Notes under the pieces: model-generated
Seen by the model: the letters and a program-made list of their open reading frames with translations, nothing else
Databases searched by the model: none
Told to the model about the DNA's origin: nothing
Translations under genes and position numbers: made by a program
In this document: in pieces, positions 1 to 31,113 of the stretch
Position numbering within the stretch: position 1 is the stretch's first letter
Layout: the number at the start of each line of letters is the position of its first letter
Virus record (IMG/VR): IMGVR_UViG_2870490042_000004
Location: 1-31,113 of that record
DNA from: a virus
Lineage: Duplodnaviria > Heunggongvirae > Uroviricota > Caudoviricetes
Reading direction: 5' to 3' (one strand)
Length of the DNA: 31,113 nucleotides

Positions 1-219
1 TTACATCCACATAATTTGCTGCCCTGACGGCAACGGGTGCGGTCTTACGGCGTGGACTTCTCCCGGCTTCACGATGTATCGCTGTACCGACTCATAAGTG
101 ATGAACGTGGCGCTGCAATTCACGTTCTGACACTGGTGATAACGCTCTTTTGTCGTGTCAGTGATATAGCGGCTTGTACGCGCATGTGCGGCATGCTGGC
201 ATAAAGGACAATGAAACAT
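1..219 (-). CDS. ogr: Late-gene transcriptional activator Ogr (C4 zinc finger)
   Basis: 72-aa product from the internal ATG at 219 (MFHCPLCQH..., CPLC...CQNVNC zinc finger); SD-like GAGGTG upstream; the 93-aa ORF-track version adds an unsupported N-terminal extension; lies downstream of D as in P2. Confidence 0.9.
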   Translation of the reverse strand: MFHCPLCQHAAHARTSRYITDTTKERYHQCQNVNCSATFITYESVQRYIVKPGEVHAVRPHPLPSGQQIMWM

Positions 220-300
220 CGCGAGCACCTCTTCCGGTTTTGTTGATGGTGCCATTTTAGTTAATTTATCCTTATAAAACAAACAGATAAAATAAAAACA

Positions 301-1464
301 TCACTCATCATCTTCTGTTTCGTACTCCACATCAGAAAGCCTGACCTCAAGCTCTAAGGACGTCGTGAAGCCGCTATTATTCAGAAAATGTGTCACCTTA
401 GTGATTGTCCAGTCCTGCTCGTCTATGACGCGCTTAAAGCCTGACACTTTAACCGGTGTTTCCGTGTAAATATCAGCCCGACCGGTAGCCAGGCTGATGG
501 AGAACTCCGCAACGCCCCGTTGCAGTTTATCCCACTTCGCCTGAGCGGCGCGCATGGCCTGCGCTTTCGTGGCATATACCGTGGTCAGGGCAAAAACATT
601 GTCAGCCTCACCTGCCATGTATTCACCTTCGCGCGCTTCCGGTACTTTTGGCGCTTTCTTCTGCGTGACCGGTTTCGCTTTCGGGTGCTCCAGTGCGCGC
701 AGGTGTTTCTCTTTCTTTTTGCGTTTCAGTTTTACCTTCTGCTTTTGCGGCTTCGGGTCTTTGGTGTGTAACCACTTTGCCGTTACGCCGGTGTAGGCTC
801 CACGGTCAGCAATCGCAAAATGATGGCGGTCACCGTCGCTGCGGGTGATGGTGACCTGCGGGATTTTTTTACCGCTGGCCGTCACCCCCTGCCCCGCTTT
901 GAGAAACAGCAGTTTTCCCATTTTTACCGACACCTCACCGCCGTTGCGTTCTGCAAGACGGGTCAGAAATTTCGCATCAGACTCCTGCGACTGGTCGATG
1001 TGCGGGATTTTAATTCCGGCCAGTGACGGAGCGACACTGGCTTCCAGCCTGTTACGGGAGGCTATCGCCTCAACAATCGCACCGAGCGTGGTGTCATGCC
1101 ATGAGCCTTCACGGCGGGAATTGAGCGTCCCGCGAAAATCTGCACTCCGGGCGCGGATGGTGACCACATCCGGTGCGCCCCGGTGTTCAACCTCATCAAC
1201 GGTAAATTTCCCTTTGCATACCAGGGCAAAACCTTTCCAGCCGATATACACCGTCAGGACAGCGCCACGAATCGGTAGTCCAACCTGCCCGTCGGCATCG
1301 TTCAGTTCAATATCAAGCTGGTCAGCCTCAAAGCCCCGGTTATCCGTCAGGGTCATGCTCATCAGACGGTCGCTGATATTGCCGGTAATATCCCTGCTGT
1401 CGAGCATCAGCATGTAATCCGGCGTCAGCGTACTGCCTGCATCAAATGTCAGTGCATCCAGCAT
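301..1464 (-). CDS. D: Tail protein D (P2 gpD-like)
   Basis: 387 aa, same length as P2 gpD; sits between U and ogr; lysine-rich linker (KQKVKLKRKKKEK). Confidence 0.88.
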   Translation of the reverse strand: MLDALTFDAGSTLTPDYMLMLDSRDITGNISDRLMSMTLTDNRGFEADQLDIELNDADGQVGLPIRGAVLTVYIGWKGFALVCKGKFTVDEVEHRGAPDVVTIRARSADFRGTLNSRREGSWHDTTLGAIVEAIASRNRLEASVAPSLAGIKIPHIDQSQESDAKFLTRLAERNGGEVSVKMGKLLFLKAGQGVTASGKKIPQVTITRSDGDRHHFAIADRGAYTGVTAKWLHTKDPKPQKQKVKLKRKKKEKHLRALEHPKAKPVTQKKAPKVPEAREGEYMAGEADNVFALTTVYATKAQAMRAAQAKWDKLQRGVAEFSISLATGRADIYTETPVKVSGFKRVIDEQDWTITKVTHFLNNSGFTTSLELEVRLSDVEYETEDDE

Positions 1465-1943
1465 TATCCCGCCCCCGTCATACCCGTGAATTTAGTCGCC
1501 ATACTGCCAGCCTTACCGATGAGCGATTCCGCCTGTTTACCGATATCGCCATAAAGCGCGGCCAGTGATTCATCAACGCGGGTGAGCGACAGCGTAAAAT
1601 CAATTTTCCGGGGTGTGCCGTCTGCAAAGAAAATACTCCCTGTTTCACTCACCTTGCTGATGACATACATGCCGTAAATCATGCCGGTGCCATCCAGCAA
1701 CGGCCACGCCCGCCCCTCCTCTGCCATCAGCCTGAGCGTGGTCATCGTCAGCTTGCCGCCGGTCAGTTCGGGATAAAGCACACCGGCAAGCGTGATGTTT
1801 TCCTCACCCACACCGAGAAACTGAAAAGCGTCCCGTTTACCGATACGGGAATTTGACGGCCAGCGATAATCTGATTCACGCTGCATGGTCTGGTGTGGCA
1901 GCGTCTGGCGCATAAAAACAAACATACCTAACGCGAGCATCAT
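1464..1943 (-). CDS. U: Tail protein U (P2 gpU-like)
   Basis: 159 aa; immediately downstream of T and overlapping the D start by 1 nt; P2 synteny. Confidence 0.85.
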   Translation of the reverse strand: MMLALGMFVFMRQTLPHQTMQRESDYRWPSNSRIGKRDAFQFLGVGEENITLAGVLYPELTGGKLTMTTLRLMAEEGRAWPLLDGTGMIYGMYVISKVSETGSIFFADGTPRKIDFTLSLTRVDESLAALYGDIGKQAESLIGKAGSMATKFTGMTGAG

Positions 1944-1957
1944 TTTTCGTCACCTCC

Positions 1958-4405
1958 TTAACCGTCATGCATCATGCTGGCACGGGCGCGCGCACGTTTA
2001 TCCCGCTCGTATTTTTCGAGCGCATCCTGTAACTGGCGGTCGAGCTGTGTCCCCGGCGCAGTACCACCCGTCAGGCTGATGTGATATTCGTTTTTACTCT
2101 GGTCTACATAAGAGCGGCCAGCCGGTGCCGTGACCGGCTGATAAGCCTGATAACCTGCATAAGAGCTGGTCGCCGGAATATAACCACCGCTGCCATACGT
2201 GGCGGCTTGAGTTCTGGCGGCGGTCTGGTCAAGTGTGTCTGACTCTTTGTTGATAACACCGAGTTTTTCCAGTACCCAGTCAATACCACTGCGCAGTTTG
2301 TTGAACGCATTAAGCGGCAGCATCAGCGCGTCAGCCAGTGCCTGCCCGAACATGACGCCCGTGTCACGGCAACGGTTCAGGGTGTCCTGGGTGGCTTTGA
2401 CCGGGGCAATCAGGTTTTTAAACCACTGCCACGCGGCCTGTAACTTTTCACCCAGCCAGTCAAACACCGGTTTAAGTGGCGTGAACAGTTCCCCCACCGG
2501 CGCAAATGCCGCTTTCAGCCCTTCCACCACACCGCCAAAGAATGCGCTGACAGGCTCCCAGTATTTACGGATAAGCAACGCCCCGGCGACAATGGCGGCC
2601 ACCACGGCCACAACCGGCCAGCTAATCGCCCCGATGGCGGTTATAACAGCACTGCCAACCGTCGTGAAGATTGCCCCCATTGCGCCTGCTGCCGCGATGA
2701 TGGCATTGATGCCGGTGATAACCGGCCAGGCTACGAGGCCAATGGCACCGATGACACCAATCAGTGCCAGTGCACCACCGACAATGATGCCGATGGTTGA
2801 CGCCAGTGATTTGTTTTTCTGGATCCAGCCGTCGAGTTTTAACACATACTTTGTGGCCGTCTGCGTGAGATTACGCAGTGCGCCTTCCTGCTGGTCAAAC
2901 AGGTCAGTCCCCACCGCCTCATAAGCGGACTGAAACTCCTTAAAGTCACCGCCGAGGTTGTCCTGCATGATATTTACCAGCTCTGCGGTCTTCCCGTCTG
3001 AGGCTTTAAACGCAGCGGTCAGTTTGTCCAGCTTTCCGGTTGAGGCGGCAGTCATCAGCACAGCGGCGGCTGAGCTGGCCTCCTCCCCGAAAATGGTTTT
3101 CATGTATTCAGCCTGCTGGGCAGTACCGAGCCGGTTTTTCTCAAAACTGGCCTGCATTTCTTTCAGAATGGTAAATATTGGCCGGGTGTTTCCCTTGCTG
3201 TCTGAGGTTTTCACTCCAAGCTCTTTGAGTGCATCCCATGCTTTTCCCGTCGGTGCCTGCAGGCGGCTTAACACGGCACGGCTTCCCGTCCCCGCCATTG
3301 AGCCTGTGATTTTTGCATCATGCAGCGCCCCGACCATTGCGGCGGTTTCTTCAATGCTGACACCGGCATTTTTTGCCACAGGTGCGGCATAGGTCAGCGC
3401 ATCGCTCATGCCGTCAAAATCGGCGGCGGTTTTGTTCATCGTCATGGAGAGAACATCCCCGATATGAGCGACCTTATCGTTTGAAAGCTGAAAGGCGGAT
3501 TTCATCCCCATCAGCAGGGCGGCGTTTTCTTCCATCGTGCGGCGGTTCGCCAGCGCCATATTCAGCGTGACCGGCGTTGCCGCCTGAATGGCATCAACAT
3601 CCCCACCGGCTTTCGCAATGATAATCTGTGCACCGGCTGCATCATCTGCCGAGGCTGCGGTATTGTCGCCGAGCTGGCGCGCCTGCTTGCGGAGTGCGGT
3701 CATTTCGGCGGAGTCTTTTGCCACTCCCAGCACAGCCTGCAATTCTGAGTTTTTCTGCGCAAACTCATAACCGGGCATCAGCAGCTTAACTCCGGCCATC
3801 GTTCCCGCAGCAGCAATCCCCACACCGGCAGCGCCCACCGAGACCATATTTCCGGCCAGCTCCTTTCCGGCCTGATAACGCTGTTTGACTGCGTTAAGTT
3901 TTGCCTGTTGCGCACTGACACGCGCCAGCGCGTCGCGCTGACGGTTAAGCTGTGCGGTGGTTTCACTGATACGGTTTTTCAGTCCCTGCTCATCATGTGC
4001 AAGATTGCGGGTATTAATTCCCACAGCGGCCAGTTCCCGCTGCTGGCGTTTAACGGAATCCGTCAGGCGGTTATATTTCGCCTGTAAGTCCTCCGCCGCA
4101 CGCTTTGCGGATTCCAGCACTTTCGCCTGAGCACGGGTCGGACGTTCGGTGTTTTTAAACTGTGTGGCAAGGGCTTCTGCTTCCTGCCGAGCCTTTTCAA
4201 GTGCATGACCAGTCACGGCGAGCTGTGCACTGGTCTTGCGGAATCCCTCAATACGGGATGCGTGACCGTTCAGCTCGCGCAGTGATTTTTGTGTTTCCCG
4301 GATATCCCCCGACAGCGACTTGCTCGCTGTGCGGATGGATTTAAACGGGCGGGATGCCTGGTCAACAGCCCTGAGCAATACCTGTAATTTTACATTGTTA
4401 CTCAT
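1958..4405 (-). CDS. T: Tail tape-measure protein (P2 gpT-like)
   Basis: 815 aa; coiled-coil-rich N-terminal half, Gly/Ala-rich hydrophobic central stretch (IGIIVGGALALIGVIGAIGLVAWPVITG...); lies between E/E' and U. Confidence 0.9.
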   Translation of the reverse strand: MSNNVKLQVLLRAVDQASRPFKSIRTASKSLSGDIRETQKSLRELNGHASRIEGFRKTSAQLAVTGHALEKARQEAEALATQFKNTERPTRAQAKVLESAKRAAEDLQAKYNRLTDSVKRQQRELAAVGINTRNLAHDEQGLKNRISETTAQLNRQRDALARVSAQQAKLNAVKQRYQAGKELAGNMVSVGAAGVGIAAAGTMAGVKLLMPGYEFAQKNSELQAVLGVAKDSAEMTALRKQARQLGDNTAASADDAAGAQIIIAKAGGDVDAIQAATPVTLNMALANRRTMEENAALLMGMKSAFQLSNDKVAHIGDVLSMTMNKTAADFDGMSDALTYAAPVAKNAGVSIEETAAMVGALHDAKITGSMAGTGSRAVLSRLQAPTGKAWDALKELGVKTSDSKGNTRPIFTILKEMQASFEKNRLGTAQQAEYMKTIFGEEASSAAAVLMTAASTGKLDKLTAAFKASDGKTAELVNIMQDNLGGDFKEFQSAYEAVGTDLFDQQEGALRNLTQTATKYVLKLDGWIQKNKSLASTIGIIVGGALALIGVIGAIGLVAWPVITGINAIIAAAGAMGAIFTTVGSAVITAIGAISWPVVAVVAAIVAGALLIRKYWEPVSAFFGGVVEGLKAAFAPVGELFTPLKPVFDWLGEKLQAAWQWFKNLIAPVKATQDTLNRCRDTGVMFGQALADALMLPLNAFNKLRSGIDWVLEKLGVINKESDTLDQTAARTQAATYGSGGYIPATSSYAGYQAYQPVTAPAGRSYVDQSKNEYHISLTGGTAPGTQLDRQLQDALEKYERDKRARARASMMHDG

Positions 4406-4825
4406 TCGTGTTTCCGCTTCGCCGGAGCGCCTTTTCGCGCCATGTGATGAGTTCGGTCAGGCTCATGGGATACAGTTCTGATGGCGGCCAGTGAAATATC
4501 ACTGCCACATCCGCCATCAGGTCATCGACCGAGAGATTTTTCGGAAACGTCACTGCACCGAGTTCGGCGACAAAAAACCGACCACCTTACCGGCCAGCGC
4601 CACAAGGTCAGGCAGTTCCAGCGCGGCGACTTCCTGCTCGGTCAGCATCGGTGCCGTCATGCGCGGCAGCACTTTAATCAGTGCATCGACTTCGGAGTTC
4701 GCGACTGCAGCCAGACTGACACCGCGCAGCGTCCCGGCATTGGGTTTCATCAGCGTGACCTGTTCGATAACCTGCTCACCACGTTTGACCGGATTGTCCA
4801 GGGTAATGACGTTTTCTTTGTTCAT
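4398..4825 (-). CDS. Tail assembly chaperone E+E' (programmed -1 frameshift product)
   Basis: Slippery heptamer T-TTT-TTG on the minus strand at 4571-4577 within the last codons of E (..GFL..). Hand translation of the -1 frame continues ~57 codons to a TAA at 4398-4400 that overlaps the T start codon (ATGAGTAA). Same architecture as P2 E/E' and lambda G/GT. Confidence 0.65.
4550..4825 (-). CDS. E: Tail assembly chaperone E (P2 gpE-like)
   Basis: 91 aa (P2 gpE length); located between FII and T; ends 20 nt after the slippery site. Confidence 0.85.
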   Translation of the reverse strand: MNKENVITLDNPVKRGEQVIEQVTLMKPNAGTLRGVSLAAVANSEVDALIKVLPRMTAPMLTEQEVAALELPDLVALAGKVVGFLSPNSVQ

Positions 4826-4881
4826 GGTTTTCTCACTTCTGAATCGGGGTTAACCGGTCAGCCAGACTGACCGGATGAAAA

Positions 4882-5400
4882 TCACAGGCCGATATTGCGG
4901 CGGTGTTGCTCCAGCCGGTCGACGCCGTTCACCTTCTCAATCATGTTGATGGTGTCAATTTCGACCAGCTCCTTACCGTCCATCGTCAGCCGGAAATAGG
5001 TGCAGACCACGGAGATTTTCGACTCAGTGTCTTCTCCCTGTTTACCCTCGCCAGTGTCGATTTCTTTCTGACGTCCACGCATGACCACTTCGACGGCCAC
5101 CGTTTCGCCGGTATCGTCGCGCTGGTAAGAGCCTGCAAAACGAATCGGCACGGCATCCACACCGGTTGCGGCGTAAAGCTCCCAGATAACCGAATCCGGG
5201 AAACCACCGAGCGACCACTCCATTGACAGCGCATCGTCATCAAGGCCGAGGTCTACCGGTGCGCTGCCGTTCATCCCCGCACCGCGATAGTTTTCGAGCT
5301 TACGGGTCAGTTTTGGCAGCGTGACGGACTTTGCAACGCCCTGATAGCTGTAGCCGTTCAGAAAGACGTTCATTAACTTGAGTTTGCGCGGCATTGCCAT
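4882..5400 (-). CDS. FII: Tail tube protein (P2 gpFII-like)
   Basis: 172 aa; directly downstream of the sheath gene; P2 synteny and size. Confidence 0.9.
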   Translation of the reverse strand: MAMPRKLKLMNVFLNGYSYQGVAKSVTLPKLTRKLENYRGAGMNGSAPVDLGLDDDALSMEWSLGGFPDSVIWELYAATGVDAVPIRFAGSYQRDDTGETVAVEVVMRGRQKEIDTGEGKQGEDTESKISVVCTYFRLTMDGKELVEIDTINMIEKVNGVDRLEQHRRNIGL

Positions 5401-5412
5401 CGGTCAGACTCC

Positions 5413-6603
5413 TTAATTGCTGTTAACCGAGGTGACCAGATTTGCCAGGTATTTATCGGTAATACGCTGGCGCAGGGTCAGGTTTTCAAGAGGAGGCACC
5501 GGGGTATAGTCATAGTCGATATACAGTTTTCCGGCCTTGAGGGTTTCCGCATCGTTGGATTCTTCGCTGAACCAGCAGGTCGCATCCACGATATAGCCGT
5601 TTGTTTTCAGCTCACGGAATTTGGCATTGATGCCGTCAACGATGTCGCGAATCAGCGTTGCAGTGATGGGCTTGTCCACCGCCCACATGTGCGCCTCAGC
5701 CATCGTGTCGGCCAGCACCTGCGCGGTGCGGGTGTAGTTTTCAAAGAGGAACAGCGGGTCATCGGAGCAGGTACGGTTACCCCAGAAGCGGAAACCGTCG
5801 CGGCGAATCAGCGTAGTGACGCCTGACTCGTTAAGCAGGTCAGCATCGGTGCCGGACTCCTGCAAATCCCAGAAGACGGATGCGCTGATGCCGGTAACAC
5901 CGTTCACCCCGACATTGGACAGCGTTTTATGCCAGCCCTGCTCCTGGTCGATTTTAGCGCGCAGACCCAGCGCACGGGCGGTGGCATACGCGGTGGCGGT
6001 GGTACTGGTGACCGTATCCCATGCGAGGAAATCCGGCCAGATGACCATCAGCTCACGCTGGCTGAAATTCTGGCGGTAGGCTTTCACCTCGGAAATGGTT
6101 TTACAGCCCCATGCGCTGATATACCCGAAAGCGCGCAGCTTCTGACAGACTGATGCCAGTGCAACAGCCACCTCTTTGGTGTCCAGTCCCGGCACGCCGA
6201 GAATACGCGGTTTAACACCGATTACCGACTCTGCCGCCAGCAGGGCTTTCAGTCCGGTGTACTGACCGTTTTCGTCGGTGGTGCCGATGATATTGGAAAC
6301 GGTCTGCGCGAGTTTCGTTTCCTCGTCGTCACCGGTGCCGTCTTCCACACGCACGACAACGGTGACCGGTTTTGACTGGTCGGCGATGGCCTGTAACGAC
6401 GCCGCCAGCGTGCCTTTTTTACCGGCCTTTGCAATTGCGCTCTGCACATTGGTAATCAGCACCGGTTTATTGAGGGGGAAGGTTTCCGCATCCGCATCGC
6501 TGGCCGTGCAGACCATGCCGACAATGGCAGTGGATACGGTGGAAATGACGCGGGTGCCGTCGTTAATCTCCAGCACCTGCACGCCGTGATGATAGTCACT
6601 CAT
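5413..6603 (-). CDS. FI: Contractile tail sheath protein (P2 gpFI-like)
   Basis: 396 aa; sheath-tube gene pair; P2 synteny and size. Confidence 0.9.
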   Translation of the reverse strand: MSDYHHGVQVLEINDGTRVISTVSTAIVGMVCTASDADAETFPLNKPVLITNVQSAIAKAGKKGTLAASLQAIADQSKPVTVVVRVEDGTGDDEETKLAQTVSNIIGTTDENGQYTGLKALLAAESVIGVKPRILGVPGLDTKEVAVALASVCQKLRAFGYISAWGCKTISEVKAYRQNFSQRELMVIWPDFLAWDTVTSTTATAYATARALGLRAKIDQEQGWHKTLSNVGVNGVTGISASVFWDLQESGTDADLLNESGVTTLIRRDGFRFWGNRTCSDDPLFLFENYTRTAQVLADTMAEAHMWAVDKPITATLIRDIVDGINAKFRELKTNGYIVDATCWFSEESNDAETLKAGKLYIDYDYTPVPPLENLTLRQRITDKYLANLVTSVNSN

Positions 6604-6662
6604 CCGTTTAACTCCGTGGTTAATGGGTGAGTGATATTTTCAGTTGTGCCGGAGATGTCAGG

Positions 6663-7256
6663 CTATTTGTCCCGGTTGGCTAAGGGATGACACAATTTAT
6701 TCTTTGTCGTTGATACGGGGAATTTTTTATAGAGCGTGGACAGGCCAATATCAAAAATCAGCGCCACACGTTGACGAGATTCCCCCGCAGCCAGCAACCG
6801 TCCGACCTGCTCCCACTCACTCGCGGTGAGTTTCGGTCGTCTGCCACCAATACGACCTTTGGCTCTGGCTGCTTCCAGTCCGGCGCGTGTCCGCTCGACA
6901 ATGAGTTCTCGCTCCATTTCAGCCAGGGCACCCATCACATGAAAGAAAAAACGCCCCATCGGCGTGCTGGTATCAATAGCATCTGTCAGGCTGCGAAAAT
7001 TAACGCCGCGTTCGCGCAGTTCCTCAACCAGAATGACCAGATGCCGCATACTACGCCCCAGCCGGTCCAGCTTCCAGACCACCAGTGTATCCCCCTCCGA
7101 TAATGTCCTGAGCAGTTTTTTCAGTCCCGGTCGGTCGGACTTCGTGCCGCTGATTTTATCCTCAAAAATCAGCTCACATCCTGCGCACTCCAGCGCGTTA
7201 CGCTGCAATTCCGTATTCTGGTCATTTGTTGACACGCGGACATAGCCAATAAGCAT
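6663..7256 (-). CDS. Site-specific DNA invertase, serine recombinase of the Gin/Cin/Hin/Pin family
   Basis: 197 aa; N-terminus MLIGYVRVSTNDQ (catalytic Ser), GDTLVVWKLDRLGRS, MGRFFFHVMGALAEMERE, C-terminal HTH (ALIFDIGLSTLYKK); near-collinear with Mu Gin as I remember it. Confidence 0.95.
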   Translation of the reverse strand: MLIGYVRVSTNDQNTELQRNALECAGCELIFEDKISGTKSDRPGLKKLLRTLSEGDTLVVWKLDRLGRSMRHLVILVEELRERGVNFRSLTDAIDTSTPMGRFFFHVMGALAEMERELIVERTRAGLEAARAKGRIGGRRPKLTASEWEQVGRLLAAGESRQRVALIFDIGLSTLYKKFPVSTTKNKLCHPLANRDK

Positions 7257-7312
7257 GATGGATCCCCTGAATAAAAACCGGGGATGATGCCAGTTAGCCG
7301 TAATCTCTGCAT

Positions 7313-7338
7313 TTTCTTAAACGTTGGTTTGGGAGAAG
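7313..7338. repeat. Invertase crossover site (gix/hix-like 26-bp site, left boundary)
   Basis: TTTTCTTAAACG-TT-GGTTTGGGAGAA; two imperfect 12-bp half-sites around a central TT; its right half is the inverted copy of the left half of the site at 9221-9246. Confidence 0.7.
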
Positions 7339-7781
7339 GTGTTCCAGCTATTGGCGTTCCGTTCTTCTGGCCGTCCGCCGCAATGCCAGATACCGTAATC
7401 GAAAGCTGGTCCAGCATGGTGTTTTTGAAGTTCAACGGCGCGAAATTCTCTGCCACTGATTACCCTGTGCTGGCGAAAGTGTTTCCTTCGCTGGTATTGC
7501 CTGAAGCCCGCGGTGATTTCATTCGTATCTGGGATGATGGGCGAGGGGCGGACAGTGGACGAGCATTATTAAGCTGGCAGGCAGCAACATCTTTATCGCA
7601 ATTTGGCGGTAATTATCCAGAGGGCTCCGGCCATTCGATTGCTAATCACGATGGAATATCAGCACACGAGCCGGGTTTCTCTCGATACCATTACACCAGT
7701 AATTCAGTGGGTGATGGTGTGAATTTTATTGCCGTCAGACCACGTAACATCGCATTTAACTTTCTGGTGAGGGCTAAATAA
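7326..7781 (+). CDS. Alternative tail-fibre C-terminal exon (Sv'-like), start-less in the current orientation
   Basis: Reading frame is open through the crossover site and encodes ..VGLGE.., the same residues as H 276-280. It is followed by its own tail-fibre assembly gene with stop/start overlap TAATG. The ATG at 7284 in the ORF track is probably incidental. Confidence 0.6.
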   Translation, partial: GLGEGVPAIGVPFFWPSAAMPDTVIESWSSMVFLKFNGAKFSATDYPVLAKVFPSLVLPEARGDFIRIWDDGRGADSGRALLSWQAATSLSQFGGNYPEGSGHSIANHDGISAHEPGFSRYHYTSNSVGDGVNFIAVRPRNIAFNFLVRAK

Positions 7782-8374
7782 TGAAACCTGTTTTTGATGA
7801 AAATGGACTGGCTACAGTGCCGGGTGATATGCGTTGTTTTTATTATGATGAAGTAACGTATGAATATACGGGCTGGTCTGATGAATATATTAATACTGGT
7901 GTAAGTATGCCCGCCTGTTCCACTGGTATTGACCCGGGCGAAAACATTCCTGGAAAAGTGGCAGTATTTACGGGTAAGGGATGGATCCATGAAGAAGACC
8001 ATCGCAATGAGACTGTTTACTCAACAGAAAATGGTGCAGCTGTTACAGTGGATTATATCGGTGCCATCAAAGACGGTTATGTCACGCTTTCACCGTTAAC
8101 GCCATACGATAAATGGGATGGTGAGAAATGGGTGACGGATACCGAGGCACAGCATAGCGCCGCAGTAGACGCGGCAGAAGCACAGCGCCAGTCGCTGATT
8201 GATGCTGCAATGGCTTCCATTAGTCTGATTCAGCTGAAATTACAGGCCGGGCGGAAACTGACGCAGGCAGAAACAACCCGGCTTAACGCTGTGCTGGATT
8301 ACATTGACGCGGTGACGGCAACAGATACCAGCACCGCGCCGGATATCAATTGGCCTGCTCCCCCGGAGGCGTAG
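7781..8374 (+). CDS. Tail fibre assembly chaperone (Tfa', alternate)
   Basis: 197 aa; SD GAGGG upstream; C-terminal ..DINWPAPPEA motif typical of Tfa/gpG-like chaperones; paired with the Sv' exon. Confidence 0.8.
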   Translation: MKPVFDENGLATVPGDMRCFYYDEVTYEYTGWSDEYINTGVSMPACSTGIDPGENIPGKVAVFTGKGWIHEEDHRNETVYSTENGAAVTVDYIGAIKDGYVTLSPLTPYDKWDGEKWVTDTEAQHSAAVDAAEAQRQSLIDAAMASISLIQLKLQAGRKLTQAETTRLNAVLDYIDAVTATDTSTAPDINWPAPPEA

Positions 8375-8792
8375 GCCAGACGGGATTTGATGTATCAACG
8401 CGCATCAGCAAGACCCGGTATTTTTTCCATTCAGATAACGCGGCGGTTTCTTCTGCCGTCGCGATTTCCGCATCAAAAGCATCCTGTCTCCAGACTATTT
8501 CCTTATCAGCCATAGAACGCAATACCGTTCTTTTCTGTTCAGCCTGAATAATCTGTTGTTCAGCGGAGAGTGGCGGGATATCAATCCACGCAGGATTACC
8601 ATTTTTATCAGCCCCCAGCGTTTTGCCTTCTGGCGCTACGCCTGTGTAAATTGCCATTGTTTCATCATCAACATCAGCGCCATTTTCAGGCCATGAACCG
8701 GCGCTGATATATACCTCTTTTAGTGCTTCCGGATAGAAAGAGCCTTTATAAAATTTATTCATTCTTAATACCCCAGCGCGATAAAACAACAA
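8346..8792 (-). CDS. G: Tail fibre assembly chaperone (P2 gpG-like, currently expressed orientation)
   Basis: 148 aa; immediately downstream of H (overlap 8765-8792); C-terminal ..NPVWPTPPGEQAN Tfa-type motif. Confidence 0.8.
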   Translation of the reverse strand: MLFYRAGVLRMNKFYKGSFYPEALKEVYISAGSWPENGADVDDETMAIYTGVAPEGKTLGADKNGNPAWIDIPPLSAEQQIIQAEQKRTVLRSMADKEIVWRQDAFDAEIATAEETAALSEWKKYRVLLMRVDTSNPVWPTPPGEQAN

Positions 8793-10060
8793 TCTTCGGT
8801 GCCCTCTCCGGATGGCGACCAGTTCTGAATACTGATGTGCGTTCTGCTGGCAATACGCACATTCATCGCGGCATTGTAGCCAGATGTTCCACGGTTTCCG
8901 GTCGCAAACAAGCCTGCATAGGGAAAAGCAAATGGTAAGGCATATCCAGCATCAGCTCCCTTTTGTGTTGCCACCGTTCCCCACTGCAACATAAGTTTCA
9001 CCGGGTTTCCTGTCGTCGCAATGCATGGAATGTAGATGTAGCCATTACCTGACATCATTGACCTGAAGCTGTCTAAATCCAGTAACTTCGAGGGATTATC
9101 TGCTCCAACATCTCGTGTTGCAGCGGTCCCTAACTGGAGCGCATTTCGGAAGGCTGATACATCAGAAATATCAGATCCATTAGCCGATTTCTGCATAGCT
9201 CCGGAGGCTTTATTTATCGTTTCTCCCAAACCAAGGTATGCGAGAAGACCGGCAACATCCTTTCCACTCAAATGAGTCAGCGTCTCATCCAGTGGCTGCT
9301 TACCTGACAGCGCATTGTTAATGGTGGTGCTGAATTTCGGGTCATTGTTAATGGCCGCGGCAATTTCTTTCAGTGTGTCCAGCGTGTCAGGCGCACCGTT
9401 AATCAGAGCGGTAATAGCGGCCTGTACAAACGCAGTGGTCGCAATCCGCGTGGTGTTATTTCCTGCGGCAGGCGTCGGCGCTTTTGGTTCTCCGGTAAAT
9501 GTCGGATTATGTTTCTGCGCATACTGGGTATGAGGATCCTGTGCGGCAATGTGGTTTCTCATCTGTTCATCCACATACAGCCTTAATTCCAGGACTTCAT
9601 CATCCACGTATTTACGGGTCGCCAGTACCACCGACGGGTCGATTTTCAGCGTAATAGCTTCGGTATTCGTGACAACCAGAATCATGCGGATAGTCTGGGT
9701 ACGACCGCTGCCTTCCTGCAACTGCGGTTTGTACGTTTCCGGGCAGTTCGCCACCGCAATGAGTACGCCTTCATCATCATAAAGCCCAATCTCACGGATC
9801 CAGAATCCGCCCTCGTTCTCAGGGATGATTTGCTCCGCAATAATCTGGCTCTGGTTGTTCGGGTCAACACTCAGAAGATTCAGCGGCGCGATGCGTTTCT
9901 GGTTAATCAGTTTTGTCTGTGCCGGGTCTGGTGTCGGCAAGACACCATTCGCATCACCAACGGCCATTTGCGTCAGATTCAGCTTACTGCCGAGCATCGT
10001 CGCGTTAGCCAGCCGTGCTGCGCCCTGATTAGTCAGAATGGCGTAGTATTTCACTGTCAT
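8765..10060 (-). CDS. H: Tail fibre protein (P2 gpH-like): constant N-terminus plus currently joined variable C-terminus
   Basis: 431 aa; position between I and the chaperone gene. The crossover site at 9221-9246 lies inside the gene at LAYLGLGE (aa 273-280), splitting a constant part (9247-10060) from a variable part (8765-9220). Confidence 0.85.
   Translation of the reverse strand: MTVKYYAILTNQGAARLANATMLGSKLNLTQMAVGDANGVLPTPDPAQTKLINQKRIAPLNLLSVDPNNQSQIIAEQIIPENEGGFWIREIGLYDDEGVLIAVANCPETYKPQLQEGSGRTQTIRMILVVTNTEAITLKIDPSVVLATRKYVDDEVLELRLYVDEQMRNHIAAQDPHTQYAQKHNPTFTGEPKAPTPAAGNNTTRIATTAFVQAAITALINGAPDTLDTLKEIAAAINNDPKFSTTINNALSGKQPLDETLTHLSGKDVAGLLAYLGLGETINKASGAMQKSANGSDISDVSAFRNALQLGTAATRDVGADNPSKLLDLDSFRSMMSGNGYIYIPCIATTGNPVKLMLQWGTVATQKGADAGYALPFAFPYAGLFATGNRGTSGYNAAMNVRIASRTHISIQNWSPSGEGTEDCCFIALGY
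9221..9246. repeat. Invertase crossover site (right boundary, inside H)
   Basis: TTCTCCCAAACC-AA-GGTATGCGAGAA; left half-site plus central dinucleotide are the exact inverted repeat of 7325-7338. Confidence 0.7.
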
Positions 10061-10668
10061 GCGTTTACTCTCAGGTTATCAATTAAATGAATGGCCGAGG
10101 CCGGGAAATAATCCCCTCCGACAATAATGGCCTCCGGGGTGTAGGGATAAACCGTCAGGGCGTCGCCGTGATAGCATCCCGCACCGGCAAAAATGTTGCC
10201 GGTTGTACTTAAACTGATAGCCAGTCCCGTCAGATGGCGGCTTGCAGGTTTTGCATCAGCAACGAGACGCTCCAGCTCCTGATACATTTCCTCGGTAATA
10301 CCCTGCTCAAGCACGCCAACAACGATGCGGAACGTCCCCGGCTCCTCGTTGAGCTGCCACCACTCCCTCACCTCAATCAGATAGCCGAGCGGCTCCACCA
10401 CACGGCGAATCGCACCAATAGTGCCCTTATGGCAGTGAATGAAATACGCATCGTGGATAACAGCGCGTTTTGTCGCTTCCGGCCACTTATCATCCCAGCG
10501 GTCAACCGAAAATGACCATGCCAGCCACGGCAGCAGATTTGCCGGACAGGTATCCGGGTTCCACAGCTCACGAATACTGACCGGCGTTCTTTCAATTTCC
10601 GCACAGGCTTTTGCGGCGGCGACCTCAAGCGGTGATGAGCCGGTCGGCAGCAGTCGCGAATCACTCAT
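10057..10668 (-). CDS. I: Baseplate protein (P2 gpI-like)
   Basis: 203-aa ORF between J and H with overlapping stop/start; P2 synteny; start codon choice uncertain. Confidence 0.8.
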   Translation of the reverse strand: MSDSRLLPTGSSPLEVAAAKACAEIERTPVSIRELWNPDTCPANLLPWLAWSFSVDRWDDKWPEATKRAVIHDAYFIHCHKGTIGAIRRVVEPLGYLIEVREWWQLNEEPGTFRIVVGVLEQGITEEMYQELERLVADAKPASRHLTGLAISLSTTGNIFAGAGCYHGDALTVYPYTPEAIIVGGDYFPASAIHLIDNLRVNA

Positions 10669-11569
10669 CCGAGCCTCCGGTCACGACGCTGTATTCGGTG
10701 CAGAAAGACGCCTGCGTACTGTTGAGCACAATGTCGGCCAGTGGTGCGGCCAGCTCGACACGCTGCACGCCTTCCACATGCAAAGCGGCATAAATGGCAG
10801 ACAGACGGATGTCTCGCCCCAGCCGGTGCTGTGCCGTGATGTACGCTTCCAGTTTTTTCACGGCGGCAGCGCGAATGGGTTCGCTTTCGGGACCTGGGTA
10901 AAGGTAAAGCGTGGCGTTTATCTGGTATTCAACGATGGCGGCAGACTGCACGGTCACGCGGTCGGCCACCGGCCTGACGTCCTCGCCATTAAGGGCGTTA
11001 CGCACCACAGCCAGCAGGTCTTCGGATGCGACGCCGTTATTTTCACGTGACAGCACAGAGATGGTGACGCAGGCCGGAGACGGACTGGTGACAGAAATAT
11101 CCGCGACACGCCCGTCAGCACTGCGACCATGATACTGATAGGCACCCACCGACCCGGCGACGCTTAAACCTTCAAACGCCTGCTGAATACGCAGACGATA
11201 ATCGGTGTCAGATTCCATCACTGCCGGTGTCGGCGGGAGGGTCGAATCATCTGCCGGGGTGATAGTCAGGCGCGTGGTGTTGTAATTGGCACCAATCACA
11301 TCAAGGTCATTACCGGCGGCACAGGCCAGCATCACCGCCCGTGCGGCCTCATTCACACGCTGACGCCAGATAAGCTCACGATAAGCATTTTCCTCCAGAA
11401 GTTTGACGAGAGGCTCGGATTCCAGCGTCAGGGTACGGGCGACCGCCTCCTGCTGGTCTTCCGGGTAAAGGGAAATCAGTGTCGCCTTGCGTTCGGCAAG
11501 AATGGTTTCAAAGTCCAGCTCCTCGACCACATCCGGTGCGGGTAGCTGGTTCAGGTCGATAATCGGCAT
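10661..11569 (-). CDS. J: Baseplate protein (P2 gpJ-like)
   Basis: 302 aa (P2 gpJ length); lies between W and I. Confidence 0.85.
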   Translation of the reverse strand: MPIIDLNQLPAPDVVEELDFETILAERKATLISLYPEDQQEAVARTLTLESEPLVKLLEENAYRELIWRQRVNEAARAVMLACAAGNDLDVIGANYNTTRLTITPADDSTLPPTPAVMESDTDYRLRIQQAFEGLSVAGSVGAYQYHGRSADGRVADISVTSPSPACVTISVLSRENNGVASEDLLAVVRNALNGEDVRPVADRVTVQSAAIVEYQINATLYLYPGPESEPIRAAAVKKLEAYITAQHRLGRDIRLSAIYAALHVEGVQRVELAAPLADIVLNSTQASFCTEYSVVTGGSDE

Positions 11570-11573
11570 GGTT

Positions 11574-11921
11574 TCAACTCACAGGGATGGTTAACGAAAG
11601 TGGCTGGCCGGTGTCGTTGTGCTGGCCGGTTAACGTGACCGTCATTCGCCCGTCAAAACTGCGCGCCGTAGTGACGGATGACAGGGTGACGCGGGGTTCC
11701 CATTTCAGCACCGCCATGTAACAGGCGACCTTAATCTGCAACTCAAGCGCCGGGGTCTGCGGCTGGTCAATCATTGATGCCAGCAACGAGCCGTAATCAC
11801 GACGCATCACCCGTGAGCCGACCGGTGTGCGCAGGATATCGCCGATACTCTGGCTGATATGCTCAAGGTCAGTGACAGTCAGGCCATCACTGCGATTCAT
11901 TCCGAGATAACGCGCTGTCAT
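11574..11921 (-). CDS. W: Baseplate wedge protein (P2 gpW-like, T4 gp25-like)
   Basis: 115 aa (P2 gpW length); lies between V and J. Confidence 0.85.
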   Translation of the reverse strand: MTARYLGMNRSDGLTVTDLEHISQSIGDILRTPVGSRVMRRDYGSLLASMIDQPQTPALELQIKVACYMAVLKWEPRVTLSSVTTARSFDGRMTVTLTGQHNDTGQPLSLTIPVS

Positions 11922-12553
11922 AAAGGACTCCCGGTTGTGCCGCCGCTGTCGCCGGGGTGTTTATGGGTATGCAGTACCTTACCGTTTGATGAGAGTTCAC
12001 CGCCGGTGTGTTCAATGTTGCCGCGCATCGTCCCGCCCTTCTGTACTTCCAGCGTGCCGGTAATCAGCCTGTTGGTGCAGACCACCTCCGGTGTGTCCAG
12101 GGTGATGCGGGTTGACGCTTTCACCATGACCACCGGCACCGTGGCAGTAACAGAATCAGAAGCCGTCACGCTGGCCGTTTTAATTCCGCTTACCGTCAGT
12201 GCACTGGTTTCAGGTTCATACTCAATCACCGCCCCGTCAGGGAAACGGATATGCAGGGCATCCGCCGACGCAGACGGCGCGGGGTTATCGCCGGAATAAA
12301 TCCCCGGCAGAACAAACGCCGTGTCAAGTTCACCGCCCACGGCCAGAATCAGCACCTGCTCCCCCATGGAAGGTGCCCACCATGTGCGCGAACGCCCGGC
12401 ACGACAGGTCAGCCACTGAAGCCAGTCGGTGCACATGCCGCCGGTCTGCACACGGCAGCGACCGGCGTTAAGGTCGGTTTCGACGACAAGGCCGGTGCGA
12501 ATCATGTTGCGCAGTGCGCGCGCGAGTTCCTGGATATTTGCGAGAGTGTTCAT
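11918..12553 (-). CDS. V: Baseplate spike / assembly protein (P2 gpV-like)
   Basis: 211 aa (P2 gpV length); first gene of the V-W-J-I-H block. Confidence 0.85.
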   Translation of the reverse strand: MNTLANIQELARALRNMIRTGLVVETDLNAGRCRVQTGGMCTDWLQWLTCRAGRSRTWWAPSMGEQVLILAVGGELDTAFVLPGIYSGDNPAPSASADALHIRFPDGAVIEYEPETSALTVSGIKTASVTASDSVTATVPVVMVKASTRITLDTPEVVCTNRLITGTLEVQKGGTMRGNIEHTGGELSSNGKVLHTHKHPGDSGGTTGSPL

Positions 12554-12619
12554 AACGGGAAGGATGCCGCCGGGTCATACCGGCGGCAATGTGACGATGA
12601 GGTGTCGGGAATGGCACAA

Positions 12620-13072
12620 CTAACGGTCGAGGTGAGCCAGGATAATCTCTTCAATCATCTGCACATCCTCACCGGTGAAACCGAGCAGAGGGCGCGCCGG
12701 ATAATTAATTTTCTTACCGTCTTTCCGGTTTTCTTCCGACAGACCGAACTGATGCACGCTGGCGATTTTCGGTGACTTCCCGCCGTAAAACTCCATTGAT
12801 GCCTGTTCAGGGCTGGCGCGGATATGCAAAAAACGACTGGTAATAAGTTTCGCAAACATTTTTCGCTTAACACGACCAGTCTTTTTTCTGGCGCTCTGCT
12901 GCTGGCGTGGCGCGTAGGGTGTGCCGTCCGGGGCTTTCTGTGCCATCACCCGACGCTGCTGACTCTGACGCAGACGTTTCGCCAGTTCGGCGCTCAGTCG
13001 CCGACGCCCTGACGGTGACAGCGACTCAATCAGTCCGGTCAGCCGGTCTTCAAAACGCTTAAACTCATTCAT
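12620..13072 (-). CDS. S: Tail completion protein (P2 gpS-like)
   Basis: 150 aa (P2 gpS length); overlaps the R stop. Confidence 0.85.
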   Translation of the reverse strand: MNEFKRFEDRLTGLIESLSPSGRRRLSAELAKRLRQSQQRRVMAQKAPDGTPYAPRQQQSARKKTGRVKRKMFAKLITSRFLHIRASPEQASMEFYGGKSPKIASVHQFGLSEENRKDGKKINYPARPLLGFTGEDVQMIEEIILAHLDR

Positions 13073-13532
13073 CCCACTTACTCACCAGTTCACCATTGAT
13101 ATAAAGCTCCATCGGGCGGGTGACCGGCTCCGGCGGCGGGGGTTCCGGGATATTCTTCACATGCAGTGCGCCGTCCACCTCACTGACCAGCGTGCGCTCG
13201 GTCAGCATCAGGCTGATGCTGATATCAAAGCTGCTGTCATTGTTGATGTCTGCATAAAACGTGAAGCCCTTTTTCTGGCCTACGTCGGTGGTCATGATGT
13301 CGGGCTGATTTTCCCGCAGCCACGCCAGCACCGGCACGATGAGCAGGTCAAAATCACCGGTAAAGTCGGTCACAATCACATTGAGCGTGTAACGCTTTTC
13401 GAATGACAACGACGTCGCCAGCGTGGAGGCAATACTCCCGTTATCAACGAATATCCGCAGCATCTCGGGACTGGTTTTCAGCACCGTGACGGCATCAGTC
13501 AGCGCCCTGCGCAGGCTGTCGGGTTTGAGCAT
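13065..13532 (-). CDS. R: Tail completion protein (P2 gpR-like)
   Basis: 155 aa (P2 gpR length); follows the lysis cassette. Confidence 0.85.
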   Translation of the reverse strand: MLKPDSLRRALTDAVTVLKTSPEMLRIFVDNGSIASTLATSLSFEKRYTLNVIVTDFTGDFDLLIVPVLAWLRENQPDIMTTDVGQKKGFTFYADINNDSSFDISISLMLTERTLVSEVDGALHVKNIPEPPPPEPVTRPMELYINGELVSKWDE

Positions 13533-13785
13533 CGTTTTCGTCCTGACAGTGTTTAATCATTTTTACCTGGCTGGCACAGCGTGCCAGCGCGTTCTCAAGC
13601 TGTCGGATATCGGCACTTAAATCGCCGTTCGTCTCCGGGTCACTGCCCGGCATCGGGCAAAGGCTCACTTTCGGGCAGGCGTTGGCGACAATCACTGGCG
13701 TCGGTGCAGGCCGGGCGCTGGTGCAACCGGCGCACAGCATCAGGCAGGCCAGCGCCGTACCAGCGGCGAAAATCTTCGTTTTCAT
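13495..13785 (-). CDS. lysC: Outer-membrane spanin lipoprotein (LysC / Rz1-like)
   Basis: 96 aa; signal peptide plus lipobox (MKTKIFAAGTALACLMLCAGC); Pro-rich mature part; begins out of frame inside lysB and runs into R, as P2 lysC does. Confidence 0.7.
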   Translation of the reverse strand: MKTKIFAAGTALACLMLCAGCTSARPAPTPVIVANACPKVSLCPMPGSDPETNGDLSADIRQLENALARCASQVKMIKHCQDENDAQTRQPAQGAD

Positions 13786-14065
13786 TCAGTAACCTCGTGA
13801 TGGTTTTCTCGCGCTGTGCTTCACGCTTCGCCGCGTTCTCCAGTTCCTGACGCAGTGCCACCTGCGCCAGCTCGTTTTTGTCTGCCCTGGTGATGGCAAC
13901 ATGAAGCTGATTTTTCAGCATGGTGATGGTCATCTGCTGTTCACTGGCGACGTTATTCGCCCTGTCCAGCGAGGCGCGCAGGCTGGCGTTTTCATGCTTC
14001 ACCAGAAACAGCCCCGCCACCGCCAGCGATAACAGCACAACCATCACAATCATCAGCTTTGACAT
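13640..14065 (-). CDS. lysB: Inner-membrane spanin (LysB / Rz-like)
   Basis: 141 aa (P2 LysB length); N-terminal TM helix (LMIVMVVLLSLAVAGLFLV) followed by a coiled-coil periplasmic domain. Confidence 0.8.
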   Translation of the reverse strand: MSKLMIVMVVLLSLAVAGLFLVKHENASLRASLDRANNVASEQQMTITMLKNQLHVAITRADKNELAQVALRQELENAAKREAQREKTITRLLNENEDFRRWYGAGLPDAVRRLHQRPACTDASDCRQRLPESEPLPDAGQ

Positions 14066-14478
14066 GGTTCCCGCCCCTCAAAACGCTGACGACAGGCCGT
14101 GCGTATCAGCCGGAAGAACACCGACGCCACAAGATAAATCAGCGCGGTAAAAATCCACCCGGCAGCGACCAGCGAGATAAACGTCGCCACCATCACTACC
14201 AGAGCCGCCGCCCGTCTGCGCCACGGCACCGGCTGCAAAAACAGCGACGTGACAATCTTCACGGCCAGCGATTCCGGTGGCAGCTCCCGCCCGTAGCGTT
14301 CCAGCACATACTCAGTGGCATACACGCCGACACCACCGGCAACCACACAGATAACCGTCGCCAGAATCGCCCAGGCGGCGACAAAACTGACGGCCACGCT
14401 CTGCGGGTAAATCAGGGACAGTGCCAGCATCAGCGCCAGCGACACGTTCAGCATCAGAGAAAGGGATAATTTCTTCAT
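14053..14478 (-). CDS. lysA: Lysis timing membrane protein (LysA-like)
   Basis: 141 aa (P2 LysA length); multiple predicted TM helices; lies between K and lysB. Confidence 0.8.
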   Translation of the reverse strand: MKKLSLSLMLNVSLALMLALSLIYPQSVAVSFVAAWAILATVICVVAGGVGVYATEYVLERYGRELPPESLAVKIVTSLFLQPVPWRRRAAALVVMVATFISLVAAGWIFTALIYLVASVFFRLIRTACRQRFEGREPCQS

Positions 14479-14492
14479 GGTGTTTACTCCGT

Positions 14493-14990
14493 TTAAGCCG
14501 GTACGCCGCCAGCGGTACGCCAGACGGTGACCAGTTTTTCCAGTGAATGCTCACGCTGACCGTAACCGGCACCCGGCAGGGACGCCCAGATATTGCGACA
14601 GCGTGAAATGGCGCGCTCAATGCGTCCCGCCCGGATGTCATCCAGTGCACCGCGTTCGCGGATCAACTGAATGGCGAGTCTGTCCTGTGACAACGGACTG
14701 AAATCCGGCAGGGCAAGCTGTTTGCGGTAGTGCGGCCAGAACAGGTAAAGCTGCTGATAGCGACCGGAGGCCGTGGATTTTTCACCGCGACGGTTAAACA
14801 CCTTCGCCGGTCGGCCATGCGCGAACGGGTGGTCACTGTAGTCAGTGAAAATTTCCGGCTTCCCGTCCAGTCCGGTGACTATCACGTCATAGCCCCGGTT
14901 TTTCGTCAGCGGATGATTCGCCGTCCCTTCGGACACGGCCAGCATGTCGAGAAAGGCCGCGATATTCTGATGCGTGTTAATTACCGGCAT
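14493..14990 (-). CDS. K: Endolysin (P2 gpK-like phage lysozyme)
   Basis: 165 aa (P2 gpK length); immediately downstream of the holin with a 1-nt overlap. Confidence 0.85.
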   Translation of the reverse strand: MPVINTHQNIAAFLDMLAVSEGTANHPLTKNRGYDVIVTGLDGKPEIFTDYSDHPFAHGRPAKVFNRRGEKSTASGRYQQLYLFWPHYRKQLALPDFSPLSQDRLAIQLIRERGALDDIRAGRIERAISRCRNIWASLPGAGYGQREHSLEKLVTVWRTAGGVPA

Positions 14991-15271
14991 TACGGTTTCC
15001 CCCTGCCCTTAAAACGGCGCTGAATGGCAATCTCAATCACCTGATAACCGGCGATACCCAGCATGGAGCCGATACCGCACACCGCAGGCAGTGACAGGTC
15101 AGGAAACTGCACCAGAACAACACCGGCAACCATCGAGACAAAACCACCGAGCAACATGCGCCCGATAAACAGACGCGGGGTGATGGGTTCACCACCGGCA
15201 AGCACCTTGCCGACAACAATCAGCACCCCAATCATGAAAAGCGACAGGACGCTTTTTTCTTCTGCTGTCAT
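14990..15271 (-). CDS. Y: Holin (P2 gpY-like)
   Basis: 93 aa (P2 gpY length); hydrophobic helices plus charged C-terminus (RRFKGRGKP). Confidence 0.85.
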   Translation of the reverse strand: MTAEEKSVLSLFMIGVLIVVGKVLAGGEPITPRLFIGRMLLGGFVSMVAGVVLVQFPDLSLPAVCGIGSMLGIAGYQVIEIAIQRRFKGRGKP

Positions 15272-15274
15272 GCG

Positions 15275-15478
15275 TTACTCCCACAGATTGACAGTTTCAG
15301 CCACGGGCGCGGTCTGAACGTCGGGCAGTTCGACGGCGGTGCCGTGTGGCAGCACCGCACCCAGTTCAGCCAGTCCCGAATTTGCGGCGAGCACGGTCTC
15401 AACCACGCCTTCAGTGCGCCCGTAATACCGGACACAAATGGCGTCGAGCGTGTCGCCCTGTAGCGCAAAGGTCTTCAT
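15275..15478 (-). CDS. X: Tail protein X (LysM-like, P2 gpX)
   Basis: 67-aa product from the internal ATG at 15478 (MKTFALQGDTLDAICVRYYG...), which overlaps the L stop as ATGA; the 90-aa ORF-track start is unsupported. Confidence 0.75.
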   Translation of the reverse strand: MKTFALQGDTLDAICVRYYGRTEGVVETVLAANSGLAELGAVLPHGTAVELPDVQTAPVAETVNLWE

Positions 15479-15987
15479 CAGATTTGACTCACGATGCAGC
15501 GCGGCTTGTCCTGGATACGCGCCACCGCCCAGCGCATATCCCGCCACAGTTCATCAATGGTGCTGTCAATGCTGTCAGCCTTCTTGTCACCTTTCGCACT
15601 GGCATCCACACCGCGATAACGTTCATAAAGCGACGCGGTCGCCATCGCACACACGGCGCGCTCGTAGTAAAAAACTTTGATGCTTTCACCGTCGATGTCG
15701 TCCGCCGGGACGTCCGCCAGACGCGTAAAACCGGCGGCAATTTTCTGTTCGCGGTACTCGTACAGCTCCGCATTCGTCTCCGCCATGCCTGACTTGATGG
15801 CCTCACGCAGACGGGCGGGGGCGACGGTCTGCTCAAGGCGCATACGTTCCCGGACGCGCTTCGGGTCGATATCGGGAAAAAAGAACGTGTTTTTAATCAC
15901 CGGCTCGTCGCCTGCCGGTTGCGGGATGACCACCGTACCCTCACCGGACACGGGAGCCTCCTTTCGCGGAATAATCAGCGTCATCAT
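15478..15987 (-). CDS. L: Head completion protein (P2 gpL-like)
   Basis: 169-aa product from the ATG at 15987 (MMTLIIPRK...), preceded by an SD (AGAGGTAG); the 189-aa ORF-track start is probably too long. Confidence 0.8.
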   Translation of the reverse strand: MMTLIIPRKEAPVSGEGTVVIPQPAGDEPVIKNTFFFPDIDPKRVRERMRLEQTVAPARLREAIKSGMAETNAELYEYREQKIAAGFTRLADVPADDIDGESIKVFYYERAVCAMATASLYERYRGVDASAKGDKKADSIDSTIDELWRDMRWAVARIQDKPRCIVSQI

Positions 15988-16086
15988 GACTACCTCTGAA
16001 AAGTCGGGCGGTGGACGCCGGTGCAGTGTCAGGTGATTCACCCTCACTGACCGGCGTGCCGCCCTGGCGCGGGGCGCATTCGGTTG

Positions 16087-16830
16087 TTAACTGGCTTTCT
16101 TTTTCGGGCGTCCACGTTTTGCCGGGGTCACGCTCCGGGTCTTACGCGGGGTGCGGGTGACCGCTTTGGGCTGCGGCTCCGGCTTCGGTTTCAGCTCCCG
16201 CTCCAGTCGTTCAATCTCTTTTTTAACGCCTGCCTGACAGTCGAGCTGTGTCGCACGTTGCAGGTGCGCCAGCGCACCGGCGGCATCACCAGCGTCACGC
16301 AGAAACAGACCGGTGATTTTGTGCAGATTTGCGCGCACTTCATCAGGCATGTCAGCCGTGGCGGTCAGTTCAAGGGTGTCCGTCAGCAGGCGGGTATCCA
16401 CGGATTCACCGGCAGCGTGGGCGCGCATGGCCGCGAGCGCGACCTCCTCGGTGAACATGTACGGCGGGGTGCGGCGGTGTTTACCCGGCATGGTCAGACC
16501 GTACTTCAGGGCATAACGGGCAATCTCCAGCGCACCGGCAATATCGCCGGTATCCAGACGCCACAGCATGACCGTCATCAGAATGTCATCCTGTGCACCT
16601 TTGCCCTGCTCCAGCACGCCGTTCACCCACGGCAACCAGAACGGCAGCAGTTCGCGTTTTTTCGCGGCCTTCAGCTCTTTTGAATAAATCGCTTTCAGTG
16701 TGCGCTGGTCTGCGGCGAGCTTAACCAGCATCTGCTCATAGACAGTTGCATGTCGCAGCGGGGCGGCTTCCCGCTGCGCGGTCATCGCTGCCGAGACCCG
16801 CATCATGTGGCGCTGTGCGGGACTCGTCAT
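16087..16830 (-). CDS. M: Terminase small (endonuclease) subunit (P2 gpM-like)
   Basis: 247 aa (P2 gpM length); basic C-terminal tail (KRGRPKKKAS); position N-M-L. Confidence 0.85.
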   Translation of the reverse strand: MTSPAQRHMMRVSAAMTAQREAAPLRHATVYEQMLVKLAADQRTLKAIYSKELKAAKKRELLPFWLPWVNGVLEQGKGAQDDILMTVMLWRLDTGDIAGALEIARYALKYGLTMPGKHRRTPPYMFTEEVALAAMRAHAAGESVDTRLLTDTLELTATADMPDEVRANLHKITGLFLRDAGDAAGALAHLQRATQLDCQAGVKKEIERLERELKPKPEPQPKAVTRTPRKTRSVTPAKRGRPKKKAS

Positions 16831-16833
16831 CGG

Positions 16834-17907
16834 TTACGCTCCCGGCTCTGCGGTCGCTTTAGCCGGTGTGGAGAAGTCACCGACCTTGATTTTTTCCACC
16901 AGACAACCGGCGGCGTAGTCTTCCACCACGTAATCAATGTTCATTGACTCGTAGTTCTCCACGCGGTCGAGTTTCGGGTTTTCCTCAATCACGCGGCGAT
17001 GGCTGTCATCCATGTAGTAGATGGACAGGTTTTCCAGCTTCGTGATGAGCATCGCATCCGCCGGGAAGTACGGGACGCGTACCGCTGGCAGGTTGCCGAT
17101 GCGTTTCTGGCTGATGATGACGTCAGCGGCCAGCATTTCGCTGTTGTCCTGCTCCTTGTTGACGATGGGAAAATACTTGTCCGCCAGTAGCTGACGTCCC
17201 ACAATCACCACAAGGTCAGGGTCTTCCTGATACCACGGCTCAATCAGGTTGTTGGTCGCATCCATCACCAGTGCATCAAGGCTGGCATAATCACCGCCCT
17301 TACCCACGCGGATGACCTCAGAGGTGGTGTGCCCTTCCTCGTCAGTGACCTTGCTCATCACGCGCGCCGGGGCTTCATTGCGGTATTTCTGCAGCCAGCC
17401 GACCGCCACATCCTGTAGCATCGGATTACTGCTGCGGTCAGAGGTTTCGGCACGCCTCACGCCGTTAAAACCGGCCATGATTAAATCAAGGGACTGGCGT
17501 TTGATAATGGCGTTACGGACACGGAGCTGGAAATCCTGATAACGCGCCCACAGGTCCAGCGTTTTGTAGCGGATATAAAAATCGAAGTTAATCTGGTCGC
17601 ATTCGTACTTGTTTGACGCCAGCTTCGAGAAGTCCTTCGGCTGACGCTCGGTGCCACCGGCGGTGTCGGTGGTGCTGGCGATGGAGCCGGTGACACCAAT
17701 ACCAATTTTTTCCCCTTTCATTTCGCTGACCGGCACAATGTTGATGCGGGTCAGAAAGTCAGAGGACTCCTGCATGGTGTTCATCAGGGTCTGGGTGACC
17801 GACGGTTCAACGGTGAATTTTTTCGACACATCACCGGCGTCGATGCCGTTCAGTTCGGCAACACGGGACAGGTAGGCATTAAATTTAAAGCGGGTTTCCT
17901 GGCGCAT
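16834..17907 (-). CDS. N: Major capsid protein (P2 gpN-like)
   Basis: 357 aa (P2 gpN length); position O-N-M. Confidence 0.9.
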   Translation of the reverse strand: MRQETRFKFNAYLSRVAELNGIDAGDVSKKFTVEPSVTQTLMNTMQESSDFLTRINIVPVSEMKGEKIGIGVTGSIASTTDTAGGTERQPKDFSKLASNKYECDQINFDFYIRYKTLDLWARYQDFQLRVRNAIIKRQSLDLIMAGFNGVRRAETSDRSSNPMLQDVAVGWLQKYRNEAPARVMSKVTDEEGHTTSEVIRVGKGGDYASLDALVMDATNNLIEPWYQEDPDLVVIVGRQLLADKYFPIVNKEQDNSEMLAADVIISQKRIGNLPAVRVPYFPADAMLITKLENLSIYYMDDSHRRVIEENPKLDRVENYESMNIDYVVEDYAAGCLVEKIKVGDFSTPAKATAEPGA

Positions 17908-17965
17908 AGTTTTTCCTGAAATTAAGGGTTAATCGTGAAGGTTTTCCCGGACTGGCTGACGCCGG

Positions 17966-18820
17966 TCAGCAGTTCGTCATCAGGGCGTCACCGCCACCGC
18001 CGGTGGCTTTGCTGCGGCGCTGCTGGGTCAGACTTTCGGTGTGGTCGAGACTGTTTTTCAGGCGGGTGAATGCCTGACTGGTTTCATCCGCCCTGTCAGT
18101 TACATCCTGCTTAAGTGCCGAAAAGGCGGTTTCCATCTCAGCAAGGCGCTGCTCAGTGGCGCTCAGTTTTTCCTGCACATGCTCAGCGACAGCGGTCACC
18201 GCTTCATGCACGTCATTCAGACGGGCGTCATCGCTGGCCTGTTTGCGGCCAAAAATGGATTTCACCTTTTCGGTCAGGGCGGTGAACACGGTTTCAGGCA
18301 GGTCTTCAAATTCCAGCTCAACAGGCGTTGCCACTGAAATCAGGTTTTCAGGGCTTAATTTGAAGCGGTTCAGAGGGTTGTGTTTTGCCGTGCGGCAGAA
18401 TTCCAGGTATTCCGTGCCGAGGCTTGCCGGGTCATCGGTGACGGCCAGACCCACCAGATAACATTTGCCTGTATTGGCAAAGTTCGGCTGAATTTCCATT
18501 GAGGTATAGACCTTCTGCGCGGCCTTGTTCATCGCGATAAGGTCATCGGTCGGGGTGATTTTCGCAAACAGCGCCCATTTGCCTTTCAGCGCCGAATCAT
18601 CGTCAATCTTTTCGGCCTTCAGTTCGGCCACATCGCCATAACGTTTAAAAATACCGTCAGGCAGGATGCCGCGCAGATGTTCCAGGTTAATGCGGCAACC
18701 ATAGACACGCGGGTCAAAGGTTTCGGCCATTTCCTGAATATCCTGCGCACTGATGACACGCCCGTCACAGGTGTCACCCTCAACGCCGATACGAAAGAAT
18801 TTTGAGACTTTTTTTGCCAT
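17966..18820 (-). CDS. O: Capsid scaffolding protein (P2 gpO-like)
   Basis: 284-aa product from the ATG at 18820 (MAKKVSKFFRIG...), matching P2 gpO length; first gene of the O-N-M-L operon, divergent from P. Confidence 0.85.
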   Translation of the reverse strand: MAKKVSKFFRIGVEGDTCDGRVISAQDIQEMAETFDPRVYGCRINLEHLRGILPDGIFKRYGDVAELKAEKIDDDSALKGKWALFAKITPTDDLIAMNKAAQKVYTSMEIQPNFANTGKCYLVGLAVTDDPASLGTEYLEFCRTAKHNPLNRFKLSPENLISVATPVELEFEDLPETVFTALTEKVKSIFGRKQASDDARLNDVHEAVTAVAEHVQEKLSATEQRLAEMETAFSALKQDVTDRADETSQAFTRLKNSLDHTESLTQQRRSKATGGGGDALMTNC

Positions 18821-18993
18821 TGTCAGGAGTCCTGAATAGTGATTAGAGGAGTCACATGTCGGCATCAGTTTCCCGACGATGCGCATCCTCCGCCATCAGT
18901 CCCGGATGGCTTATCACTGACACAACAGCACCTTAGCGAATCGCGGGGCGCGACTCAGTAGCCTTGCCGTGTATTCATCACGGCGAGGTATTC

Positions 18994-20766
18994 ATGACCA
19001 TCACCACAGACACCACTCTTTTACACGACCCGCGTCGTCAGGCGGCGCTGCTGTACTGGCAGGGATTTTCCGTGCCGCAGATTGCCGCCATGTTGCAGAT
19101 GAAACGCCCGACGGTGCAGAGCTGGAAACAGCGCGACGGCTGGGACAGCGTTGCCCCCATCAGCCGTGTCGAAATGAGTCTGGAAGCGCGGCTGACCCAG
19201 CTCATCATCAAACCGCAGAAAACCGGCGGTGACTTCAAGGAAATTGACCTGCTCGGACGCCAGATTGAACGACTGGCACGGGTCAACCGTTACAGTCAGA
19301 CCGGCAACGAGGCAGACCTTAATCCGAACGTCGCTAACCGCAACAAAGGCGGGCATCGCAAACCGAAAAAGAATTTTTTCAGTGACGAGGCCATCGAAAA
19401 GCTGGAGCAGATTTTCTTTGAGCAGTCTTTCGACTATCAGTTGCACTGGTATCGCGCCGGGCTTGAGCACCGCATCCGCGATATCCTGAAATCCCGCCAG
19501 ATTGGCGCGACGTTTTATTTTTCCCGCGAGGCGCTGCTGCGCGCCCTGAAAACCGGTCATAACCAGATTTTTCTGTCGGCCAGTAAAACGCAGGCGTATG
19601 TGTTCCGCGAATACATCATCGCCTTTGCCCGGCTGGTTGACGTTGACCTGACCGGTGACCCGATTGTCCTGGGCAATAACGGCGCAAAACTGATTTTTCT
19701 CGGCACCAACTCCAACACCGCGCAGAGCCATAACGGCGACCTGTACGTCGACGAGATTTTCTGGATCCCGAATTTTCAGGTGCTCCGTAAGGTGGCATCA
19801 GGTATGGCCTCACAGAGTCACCTGCGCTCGACCTATTTCTCCACCCCGTCCACGCTGGCGCACGACGCCTACCCGTTCTGGTCCGGTGAACTGTTTAACC
19901 GGGGACGCGCCAGCGCCGCCGAACGCGTGGAAATCGACGTCAGTCATAACGCCCTTGCCGGTGGGCTTCTCTGTGCGGACGGCCAGTGGCGGCAGATTGT
20001 CACCATTGAGGACGCCCTGAAAGGCGGCTGCACATTGTTCGACATTGAGCAGCTTAAACGCGAAAACAGCGCCGACGATTTTAAAAACCTGTTCATGTGT
20101 GAATTTGTTGACGACAAGGCGTCGGTGTTCCCGTTCGAGGAGCTGCAACGCTGCATGGTCGACACGCTGGAAGAATGGGAAGACTATGCGCCGTTTGCCG
20201 CGAATCCGTTCGGCTCCCGCCCGGTATGGATTGGTTACGACCCGTCACACCGTGGCGACAGTGCCGGATGCGTGGTGCTGGCACCGCCGGTGGTGGCCGG
20301 TGGCAAATTCAGAATACTTGAGCGTCACCAGTGGAAAGGCATGGACTTTGCCACTCAGGCGGAATCCATCCGCAAACTCACCGAAAAATACAACGTCGAA
20401 TACATCGGTATTGATGCCACCGGCCTCGGTGTCGGCGTGTTCCAGCTCGTGCGCTCGTTCTATCCCGCCGCGCGCGATATCCGCTACACACCGGAAATGA
20501 AAACCGCAATGGTGCTCAAGGCAAAAGACGTTATCCGCCGTGGCTGTCTGGAATATGACGTCAGCGCCACCGACATCACCAGCTCGTTTATGGCTATTCG
20601 CAAGACCATGACCAGCAGCGGACGCAGCGCCACCTATGAGGCCAGCCGCAGCGAGGAAGCCAGCCACGCCGATCTCGCCTGGGCGACCATGCACGCCCTG
20701 TTAAATGAGCCACTCACCGCCGGTATCAGCACCCCGCTGACATCCACCATTCTGGAGTTTTACTGA
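18994..20766 (+). CDS. P: Terminase large (ATPase) subunit (P2 gpP-like)
   Basis: 590-aa product from the ATG at 18994 (MTITTDTT...) with SD GAGGT; stop overlaps the Q start; divergent from O as in P2. Confidence 0.9.
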   Translation: MTITTDTTLLHDPRRQAALLYWQGFSVPQIAAMLQMKRPTVQSWKQRDGWDSVAPISRVEMSLEARLTQLIIKPQKTGGDFKEIDLLGRQIERLARVNRYSQTGNEADLNPNVANRNKGGHRKPKKNFFSDEAIEKLEQIFFEQSFDYQLHWYRAGLEHRIRDILKSRQIGATFYFSREALLRALKTGHNQIFLSASKTQAYVFREYIIAFARLVDVDLTGDPIVLGNNGAKLIFLGTNSNTAQSHNGDLYVDEIFWIPNFQVLRKVASGMASQSHLRSTYFSTPSTLAHDAYPFWSGELFNRGRASAAERVEIDVSHNALAGGLLCADGQWRQIVTIEDALKGGCTLFDIEQLKRENSADDFKNLFMCEFVDDKASVFPFEELQRCMVDTLEEWEDYAPFAANPFGSRPVWIGYDPSHRGDSAGCVVLAPPVVAGGKFRILERHQWKGMDFATQAESIRKLTEKYNVEYIGIDATGLGVGVFQLVRSFYPAARDIRYTPEMKTAMVLKAKDVIRRGCLEYDVSATDITSSFMAIRKTMTSSGRSATYEASRSEEASHADLAWATMHALLNEPLTAGISTPLTSTILEFY

Positions 20767-21800
20767 TGAGTAAGAAAAAAGGGAAAACACCGCAACCTGC
20801 GGCAAAAAAAATGACCGCCAGCGCCCCGAAAATGGAGGCATTCACCTTTGGTGAGCCGGTGCCGGTACTCGACCGCCGTGACATTCTGGATTACGTCGAG
20901 TGCATCAGTAACGGCAGATGGTATGAGCCACCGGTCAGCTTTACCGGTCTGGCGAAAAGCCTGCGTGCTGCCGTGCATCACAGCTCACCGATTTACGTCA
21001 AACGTAATATTCTGGCTTCAACGTTTATCCCGCACCCGTGGCTTTCCCAGCAGGATTTCAGCCGTTTTGTGCTGGATTTTCTGGTGTTCGGTAATGCGTT
21101 TCTGGAAAAGCGTTACAGCACCACCGGTAAGGTCATCAGACTGGAAACCTCACCGGCCAAATATACCCGTCGTGGCGTGGAGGAGGATGTTTACTGGTGG
21201 GTGCCGTCCTTCAACGAGCCGACAGCCTTCGCGCCCGGCTCCGTGTTTCACCTGCTGGAGCCTGATATTAATCAGGAGCTGTACGGCCTGCCGGAATATC
21301 TCAGCGCCCTTAACTCTGCCTGGCTGAATGAGTCGGCCACGCTGTTCCGCCGCAAGTATTACGAAAACGGCGCACATGCAGGATACATCATGTACGTCAC
21401 CGATGCCGTGCAGGATCGCAACGATATCGAAATGCTTCGCGAAAACATGGTGAAGTCGAAAGGCCGCAACAACTTTAAAAACCTGTTTCTCTATGCCCCA
21501 CAGGGGAAAGCCGACGGCATTAAAATTATCCCGCTCAGTGAAGTGGCGACGAAGGACGATTTTTTTAATATCAAAAAAGCCAGCGCCGCTGATCTGCTGG
21601 ACGCGCACCGCATCCCTTTTCAGTTGATGGGCGGCAAGCCGGAGAACGTCGGGTCGCTGGGCGATATTGAGAAAGTGGCAAAGGTCTTTGTCCGCAATGA
21701 GCTTATCCCGCTACAGGACAGGATCCGCGAGATAAACGGCTGGCTCGGTCAGGAGGTCATCCGCTTTAAAAACTACTCACTGGACACTGACAACGGCTGA
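20766..21800 (+). CDS. Q: Portal protein (P2 gpQ-like)
   Basis: 344 aa (P2 gpQ length); last gene before cos. Confidence 0.9.
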   Translation: MSKKKGKTPQPAAKKMTASAPKMEAFTFGEPVPVLDRRDILDYVECISNGRWYEPPVSFTGLAKSLRAAVHHSSPIYVKRNILASTFIPHPWLSQQDFSRFVLDFLVFGNAFLEKRYSTTGKVIRLETSPAKYTRRGVEEDVYWWVPSFNEPTAFAPGSVFHLLEPDINQELYGLPEYLSALNSAWLNESATLFRRKYYENGAHAGYIMYVTDAVQDRNDIEMLRENMVKSKGRNNFKNLFLYAPQGKADGIKIIPLSEVATKDDFFNIKKASAADLLDAHRIPFQLMGGKPENVGSLGDIEKVAKVFVRNELIPLQDRIREINGWLGQEVIRFKNYSLDTDNG

Positions 21801-21805
21801 ACATC

Positions 21806-21827
21806 GCCGCCTGCGGGCGGCTTTTTT
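21806..21827 (+). terminator. Rho-independent terminator downstream of Q
   Basis: GCCGCC-TGCG-GGCGGC perfect 6-bp GC stem with a 4-nt loop, followed by TTTTTT, starting 6 nt after the Q stop. Confidence 0.7.
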
Positions 21828-21969
21828 ACACCCCGTCATCACGCCCTCACACGCTCACCACCGCACAAAACACCCCGCAGACACACCAACGCCTCAACGG
21901 GCAGACTAAGCGCCTTCACGACGCGCTCAGACGCTGAAAAAATAAAATCAGCACCACCGCCAGCGCGCA

Positions 21970-21988
21970 GTGCTTTCCCCGCCTCGCC
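21970..21988. other. cos cohesive-end sequence (P2-type 19-nt cosN)
   Basis: GTGCTTTCCCCGCCTCGCC is the exact reverse complement of the P2 cohesive end GGCGAGGCGGGGAAAGCAC as I recall it; it lies just distal to Q, where cos is expected. Confidence 0.65.
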
Positions 21989-22134
21989 CGCCCGCTTCAT
22001 GGGGCGGTTTTAATGCAGTTACATGACCTTATAAAAGCCACATAACTGCTGTTCTGAATAAGGTATTAAACTCCTGTAACGCTCATTCAATTTAACGCAG
22101 ATTGATGCAATTGCTCACTGCAGTACAATCCCGA

Positions 22135-23949
22135 TTATTTCCATTCTTCAGAATAGACTGCATCTGACGATCTAGGACCAGGTATAGCCTGATGAATAGA
22201 AATTCTCACTGGTATATTAAAAGCTGCACCAAACGCAATTGCATCCCCCCTAGGAAGACCTGAAACTTGTCTAATCATCAATTCATTCCCACTCTCCATC
22301 GCATATCGGAGAGTTTGCAGGTCTCGTTCATTAGTTAGCCGCAATGCAAACCAATTTGAACACATAGCTAATACAGTAGTAGAAAGTTCTGATGGACGCT
22401 GAGTACTAACAATCAATGAACATTTAAATTTGCGTCCTTCTTTTGCAAGACGTTCATAAGCCTTAATTTGAGAATCAATCTCAGAGTAAGGATCTCTCAA
22501 ATAATGATGTGCTTCTTCAAGAAGTAAAACAGTTGGGAAAGACTTATCTTGCCCTCTTAAAAAAAGAACTTCAGCAAACATTTCTAATAAAGCACTCAAC
22601 AGCATTGGTGCATGGTCTTGCGAAAGATTTTTAAGATTAATAATATGCACATTCCAATCATTTTCCTCTCCTTTCTCTCGGCCAAAAAAATAGTCAACTT
22701 CATTTTTCATTGCCGATTCCCAATGTTTACCATTATTAGTTAAAGTATGCCCTCCCTTCATATCTACAACATTTTTGAATCTGATATCCTCTGATAGCTG
22801 CTGAATAATTTTCACTAAAGGAAGCACATTGCCATAACTAAAAGCATCTCTTTTACTTCCACCAGAACGAAAGTCCGCAGCAACACAACCGAACTCGGCT
22901 ACTAAACTAGCAATACTTTTGAATGGAGGCCATCGATCTGTTTTAGCAAGTGTCCTATTTCTTAACCCATCCAACCATAATCCAAGCGAGAATTGCCCTT
23001 CCTCTCGGCAATCATCATATATCCGAAACTGAGTTCCTTTACTATCTTCCAGATAAAAATTAGAACCTTCAAAATGTGTTCTATTTATAGCATTAAGAGC
23101 ATTCCTCAACGCTGGCAACTGTGTTTTATCGCTAGGACGTAGTAATTTTATCAACCCTGCAAAACCAAGCGCTTGATACGGTATTTGCTTATAATAGACA
23201 TGTTTTTCAGAAAATACCTGACCTCGCACAAATGGAGGTCGCGGTGGTATACCTTCAGGACTCATCCCCAAAATAGTATGTTTAACATTCGCTATTCCTT
23301 CAAATGCTTTAGAATACTCGCCATTAATATCAAAAATCACAATTCTCGAATTAGGATACTTCTCGGAAATACGCCTGGTCAACAGTGCATTAAAATTTGA
23401 TTTTCCATACCCAGTACTCCCTAACACAGCCATATGACGAGTCAACAACTTATCAATACTCGCTAAGATTTTTACTGATTTAGTTCTTGAATCCAAACCT
23501 AACTCTATGGCTTTTTCCAATTCATCCTCATCGATACTATAAATCGTATTTAAAAAATTAGATGTTAACGGAACCGCTGAGGCCCCCAATGCTGGTAGTC
23601 TCCAATCCTCTGAAACAAAAATACACCCGTCGTTGTTTCTCTTAATGAAACCAATGGCATAAGCTATAATCTGCCTTAAAGGCATATCCGTTATATCCGA
23701 CGTACCGATATTTGCTTTATGAGCTTTATCAGCCTCGACAAACGCCATATCTGTAACTCGGGCAACGACCAAAATATTTCCAGCATCAAAACCAATCAAA
23801 TCACCAGGCTGAGTAACAGAACTCACACCATCCCTATGAGAGGCCAATCTTCCTTGTAGACCTTCATGAAGGTTAATCCTTATTTTCTCACCTTCCAAAC
23901 CAACAACATAACCAATTGCAGAAAGCTCTGAGAGTTTAAAATGAGACAT
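22135..23949 (-). CDS. HerA/FtsK-like ATPase, second gene of a SIR2-HerA-type defence operon
   Basis: Walker A GSTGYGKS, Walker B LLLEEAHHY, HerA-type motifs IVIFDINGEY and FKCSLIVSTQRPSEL. Start placed at the ATG at 23949 (MSHFKL..., SD AAAGGGGA), which overlaps the upstream gene's stop by 14 nt. The ORF track's TTG at 23997 is a less likely start. AT-rich codon usage. Confidence 0.8.
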   Translation of the reverse strand: MSHFKLSELSAIGYVVGLEGEKIRINLHEGLQGRLASHRDGVSSVTQPGDLIGFDAGNILVVARVTDMAFVEADKAHKANIGTSDITDMPLRQIIAYAIGFIKRNNDGCIFVSEDWRLPALGASAVPLTSNFLNTIYSIDEDELEKAIELGLDSRTKSVKILASIDKLLTRHMAVLGSTGYGKSNFNALLTRRISEKYPNSRIVIFDINGEYSKAFEGIANVKHTILGMSPEGIPPRPPFVRGQVFSEKHVYYKQIPYQALGFAGLIKLLRPSDKTQLPALRNALNAINRTHFEGSNFYLEDSKGTQFRIYDDCREEGQFSLGLWLDGLRNRTLAKTDRWPPFKSIASLVAEFGCVAADFRSGGSKRDAFSYGNVLPLVKIIQQLSEDIRFKNVVDMKGGHTLTNNGKHWESAMKNEVDYFFGREKGEENDWNVHIINLKNLSQDHAPMLLSALLEMFAEVLFLRGQDKSFPTVLLLEEAHHYLRDPYSEIDSQIKAYERLAKEGRKFKCSLIVSTQRPSELSTTVLAMCSNWFALRLTNERDLQTLRYAMESGNELMIRQVSGLPRGDAIAFGAAFNIPVRISIHQAIPGPRSSDAVYSEEWK

Positions 23950-25183
23950 TCCCATCCCCTTTAGATAATTTAGAAATAGCCTCAACCAGATCATCAACAG
24001 TATTTTCTCTTGGAAAGAGAACAGGATAGGGAAGATGTTTTACAAAACTGTCAAAGTAGGCATATTCACCTCCACCAACAATAGTCACCTGATTAAATGT
24101 CAAATTTTTTAAATTAATTATTGCCTTTTCACTTTCTGAAGCCAAGTTTTTTTCAACTTTTGATTGAGCACTATCTAACTCTGGATAATAAATAACGATA
24201 TGAAATGATGGATTTAACAACGCTCCTAAAATTATTCGATTTATATGGTAATCACCGAATCCAAAACCATTTACAAACAATGCTGTTTGTGGCTTTGACA
24301 AAAACTCTCCAAATCGTCTAAACATCTCGCCATACACAAAACCAATAGTATGGCTATATTTATTTGCACCGGGGTAAATTAAGTGTTGACCATGGAAATA
24401 ACCATCTTCATTTATGATATTTTGTATATAGTTATCATAGGCTTGAGAAGCACTTATTTCACTAACTGTTAAACAATCATCCTGATACCAAGTAAGAGAA
24501 CCGTGCAATTTATAAAGATAGGCATGATAATGTCCAAAACGTGCTTCTCCCTTTGCATTTACATTTCTAAAAGCCAAATCGAAATTTTGAGGGTAAAATT
24601 GTCGCGTGTGTAATCCAGCAAATCCATTAAACAACTGAATCCCTAAATCCTCTGCTGACCATTCTAAAGCCAAATCATAATTTGTTGTAAAAAGTGCAGG
24701 TGCCGATTGACCTGGTTGACGATTTGATATTAGTTTGGATATTAGCTCTTTATGATCTCGGAATTGAGATTTCTTACCCTGGTTTTTATTTCTAAAATCA
24801 CTACCAGTCAATAATGCAGCTTTTGTCACTTCTTTATATAAACTGCTTAATATCAAACCAACTTCCTTAACCTCAACTTCATTATGTCGAGTTTTTGCGA
24901 CTGATAAAAATTTAGTAGCTTCATCAATCAATAATTCCACATTGACTATATCATTATCAGAATCAGCCTGAGTGACCAAAAAATATTTTTCAATTAGCAA
25001 TGCCAGAAGCTTCGGATACTCTTGCTTAAACGATTGCCACACCTGCTTCATTGTGTTCCCACCACAACCAACAGATGCGCCAGCTCCCAAGAGAACCCCA
25101 ACATTATCCAACTGGCATAAAGAGTAAACATGAGAACGAAAATCATCCTCACAAATCTTTTTACCACCTTGATAAATAATCAT
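23936..25183 (-). CDS. SIR2-like (sirtuin-fold, SIR2_2-type) NADase-family protein, first gene of the SIR2-HerA-type operon
   Basis: 415 aa; Gly-rich NAD-binding loop VGVLLGAGASVGCGG; TTNYD and KLHGS motifs (SIR2 catalytic Asn/His context); SD AAAGGGG 5 nt upstream of the ATG; AT-rich. Confidence 0.8.
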   Translation of the reverse strand: MIIYQGGKKICEDDFRSHVYSLCQLDNVGVLLGAGASVGCGGNTMKQVWQSFKQEYPKLLALLIEKYFLVTQADSDNDIVNVELLIDEATKFLSVAKTRHNEVEVKEVGLILSSLYKEVTKAALLTGSDFRNKNQGKKSQFRDHKELISKLISNRQPGQSAPALFTTNYDLALEWSAEDLGIQLFNGFAGLHTRQFYPQNFDLAFRNVNAKGEARFGHYHAYLYKLHGSLTWYQDDCLTVSEISASQAYDNYIQNIINEDGYFHGQHLIYPGANKYSHTIGFVYGEMFRRFGEFLSKPQTALFVNGFGFGDYHINRIILGALLNPSFHIVIYYPELDSAQSKVEKNLASESEKAIINLKNLTFNQVTIVGGGEYAYFDSFVKHLPYPVLFPRENTVDDLVEAISKLSKGDGNVSF

Positions 25184-25252
25184 AAACGCCCCTTTCGACT
25201 AAAGTTTGAATCTGAAAACAACCTAAATTGAAATGTAGATTATGAGAGAATT

Positions 25253-25281
25253 TTTTTAGAACGAAAAGCCCATTCATTCAA
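25253..25281 (-). promoter_or_regulatory. Candidate sigma70-type promoter for the SIR2-HerA operon
   Basis: On the minus strand: TTGAAT, 17-nt spacer, TAAAAA, about 70-100 nt upstream of the SIR2 ATG in an ORF-free AT-rich 200-bp spacer. Hexamer match is weak and unverified. Confidence 0.25.
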
Positions 25282-25385
25282 GGAGTTAAAACCATCAGAA
25301 ATCACTGTTTTACTACATGCCAGAACTCCCCTTATGGCTTGTCTGTTACGCCATGCTGAGCTAGGTCTACACAACTACCTGTAAT

Positions 25386-27506
25386 TTACGACAGACAGGA
25401 TTTAGTCAGCCTCGCAGATGACGTAATTTTATGCGGTTTTAACAGATTGTAATTACTATGGTGGTGCTTTCTCGTAGACAAAGAGTATTTTAATGCCCCC
25501 CTGAGCACCCTCACGACATCCTGGTCATTCCATTCGATAACTCCGTCATCAACCAGATTAAGCACTGCTGCGGCGTGCTCAGAAGGTGTGGGAGCCGGTA
25601 ACGAAGTATCACCACCGGTGAGCATTCCACAGTTATTGACAGGACTCCGAGGCGCGGCGATGCCGCTTTTTAAAGTCAAAGGCTCAACGACCGGAACTTT
25701 CGGCACAATGCGCCAGTCCGTCGTTCTGGTGATATGAATATGACGCGCGCCGAGATGCGGCGCGTAAATGCCGACCACTCTCCCGACTTCTTCCTCGTAC
25801 TCGTTAACGTCATCCGACGGACTACGGGCAACCCTGACAGTCTGACAATCACGCGGAACATTTGCCCCACCCTGCGCGCTGATATACAACGCAAAATCAC
25901 CACTGTCTGCGGCGGCACGTGCAGCCTCAACGCGTTCGTCAAACTCATCAGCAATGCTGACGCCGCGAGGCAATTTGCGTAGTTCACGGTAAGCCCCCAT
26001 TGTCGGCAGACCAACCGTTTTAAATTGTGGGATGCGCCACGTTGACGCCCATGCGGTAACAGCCGCAGCAGTGTCTTTCAGCGGTCTGCCGGTATCGTTA
26101 TCGAGCTGACCATCCAGTGCATAGCCATCGATGTTTTTTGAGATGTATTTCGCGATATACCCCGCAGCACCGCCCCGGTTAAGGTGTTTTGCCTGAAAAC
26201 GGTTTCGCGCGGCTCCTCTTTCGTCGCCATCCTCTTTGAGCGCATAGCGACGCATGATTTCAATAATCTGGTTACGCTGGCGTGGATTACAAAAAAGCAT
26301 CATATGCCAGTGCGGCGTTCCGTCGTGGTGTGGCTCGACGACTCGCAAACCGTAGACCTGTAAATCATTATCCTTGAATGCCGTGCGCATCAGGCTCCAG
26401 ATACGGCAGAGATAACGCTGCGCATCCTTTGGATTAAATGCCTCATCATTCCAGCCGTGATTAAGCTGGACGGTTTTACTTTCGCCTTTTCCGACCTGAC
26501 GTGTCGGGTGATACTTTGACGGCGTGGTCAGCGTGATAAACATCCCCACATCACCCTCTGCGGCGGCGTAACGCTCAATACCGGCGATGGTGTTCATCAG
26601 CTCCATCCGGCGAATTTCAGGATTAGAAATACTGCCCATCACCTTACTGATAAGGTCGATGCGCTCGCCGGTTTCCCTGTTTTCGAGGTCACACGATTTA
26701 AGAAATTCCAGATTTGCCTGGCGGCGTGCACGCACATCACGAATGGCATGTTTACTGGCATAAGGAGAACGGTCTTTATTGACCTCCCCGACAGCAATCA
26801 GTAACGCCTCATGCCAGCGCATACGCTGGCCTTTAAGCTGATGAGTCCACCACTCATCGTTAAACAGACGAGCAATGGCAGAATATGCCTGCCTCGTGGT
26901 CATCTGTCCTTTACGGTATTTTTTCCAGTAAAGCGGGGAAATATTGAAAGCACGTGCAGCGCCAGCAACATGACCATACAGATGCGCCTGCGCCTCATCC
27001 GTAAACAGCGATTCTTTTTCGCCATGCGCATCCACCCAGGCATCGCAGAGTTCCTCATACATCATGAAAAGCTGCGATGAGATACGGGCGGCAAACTTTT
27101 TCAGCTCCTTGTCATTCATCCCCGGCAGACGCGCATAGTGGTCACGCTCAGCCAGAAACAGCATCGACGCTTCGGTGTTCATTTCATGGCGCTGATTCAC
27201 GCGCTCAATGCGCGGCCATAAACGACGCTGAAAAGTGGATGTGAGGAAATAAAACCCGTGCACCGGGCTTTTATTGCGCCGGATGTAGTCATAGCGTGAA
27301 GTAAACAGCGAACGCAAAAAGTAAGGCAGGCGGTTAATCGTGGATAAAACACCTTGCACCTGACGCATCTCGTCACGTGTAAGGGGTCTTTCGCGCCCGA
27401 CAGCCTCGCGTGGCGCGTTCCATGCATAAGCACCGGTAAACGTCTCACCGGTGCCTGCGGCAAATGCTGACGGAGGGACAAAACGCCCGGAGGCTTTAAC
27501 GGCCAT
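25386..27506 (-). CDS. A: Replication initiation protein A (rolling-circle HUH endonuclease, P2 gpA-like)
   Basis: About 706 aa from the first ATG at 27506 (MAVKASGRF...); the ORF track starts at an upstream TTG at 27548. HUH-type motif PHWHMMLF and tyrosine motif YIAKYISKN; position between the early ORFs and the cargo island. Confidence 0.88.
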   Translation of the reverse strand: MAVKASGRFVPPSAFAAGTGETFTGAYAWNAPREAVGRERPLTRDEMRQVQGVLSTINRLPYFLRSLFTSRYDYIRRNKSPVHGFYFLTSTFQRRLWPRIERVNQRHEMNTEASMLFLAERDHYARLPGMNDKELKKFAARISSQLFMMYEELCDAWVDAHGEKESLFTDEAQAHLYGHVAGAARAFNISPLYWKKYRKGQMTTRQAYSAIARLFNDEWWTHQLKGQRMRWHEALLIAVGEVNKDRSPYASKHAIRDVRARRQANLEFLKSCDLENRETGERIDLISKVMGSISNPEIRRMELMNTIAGIERYAAAEGDVGMFITLTTPSKYHPTRQVGKGESKTVQLNHGWNDEAFNPKDAQRYLCRIWSLMRTAFKDNDLQVYGLRVVEPHHDGTPHWHMMLFCNPRQRNQIIEIMRRYALKEDGDERGAARNRFQAKHLNRGGAAGYIAKYISKNIDGYALDGQLDNDTGRPLKDTAAAVTAWASTWRIPQFKTVGLPTMGAYRELRKLPRGVSIADEFDERVEAARAAADSGDFALYISAQGGANVPRDCQTVRVARSPSDDVNEYEEEVGRVVGIYAPHLGARHIHITRTTDWRIVPKVPVVEPLTLKSGIAAPRSPVNNCGMLTGGDTSLPAPTPSEHAAAVLNLVDDGVIEWNDQDVVRVLRGALKYSLSTRKHHHSNYNLLKPHKITSSARLTKSCLS

Positions 27507-27771
27507 ATGAGCCAAAAGCCTCTGAACAACGCCTGCTGAGTTGCTCAACCTGCACGTTTAAATCGGCAAAAGATTTTGCGCTTCCGGTCAGAATATCGTG
27601 ATGCATCAGGCCGGAAACGAGCTGGCTTAATTTCGGGTAATAACCAACCACCGCCAGCCATTCCTGACCGGCGTTTTTACCGCTTTCCGCTCTCTTTTTC
27701 TCGTGGAGAATAAACTGAAAGCTGTCACTGGTAACGACATAACGTTCGCCAATTTCAATACGAATACTCAT
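27496..27771 (-). CDS. Hypothetical early protein (P2 orf83 position)
   Basis: 91-aa ORF in the early operon, overlapping the upstream and downstream genes by a few nt; no recognisable motif. Confidence 0.5.
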   Translation of the reverse strand: MSIRIEIGERYVVTSDSFQFILHEKKRAESGKNAGQEWLAVVGYYPKLSQLVSGLMHHDILTGSAKSFADLNVQVEQLSRRCSEAFGSYGR

Positions 27772-27992
27772 GCCGTTCTCCGGTAATGTTTGTTTTTTGC
27801 TTCAAAGACTGACTGACAGGAAACACAACGCGTGGCTGACGGATAATCCGCACGACGGGCAGCAGGTATTGGCGCATCACACTCTTCGCAAACCAGCGCA
27901 GAAGCACCACAATGTTTTACCCTTGCCGCGTTAATCTGGCGCTCCAGTAATTCAGCCTGTTGTTCCTGAATAAAATCCACATTGTCCGGCAT
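27768..27992 (-). CDS. TraR/DksA-type C4 zinc-finger protein (P2 orf82 position)
   Basis: 74 aa; CEEC...CVSC spaced as in TraR/DksA-family zinc fingers. Confidence 0.6.
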   Translation of the reverse strand: MPDNVDFIQEQQAELLERQINAARVKHCGASALVCEECDAPIPAARRADYPSATRCVSCQSVFEAKNKHYRRTA

Positions 27993-28297
27993 TACCAGCT
28001 CCTTTTGTCGTTCAGTTTCTTAAATTCATCAGCGCAATAGCTGGCGATTTCTGTCGTTAATTTTGTCAGTTCATCCACGGAGGAAATTTGCTTGTGAAAT
28101 ACAGCGCGTTTAACAAGTAAATTGACCACATCAGACAGGAGGTTTAATTCACTCTGATAAATCGCGATAACAGATTCAGTTATTTCGCGTTTTTCTTTAT
28201 CAAGACCAAGTTGAATAAGAGACAAATCGCCATTTTTCATAACGACGATTTTTAAGGCATTGTTCAGTAAAACAACTGAACGAGAACAGGACATCAA
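27992..28297 (-). CDS. Hypothetical early protein (P2 orf81 position)
   Basis: 101-aa ORF, AT-rich, in operon context; start uncertain. Confidence 0.45.
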
Positions 28298-28518
28298 AGC
28301 ACCTCCCCGCGAGACAATCCGATGTTGTGAAATTTTTCCGACTCCTGACTGAGCAGCTCGACTATCTCCACGCGGGATAACTCCGCCTTTGTGATGTGGC
28401 GAATCATGGCGTCAAGATGAGAAGAAAAGCGCGTCGCAGCGTCGGCCTGTGCTTCGGTTCTGGCCTGTTGCAGCAGTAATGCGTATTTACCGCACTGATT
28501 TTCAGAAACTGTATGCAT
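28294..28518 (-). CDS. Hypothetical early protein (P2 orf80 position)
   Basis: 74-aa ORF; 4-nt overlap with the downstream gene. Confidence 0.45.
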
Positions 28519-28581
28519 GACTTTCTCCAGGCAAAAAGAAGCCCCGCACGATTAAGTGCGTTAAAAACTCTGGTTAATTAC

Positions 28582-29082
28582 TTAATGCAGATATTGCTCT
28601 GGTTTTACCGACGTCAGAATTGTCGGTGCATACTCAAACAGACTGAATAATTCACGTAATGCACGGAATAAAGCATCACGCCAGTAACATGATTCTTCAT
28701 TAATTCGCCAGTATGGCTGGTTAAATTCTTTTTCTGTCAGTCGTGCGTGCATAAATAAAGTGCGACGCTGACTGACTGTTAAAAAACTAATATATGCATA
28801 CTCACTTGCGCCAACCTGACGGCGTTTTGAGAATGCCCCACGCAGTTCATCAATTGCACATACCAGTCGTTCACGTTCGACGTCGTTCATTTCTTCAAAA
28901 CGCATCGTTGCGTGACGTTGTTTTAACTGCGCATGAAAGCAAACTGTTAGCCGTTCGCGCTCCATCATCTGATTATAATAATCACATGTCTCCTGCCAGC
29001 GAGGGACGGCAAGATGCTTACCAATTATCCGGCGCATAGCTGCTGGCTGTTTTTCGACGAGATTGAGCGTCATCACTGTCAT
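28582..29082 (-). CDS. B: Replication protein B (P2 gpB-like, helicase-loader type)
   Basis: 166 aa (P2 gpB length); position between cox/orf78 and the orf80-83 block. Confidence 0.75.
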   Translation of the reverse strand: MTVMTLNLVEKQPAAMRRIIGKHLAVPRWQETCDYYNQMMERERLTVCFHAQLKQRHATMRFEEMNDVERERLVCAIDELRGAFSKRRQVGASEYAYISFLTVSQRRTLFMHARLTEKEFNQPYWRINEESCYWRDALFRALRELFSLFEYAPTILTSVKPEQYLH

Positions 29083-29315
29083 TTCCAGACCCTCCGGCTT
29101 TTCAGAAAGGTCAGAGCCTTTTTTAACGGACTCTGTTTTTTGGTGCGGATAATGATTCCCTTGCGACCCTTTCCGTGGGTGATGGTGAAGTCAATCGCCC
29201 TGGGGCTTTCGTTACGCAATAACTGAGCAATACAACGAGGCTCGTTCATCCTTTCCACCTTAAGCCGCACGGCCATGTCTTGATTTGCTGTAACTAATGC
29301 GATTTTTCCAGTCAT
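29079..29315 (-). CDS. Hypothetical early protein (P2 orf78 position)
   Basis: 78-aa product if started at the internal ATG at 29315; the ORF-track 96-aa version overlaps cox by 110 nt. Basic C-terminus. Start is ambiguous. Confidence 0.4.
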   Translation of the reverse strand: MTGKIALVTANQDMAVRLKVERMNEPRCIAQLLRNESPRAIDFTITHGKGRKGIIIRTKKQSPLKKALTFLKSRRVWK

Positions 29316-29631
29316 GCCATTCTGTCGGAGCTTCATCAACCAGTTGGGCTGCGTACTTGTCCCACTCACGGCGATTAATCCATAATTCAGCTTTCCCTCT
29401 TGGTTTTAATGGGTCTGTCATGTAGAAGGCTGGCAGCTTTCCTGCTTTAGCCATTTCAGCCACCGCGCGTGGTGTCTTACCGATGTAAAGAGCAAAACCT
29501 TCTTTCGACAGCAAATCAGATGGGCGCTCTGAAATCTGAATGCTTTTACGTTTGGCTTCATTTTCGAAACTTGCCTCATCGCTAGTTGGACAAGAAATTT
29601 CTACATTTGTCGTCACTTTGCTATCCTCCAT
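29260..29631 (-). CDS. cox: Cox-like excisionase / early-promoter repressor (HTH)
   Basis: Divergent from C; HTH-like segment FALYIGKTPRAVAEMAKAGKLPAFYMTDP; ORF is 123 aa but a GTG at codon 6 preceded by GGAGGA is an alternative start. Exact start unresolved. Confidence 0.6.
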   Translation of the reverse strand: MEDSKVTTNVEISCPTSDEASFENEAKRKSIQISERPSDLLSKEGFALYIGKTPRAVAEMAKAGKLPAFYMTDPLKPRGKAELWINRREWDKYAAQLVDEAPTEWHDWKNRISYSKSRHGRAA

Positions 29632-29640
29632 AAGATTTGC

Positions 29641-29682
29641 GATTCACCAACTGGAGCCTTCTAGAGCCTTTTTGAGTGAATC
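29641..29682. promoter_or_regulatory. Immunity switch region with candidate operator repeats (Pe/Pc region)
   Basis: Direct repeat GAGCCTT at 29654-29660 and 29664-29670, flanked by the inverted repeat GATTCAC (29641-29647) / GTGAATC (29676-29682), in the 93-bp cox-C intergenic spacer. Confidence 0.4.
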
Positions 29683-29724
29683 ACAAATTGCCAAGTAGCA
29701 ATATAATTGGAGATTAGCAAAATT

Positions 29725-30024
29725 ATGTCAAGTGAACAAAGTGAAAAACTAAAGCTCATCCGTGAATCCGAACGCCTTAAAACTAAGGAACTTGCTGAAT
29801 TAATTGGAATTAATTACTACACATATCATGGATATGAATCAGGAAAATCAAAAATGCCTATGGAAGCAGGTATGAAGCTGTTTAAGCATCCACGCTTTCG
29901 CAAGTATCGTGACTGGTTCATGTTTGATGAAACAGATCCAGCAGCTGGACAAATAGCCCCGGCTCTCGCACACATTGGGCAAGACTCAACAACCTTGCAC
30001 CACTCAGACCAGAAAACTGGCTGA
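29725..30024 (+). CDS. C: Immunity repressor C (P2 C-like)
   Basis: 99-aa product from the first ATG at 29725 (the ORF track starts at a TTG at 29707); C-terminal ..GQIAPALAH.GQ.....HSDQKTG matches my recollection of P2 C. Confidence 0.85.
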   Translation: MSSEQSEKLKLIRESERLKTKELAELIGINYYTYHGYESGKSKMPMEAGMKLFKHPRFRKYRDWFMFDETDPAAGQIAPALAHIGQDSTTLHHSDQKTG

Positions 30025-30117
30025 CGATTTATTCAGCATATGTGTGTAGTAAATGTACGAAAGAAAATTGCATTAATTTTCAAGTAGTAGAAGTAAACAG
30101 CGTCATCGGAGGGCTTT

Positions 30118-31113
30118 ATGTCTATTAAAAAGCTCGATGATGGTCGTTATGAAGTGGACGTCAGACCGCAGGGTGCAGATGGAAAACGTATCAGGCGGAA
30201 ATTTAAAACTAAAGGTGAAGCTCAAGCATTCGAACGTCATGTACTGGTTAACTACCACAACAAAGAGTGGCTGGAGAAACCAGCCGACCGCCGAACTCTT
30301 ACAGAGTTGTTAGGCAGATGGTGGATATATCACGGAAAATCACATGAGCGTGGAGATATTGAACGGGGGCGTTTAACGACAATAATCGCCAAATTTGCAG
30401 AAATGGGAGTGTCCAGAGCTGACCAGCTAACAAAGAAAACGATAACTGATTATCGCGTTGTAATGATGAACGATGGTCTAAAACCAGCCAGCGTAAATCG
30501 GCATCTGGCAATAATGAGCGGGATGTTCACCAAGTTAATTGACGCCGGTGAATACCACTCTCACAACCCGTTCCGTGAGGTTAAGCGGTTACGTGAAGCT
30601 GTTACAGAAATGGCTTTTTTGTCCAGTGAAGAGATTACGCGACTGTTATCCATGCTTGATGGTGATGAATTAAATGCGACTCTGGTCTGCCTTTCTACTG
30701 GTGGACGCTGGAGTGAAGTGTCTAATTTAAAAGCTGAACACATCATTAACCAGATGGTTACGTTTATGAAAACTAAAAACGGAAAGCGCAGGACAATTCC
30801 CGTTTCGCAGGACTTGATTAAACGGATCAAAACCAAAAATTCTGGCAGGCTTTTTAATGCCAGTTACTACAAAGTGCGCAACGCTCTCAGGGAAGTAAAA
30901 CCCGATTTACCTGACGGACAGGCAGTGCATGTTTTGAGGCATACATTTGCCACACATTTTATAATGAATGGAGGTAACATAATCACATTGCAGCGCATCC
31001 TGGGTCATTCTAACATTCAGCAAACTATGACCTACGCACACTTTGCACCGGATTTCTTACAAGATGCTGTGACTCTTAACCCGGTGTCAGGAATGTCCAT
31101 AATGCGTCCATAA
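30118..31113 (+). CDS. int: Tyrosine integrase (P2 Int-like)
   Basis: 331 aa; C-terminal catalytic region HVLRHTFATHF...LGHSNIQQTMTYAHF (R/H-x-x-R...Y); stop codon is the last 3 nt of the window. Confidence 0.9.
   Translation: MSIKKLDDGRYEVDVRPQGADGKRIRRKFKTKGEAQAFERHVLVNYHNKEWLEKPADRRTLTELLGRWWIYHGKSHERGDIERGRLTTIIAKFAEMGVSRADQLTKKTITDYRVVMMNDGLKPASVNRHLAIMSGMFTKLIDAGEYHSHNPFREVKRLREAVTEMAFLSSEEITRLLSMLDGDELNATLVCLSTGGRWSEVSNLKAEHIINQMVTFMKTKNGKRRTIPVSQDLIKRIKTKNSGRLFNASYYKVRNALREVKPDLPDGQAVHVLRHTFATHFIMNGGNIITLQRILGHSNIQQTMTYAHFAPDFLQDAVTLNPVSGMSIMRP

Follow-up and report, generated by a model that had tools for sequence, protein, structure and literature searches.

We describe a tail-fibre region that is, with high confidence, a functional Gin/Cin-type inversion switch in a complete P2-like (Peduovirus) Escherichia coli prophage, contained in the stretch of 31,113 nucleotides analysed here (the window). 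Both orientations of the identical prophage occur in nature: E. coli strain 32-4 (GCF_010365345.1) has this prophage too, at 100% identity across some 28 kb, and differs from the window only by an IS2 insertion and by the opposite orientation of segment 7324-9234. The switch is real, it was correctly interpreted by the initial annotation of this DNA, and it is already known in P2-like prophages. Features of the region are listed in Table 1.

Table 1 Features of the invertible tail-fibre region and adjoining invertase gene. Positions are those of the window.
Feature	Position	Strand	Evidence or remark
Serine DNA invertase, 197 aa, Gin/Cin/Pin/Hin family	6663..7256	-	Pfam, PHROG and PDB matches
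Putative recombinational (Fis-dependent) enhancer	7167..7238	-	Homology to enhancer annotated inside P1 cin
Terminator-like hairpin, then T run	7276..7295	-	Pattern match only; between left site and invertase start
Left recombination site, cix-like, 12-2-12	7312..7337	.	Crossover dinucleotide TT at 7324-7325
Cassette B, silent alternative fibre C-terminus, collar-like tip, 151 aa	7326..7781	+	PHROG 3100/523
Chaperone B, tail-fibre assembly, 197 aa, cognate to cassette B	7781..8374	+	Pfam Caudo_TAP E 2.3e-28; PHROG 105 E 2.7e-83
Chaperone A, tail-fibre assembly, 138 aa	8346..8762	-	Pfam Caudo_TAP E 1.4e-31; PHROG 188
Cassette A, variable H C-terminus, gp53-like tip	8765..9232	-	Pfam Gp53-like_C, residues 356-431
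Right recombination site, cix-like	9221..9246	.	Crossover AA at 9233-9234
Constant N-terminal part of tail fibre H, P2 gpH-type	9235..10060	-	Pfam Phage_tail_fib

Both orientations in natural isolates

The 32-4 prophage shows no mismatches over window positions 1-4374, 4370-7337 and 9221-29734, and 7324-9237 aligns in reverse; its homology breakpoint at the left site falls within 7324-7337, inside the predicted 14-bp core. Since the flipped copy has not acquired a single substitution over about 28 kb, the flip is very recent. Isolates AF51 and AF43, whose prophage is 98% related to that of the window, likewise differ by inversion of the 1.9-kb segment at the same sites, between flanks that are 100% identical (8.7 kb and 8.9 kb). 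In both comparisons, 32-4 with the window and AF51 with AF43, the crossover lies at the site cores.

Among 5426 complete E. coli genomes, 3421 match parts of the region; the junctions between H and tip are in the window state in 74 and in the flipped state in 44. The full-length pairing of cassettes A and B is restricted to three of the 5426, namely 32-4 and 1002W03 (both flipped) and ES4 (on another backbone). No complete E. coli genome yielded a 100% identical copy in the orientation of the window; the sole full-length match in the same orientation is that of ES4, 94% identical and on a different backbone. The sister genomes point to flipping in this particular lysogen as well.

Inversion in silico brings cassette B into frame with the constant part of H, which gives an intact H' of 427 aa (vs 431 aa for H); H and H' share exactly residues 1-280. 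The H' protein encoded by 32-4 is identical to this predicted fusion, which bears out the earlier proposal that inversion exchanges the C-terminus carried by a constant part of 280 aa.

Recombination sites

The left site reads TTTTCTTAAACG TT GGTTTGGGAGAA and the right site TTCTCCCAAACC AA GGTATGCGAGAA; together they form an inverted repeat of 26 nt with arms that are 81% complementary. The architecture is that of two inverted 26-bp sites with imperfect 12-bp half-sites (TTCTCCCAAACC twice, TTCTCGCATACC and TTTTCTTAAACG) around a common 2-bp AA/TT core, the central dinucleotides being identical after allowing for orientation. The right site is located inside the H coding sequence, where it encodes ...AYLGLGE. 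The outer half-site of the left site, TTTTCTTAAACG, is degenerate, and was counted against the switch model.

The 14-bp core TTCTCCCAAACCAA is present in exactly two copies in the 31-kb window, one per strand, even with two mismatches allowed. When scored by the palindromic consensus for invertase sites, TTCTCNNAAACCNNGGTTTNNGAGAA, the two sites reach 19/20 and 18/20; the runner-up position in the window scores 13/20 and the best of 200 shuffles 16. Core search and consensus scoring thus agree with the initial annotation, which had recognized inverted gix/hix-like sites with an identical 14-bp core and compatible TT/AA centres. Its position for the right site (9221-9246) holds, and its position for the left site (7313-7338) needs to be moved 1 nt leftward, to 7312-7337. 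A Min-like multi-site shufflon was rejected, as the window holds no further cix-like sites, the next score being 13/20.

Fibre cassettes and chaperones

H is a single ORF of 431 aa (10060..8765, - strand) that joins the constant part to cassette A, the tip expressed in the window orientation, and is transcribed with the late V-W-J-I-H operon, genes I, J, W and V lying upstream on the - strand. The Pfam Phage_tail_fib N-terminal match of the constant part covers residues 1-150 (E 1.5e-62). Cassette B is joined to this part only upon inversion; it matches the tail fibre C-terminal regions of PHROG 3100/523 (E 2.5e-50 and 1.6e-44) and, under the curated cut-off, weakly Pfam Collar. The two tips thus belong to different families, gp53-like_C for A and collar-like PHROG 3100/523 for B. 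Chaperone A is cognate to the currently expressed tip and has a match to Mu U in its C-terminal domain (PDB 5yvq_B, E 3e-9); chaperones A and B overlap convergently by 29 nt. No named NCBIfam family was matched by the fibre or chaperone proteins. In PDB sequence searches, neither tip A nor chaperone B had a match, and tip B had a single marginal one, to a short tail fibre.

The arrangement is therefore one in which the constant fibre N-terminus and the promoter are outside the segment, opposed pairs of cassette and chaperone are inside, and both fusions are in frame. ORFs, Caudo_TAP Pfam matches and PHROG matches are all in line with the two convergent cassettes described initially, each a fibre C-terminus with its own chaperone.

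Invertase gene and its surroundings

The invertase gene is directed away from the invertible segment and starts 55 bp beyond the left site. The product has the size expected of a small serine recombinase (~190 aa); its catalytic domain, with the Ser9/10 nucleophile, is N-terminal (Pfam Resolvase N-terminal domain PF00239, E 1.9e-52) and is followed by a C-terminal HTH (HTH_7, PF02796). It matches PHROG 125 'DNA invertase' (E 6e-101) and Gin (PDB 3uj3/4m6f, E about 1e-93), and the PDB search also matched the Hin HTH; NCBIfam gave sub-threshold matches to large serine recombinases only. The protein is 79.0% identical to Mu Gin, 78.5% to P1 Cin and 96.4% to the pro483 invertase, and MLIGYVRVSTNDQ with Ser9, DRLGRS and other conserved blocks are identical. 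A Gin-like invertase directly outside the segment had been proposed and is indeed encoded there; a substitution of the catalytic Ser, which would have spoken against the switch, is absent.

Invertases of this family act with the help of host Fis (and HU) on negatively supercoiled DNA, and their recombinational enhancer, in cis and with two sites for Fis, is found in the 5' part of the invertase gene. A putative enhancer corresponds to +19..+90 of the gene, the same gene position as in P1 cin, and is identical at 57/72 positions to the enhancer in the P1 record and at 55/72 to the equivalent stretch of Mu gin. It contains two G-N13-C 15-mers, at gene positions 22 and 71. As its identity equals that of the gene as a whole, enhancer function is inseparable from coding conservation, and homology suggests, rather than establishes, such a function. 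The terminator-like hairpin, at the place equivalent to the annotated P2 terminator after G, may block read-through from the late operon.

Proposed mechanism and alternative explanations

In the mechanism that we propose, the invertase (7256..6663) would bind both inverted 26-bp sites, cleave at the central AA/TT and swap strands, presumably assisted by host Fis on the enhancer in the 5' end of its gene, with inversion of the 1.9-kb segment 7324-9234 as the outcome. Promoter and constant part of H (280 N-terminal residues) would come from the late operon, and the cassette in line with them would be expressed with its own chaperone: gp53-like tip A and chaperone A in the window state, collar-like tip B and chaperone B in the inverted state. 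With either cassette expressed according to orientation, a lysogen population would release two virion types with different receptor specificities, a form of host-range bet-hedging that may be likened to that of Mu G and P1 C. Fis/enhancer dependence, like the rate of inversion and the receptors that the two tips actually use, enters this scheme as something we infer.

All parts could be present and the switch nevertheless inactive in this strain, for instance through a defective enhancer or an unexpressed invertase, so that the orientations found in databases reflect old events. In keeping with such a frozen relic, a simple sigma-70 scan gave no candidate promoter for the invertase (nor one near the left site for the silent cassette), and the enhancer is assigned by inference from homology. 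The invertase ORF is intact, however, with all catalytic motifs, and the recent date of the 32-4 flip, together with the same observation for AF51/AF43, makes a relic improbable. Still less probable is inversion driven in trans by another invertase resident in the host, such as e14 Pin or one encoded by a further P2-like or Mu-like prophage. Gin, Cin, Pin and Hin can cross-complement, and related modules are commonly present in additional copies, parts of the region matching a median of two places per E. coli genome that has a match at all; yet the adjacent invertase is intact and, like the sites, is conserved in pro483, 32-4, 1002W03, AF51 and AF43, and a trans-acting enzyme would alter only which enzyme acts and leave the mechanism unchanged. 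Assemblers report one consensus orientation and assembly can be confused by inverted repeats, and the orientation difference might accordingly be an assembly artefact, or result from RecA-mediated inversion between short inverted repeats instead of site-specific recombination. We reject this explanation, the least probable of all, because a common core of only 14 bp (26 bp with imperfections) would neither mislead the assembly of complete genomes, presumably built from long reads, nor sustain efficient recombination by RecA, and because the breakpoints coincide exactly with consensus invertase sites beside an invertase gene in two independent genome pairs.

Beyond acting in the Gin/Cin-type switch, the cix-like sites may, although this is rather unlikely, double as exchange points for whole tip-chaperone cassettes between co-resident phages, the route of which may be intermolecular invertase-mediated or site-anchored recombination. 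Homology between the window and the 98%-related AF51 prophage breaks off at 7339, 2 nt beyond the left site, and is found again from 8091, a position within the C-terminal half of the chaperone, which is conserved; cassette B DNA is 83% identical to side tail fibre genes of the lambdoid phages mEp213 and mEp043. Both observations, and the presence of the A and B pair on the different backbone of ES4, fit such an exchange. The same pattern is also explained by ordinary homologous recombination in conserved flanks, which is the established view of tail-fibre mosaicism.

For annotation, an inversion switch means that the prophage makes two fibre isoforms, and that the short 'extra' ORF for a tail protein next to the invertase is the silent cassette and not an independent gene. 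It also leads one to expect two host-range states in a temperate phage of the P2 type, which is of relevance to phage typing, host-range prediction and the engineering of P2-type particles.

Comparison with known systems

The region resembles the Mu G segment and Gin in its invertase (79% identical), whose gene is outside the segment and directed away from it, with 68 bp between site centre and invertase start codon (67 bp in Mu), in its two convergent pairs of tip and chaperone with the constant fibre N-terminus outside, and in a chaperone C-terminal domain similar to Mu U. It differs in the site centre (AA/TT here, GA/TC in gix), segment length (1.9 kb, 3 kb in Mu), fibre backbone (P2 gpH-type, Mu S) and phage type, a P2-like myovirus as opposed to a transposable phage. 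With the P1 C segment and Cin (78.5% identical) it shares half-sites and the AA/TT centre of cix, the right site differing from cixR (TTCTCTTAAACC AA GGTATTGGATAA) at 4 of 26 positions, as well as the stretch homologous to the annotated cin enhancer at the matching gene position. In P1, however, the segment is 4.2 kb and cixL overlaps the 3' end of cin, which is therefore directed toward the segment, whereas here the site is upstream of the invertase, as in Mu. Salmonella Hin/hix, the e14 Pin/P segment and p15B Min have recombinases of the same family and the same 26-bp site architecture. Hin inverts a promoter, unlike the coding cassettes found here, and Min acts on six sites to give many isoforms, against only two sites in the whole window.

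The host phage has the P2 gene order ogr, D, U, T, E, FII, FI ... H, I, J, W, V ... Q, A, cox, C, and from ogrK to the repressor the window matches the annotated 32-4 prophage collinearly at 100% identity, in a layout like that of P2 and pro483. The module is, as first noted, missing from P2 itself, where the order is H-G-terminator-fun(Z)-FI, with fun(Z) at that position and no such site. This absence does not make the switch new, as the layout recurs in phage pro483 and in many further P2-like prophages of E. coli, and flipping in P2-like prophages has been shown by experiment. Coexisting orientations in P2-like prophages of EPEC E2348/69 were detected by WGS and PCR (Goldberg et al. 2014, PMC4272514), and a DNA invertase with inverted neighbours has been noted as common at the P2 Z/fun hotspot (bioRxiv 10.1101/2024.10.15.618418). 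Mechanism, family and presence in P2-like prophages are all documented, and our analysis adds no new principle. Invertible tail-fibre segments are known, for example, from pro483 (NC_028943), the 'P2' prophage of O157:H43 T22 (KC618326) and EPEC E2348/69. The window shares with pro483-type systems the order FI sheath, invertase, silent tip, chaperone, chaperone, H, I, an identical right site and a left site with 1 base different, and is set apart from them only by its particular pair of tips.

Recombination sites and invertase

The top inverted pair returned by the repeat finder consists of the 26-nt arms TTTTCTTAAACGTTGGTTTGGGAGAA (left site) and TTCTCCCAAACCAAGGTATGCGAGAA (right site), spaced 1883 nt apart. 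When all 26-mers of the window were scored against the palindromic consensus TTCTCNNAAACCNNGGTTTNNGAGAA (20 specified positions; background of 200 shuffles), the two sites reached 18 and 19 out of 20, while the runner-up in the window scored 13 and the shuffle maximum was 16; there are thus exactly two sites, well beyond chance. Even with two mismatches permitted, the 14-bp core TTCTCCCAAACCAA is present nowhere in the 31-kb window but in these two sites, one copy on each strand. The initial annotation had proposed two inverted 26-bp sites with a shared 14-bp core and compatible central dinucleotides (TT/AA); core and dinucleotides were found as described and the right site was placed exactly, the left site (7313-7338) 1 nt too far to the right.

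Features of the invertible segment and other genes of the prophage (window coordinates; sites are written as 12-2-12).
Feature	Position	Strand	Remarks
Serine recombinase (invertase)	7256..6663	-	197 aa; PF00239 and resolvase HTH domain
Putative enhancer	7167-7238		homologous to P1 cin enhancer
Terminator-like hairpin	7295-7276	-	
Left site	7312-7337		TTTTCTTAAACG-TT-GGTTTGGGAGAA
Fibre C-terminal cassette (tip B)	left site to 7781	+	PHROG 3100/523 tail-fibre C-termini; Collar match weak, sub-threshold
Second Caudo_TAP chaperone	7781..8374	+	Caudo_TAP match
Caudo_TAP chaperone (tip A side)	8762..8346	-	C-terminal domain matches Mu U, PDB 5yvq
Fibre gene H	10060..8765	-	431 aa; P2-type N-terminal domain PF12571, E 1.5e-62; gp53-like C-terminal tip
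Right site	9221-9246		TTCTCCCAAACC-AA-GGTATGCGAGAA
SIR2-HerA anti-phage defence pair	22135-25183 (ORFs 23949..22135 and 25183..23936)	-	PADLOC: HerA E 1e-274, SIR2 E 8e-190

The invertase gene lies just outside the left site and is transcribed away from the segment, which bears out the earlier placement of a Gin-like invertase immediately outside it; the product matches crystal structures of Gin (3uj3 and 4m6f, ~1e-93), and its identity is 79.0% with Mu Gin, 78.5% with P1 Cin, and 96.4% with the pro483 invertase. Instead of the Ser substitution named beforehand as a mark of a catalytically dead enzyme, Ser9 is present and all conserved blocks are intact. In the P1 record the Cin enhancer spans +19..+90 of cin; its homologous counterpart in the window is identical at 57 of 72 positions, no better conserved than the remaining invertase gene, and is for that reason considered a putative enhancer. 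The hairpin might perhaps insulate the invertase from late read-through.

Fibre and chaperone genes

The plus-strand cassette and its chaperone converge on H and its chaperone on the minus strand; gene content, Caudo_TAP matches, and PHROG matches all agree with the proposed two convergent cassettes, each a fibre C-terminus with its own chaperone. The 3' ends of the chaperone genes overlap by 29 nt (8346-8374), an overlap also annotated in pro483, 32-4, ES4, AF51, and AF43, whereas U and U' of Mu lie 28 bp apart. An ATGATG 40 nt outside the left site (7284-7325) is in frame with whichever cassette adjoins the invertase, giving an ORF of 165 aa in the window and ~169 aa in the flipped state; pro483 likewise has an ATG outside the site in frame with the invertase-side cassette, and the GeneMark S' call in Mu also begins outside the G segment. 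No convincing RBS or promoter was found for this ORF, and it is therefore probably not expressed.

Relative to the 98%-identical sister prophage of AF51, homology is lost 2 nt past the left site (7339) and regained at 8091, where the chaperone gene encodes its conserved C-terminal half; a block comprising tip B and the N-terminal half of its chaperone has thus been exchanged. Cassette B shares 83% DNA identity with the side tail fibre and tfa genes of the lambdoid phages mEp213 and mEp043.

Both orientations in nature

In-silico inversion of 7324-9234 joins residues 1-280 of H in frame to the plus-strand cassette, giving an intact protein of 427 aa (junction ...AYLGLGE|GVPAIGVPFFWPS...). The flipped 1-kb junction was searched against 5426 complete E. 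coli genomes and matched strain 32-4 (NZ_CP048310.1) at full length with 100.0% identity. Window positions 1-4374, 4370-7337, and 9221-29734 align to 32-4 with 0 mismatches, and 7324-9237 aligns in reverse orientation with 1 mismatch, taken to lie in the 3 nt of alignment overrunning the core; one prophage therefore exists in both orientations, with breakpoints within the predicted 14-bp core. The same is seen independently in isolates AF51 and AF43, whose 98%-related prophage adjoins trhP: the flanks (8.7 kb and 8.9 kb) are 100% identical, and the same two sites bound an inverted segment of 1.9 kb. The predicted exchange of the C-terminus on the constant 280 aa of H is thereby borne out by the fusion and the natural flipped copies. 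At a coverage of at least 80%, the junction of constant H with tip A (the cassette fused to it in the window) was found in 74 complete genomes and that with tip B in 44.

The 32-4 copy carries an IS2 near the 5' end of its tape-measure gene (14305-15635 of that locus; 5-bp overlap or duplication; ~4370-4374 in window terms) and is probably defective; the tape-measure gene of the window (1958..4405) is intact. RefSeq/PGAP splits the flipped-state fibre gene of 32-4 and 1002W03 (20043-21326 of either locus) into two fragments marked as pseudogenes ("incomplete; partial in the middle of a contig"), although the ORF is actually intact at 427 aa; their silent cassette beside the invertase is treated as a separate gene, for a "gp53-like domain-containing protein", and that of ES4 is called a partial "integrase". 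Such labels are annotation artefacts of invertible fibre genes.

Mechanism and alternatives

Two consensus sites with matching crossover dinucleotides are adjoined by an intact Gin/Cin-type invertase; inversion gives an alternative fusion that stays in frame, and natural genomes carry an otherwise identical prophage in either orientation. By analogy with Gin, Cin, and Hin, invertase dimers on both sites would form an invertasome with a Fis-bound enhancer, cut the 2-bp core via Ser9, rotate 180 degrees, and religate; late transcription of the V-W-J-I-H operon would then express the tip and chaperone in line with constant H. The other pair would be silent for want of a promoter, and a simple scan picked up none.

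The flipped sister copies show zero substitutions, which makes a frozen relic unlikely. Another resident invertase could perform the flipping in trans, but this would leave the mechanism unchanged. Assembly error or RecA recombination is an implausible source of the orientation difference, the core being just 14 bp and the breakpoints coinciding with the invertase sites in two independent genome pairs. The natural flipped variants support the initial interpretation of an invertible switch.

Comparison with known systems

The window spans an entire P2-like prophage, from ogr through the immunity and integrase end. It had been suggested that P2 itself lacks the switch, and this holds: its G-FI interval carries a terminator and the fun(Z) gene, and P2 has neither an invertase nor a cix-like site scoring above 12/20. 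The defence pair is flanked by the portal gene and replication gene A, the classical P2 old/tin cargo hotspot; at the same position 1002W03 carries other cargo, namely DUF262, a HEPN-like nuclease, and a cytosine methyltransferase.

The feature is an ordinary element of an already-known kind. Parts of the region are matched by 3421 of the 5426 genomes; pro483 is annotated with the same order (FI, invertase, silent tip, chaperone, chaperone, H, I), and the same kinds of genes are listed for the "P2" prophage of O157:H43 T22. In EPEC E2348/69, Goldberg et al. (2014, PMC4272514) detected coexisting orientations in a pair of P2-like prophages, of which one has a two-state switch and the other a three-repeat shufflon. 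The P2 Z/fun hotspot frequently carries a DNA invertase whose neighbouring genes are inverted (Egorov et al. 2024, bioRxiv 10.1101/2024.10.15.618418), and the gene families enriched at programmed inversions include tail fibre, tail fibre assembly, and "phage tail protein I" genes (Milman et al. 2023, PMC9881135). Only the particular tip pairing is slightly unusual, and it reflects well-known tail-fibre cassette mosaicism: full-length matches are confined to three complete E. coli genomes, two of them in the flipped state (32-4 and 1002W03) and one in the window's state on another backbone (ES4).

The Mu record gives gixL as TTATCCAAAACC-TC-GGTTTACAGGAA and gixR as TTCCTGTAAACC-GA-GGTTTTGGATAA, the P1 record cixL as CAATCCTAAACC-TT-GGTTTAAGAGAA and cixR as TTCTCTTAAACC-AA-GGTATTGGATAA. 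Both kinds share the TTCTC..AAACC half-site with the window; cix also shares the AA/TT crossover dinucleotide, and cixR differs from the right site at 4 of 26 positions. Mu has the same layout, with a site upstream of an outward-reading invertase and the start codon 67 bp from the site centre, against 68 bp in the window.

What the first reader, a model, noticed from the sequence alone, without database searches (positions are those of the whole stretch)
21989..25500. AT-rich cargo island with one junction at cos and the other inside the 3' end of gene A
Base composition drops sharply from about 22000 to about 25500 relative to the GC-rich late genes and the body of A. The low-GC stretch continues about 100 nt into the 3' end of A, so the last roughly 35 codons of A (...YSLSTRKHHHSNYNLLKPHKITSSARLTKSCLS) are encoded by cargo-like DNA. 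At about 706 aa this A is also shorter than P2 gpA (about 761 aa as I recall). That pattern suggests cargo exchange by recombination within the A 3' end, which would make the A C-terminus a mosaic.
Basis: partly seen in the sequence, partly recalled or inferred. Interest (0 to 1): 0.5.

Follow-up and report, generated by a model that had tools for sequence, protein, structure and literature searches.

The report
P2 prophage defence island clipping gene A
This is the well-known anti-phage "cargo slot" next to the packaging site of a P2-like E. coli prophage, here carrying a SIR2-HerA defence system, and its swappable block reaches about 100 nt into the replication gene A, leaving A with a decayed, shortened tail.

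Summary
A 3.47-kb block (about 22018-25485) has 37% GC against 54% for the rest of the window. It starts about 30 nt past cos and ends inside gene A at codon 673/674. A is 706 aa, against 761 aa in P2.

The cargo is a SIR2-HerA defence system in the known gpA-gpQ hotspot of P2-like phages.

The low-GC last 33 codons of A are not foreign DNA. They are a diverged copy of A's own tail. It ends at a premature TAA, and the decayed remainder can be traced to the ancestral A stop codon at 25240.

A sister SIR2-HerA allele (about 78% identical) sits beside a full-length 770-aa A.

The block, truncated tail included, is nearly identical (0-6 differences in 3468 nt) in nine other prophages whose flanks differ by 1.5-3%. 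Three prophages examined carry three Cox/repressor types and two integration sites. Identity tracts reach variable distances into A. This fits spread by homologous recombination in the flanks.

The lost segment is a conserved, confidently predicted mini-domain. Whether a phage with the shortened A still replicates is untested.

This is an ordinary member of a known hotspot with one modestly interesting detail.

The parts
21970..21988 (.). cos, the 19-nt cohesive-end sequence (reverse complement of P2 cosR)
   Evidence: GTGCTTTCCCCGCCTCGCC read. It aligns to the P2 right end, annotated cosR 33575-33593.
21989..22017 (+). Conserved cos-flanking stretch with a GC-rich hairpin followed by a T run. 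It still belongs to the phage backbone.
   Evidence: 97.9% identical to P2 over 21970-22017; other P2-like loci align to 22017-22029. Terminator-like site at 21988-22007.
22018..22134 (.). Left junction (about 22018-22030) and the non-coding spacer of the block downstream of HerA
   Evidence: Similarity to P2, S164, pro483 and L007 ends at 22017-22029. Zero differences here among the ten carriers of the block.
22135..23949 (-). HerA ATPase of the SIR2-HerA defence system (604 aa; overlaps the SIR2 stop by 14 nt)
   Evidence: PADLOC HerA PDLC02185, E = 1.6e-274. Pfam DUF87/HerA. RefSeq CDS coordinates. 1087 bits to PDB 8j4u chain M.
23936..25183 (-). SIR2 effector (415 aa) of the SIR2-HerA system
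   Evidence: PADLOC SIR2 PDLC02186, E = 8e-190. Pfam SIR2_2. 782 bits over the full length to PDB 8j4u chain A.
25184..25239 (-). Spacer between the ancestral A stop codon and the SIR2 start. It contains the SIR2 ribosome-binding site (AAAGGGG).
   Evidence: Sequence. The equivalent spacer is 54 nt in the ET210 and 18AR0366 loci.
25240..25385 (-). Decayed remnant of the A 3' end (pseudo-tail). It carries further stop codons, a 4-nt deletion and a 42-nt deletion, and ends at the ancestral A stop codon, 25240-25242.
   Evidence: The read-through translation ITGSCVDLAQHGVTDKP* aligns with P2 ITRIRVDLAQNGIRPQR. In the DNA alignment with ET210 and P2 the TAA at 25240-25242 aligns with the ET210 A stop. 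The frame-shifted remnant DGFNSLNEWAF matches DDVNSLNLWSI of ET210.
25386..25485 (-). Diverged, AT-enriched last 33 codons of A (residues 674-706) plus the premature TAA stop at 25386-25388
   Evidence: GC 0.40. 38% nucleotide divergence from P2 against 3% in the preceding 100 codons; codon-position spread 9/11/18; AT bias 18:9. The TAA sits where P2 has CAG and ET210 has CAA.
25486..27506 (-). Body of replication gene A (residues 1-673), canonical P2 type. It holds the Phage_GPA domain, the HUH-type motif region and the catalytic-tyrosine motif YIAKYISK.
   Evidence: 96% protein identity to P2 gpA up to residue 673. Pfam PF05840, E = 9e-124. DNA identity 94-99%.
25588..25707 (-). Origin region inside A; the P2 nick-site equivalent is at about 25648, 163 nt from the junction
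   Evidence: 118 of 120 nt identical to P2 29833-29952 around the annotated nick site 29892.

Best explanation
The window is a complete P2-like prophage of E. coli, 100% identical to strain 32-4. The AT-rich stretch is the cargo of the known defence hotspot between the portal gene Q/cos and replication gene A. Here the cargo is a two-gene SIR2-HerA abortive-infection system.

The exchangeable block is about 22018-25485. It contains the cargo and, on one side, the last roughly 97 codons of A.

The block moves between P2-like phages by homologous recombination. One crossover falls in the conserved cos/Q flank and the other in the body of A. Anything 3' of codon 673 therefore stays linked to the cargo and is not refreshed by exchange with other A genes.

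In this block lineage the linked A tail was inactivated. The premature TAA at codon 707 is one lesion. Others are further stop codons, a 4-nt deletion and a 42-nt deletion. The tail has since drifted nearly neutrally towards AT. The 33 residues after position 673 are most likely a functionless extension.

This A lacks the conserved C-terminal mini-domain (P2 residues about 700-750). It keeps its catalytic core and the in-gene origin.

Shown: the boundaries, the homology of the tail, the lesions, the identity of the block across different backbones, and the identity of the cargo.

Inferred: homologous recombination as the mechanism, neutral drift of the tail, and that the shortened A still supports phage replication.
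For: Cargo identity. PADLOC and Pfam hits, close matches to the solved SIR2-HerA complex 8j4u/8su9, and RefSeq annotation.

Known hotspot. Rousset et al. 2022 (PMC9122126) describe the gpA-gpQ locus next to cos. A 2026 NAR paper (PMC13586616) describes rapid swapping there.

Boundaries. blastn against seven loci puts them at 22017-22029 and 25485-25489. A sliding identity profile agrees.

The tail is homologous to A..

A sister allele keeps an intact tail. The ET210 and 18AR0366 loci carry a SIR2-HerA block about 78% identical and a 770-aa A. Scandinavium (L006) and Enterobacter A proteins (P0017-P0023) end in the same DDDNSLNxWAVSS motif; in L006 that tail lies immediately upstream of SIR2-HerA.

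The block behaves as a unit. 0-6 differences in 3468 nt, and none in the tail or pseudo-tail, against 30-59 differences in 2021 nt of the A body across nine other backbones. Identity tracts end at variable points.

The same block occurs in different prophages. It is found with different Cox and repressor proteins and at two integration sites, pflA and yegR. The exact SIR2 protein is indexed in 513 blocks of the assembly collection (the index's own storage units), and all ten contexts shown have the 706-aa A.

Neutral-like drift. Codon-position and AT-bias counts.

No mobile-element signature. No terminal repeats at the boundaries, and the only genes called in the block in the ten carrier loci are SIR2 and HerA.

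The rest of the prophage is intact. All essential P2 genes are full length at 93-100% identity and the origin nick region is conserved.
Against: There is no direct evidence that any phage with this 706-aa A replicates or forms plaques. None of 50,697 phage records carries this cargo.

The lost tail is conserved. 113 of 120 A-protein clusters at 73-85% identity are 751-779 aa long and keep the motif. This argues that the tail has a function, so these prophages could be replication-impaired and the block could spread only by recombination into resident prophages.

Part of the tail divergence could predate inactivation, because the tail may have been imported from a more distant P2-like lineage. 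With only 33 + 23 codons, the codon-position test cannot separate this from pure drift (chi-square p about 0.17 against a uniform spread, my calculation).

The order of the lesions is unknown.
Confidence: 0.8

Rival explanations
1. Foreign cargo DNA was joined by illegitimate recombination directly into the A coding sequence. On this view the last 33 codons are unrelated cargo sequence that happens to stay open.
For: GC of these 100 nt is 0.40, close to the cargo. Identity breaks sharply at 25485. Truly non-homologous A ends do exist elsewhere: the tail of P0104/L029 after about residue 670 has no recognisable A-tail homology.
Against: The 33 codons and the next roughly 150 nt align without gaps to the P2 and ET210 A tails, with conserved motifs, and the ancestral stop codon is in register. 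The sister allele has an intact tail at the same place.
Confidence: 0.05
2. The diverged tail is a functional alternative C-terminus, imported from a distant P2-like phage and kept by selection. It might give a new specificity, or it might be kept because it carries the promoter of the co-oriented SIR2-HerA operon.
For: The motif LKPH-I--SARLT-S is retained. The tail and pseudo-tail are invariant across ten carriers. The cargo points the same way as A and needs a promoter active in the lysogen. One sigma-70-like site lies in the tail, at 25453-25426 on the minus strand. Tails ending DDxNSLNxW accompany SIR2-HerA in E. coli (ET210, 18AR0366) and Scandinavium, and end the Enterobacter A proteins P0017-P0023.
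Against: Substitutions are nearly uniform over codon positions and AT-biased, the same upstream and downstream of the stop. The conserved mini-domain is missing altogether. The promoter-like hit is one of 12 where 10.9 are expected by chance. Invariance across carriers also fits recent spread of the whole block, since the cargo is equally invariant.
Confidence: 0.12
3. The prophage is replication-defective, and the clipped A is simply the first step of prophage decay. The block then persists because the host keeps the defence system.
For: The lost tail is conserved across the family. The 2026 NAR paper reports that gpA is the P2 core gene most often found as a pseudogene in defective elements. 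No isolated phage carries this block.
Against: Every other essential P2 gene is intact. The block lies in at least three Cox/repressor types and at two integration sites, each with a complete late-gene set in the part examined. A is an intact 706-codon reading frame in all ten contexts, although the A bodies differ by 1.5-3%. Tail-less A genes recur independently: pro483 at 723 aa, P0104 at 712 aa with 305 member sequences, P0022 and P0041.
Confidence: 0.3

Closest known systems
Defence hotspot of P2-like phages between gpA and gpQ next to cos (the old/tin locus of P2; Rousset et al. 2022, PMC9122126; 2026 NAR survey, PMC13586616)
   Same: Same position, between portal gene Q/cos and replication gene A. 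AT-rich variable cargo sits in an otherwise 93-100% conserved P2 backbone. The cargo is an anti-phage system, and near-identical cargo is found in backbones that differ.
   Different: Those surveys take the locus to be the genes lying between gpA and gpQ. Here the exchangeable unit demonstrably includes the last roughly 97 codons of A, and that linked tail is pseudogenised. In the passages of those papers that I searched, I found no statement that the boundary lies inside A.
SIR2-HerA (Nezha) anti-phage system, solved as PDB 8j4u, 8su9 and others
   Same: Two overlapping, co-oriented genes encoding SIR2 (415 aa) and HerA (604 aa). Full-length, very high-scoring matches to both chains of the solved complex and to the PADLOC models.
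   Different: Nothing notable. This allele differs by about 21% in DNA from a second E. coli allele at the same P2 locus. Activity of this allele was not tested.
P2 gpA rolling-circle replication initiator (Pfam PF05840 Phage_GPA)
   Same: 96% identical to P2 gpA over residues 1-673. It has the Phage_GPA domain, the YIAKYISK tyrosine motif and the origin nick region inside the gene.
   Different: 706 aa rather than 761 aa. It lacks the conserved C-terminal mini-domain (two helices and a beta hairpin, predicted at pLDDT about 89) and carries 33 drifted residues instead.
Other tail-less gpA variants beside co-oriented cargo: Escherichia phage pro483 (A 723 aa, DUF4238 cargo) and cluster P0104 (A 712 aa, CTD9/MC5 cargo)
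   Same: A is cut short between about residue 670 and 723, followed by a 100-240-nt gap and then cargo on the same strand.
   Different: These are independent events with different tails and cargo. The pro483 tail is of the Scandinavium type. The P0104 tail has no recognisable A-tail homology.

Membership tests
P2-like phage gpA-gpQ defence hotspot | Lies between replication gene A and portal gene Q, next to cos, in a P2-like prophage | tested here: met
   Q at 20766-21800, cos at 21970-21988, cargo at 22135-25183, A at 25386-27506.
P2-like phage gpA-gpQ defence hotspot | Content varies between otherwise conserved P2-like genomes | tested here: met
   P2 carries orf91/tin/old here. STYP1, 569R9, pro483 and pro147 carry other genes. 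Only the flanks match.
P2-like phage gpA-gpQ defence hotspot | Cargo is an anti-phage system | tested here: met
   SIR2-HerA identified by PADLOC and by matches to the solved complex. Defence activity of this allele was not assayed.
SIR2-HerA defence system | Adjacent, co-oriented SIR2-domain gene and HerA-type ATPase gene | tested here: met
   SIR2 at 23936-25183 and HerA at 22135-23949, both on the minus strand, overlapping by 14 nt.
SIR2-HerA defence system | Full-length homology to an experimentally characterised SIR2-HerA complex | tested here: met
   782 bits over residues 1-415 and 1087 bits over residues 1-603 to 8j4u chains A and M.
SIR2-HerA defence system | NADase and ATPase catalytic residues intact; protects against phage | not tested
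   Residue-level comparison with the solved chains and a phage challenge were not done.
P2 gpA (Phage_GPA rolling-circle initiator) | Phage_GPA domain with the catalytic tyrosine pair | tested here: met
   PF05840, E = 9e-124, covering all 321 profile positions. YIAKYISK is invariant in the alignment with P2.
P2 gpA (Phage_GPA rolling-circle initiator) | Origin nick site inside the gene | tested here: met
   118 of 120 nt identical around the P2 nick site; equivalent position about 25648.
P2 gpA (Phage_GPA rolling-circle initiator) | Full-length C-terminus with the conserved tail motif (APSxRLTKxER...RIRxDLAQxGIxPxRWELxxLARGAxV) | tested here: not met
   The reading frame stops at residue 706. 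The motif region survives only as a decayed remnant out of frame or behind stop codons.
Transposon or integron-type insertion | Terminal direct or inverted repeats at the two junctions, or a transposase or integrase in the block | tested here: not met
   No repeat pair spans 22018-22030 and 25485. SIR2 and HerA are the only genes called in the block in the ten carrier loci and the only ORFs there with family matches.

The most novel reading that the evidence does not exclude
The conserved C-terminal mini-domain of gpA (P2 residues about 700-750) is dispensable for P2-type replication. The defence hotspot routinely erodes the 3' end of this essential gene. Cargo placed on the same strand as A carries along, and overwrites, the A tail, perhaps because the cargo's lysogen promoter has to sit inside it. 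Viable P2-like phages with tail-less A then arise repeatedly. If so, the hotspot boundary is set by how much of A the phage can afford to lose, not by the gene's end.
Probability: 0.3. Interest if true: 0.45.

Novelty: new member of a known kind. Interest (0 to 1): 0.3.

Why it matters
For defence-island biology this is one more occupant of a catalogued hotspot. The cargo is a characterised system.

The useful detail is mechanistic. The window shows at base resolution that the swappable unit overlaps an essential core gene, that the overlapped piece stays linked to the cargo, and that it can decay without stopping the block from spreading into prophages with different immunity regions and integration sites.

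Two practical points follow:
- Pipelines that delimit P2 hotspots as "genes between gpA and gpQ" will misplace the true recombination boundary.
- They will also score the leftover A tail as an intergenic pseudogene.

The finding also yields a cheap, testable statement about gpA: residues beyond about 673 may be non-essential.

Tried and rejected
Fold of the lost A tail. The full-length gpA model was poor (mean pLDDT 46). A model of the last 126 residues was good for the mini-domain. Foldseek against the PDB gave no hit with E below 2. Pfam and PDB sequence searches of the tail gave nothing significant. The fold and function of the mini-domain therefore remain unassigned.

Literature.
- A search for work on the gpA C-terminus found nothing relevant.
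- A search for the pro483 description found only in-silico mentions, so I could not establish whether pro483 (A 723 aa) is a plaque-forming phage.
- A search for the Odegrip 2006 paper on the variable locus found only papers citing it.

Donor of the tail. A scan of one genome per species with the SIR2 protein found only more distant alleles (Scandinavium 85% and a metagenome-assembled contig 82% amino-acid identity). No intact close relative of this low-GC tail was found.

Promoter in the tail. The consensus scan gave one site in the tail, but the total was at chance level (12 found, 10.9 expected). I treat this as a lead only.

Other negative checks. No Rfam family matches in 21700-25800. No boundary repeats were found.

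Assembly artefact. Rejected, because the same sequence appears in at least ten independent assemblies.


Full report
**What the window is**

tblastn of all P2 proteins shows a complete P2-like prophage running from ogr (4-219) to int (30118-31092). Every essential late and early gene is full length at 93-100% identity. Only the usual variable parts differ: the tail fibres H and G, the int/C/cox region, and the orf30 and fun(Z) loci. The finding's region (21900-25600) is 100% identical to E. coli strain 32-4, NZ_CP048310.1.

**Checking the observation**

- GC is 0.33-0.41 across about 22000-25500 and 0.51-0.63 in the neighbouring late genes and the A body.
- With the boundaries refined below, the block 22018-25485 has GC 0.370 and the rest of the window 0.539. 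Comparing 200-nt windows gives a Mann-Whitney p of 2e-10.
- In 50-nt steps GC changes at 25485/25486. The A stop codon lies at 25386-25388.
- A (25386-27506, minus strand) is 706 aa. P2 gpA is 761 aa.
- All parts of the observation hold. The one adjustment is that the left junction sits about 30-40 nt beyond cos (21970-21988), after a conserved hairpin, not at the last base of cos.

**What the cargo is**

The two genes are HerA (22135-23949) and SIR2 (23936-25183), both on the A strand.
- They hit the PADLOC SIR2-HerA models at E = 1.6e-274 and 8e-190.
- They match both chains of the solved E. coli SIR2-HerA complex (8j4u, 8su9) over their full lengths.
- According to the literature retrieved, SIR2-HerA is an abortive-infection system in which HerA controls a SIR2 NADase (PMC11514289, PMC13434337).
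- The locus between gpA and gpQ next to cos is the described defence hotspot of P2-like phages (PMC9122126; PMC13586616).
- No Rfam family, terminal repeats, transposase or integrase is present in the block.

**The A-side junction**

Protein alignment with P2 and phage S164 is 96% identical up to ...RGALKY (residue 673).

Residues 674-703 are diverged but clearly homologous: SLSTRKHHHSNYNLLKPHKITSSARLTKS in the window against DMRTPNRQQRNGSPLKPHEIAPSARLTRS in P2. The frame then stops, while P2 continues for 58 more residues.

Reading through the TAA gives ITGSCVDLAQHGVTDKP*, which aligns with P2 ITRIRVDLAQNGIRPQR.

In the DNA alignment the homology continues through a second stop, a 4-nt deletion and a 42-nt deletion. 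It ends at a TAA at 25240-25242 that is in register with the A stop codon of a related locus. So 25240-25385 is the decayed remainder of A.

blastn against seven P2-like loci places the identity break at 25485-25489 each time. The 100-nt identity profile falls from 0.94-0.99 to 0.68-0.71, then 0.63-0.68.

**A sister allele shows the ancestral state**

About 15 complete E. coli genomes carry a SIR2-HerA block 78% identical in DNA at the same locus.
- In strains ET210 and 18AR0366, A is 770 aa. It is canonical up to ...ARGARVNY and then ends in an AT-rich stretch, GDMSFKFPVDDRFYDDVNSLNLWSIESHVNFT, 54 nt before SIR2.
- A similar ending...DDDNSLNxWAVSS, lies immediately upstream of SIR2-HerA in Scandinavium (L006), and Enterobacter A proteins (P0017-P0023) end in the same motif.
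- The window keeps a frame-shifted trace of it, DGFNSLNEWAF, at the end of ORF 25240..25374.

The very end of A therefore travels with this cargo family.

**The block behaves as one unit**

The exact SIR2 protein is indexed in 513 blocks of the assembly collection (the index's own storage units). All ten contexts retrieved have the 706-aa A.

Nine of these ten differ from the window by 30-59 substitutions in 2021 nt of the A body, and by similar amounts in the Q/P and early genes. They differ by only 0-6 in the 3468-nt block, and by none in the 302 nt of tail plus pseudo-tail.

The first difference on the A side falls at 25497, 25783 or 26176, depending on the locus. On the other side the differences stop at about 21910-22000.

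Three carriers examined further have:
- three different Cox/repressor sets;
- two integrase types;
- two chromosomal sites, beside pflA and beside yegR.

This is the pattern expected if the block is exchanged by homologous recombination, with crossovers at variable points in A and around cos. The mechanism itself is inferred.

**Why the tail is AT-rich**

Compared with P2:
- The 100 codons before the junction differ at 10 of 300 sites.
- The 33 in-frame tail codons differ at 38 of 99 sites, spread 9/11/18 over the three codon positions.
- The 23 codons after the stop differ at 35 of 69 sites, spread 10/9/16.
- In both tail stretches, changes towards A or T outnumber the reverse by 2:1.

SIR2 compared between the two alleles differs at 273 of 1248 sites, spread 61/33/179, with no compositional bias.

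The tail thus looks like sequence released from coding constraint, at a divergence comparable to the cargo's third-position divergence (43%). I read the 33 residues as a functionless extension. I read the low GC as AT-biased drift rather than imported cargo composition. The sample is small, and some divergence may predate inactivation.

**What A has lost**

Among 120 clusters of A proteins at 73-85% identity, 113 are 751-779 aa long and share the tail motif APSxRLTKxER..I.RIRxDLAQxGIxPxRWELxxLARGAxV.

AlphaFold on the last 126 residues predicts:
- two helices at 641-653 and 662-675;
- a poorly ordered linker;
- a confident mini-domain of two helices and a beta hairpin at 702-744, with pLDDT about 89.

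The junction at residue 673/674 coincides with the end of the second helix. No fold or family match was found for the mini-domain.

The origin nick region, 163 nt from the junction, is conserved at 118 of 120 nt.

**How unusual this is**

Tail-less A genes recur independently:
- pro483, 723 aa, with a diverged tail of the Scandinavium type;
- P0104, 712 aa, 305 member sequences, followed by CTD9/MC5 cargo;
- P0022, 695 aa;
- P0041, 684 aa;
- a metagenome contig, L007.

In complete E. coli genomes the 265 nt upstream of the junction are found at 1925 places, mostly at 95-99% identity. The 265-nt tail is found at 1605 places, mostly at 90-95% identity, with ragged 3' ends. The last part of A is therefore generally a transition zone of the hotspot.

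**Verdict**

The island is a routine example of a known hotspot carrying a known system. The correction is that the odd tail is A's own, dead and drifting.

Whether the clipped A is functional is open. The intact remainder of the prophage, and the spread of the block across prophages with different immunity regions and integration sites, point to yes. The strong conservation of the lost mini-domain, and the absence of any isolated phage with this block, point the other way.

Noticed in passing
window 6663-8792: At the P2 fun(Z) position, between the tail-fibre genes and FI, there is a 197-aa serine DNA invertase of the Hin/Gin/Cin type (6663..7256, minus strand). It is flanked by oppositely oriented tail-fibre C-terminus and assembly ORFs (7284..7781 and 7781..8374 on the plus strand; 8346..8792 on the minus strand). 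This looks like a Mu/P1-type invertible host-range segment. P2 H and G match this region at only 37-42%.
   Followed up: partly
window 12553-12623: The P2 orf30 locus between S and V is empty here: about 70 nt and no orf30 homologue.
   Followed up: no
window 29311-31092: The immunity and integration region is not of the P2 type. Int is 53%, C 50% and Cox 35% identical to P2, and the prophage sits beside pflA. Another carrier of the same cargo block has P2-length int (337 aa) and cox (91 aa) genes and sits beside yegR.
   Followed up: partly
window 25426-25453 (minus strand): A sigma-70-like site (ATTACA, 16-nt spacer, TAAAAT) lies inside the drifted A tail, upstream of SIR2-HerA. It could be the cargo's lysogen promoter, but the number of such sites in the region is at chance level.
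   Followed up: no
window 21988-22007: A GC-rich hairpin followed by a T run lies immediately after cos and is conserved in P2 and other P2-like phages. It marks the last conserved bases before the cargo.
   Followed up: no
L007 (JAEYGZ010000011.1, labelled 'Bacillota bacterium' MAG): This 7-kb contig is 95% identical to E. coli P2-like portal, cos and A sequence, so the taxonomic label is probably wrong. Its A is cut at the N-terminus and joined to unrelated sequence, and its A tail diverges at about residue 665 into a third kind of short tail next to an 82%-identical SIR2.
   Followed up: partly
L004 (E. coli 18AR0366) 2434-3401: The sister SIR2-HerA allele here lies in a heavily deleted P2 remnant. 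ogr and a fragment of D are fused to a fragment of the portal gene, yet A, SIR2 and HerA are intact. This looks like a domesticated defence locus.
   Followed up: no
L029/L030, metagenome contigs with A protein P0104: A P2-like phage with a 712-aa A is followed by five co-oriented genes, including the Pfam families CTD9 and MC5 (conflict-system domains) and two products without any Pfam hit. This may be an uncharacterised defence cargo.
   Followed up: no
NZ_CP046716.1 / NZ_CP142710.1 (E. coli T16R), hits H77 and H78: In this carrier an IS903B (IS5-like) element is inserted in or beside the SIR2-HerA block. This is unusual, since the 2026 NAR paper describes transposable elements as almost absent from these hotspots.
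   Followed up: no

What the first reader, a model, noticed from the sequence alone, without database searches (positions are those of the whole stretch)
22135..25183. SIR2-HerA-type anti-phage defence operon carried as cargo in the P2 tin/old hotspot
Two co-oriented, overlapping minus-strand genes lie between cos and gene A, where P2 carries tin and old. The first encodes a 415-aa protein with SIR2-fold signatures (GAGAS glycine loop, TTNYD, KLHGS). The second encodes a roughly 604-aa protein with HerA/FtsK ATPase signatures (GSTGYGKS, LLLEEAHHY, IVSTQRPSEL). SIR2 followed by HerA is the arrangement of the described SIR2-HerA defence system, which is known to deplete NAD+ on infection. The DNA is clearly AT-richer than the flanking phage genes. 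I cannot tell from sequence alone whether this is a canonical or a divergent member; residues outside the motifs did not look familiar to me.
Basis: partly seen in the sequence, partly recalled or inferred. Interest (0 to 1): 0.85.

Follow-up and report, generated by a model that had tools for sequence, protein, structure and literature searches.

The report
Known SIR2-HerA defence operon in P2 prophage
This is an intact copy of the already described SIR2-HerA (Nezha) anti-phage system, sitting in the well-known variable slot of a P2-like E. coli prophage; the same two proteins at the same slot were catalogued in a 2022 paper, so the call is correct but ordinary.

Summary
Two overlapping minus-strand genes, sir2 (23936-25183, 415 aa) and herA (22135-23949, 604 aa), lie in a 3.5-kb AT-rich block (GC 0.35-0.38 vs 0.53). 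The block sits between the exact P2 cos site (21970-21988) and replication gene A.

Both proteins match the PADLOC SIR2-HerA models over their full length (E 8e-190 and 1.6e-274). They are 82% and 78% identical to the E. coli Sir2-HerA complex solved by cryo-EM (8J4U, 8SU9 and others). All catalytic residues are kept: SIR2 N168, D170, H227; HerA K183, E478/E479.

The solved, experimentally validated allele (E. coli NCTC 11129) occupies the same P2 slot. The exact proteins (WP_016242007, WP_016242008) are listed at this hotspot in Rousset et al. 2022, as system #14 with 188 occurrences, labelled "SIR2 + HerA (Gao et al., 2020)".

The likely mechanism is inferred from homologues. A SIR2 dodecamer plus a HerA hexamer form a complex that depletes NAD+ on infection, with ATP-inhibited NADase and nuclease activities. 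The infection trigger remains unsettled.

Novelty: already known. Interest is low. The only open point is whether the divergent HerA helical-bundle region changes phage specificity.

The parts
20766..21800 (+). P2-family portal gene Q, the left backbone flank of the hotspot
   Evidence: ORF. RefSeq calls it 'phage portal protein' in an identical prophage. The backbone is 97.9% identical to Peduovirus phages such as Wphi and HQ103.
21970..21988 (-). cos cohesive-end sequence GGCGAGGCGGGGAAAGCAC
   Evidence: Exact 19/19 match, with 0.01 expected by chance. The 19-mer was recalled from my own knowledge of P2/P4. Independent support: linear phage genome records start or end exactly at window 21988.
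21988..22007 (+). GC-rich hairpin followed by a T-run next to cos; the last backbone element before the variable block
   Evidence: Terminator-like site. It is conserved in all three alleles' prophages apart from two loop positions, and sequence conservation is lost just after it, at about 22018.
22019..25517 (.). Variable, AT-rich cargo block that is swapped between P2-like prophages
   Evidence: Three-allele DNA alignments show where the near-identical backbone stops and resumes. The GC drop covers the same span. Both boundaries are approximate, to within about 10 nt.
22135..23949 (-). herA: HerA/FtsK-type ATPase, 604 aa. Walker A K183 is at 23401-23403 and Walker B E478/E479 at 22513-22518.
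   Evidence: PADLOC HerA PDLC02185 at 1.6e-274. Pfam DUF87 at 2.1e-21. The match to solved chain 8j4u_M scores 1087 bits at E=0, and identity is 78%. The motifs are invariant across the three alleles.
23936..25183 (-). sir2: SIR2-family NADase, 415 aa. N168 is at 24680-24682 and H227 at 24503-24505.
   Evidence: PADLOC SIR2 PDLC02186 at 8e-190. NCBIfam SIR2_antiphage scores 505 bits against a cut-off of 500. The match to solved chain 8j4u_A has E 1.6e-234, and identity is 82%. The catalytic residues are invariant across the alleles.
23936..23949 (-). 14-nt overlap between the sir2 stop and the herA start, suggesting translational coupling
   Evidence: Junction sequence ...GGGGATGGGAATGTCTCATTTTAA.... 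All three alleles are annotated with the same 14-nt overlap.
25184..25385 (-). Upstream intergenic region of the operon, with an RBS-like AAAGGGG 6 nt before the sir2 ATG. The promoter is presumed to lie here but was not identified.
   Evidence: Sequence. The promoter scan found no more sites than the shuffled controls (12 found vs 11.2 expected).
25386..27506 (-). P2 replication gene A, the right flank. Its last ~44 codons (25386-25517) belong to the variable block.
   Evidence: RefSeq annotates it as 'replication endonuclease'. Alignment A4 shows backbone identity resuming only at about 25518.

Best explanation
This is a functional two-gene SIR2-HerA (Nezha) anti-phage operon carried as cargo in the cos-proximal Q-A hotspot of a P2-like (Peduovirus) E. 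coli prophage.

Shown here: the family membership of both genes, intact catalytic residues, purifying selection, the operon layout and the location.

Inferred from characterised homologues:
- SIR2 assembles into a dodecamer and binds a HerA hexamer, giving a 12:6 complex of roughly 1 MDa.
- Assembly licenses the SIR2 NADase and nuclease activities and the HerA ATPase/helicase activities.
- Physiological ATP holds the NADase and nuclease in check.
- On infection the brake is released, NAD+ is hydrolysed to ADP-ribose and nicotinamide, and the phage cannot replicate. This is abortive-infection-type immunity that protects the lysogen population and, with it, the prophage.

The infection signal itself is not settled in the literature and cannot be read from the sequence.
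For: - Profile hits: full-length matches to the PADLOC SIR2-HerA models, plus Pfam SIR2_2 and the HerA central domain and NCBIfam SIR2_antiphage above its cut-off.
- Solved structure: 82% and 78% identity over the full length to the solved EcSir2-HerA chains in 8J4U, 8SU9, 8SUB, 8SUW, 8UAE and 8UAF (8SXX holds the SIR2 chain only).
- Reference allele: the solved SIR2 is 100% identical to the E. coli NCTC 11129 allele. PMC11514289 states that this allele protects against lambda. It lies in the same P2 slot.
- Catalytic residues: SIR2 N168, D170 and H227, and HerA K183 and E478/E479, are invariant in the three alleles. The equivalent residues abolish defence when mutated in homologues: N168A and H227A in V. 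cholerae Nezha and HerA K173A in Paenibacillus.
- Selection: pN is 0.05-0.25 against saturated pS of 0.69-0.9 relative to the validated allele, which indicates purifying selection.
- Mechanism in homologues: 12:6 assembly, activation by assembly and ATP inhibition.
- Prior cataloguing: Rousset 2022 Tables S5A and S5B list these exact proteins at this hotspot as 'SIR2 + HerA (Gao et al., 2020)'.
- Backbone and cos context.
Against: - This particular allele has not, to my knowledge, been tested. Rousset et al. do not name it among the P2-hotspot systems they report as validated.
- No convincing sigma-70 promoter was found upstream, so expression in the lysogen is assumed.
- HerA scores below NCBIfam's equivalog cut-off (707.6 vs 800 bits). 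The validated NCTC 11129 HerA does too (710.3), so this says little.
- HerA residues 229-430 are only 65% identical to the characterised allele, so specificity could differ.
- The relative weight of NAD+ depletion versus nuclease activity, and the trigger, are disputed between the published studies.
Confidence: 0.9

Rival explanations
1. It is the same SIR2-HerA complex, but immunity comes mainly from DNA unwinding and cleavage (SIR2 nuclease plus HerA helicase) acting on phage DNA, with NAD+ depletion secondary.
For: Nuclease activity, inhibited by ATP, is reported for PsSIR2-HerA, EcSIR2-HerA and SaSir2-HerA. Four enzymatic activities are described.
Against: Point mutations in the NADase site alone abolish defence in homologues. 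Some phages escape by regenerating NAD+, which points to NAD+ loss as the effective blow. Nothing in the window sequence discriminates between the two views.
Confidence: 0.07
2. It is an inactive or decaying remnant of a defence operon carried passively by the prophage.
For: Natural knock-outs exist: in strain T16R an IS903B insertion truncates herA to 529 aa. No clear promoter was detected.
Against: Both ORFs are full length with all catalytic residues. Purifying selection is strong. The DNA is at least 99% identical in 11 complete genomes, and the exact proteins are found on 225 and 177 contigs.
Confidence: 0.02
3. HerA is not a defence protein here. It would serve the phage's own DNA handling (packaging, replication or repair, as with archaeal HerA-NurA), and SIR2 would act as a regulatory deacetylase.
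For: HerA/FtsK ATPases are DNA translocases, and the gene lies beside cos and the replication gene. There are weak profile hits to repair-type HerA at 87-94 bits, far below their cut-offs.
Against: The best matches are defence-specific models, by hundreds of bits. Many P2-like phages lack the genes altogether: the slot holds 169 different systems, and none of the sequenced phage isolates carries this one. The composition is foreign to the backbone.
Confidence: 0.01

Closest known systems
EcSir2-HerA of E. coli NCTC 11129 (Gao et al. 2020; Tang et al. 2023; Shen et al. 2023; PDB 8J4U, 8SU9, 8SUB, 8SUW, 8SXX, 8UAE, 8UAF)
   Same: - Same two-gene order, with the same 14-nt overlap.
- Same protein lengths: 415 aa for SIR2, and 604 vs 610 aa for HerA.
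- Same slot between cos/Q and gene A of a P2-like prophage.
- 82% and 78% amino-acid identity.
- All catalytic motifs identical.
   Different: - A separate old allelic lineage: 73% DNA identity with saturated synonymous sites.
- Divergence is concentrated in HerA 229-430 (65% identity) and the SIR2 C-terminal 80 residues (69%).
- HerA lacks the 7-residue C-terminal tail of the reference.
- This allele has not been tested experimentally, as far as I could find.
P2-hotspot system #14, 'SIR2 | DUF87', in Rousset et al. 2022 (PMC9122126, Tables S5A and S5B)
   Same: It is the same thing. The table's representative HerA sequence is the window's HerA, and WP_016242007 + WP_016242008 are listed at the Q-A locus.
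   Different: Nothing detectable. That study catalogued the system, and it is not among the validated systems named in the text I read.
Third E. coli allele (e.g. strain MB7671: WP_094336912 and WP_023352402)
   Same: Same slot and same architecture, with 84% and 84% amino-acid identity to the window's proteins.
   Different: About 77.5% DNA identity. Its SIR2 scores just under the NCBIfam cut-off (498.7 vs 500), so RefSeq names it only 'SIR2 family protein'.
Paenibacillus sp. 453MF, S. aureus and V. cholerae SIR2-HerA (Nezha)
   Same: Same system type: a SIR2 NADase plus a HerA ATPase forming a supramolecular complex, with NAD+ depletion on infection.
   Different: They are distant relatives. 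[quoted passage not shown] Their stoichiometries or oligomeric states differ: 14:6 in Paenibacillus, and dimeric free SaSir2. E. coli-type SIR2 has a C-terminal extension that shapes the interface.
P2 old and tin exclusion genes
   Same: They occupy the same cos-proximal slot and play the same ecological role, as prophage-encoded exclusion of competing phages.
   Different: The proteins and mechanisms are unrelated. The window's slot (22019-25517) holds only sir2 and herA, so no old or tin gene is present there.

Membership tests
SIR2-HerA (Nezha) defence system | A SIR2-family protein with the NAD+-binding glycine loop and the catalytic Asn/Asp and His | tested here: met
   Pfam SIR2_2 at 1.3e-9. 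PADLOC SIR2 PDLC02186 at 8e-190, covering residues 1-412. GAGAS 33-37, N168, D170 and H227 are invariant across the alleles. The equivalent residues are named as catalytic.
SIR2-HerA (Nezha) defence system | A HerA/FtsK-clade ATPase with Walker A and Walker B motifs | tested here: met
   Pfam HerA central domain (DUF87) at 2.1e-21. PADLOC HerA PDLC02185 at 1.6e-274. K183 and E478/E479 are conserved.
SIR2-HerA (Nezha) defence system | The two genes are adjacent and co-oriented in one operon | tested here: met
   sir2 lies upstream of herA on the minus strand with a 14-nt overlap. The arrangement is identical in the validated NCTC 11129 locus.
SIR2-HerA (Nezha) defence system | Full-length homology to an experimentally validated member | tested here: met
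   82% and 78% identity to the EcSir2-HerA chains of 8J4U, 8SU9 and other entries, aligned end to end. The solved SIR2 is 100% identical to the NCTC 11129 allele.
SIR2-HerA (Nezha) defence system | Scores above the curated NCBIfam equivalog cut-offs (NF042942 and NF042943) | tested here: inconclusive
   SIR2 passes at 505 bits against 500. HerA fails at 707.6 against 800. The validated NCTC 11129 HerA also fails, at 710.3, so this cut-off does not separate true E. coli members from non-members.
SIR2-HerA (Nezha) defence system | Assembly into a 12:6 SIR2:HerA complex that activates the NADase | not tested
   Inferred from 78-82% identity to the solved complex. I did not run a complex prediction. 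The N-terminal barrel of HerA (87% identical to the reference allele) is well conserved, but the SIR2 C-terminal extension, which contributes to the interface, is only 69% identical.
SIR2-HerA (Nezha) defence system | Protects against phage and depletes NAD+ on infection | not testable with these tools
   This needs plaque assays and NAD+ measurement. It has been shown for homologues only.
P2-like prophage Q-A (old/tin) defence hotspot cargo | Lies between portal gene Q/cos and replication gene A of a P2-family genome | tested here: met
   Q ends at 21800, cos is at 21970-21988, and gene A ends at 25386. The backbone is 97.9% identical to Wphi, HQ103 and other Peduovirus phages.
P2-like prophage Q-A (old/tin) defence hotspot cargo | The block is variable between otherwise near-identical phages and differs in composition from the backbone | tested here: met
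   The backbone is identical up to about 22018 and again from about 25518, with a divergent cassette in between. GC is 0.35-0.38 in the cassette genes and 0.53 in the flanking genes.

The most novel reading that the evidence does not exclude
The three E. coli SIR2-HerA alleles that alternate in the same P2 slot may be specificity variants. Their divergence is concentrated in the HerA helical-bundle region (residues 229-430, 65-70% identity, against 82-94% elsewhere in HerA) and in the SIR2 C-terminal extension (336-415; 69% identity to the reference allele, 79% to the third allele). That pattern could reflect an arms race. It might change which phages or signals trigger the complex, or let the complex escape phage-encoded inhibitors. 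If so, this untested allele would have a different protection spectrum from the NCTC 11129 reference.
Probability: 0.3. Interest if true: 0.35.

Novelty: already known. Interest (0 to 1): 0.1.

Why it matters
It matters little as a discovery. The system type, its structure, its mechanism in outline, and even this exact protein pair at this exact prophage slot are already published.

It is a clean positive control for the scan: a reader with no tools correctly recognised a defence operon and its hotspot from motifs alone.

Two modest practical points follow. First, the reference EcSir2-HerA used for the cryo-EM work is itself P2-hotspot cargo, with at least two other old allelic lineages in the same slot. 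That gives a natural series for mapping the parts of HerA and SIR2 that determine trigger specificity. Second, NCBIfam's HerA_antiphage cut-off excludes all three E. coli alleles, so their HerA partner is annotated only as 'ATP-binding protein'.

Tried and rejected
- **Shen et al. 2023:** I tried to read it (PMC11418745) for EcSir2-HerA residue numbering, but it is not held. I used other papers that cite it instead.
- **Paper search:** the first search failed because one term was too short.
- **Phage collection, DNA:** blastn at 'distant' sensitivity against 50,697 phage records found no match to the cassette.
- **Phage collection, protein:** tblastn with HerA found only remote ATPase and terminase hits at 22-37% identity. 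No sequenced phage isolate in that collection carries the system, although 139 records match the backbone.
- **Promoter scan:** 12 sites were found against 11.2 expected from shuffles, so no promoter call was made.
- **Rfam scan of the whole window:** nothing found.
- **Python comparison with L002 and L003:** it failed because those loci were not in /data. I used protein comparison and align_proteins instead.
- **2026 preprint on P2/P4 hotspots:** its main text does not mention SIR2, HerA or Nezha.
- **Structure prediction and fold search:** judged unnecessary, because solved structures at about 80% identity exist.
- **Large protein-database searches and metagenome scans:** not spent, because the answer was already decisive.
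- **Considered and rejected:** a decayed remnant and a phage DNA-handling role for HerA (see the rival explanations).
Full report
**1. Observation**

SIR2 is 23936..25183 on the minus strand (415 aa, ATG start). The HerA ORF runs 22135..23997 when read mechanically from a TTG. Its real start is almost certainly the ATG at 23949, which gives 604 aa. RefSeq calls it there in identical prophages, and residue 1 of the solved homologue aligns there. The genes overlap by 14 nt.

GC falls to 0.32-0.40 across 22001-25500, against about 0.53-0.57 in the flanks. By gene, GC is 0.346 and 0.384 for sir2 and herA, against 0.534 and 0.533 for the portal gene and gene A.

**2. What it is**

Profile searches leave no doubt.
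- Pfam gives SIR2_2 (1.3e-9) and the HerA central domain DUF87 (2.1e-21).
- PADLOC's SIR2-HerA models match over the full length, at 8e-190 and 1.6e-274.
- NCBIfam's SIR2_antiphage equivalog is passed (505 bits; cut-off 500).
- NCBIfam's HerA_antiphage scores 707.6, below its cut-off of 800. I checked whether this signals divergence, and it does not. The experimentally validated NCTC 11129 HerA scores 710.3 and the third E. coli allele 701.2. The cut-off simply excludes the E. coli clade, which is why RefSeq names these proteins only 'ATP-binding protein'.

Against solved structures, SIR2 aligns end to end with 8j4u_A (also 8SU9, 8SUB, 8SUW, 8SXX, 8UAE, 8UAF) at E 1.6e-234. HerA aligns with 8j4u_M at E=0. 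Global identities are 82% and 78%.

**3. Context**

The window is a P2-like prophage.
- An identical prophage in E. coli WCHEC005784 is annotated with the full P2 gene set, from tail genes to integrase, integrated next to pflA.
- The structural half is 97.9% identical to Peduovirus phages such as Wphi and HQ103. Those alignments end at window 21988, which is position 1 of the linear phage records.
- The 19-nt cohesive-end sequence GGCGAGGCGGGGAAAGCAC, recalled from my own knowledge of P2/P4, matches exactly at 21970-21988.

The order is therefore Q (ends 21800), terminator, cos, hairpin, herA, sir2, then a 202-nt spacer before gene A, whose coding sequence ends at 25386. Rousset et al. [quoted passage not shown]

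**4. Cassette limits and alleles**

Complete E. coli genomes hold this DNA at 99% identity or more in 11 of 5,426 genomes. Another 35 genomes carry two other alleles, at about 77.5% and about 73.3% DNA identity. Representatives of both other alleles sit in the same Q-A slot of P2-like prophages.

Aligning the junctions of the three alleles shows a near-identical backbone up to about 22018, just past the cos hairpin. Identity resumes at about 25518, which is inside gene A. The swapped block is therefore about 3.5 kb and includes the last ~44 codons of gene A.

The 73% allele is the reference system. Its SIR2 is 100% identical to the solved chain. It is the allele of strain NCTC 11129, which PMC11514289 names as the source of the EcSir2-HerA shown to combat lambda.

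Between the window and that allele, synonymous sites are saturated (pS 0.69-0.9) while pN is 0.05-0.25. These are old lineages under purifying selection, not decaying copies.

Divergence is uneven. HerA 229-430, which I take to be roughly the helical-bundle region by analogy with the domain map, is 65% identical. The rest of HerA is 82-87% identical. The SIR2 Rossmann core is 90% identical, but the C-terminal 80 residues are 69% identical.

**5. Mechanism**

Shown here: intact ORFs, conserved catalytic residues, coupled operon layout and purifying selection.

Inferred from published homologues:
- EcSir2 forms a dodecamer and binds a HerA hexamer, giving a 12:6 complex.
- Assembly activates the NADase, and ATP at 0.5 mM inhibits it in vitro.
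- ATP-inhibited nuclease activity and HerA ATPase/helicase activity are also reported.
- Mutating the SIR2 Asn or His, or the HerA Walker A Lys, abolishes defence in homologues.
- Some phages escape by regenerating NAD+.

The most likely mode of action is therefore NAD+ depletion triggered by infection, in the manner of abortive infection. The trigger is unresolved; one proposal is a fall in cellular ATP.

No convincing promoter was found upstream. Expression could come from the 25184-25385 spacer or by read-through from gene A, which is on the same strand.

**6. Comparison with what is known, and novelty**

Rousset et al. 2022 Table S5A lists WP_016242007 + WP_016242008 as 'SIR2_2 + DUF87' at the P2 hotspot. 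These are the RefSeq accessions of the window's two proteins. Table S5B ranks the system #14 with 188 occurrences and labels it 'SIR2 + HerA (Gao et al., 2020)'. It prints a representative HerA sequence that is the window's HerA.

The exact proteins occur on 225 and 177 contigs in public assemblies. The SIR2 is already named 'SIR2 family anti-phage-associated protein'.

The finding is therefore correct and already known. What remains untested is only this allele's own protection spectrum.

**7. Verdict**

- Observation: confirmed.
- Interpretation: supported.
- Novelty: already known.
- Interest: 0.1.
- Most novel reading not excluded: the alleles are specificity variants, driven by divergence in the HerA helical-bundle region and the SIR2 C-terminus (probability about 0.3; modest interest if true).

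Noticed in passing
window 6663-9246: There appears to be a Cin/Gin-type invertible tail-fibre segment. A serine recombinase gene (6663..7256, -) sits beside a 26-nt inverted repeat (7312-7337 and 9221-9246, 81% complementary, about 1.9 kb apart). The arms resemble cix/gix crossover sites as I remember them. They bracket oppositely oriented tail-fibre-assembly genes (7781..8374 + and 8346..8792 -) and reach into the 3' part of the tail-fibre gene (8765..10060 -). This would be a host-range switch, located where P2 has its second variable region (Z/fun).
   Followed up: partly
window 25386-25517: The last ~44 codons of replication gene A lie inside the variable cassette, so each hotspot cargo brings its own gpA C-terminus. 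Gene A differs in length between alleles: 2121 nt here and 2313 nt in MB7671. In the NCTC 11129-type prophages it is annotated as a pseudogene missing its C-terminus.
   Followed up: partly
L005 (E. coli T16R, NZ_CP046716.1) 912-3515: This is a natural knock-out of the same allele. An IS903B insertion in the 3' end of herA truncates HerA to 529 aa and leaves sir2 intact.
   Followed up: no
window 22135-23949; L002 and L004 herA: NCBIfam NF042943 (HerA_antiphage, cut-off 800 bits) is missed by all three E. coli alleles, which score 701-710 bits. That includes the structurally solved, experimentally validated one. RefSeq therefore labels them only 'ATP-binding protein'.
   Followed up: yes
window 22019-25517, compared with the phage collection: 139 phage records match the window's P2 backbone, yet none carries this SIR2-HerA cassette by DNA or protein search. 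In complete E. coli genomes, 46 of 5,426 carry one of the three alleles. The system is seen in prophages but not in the sequenced isolates of that collection.
   Followed up: partly
window 21839-22000 (-): This 53-aa ORF is listed mechanically across the GC-rich cos region. It overlaps the cohesive-end sequence and is almost certainly not a gene.
   Followed up: no
window 30118-31113: By offset from the identical prophage, the window ends exactly at the stop of the P2-type integrase gene. In that genome the next gene is pflA, so the window looks like a prophage-delimited extract. The attachment sites were not examined.
   Followed up: no
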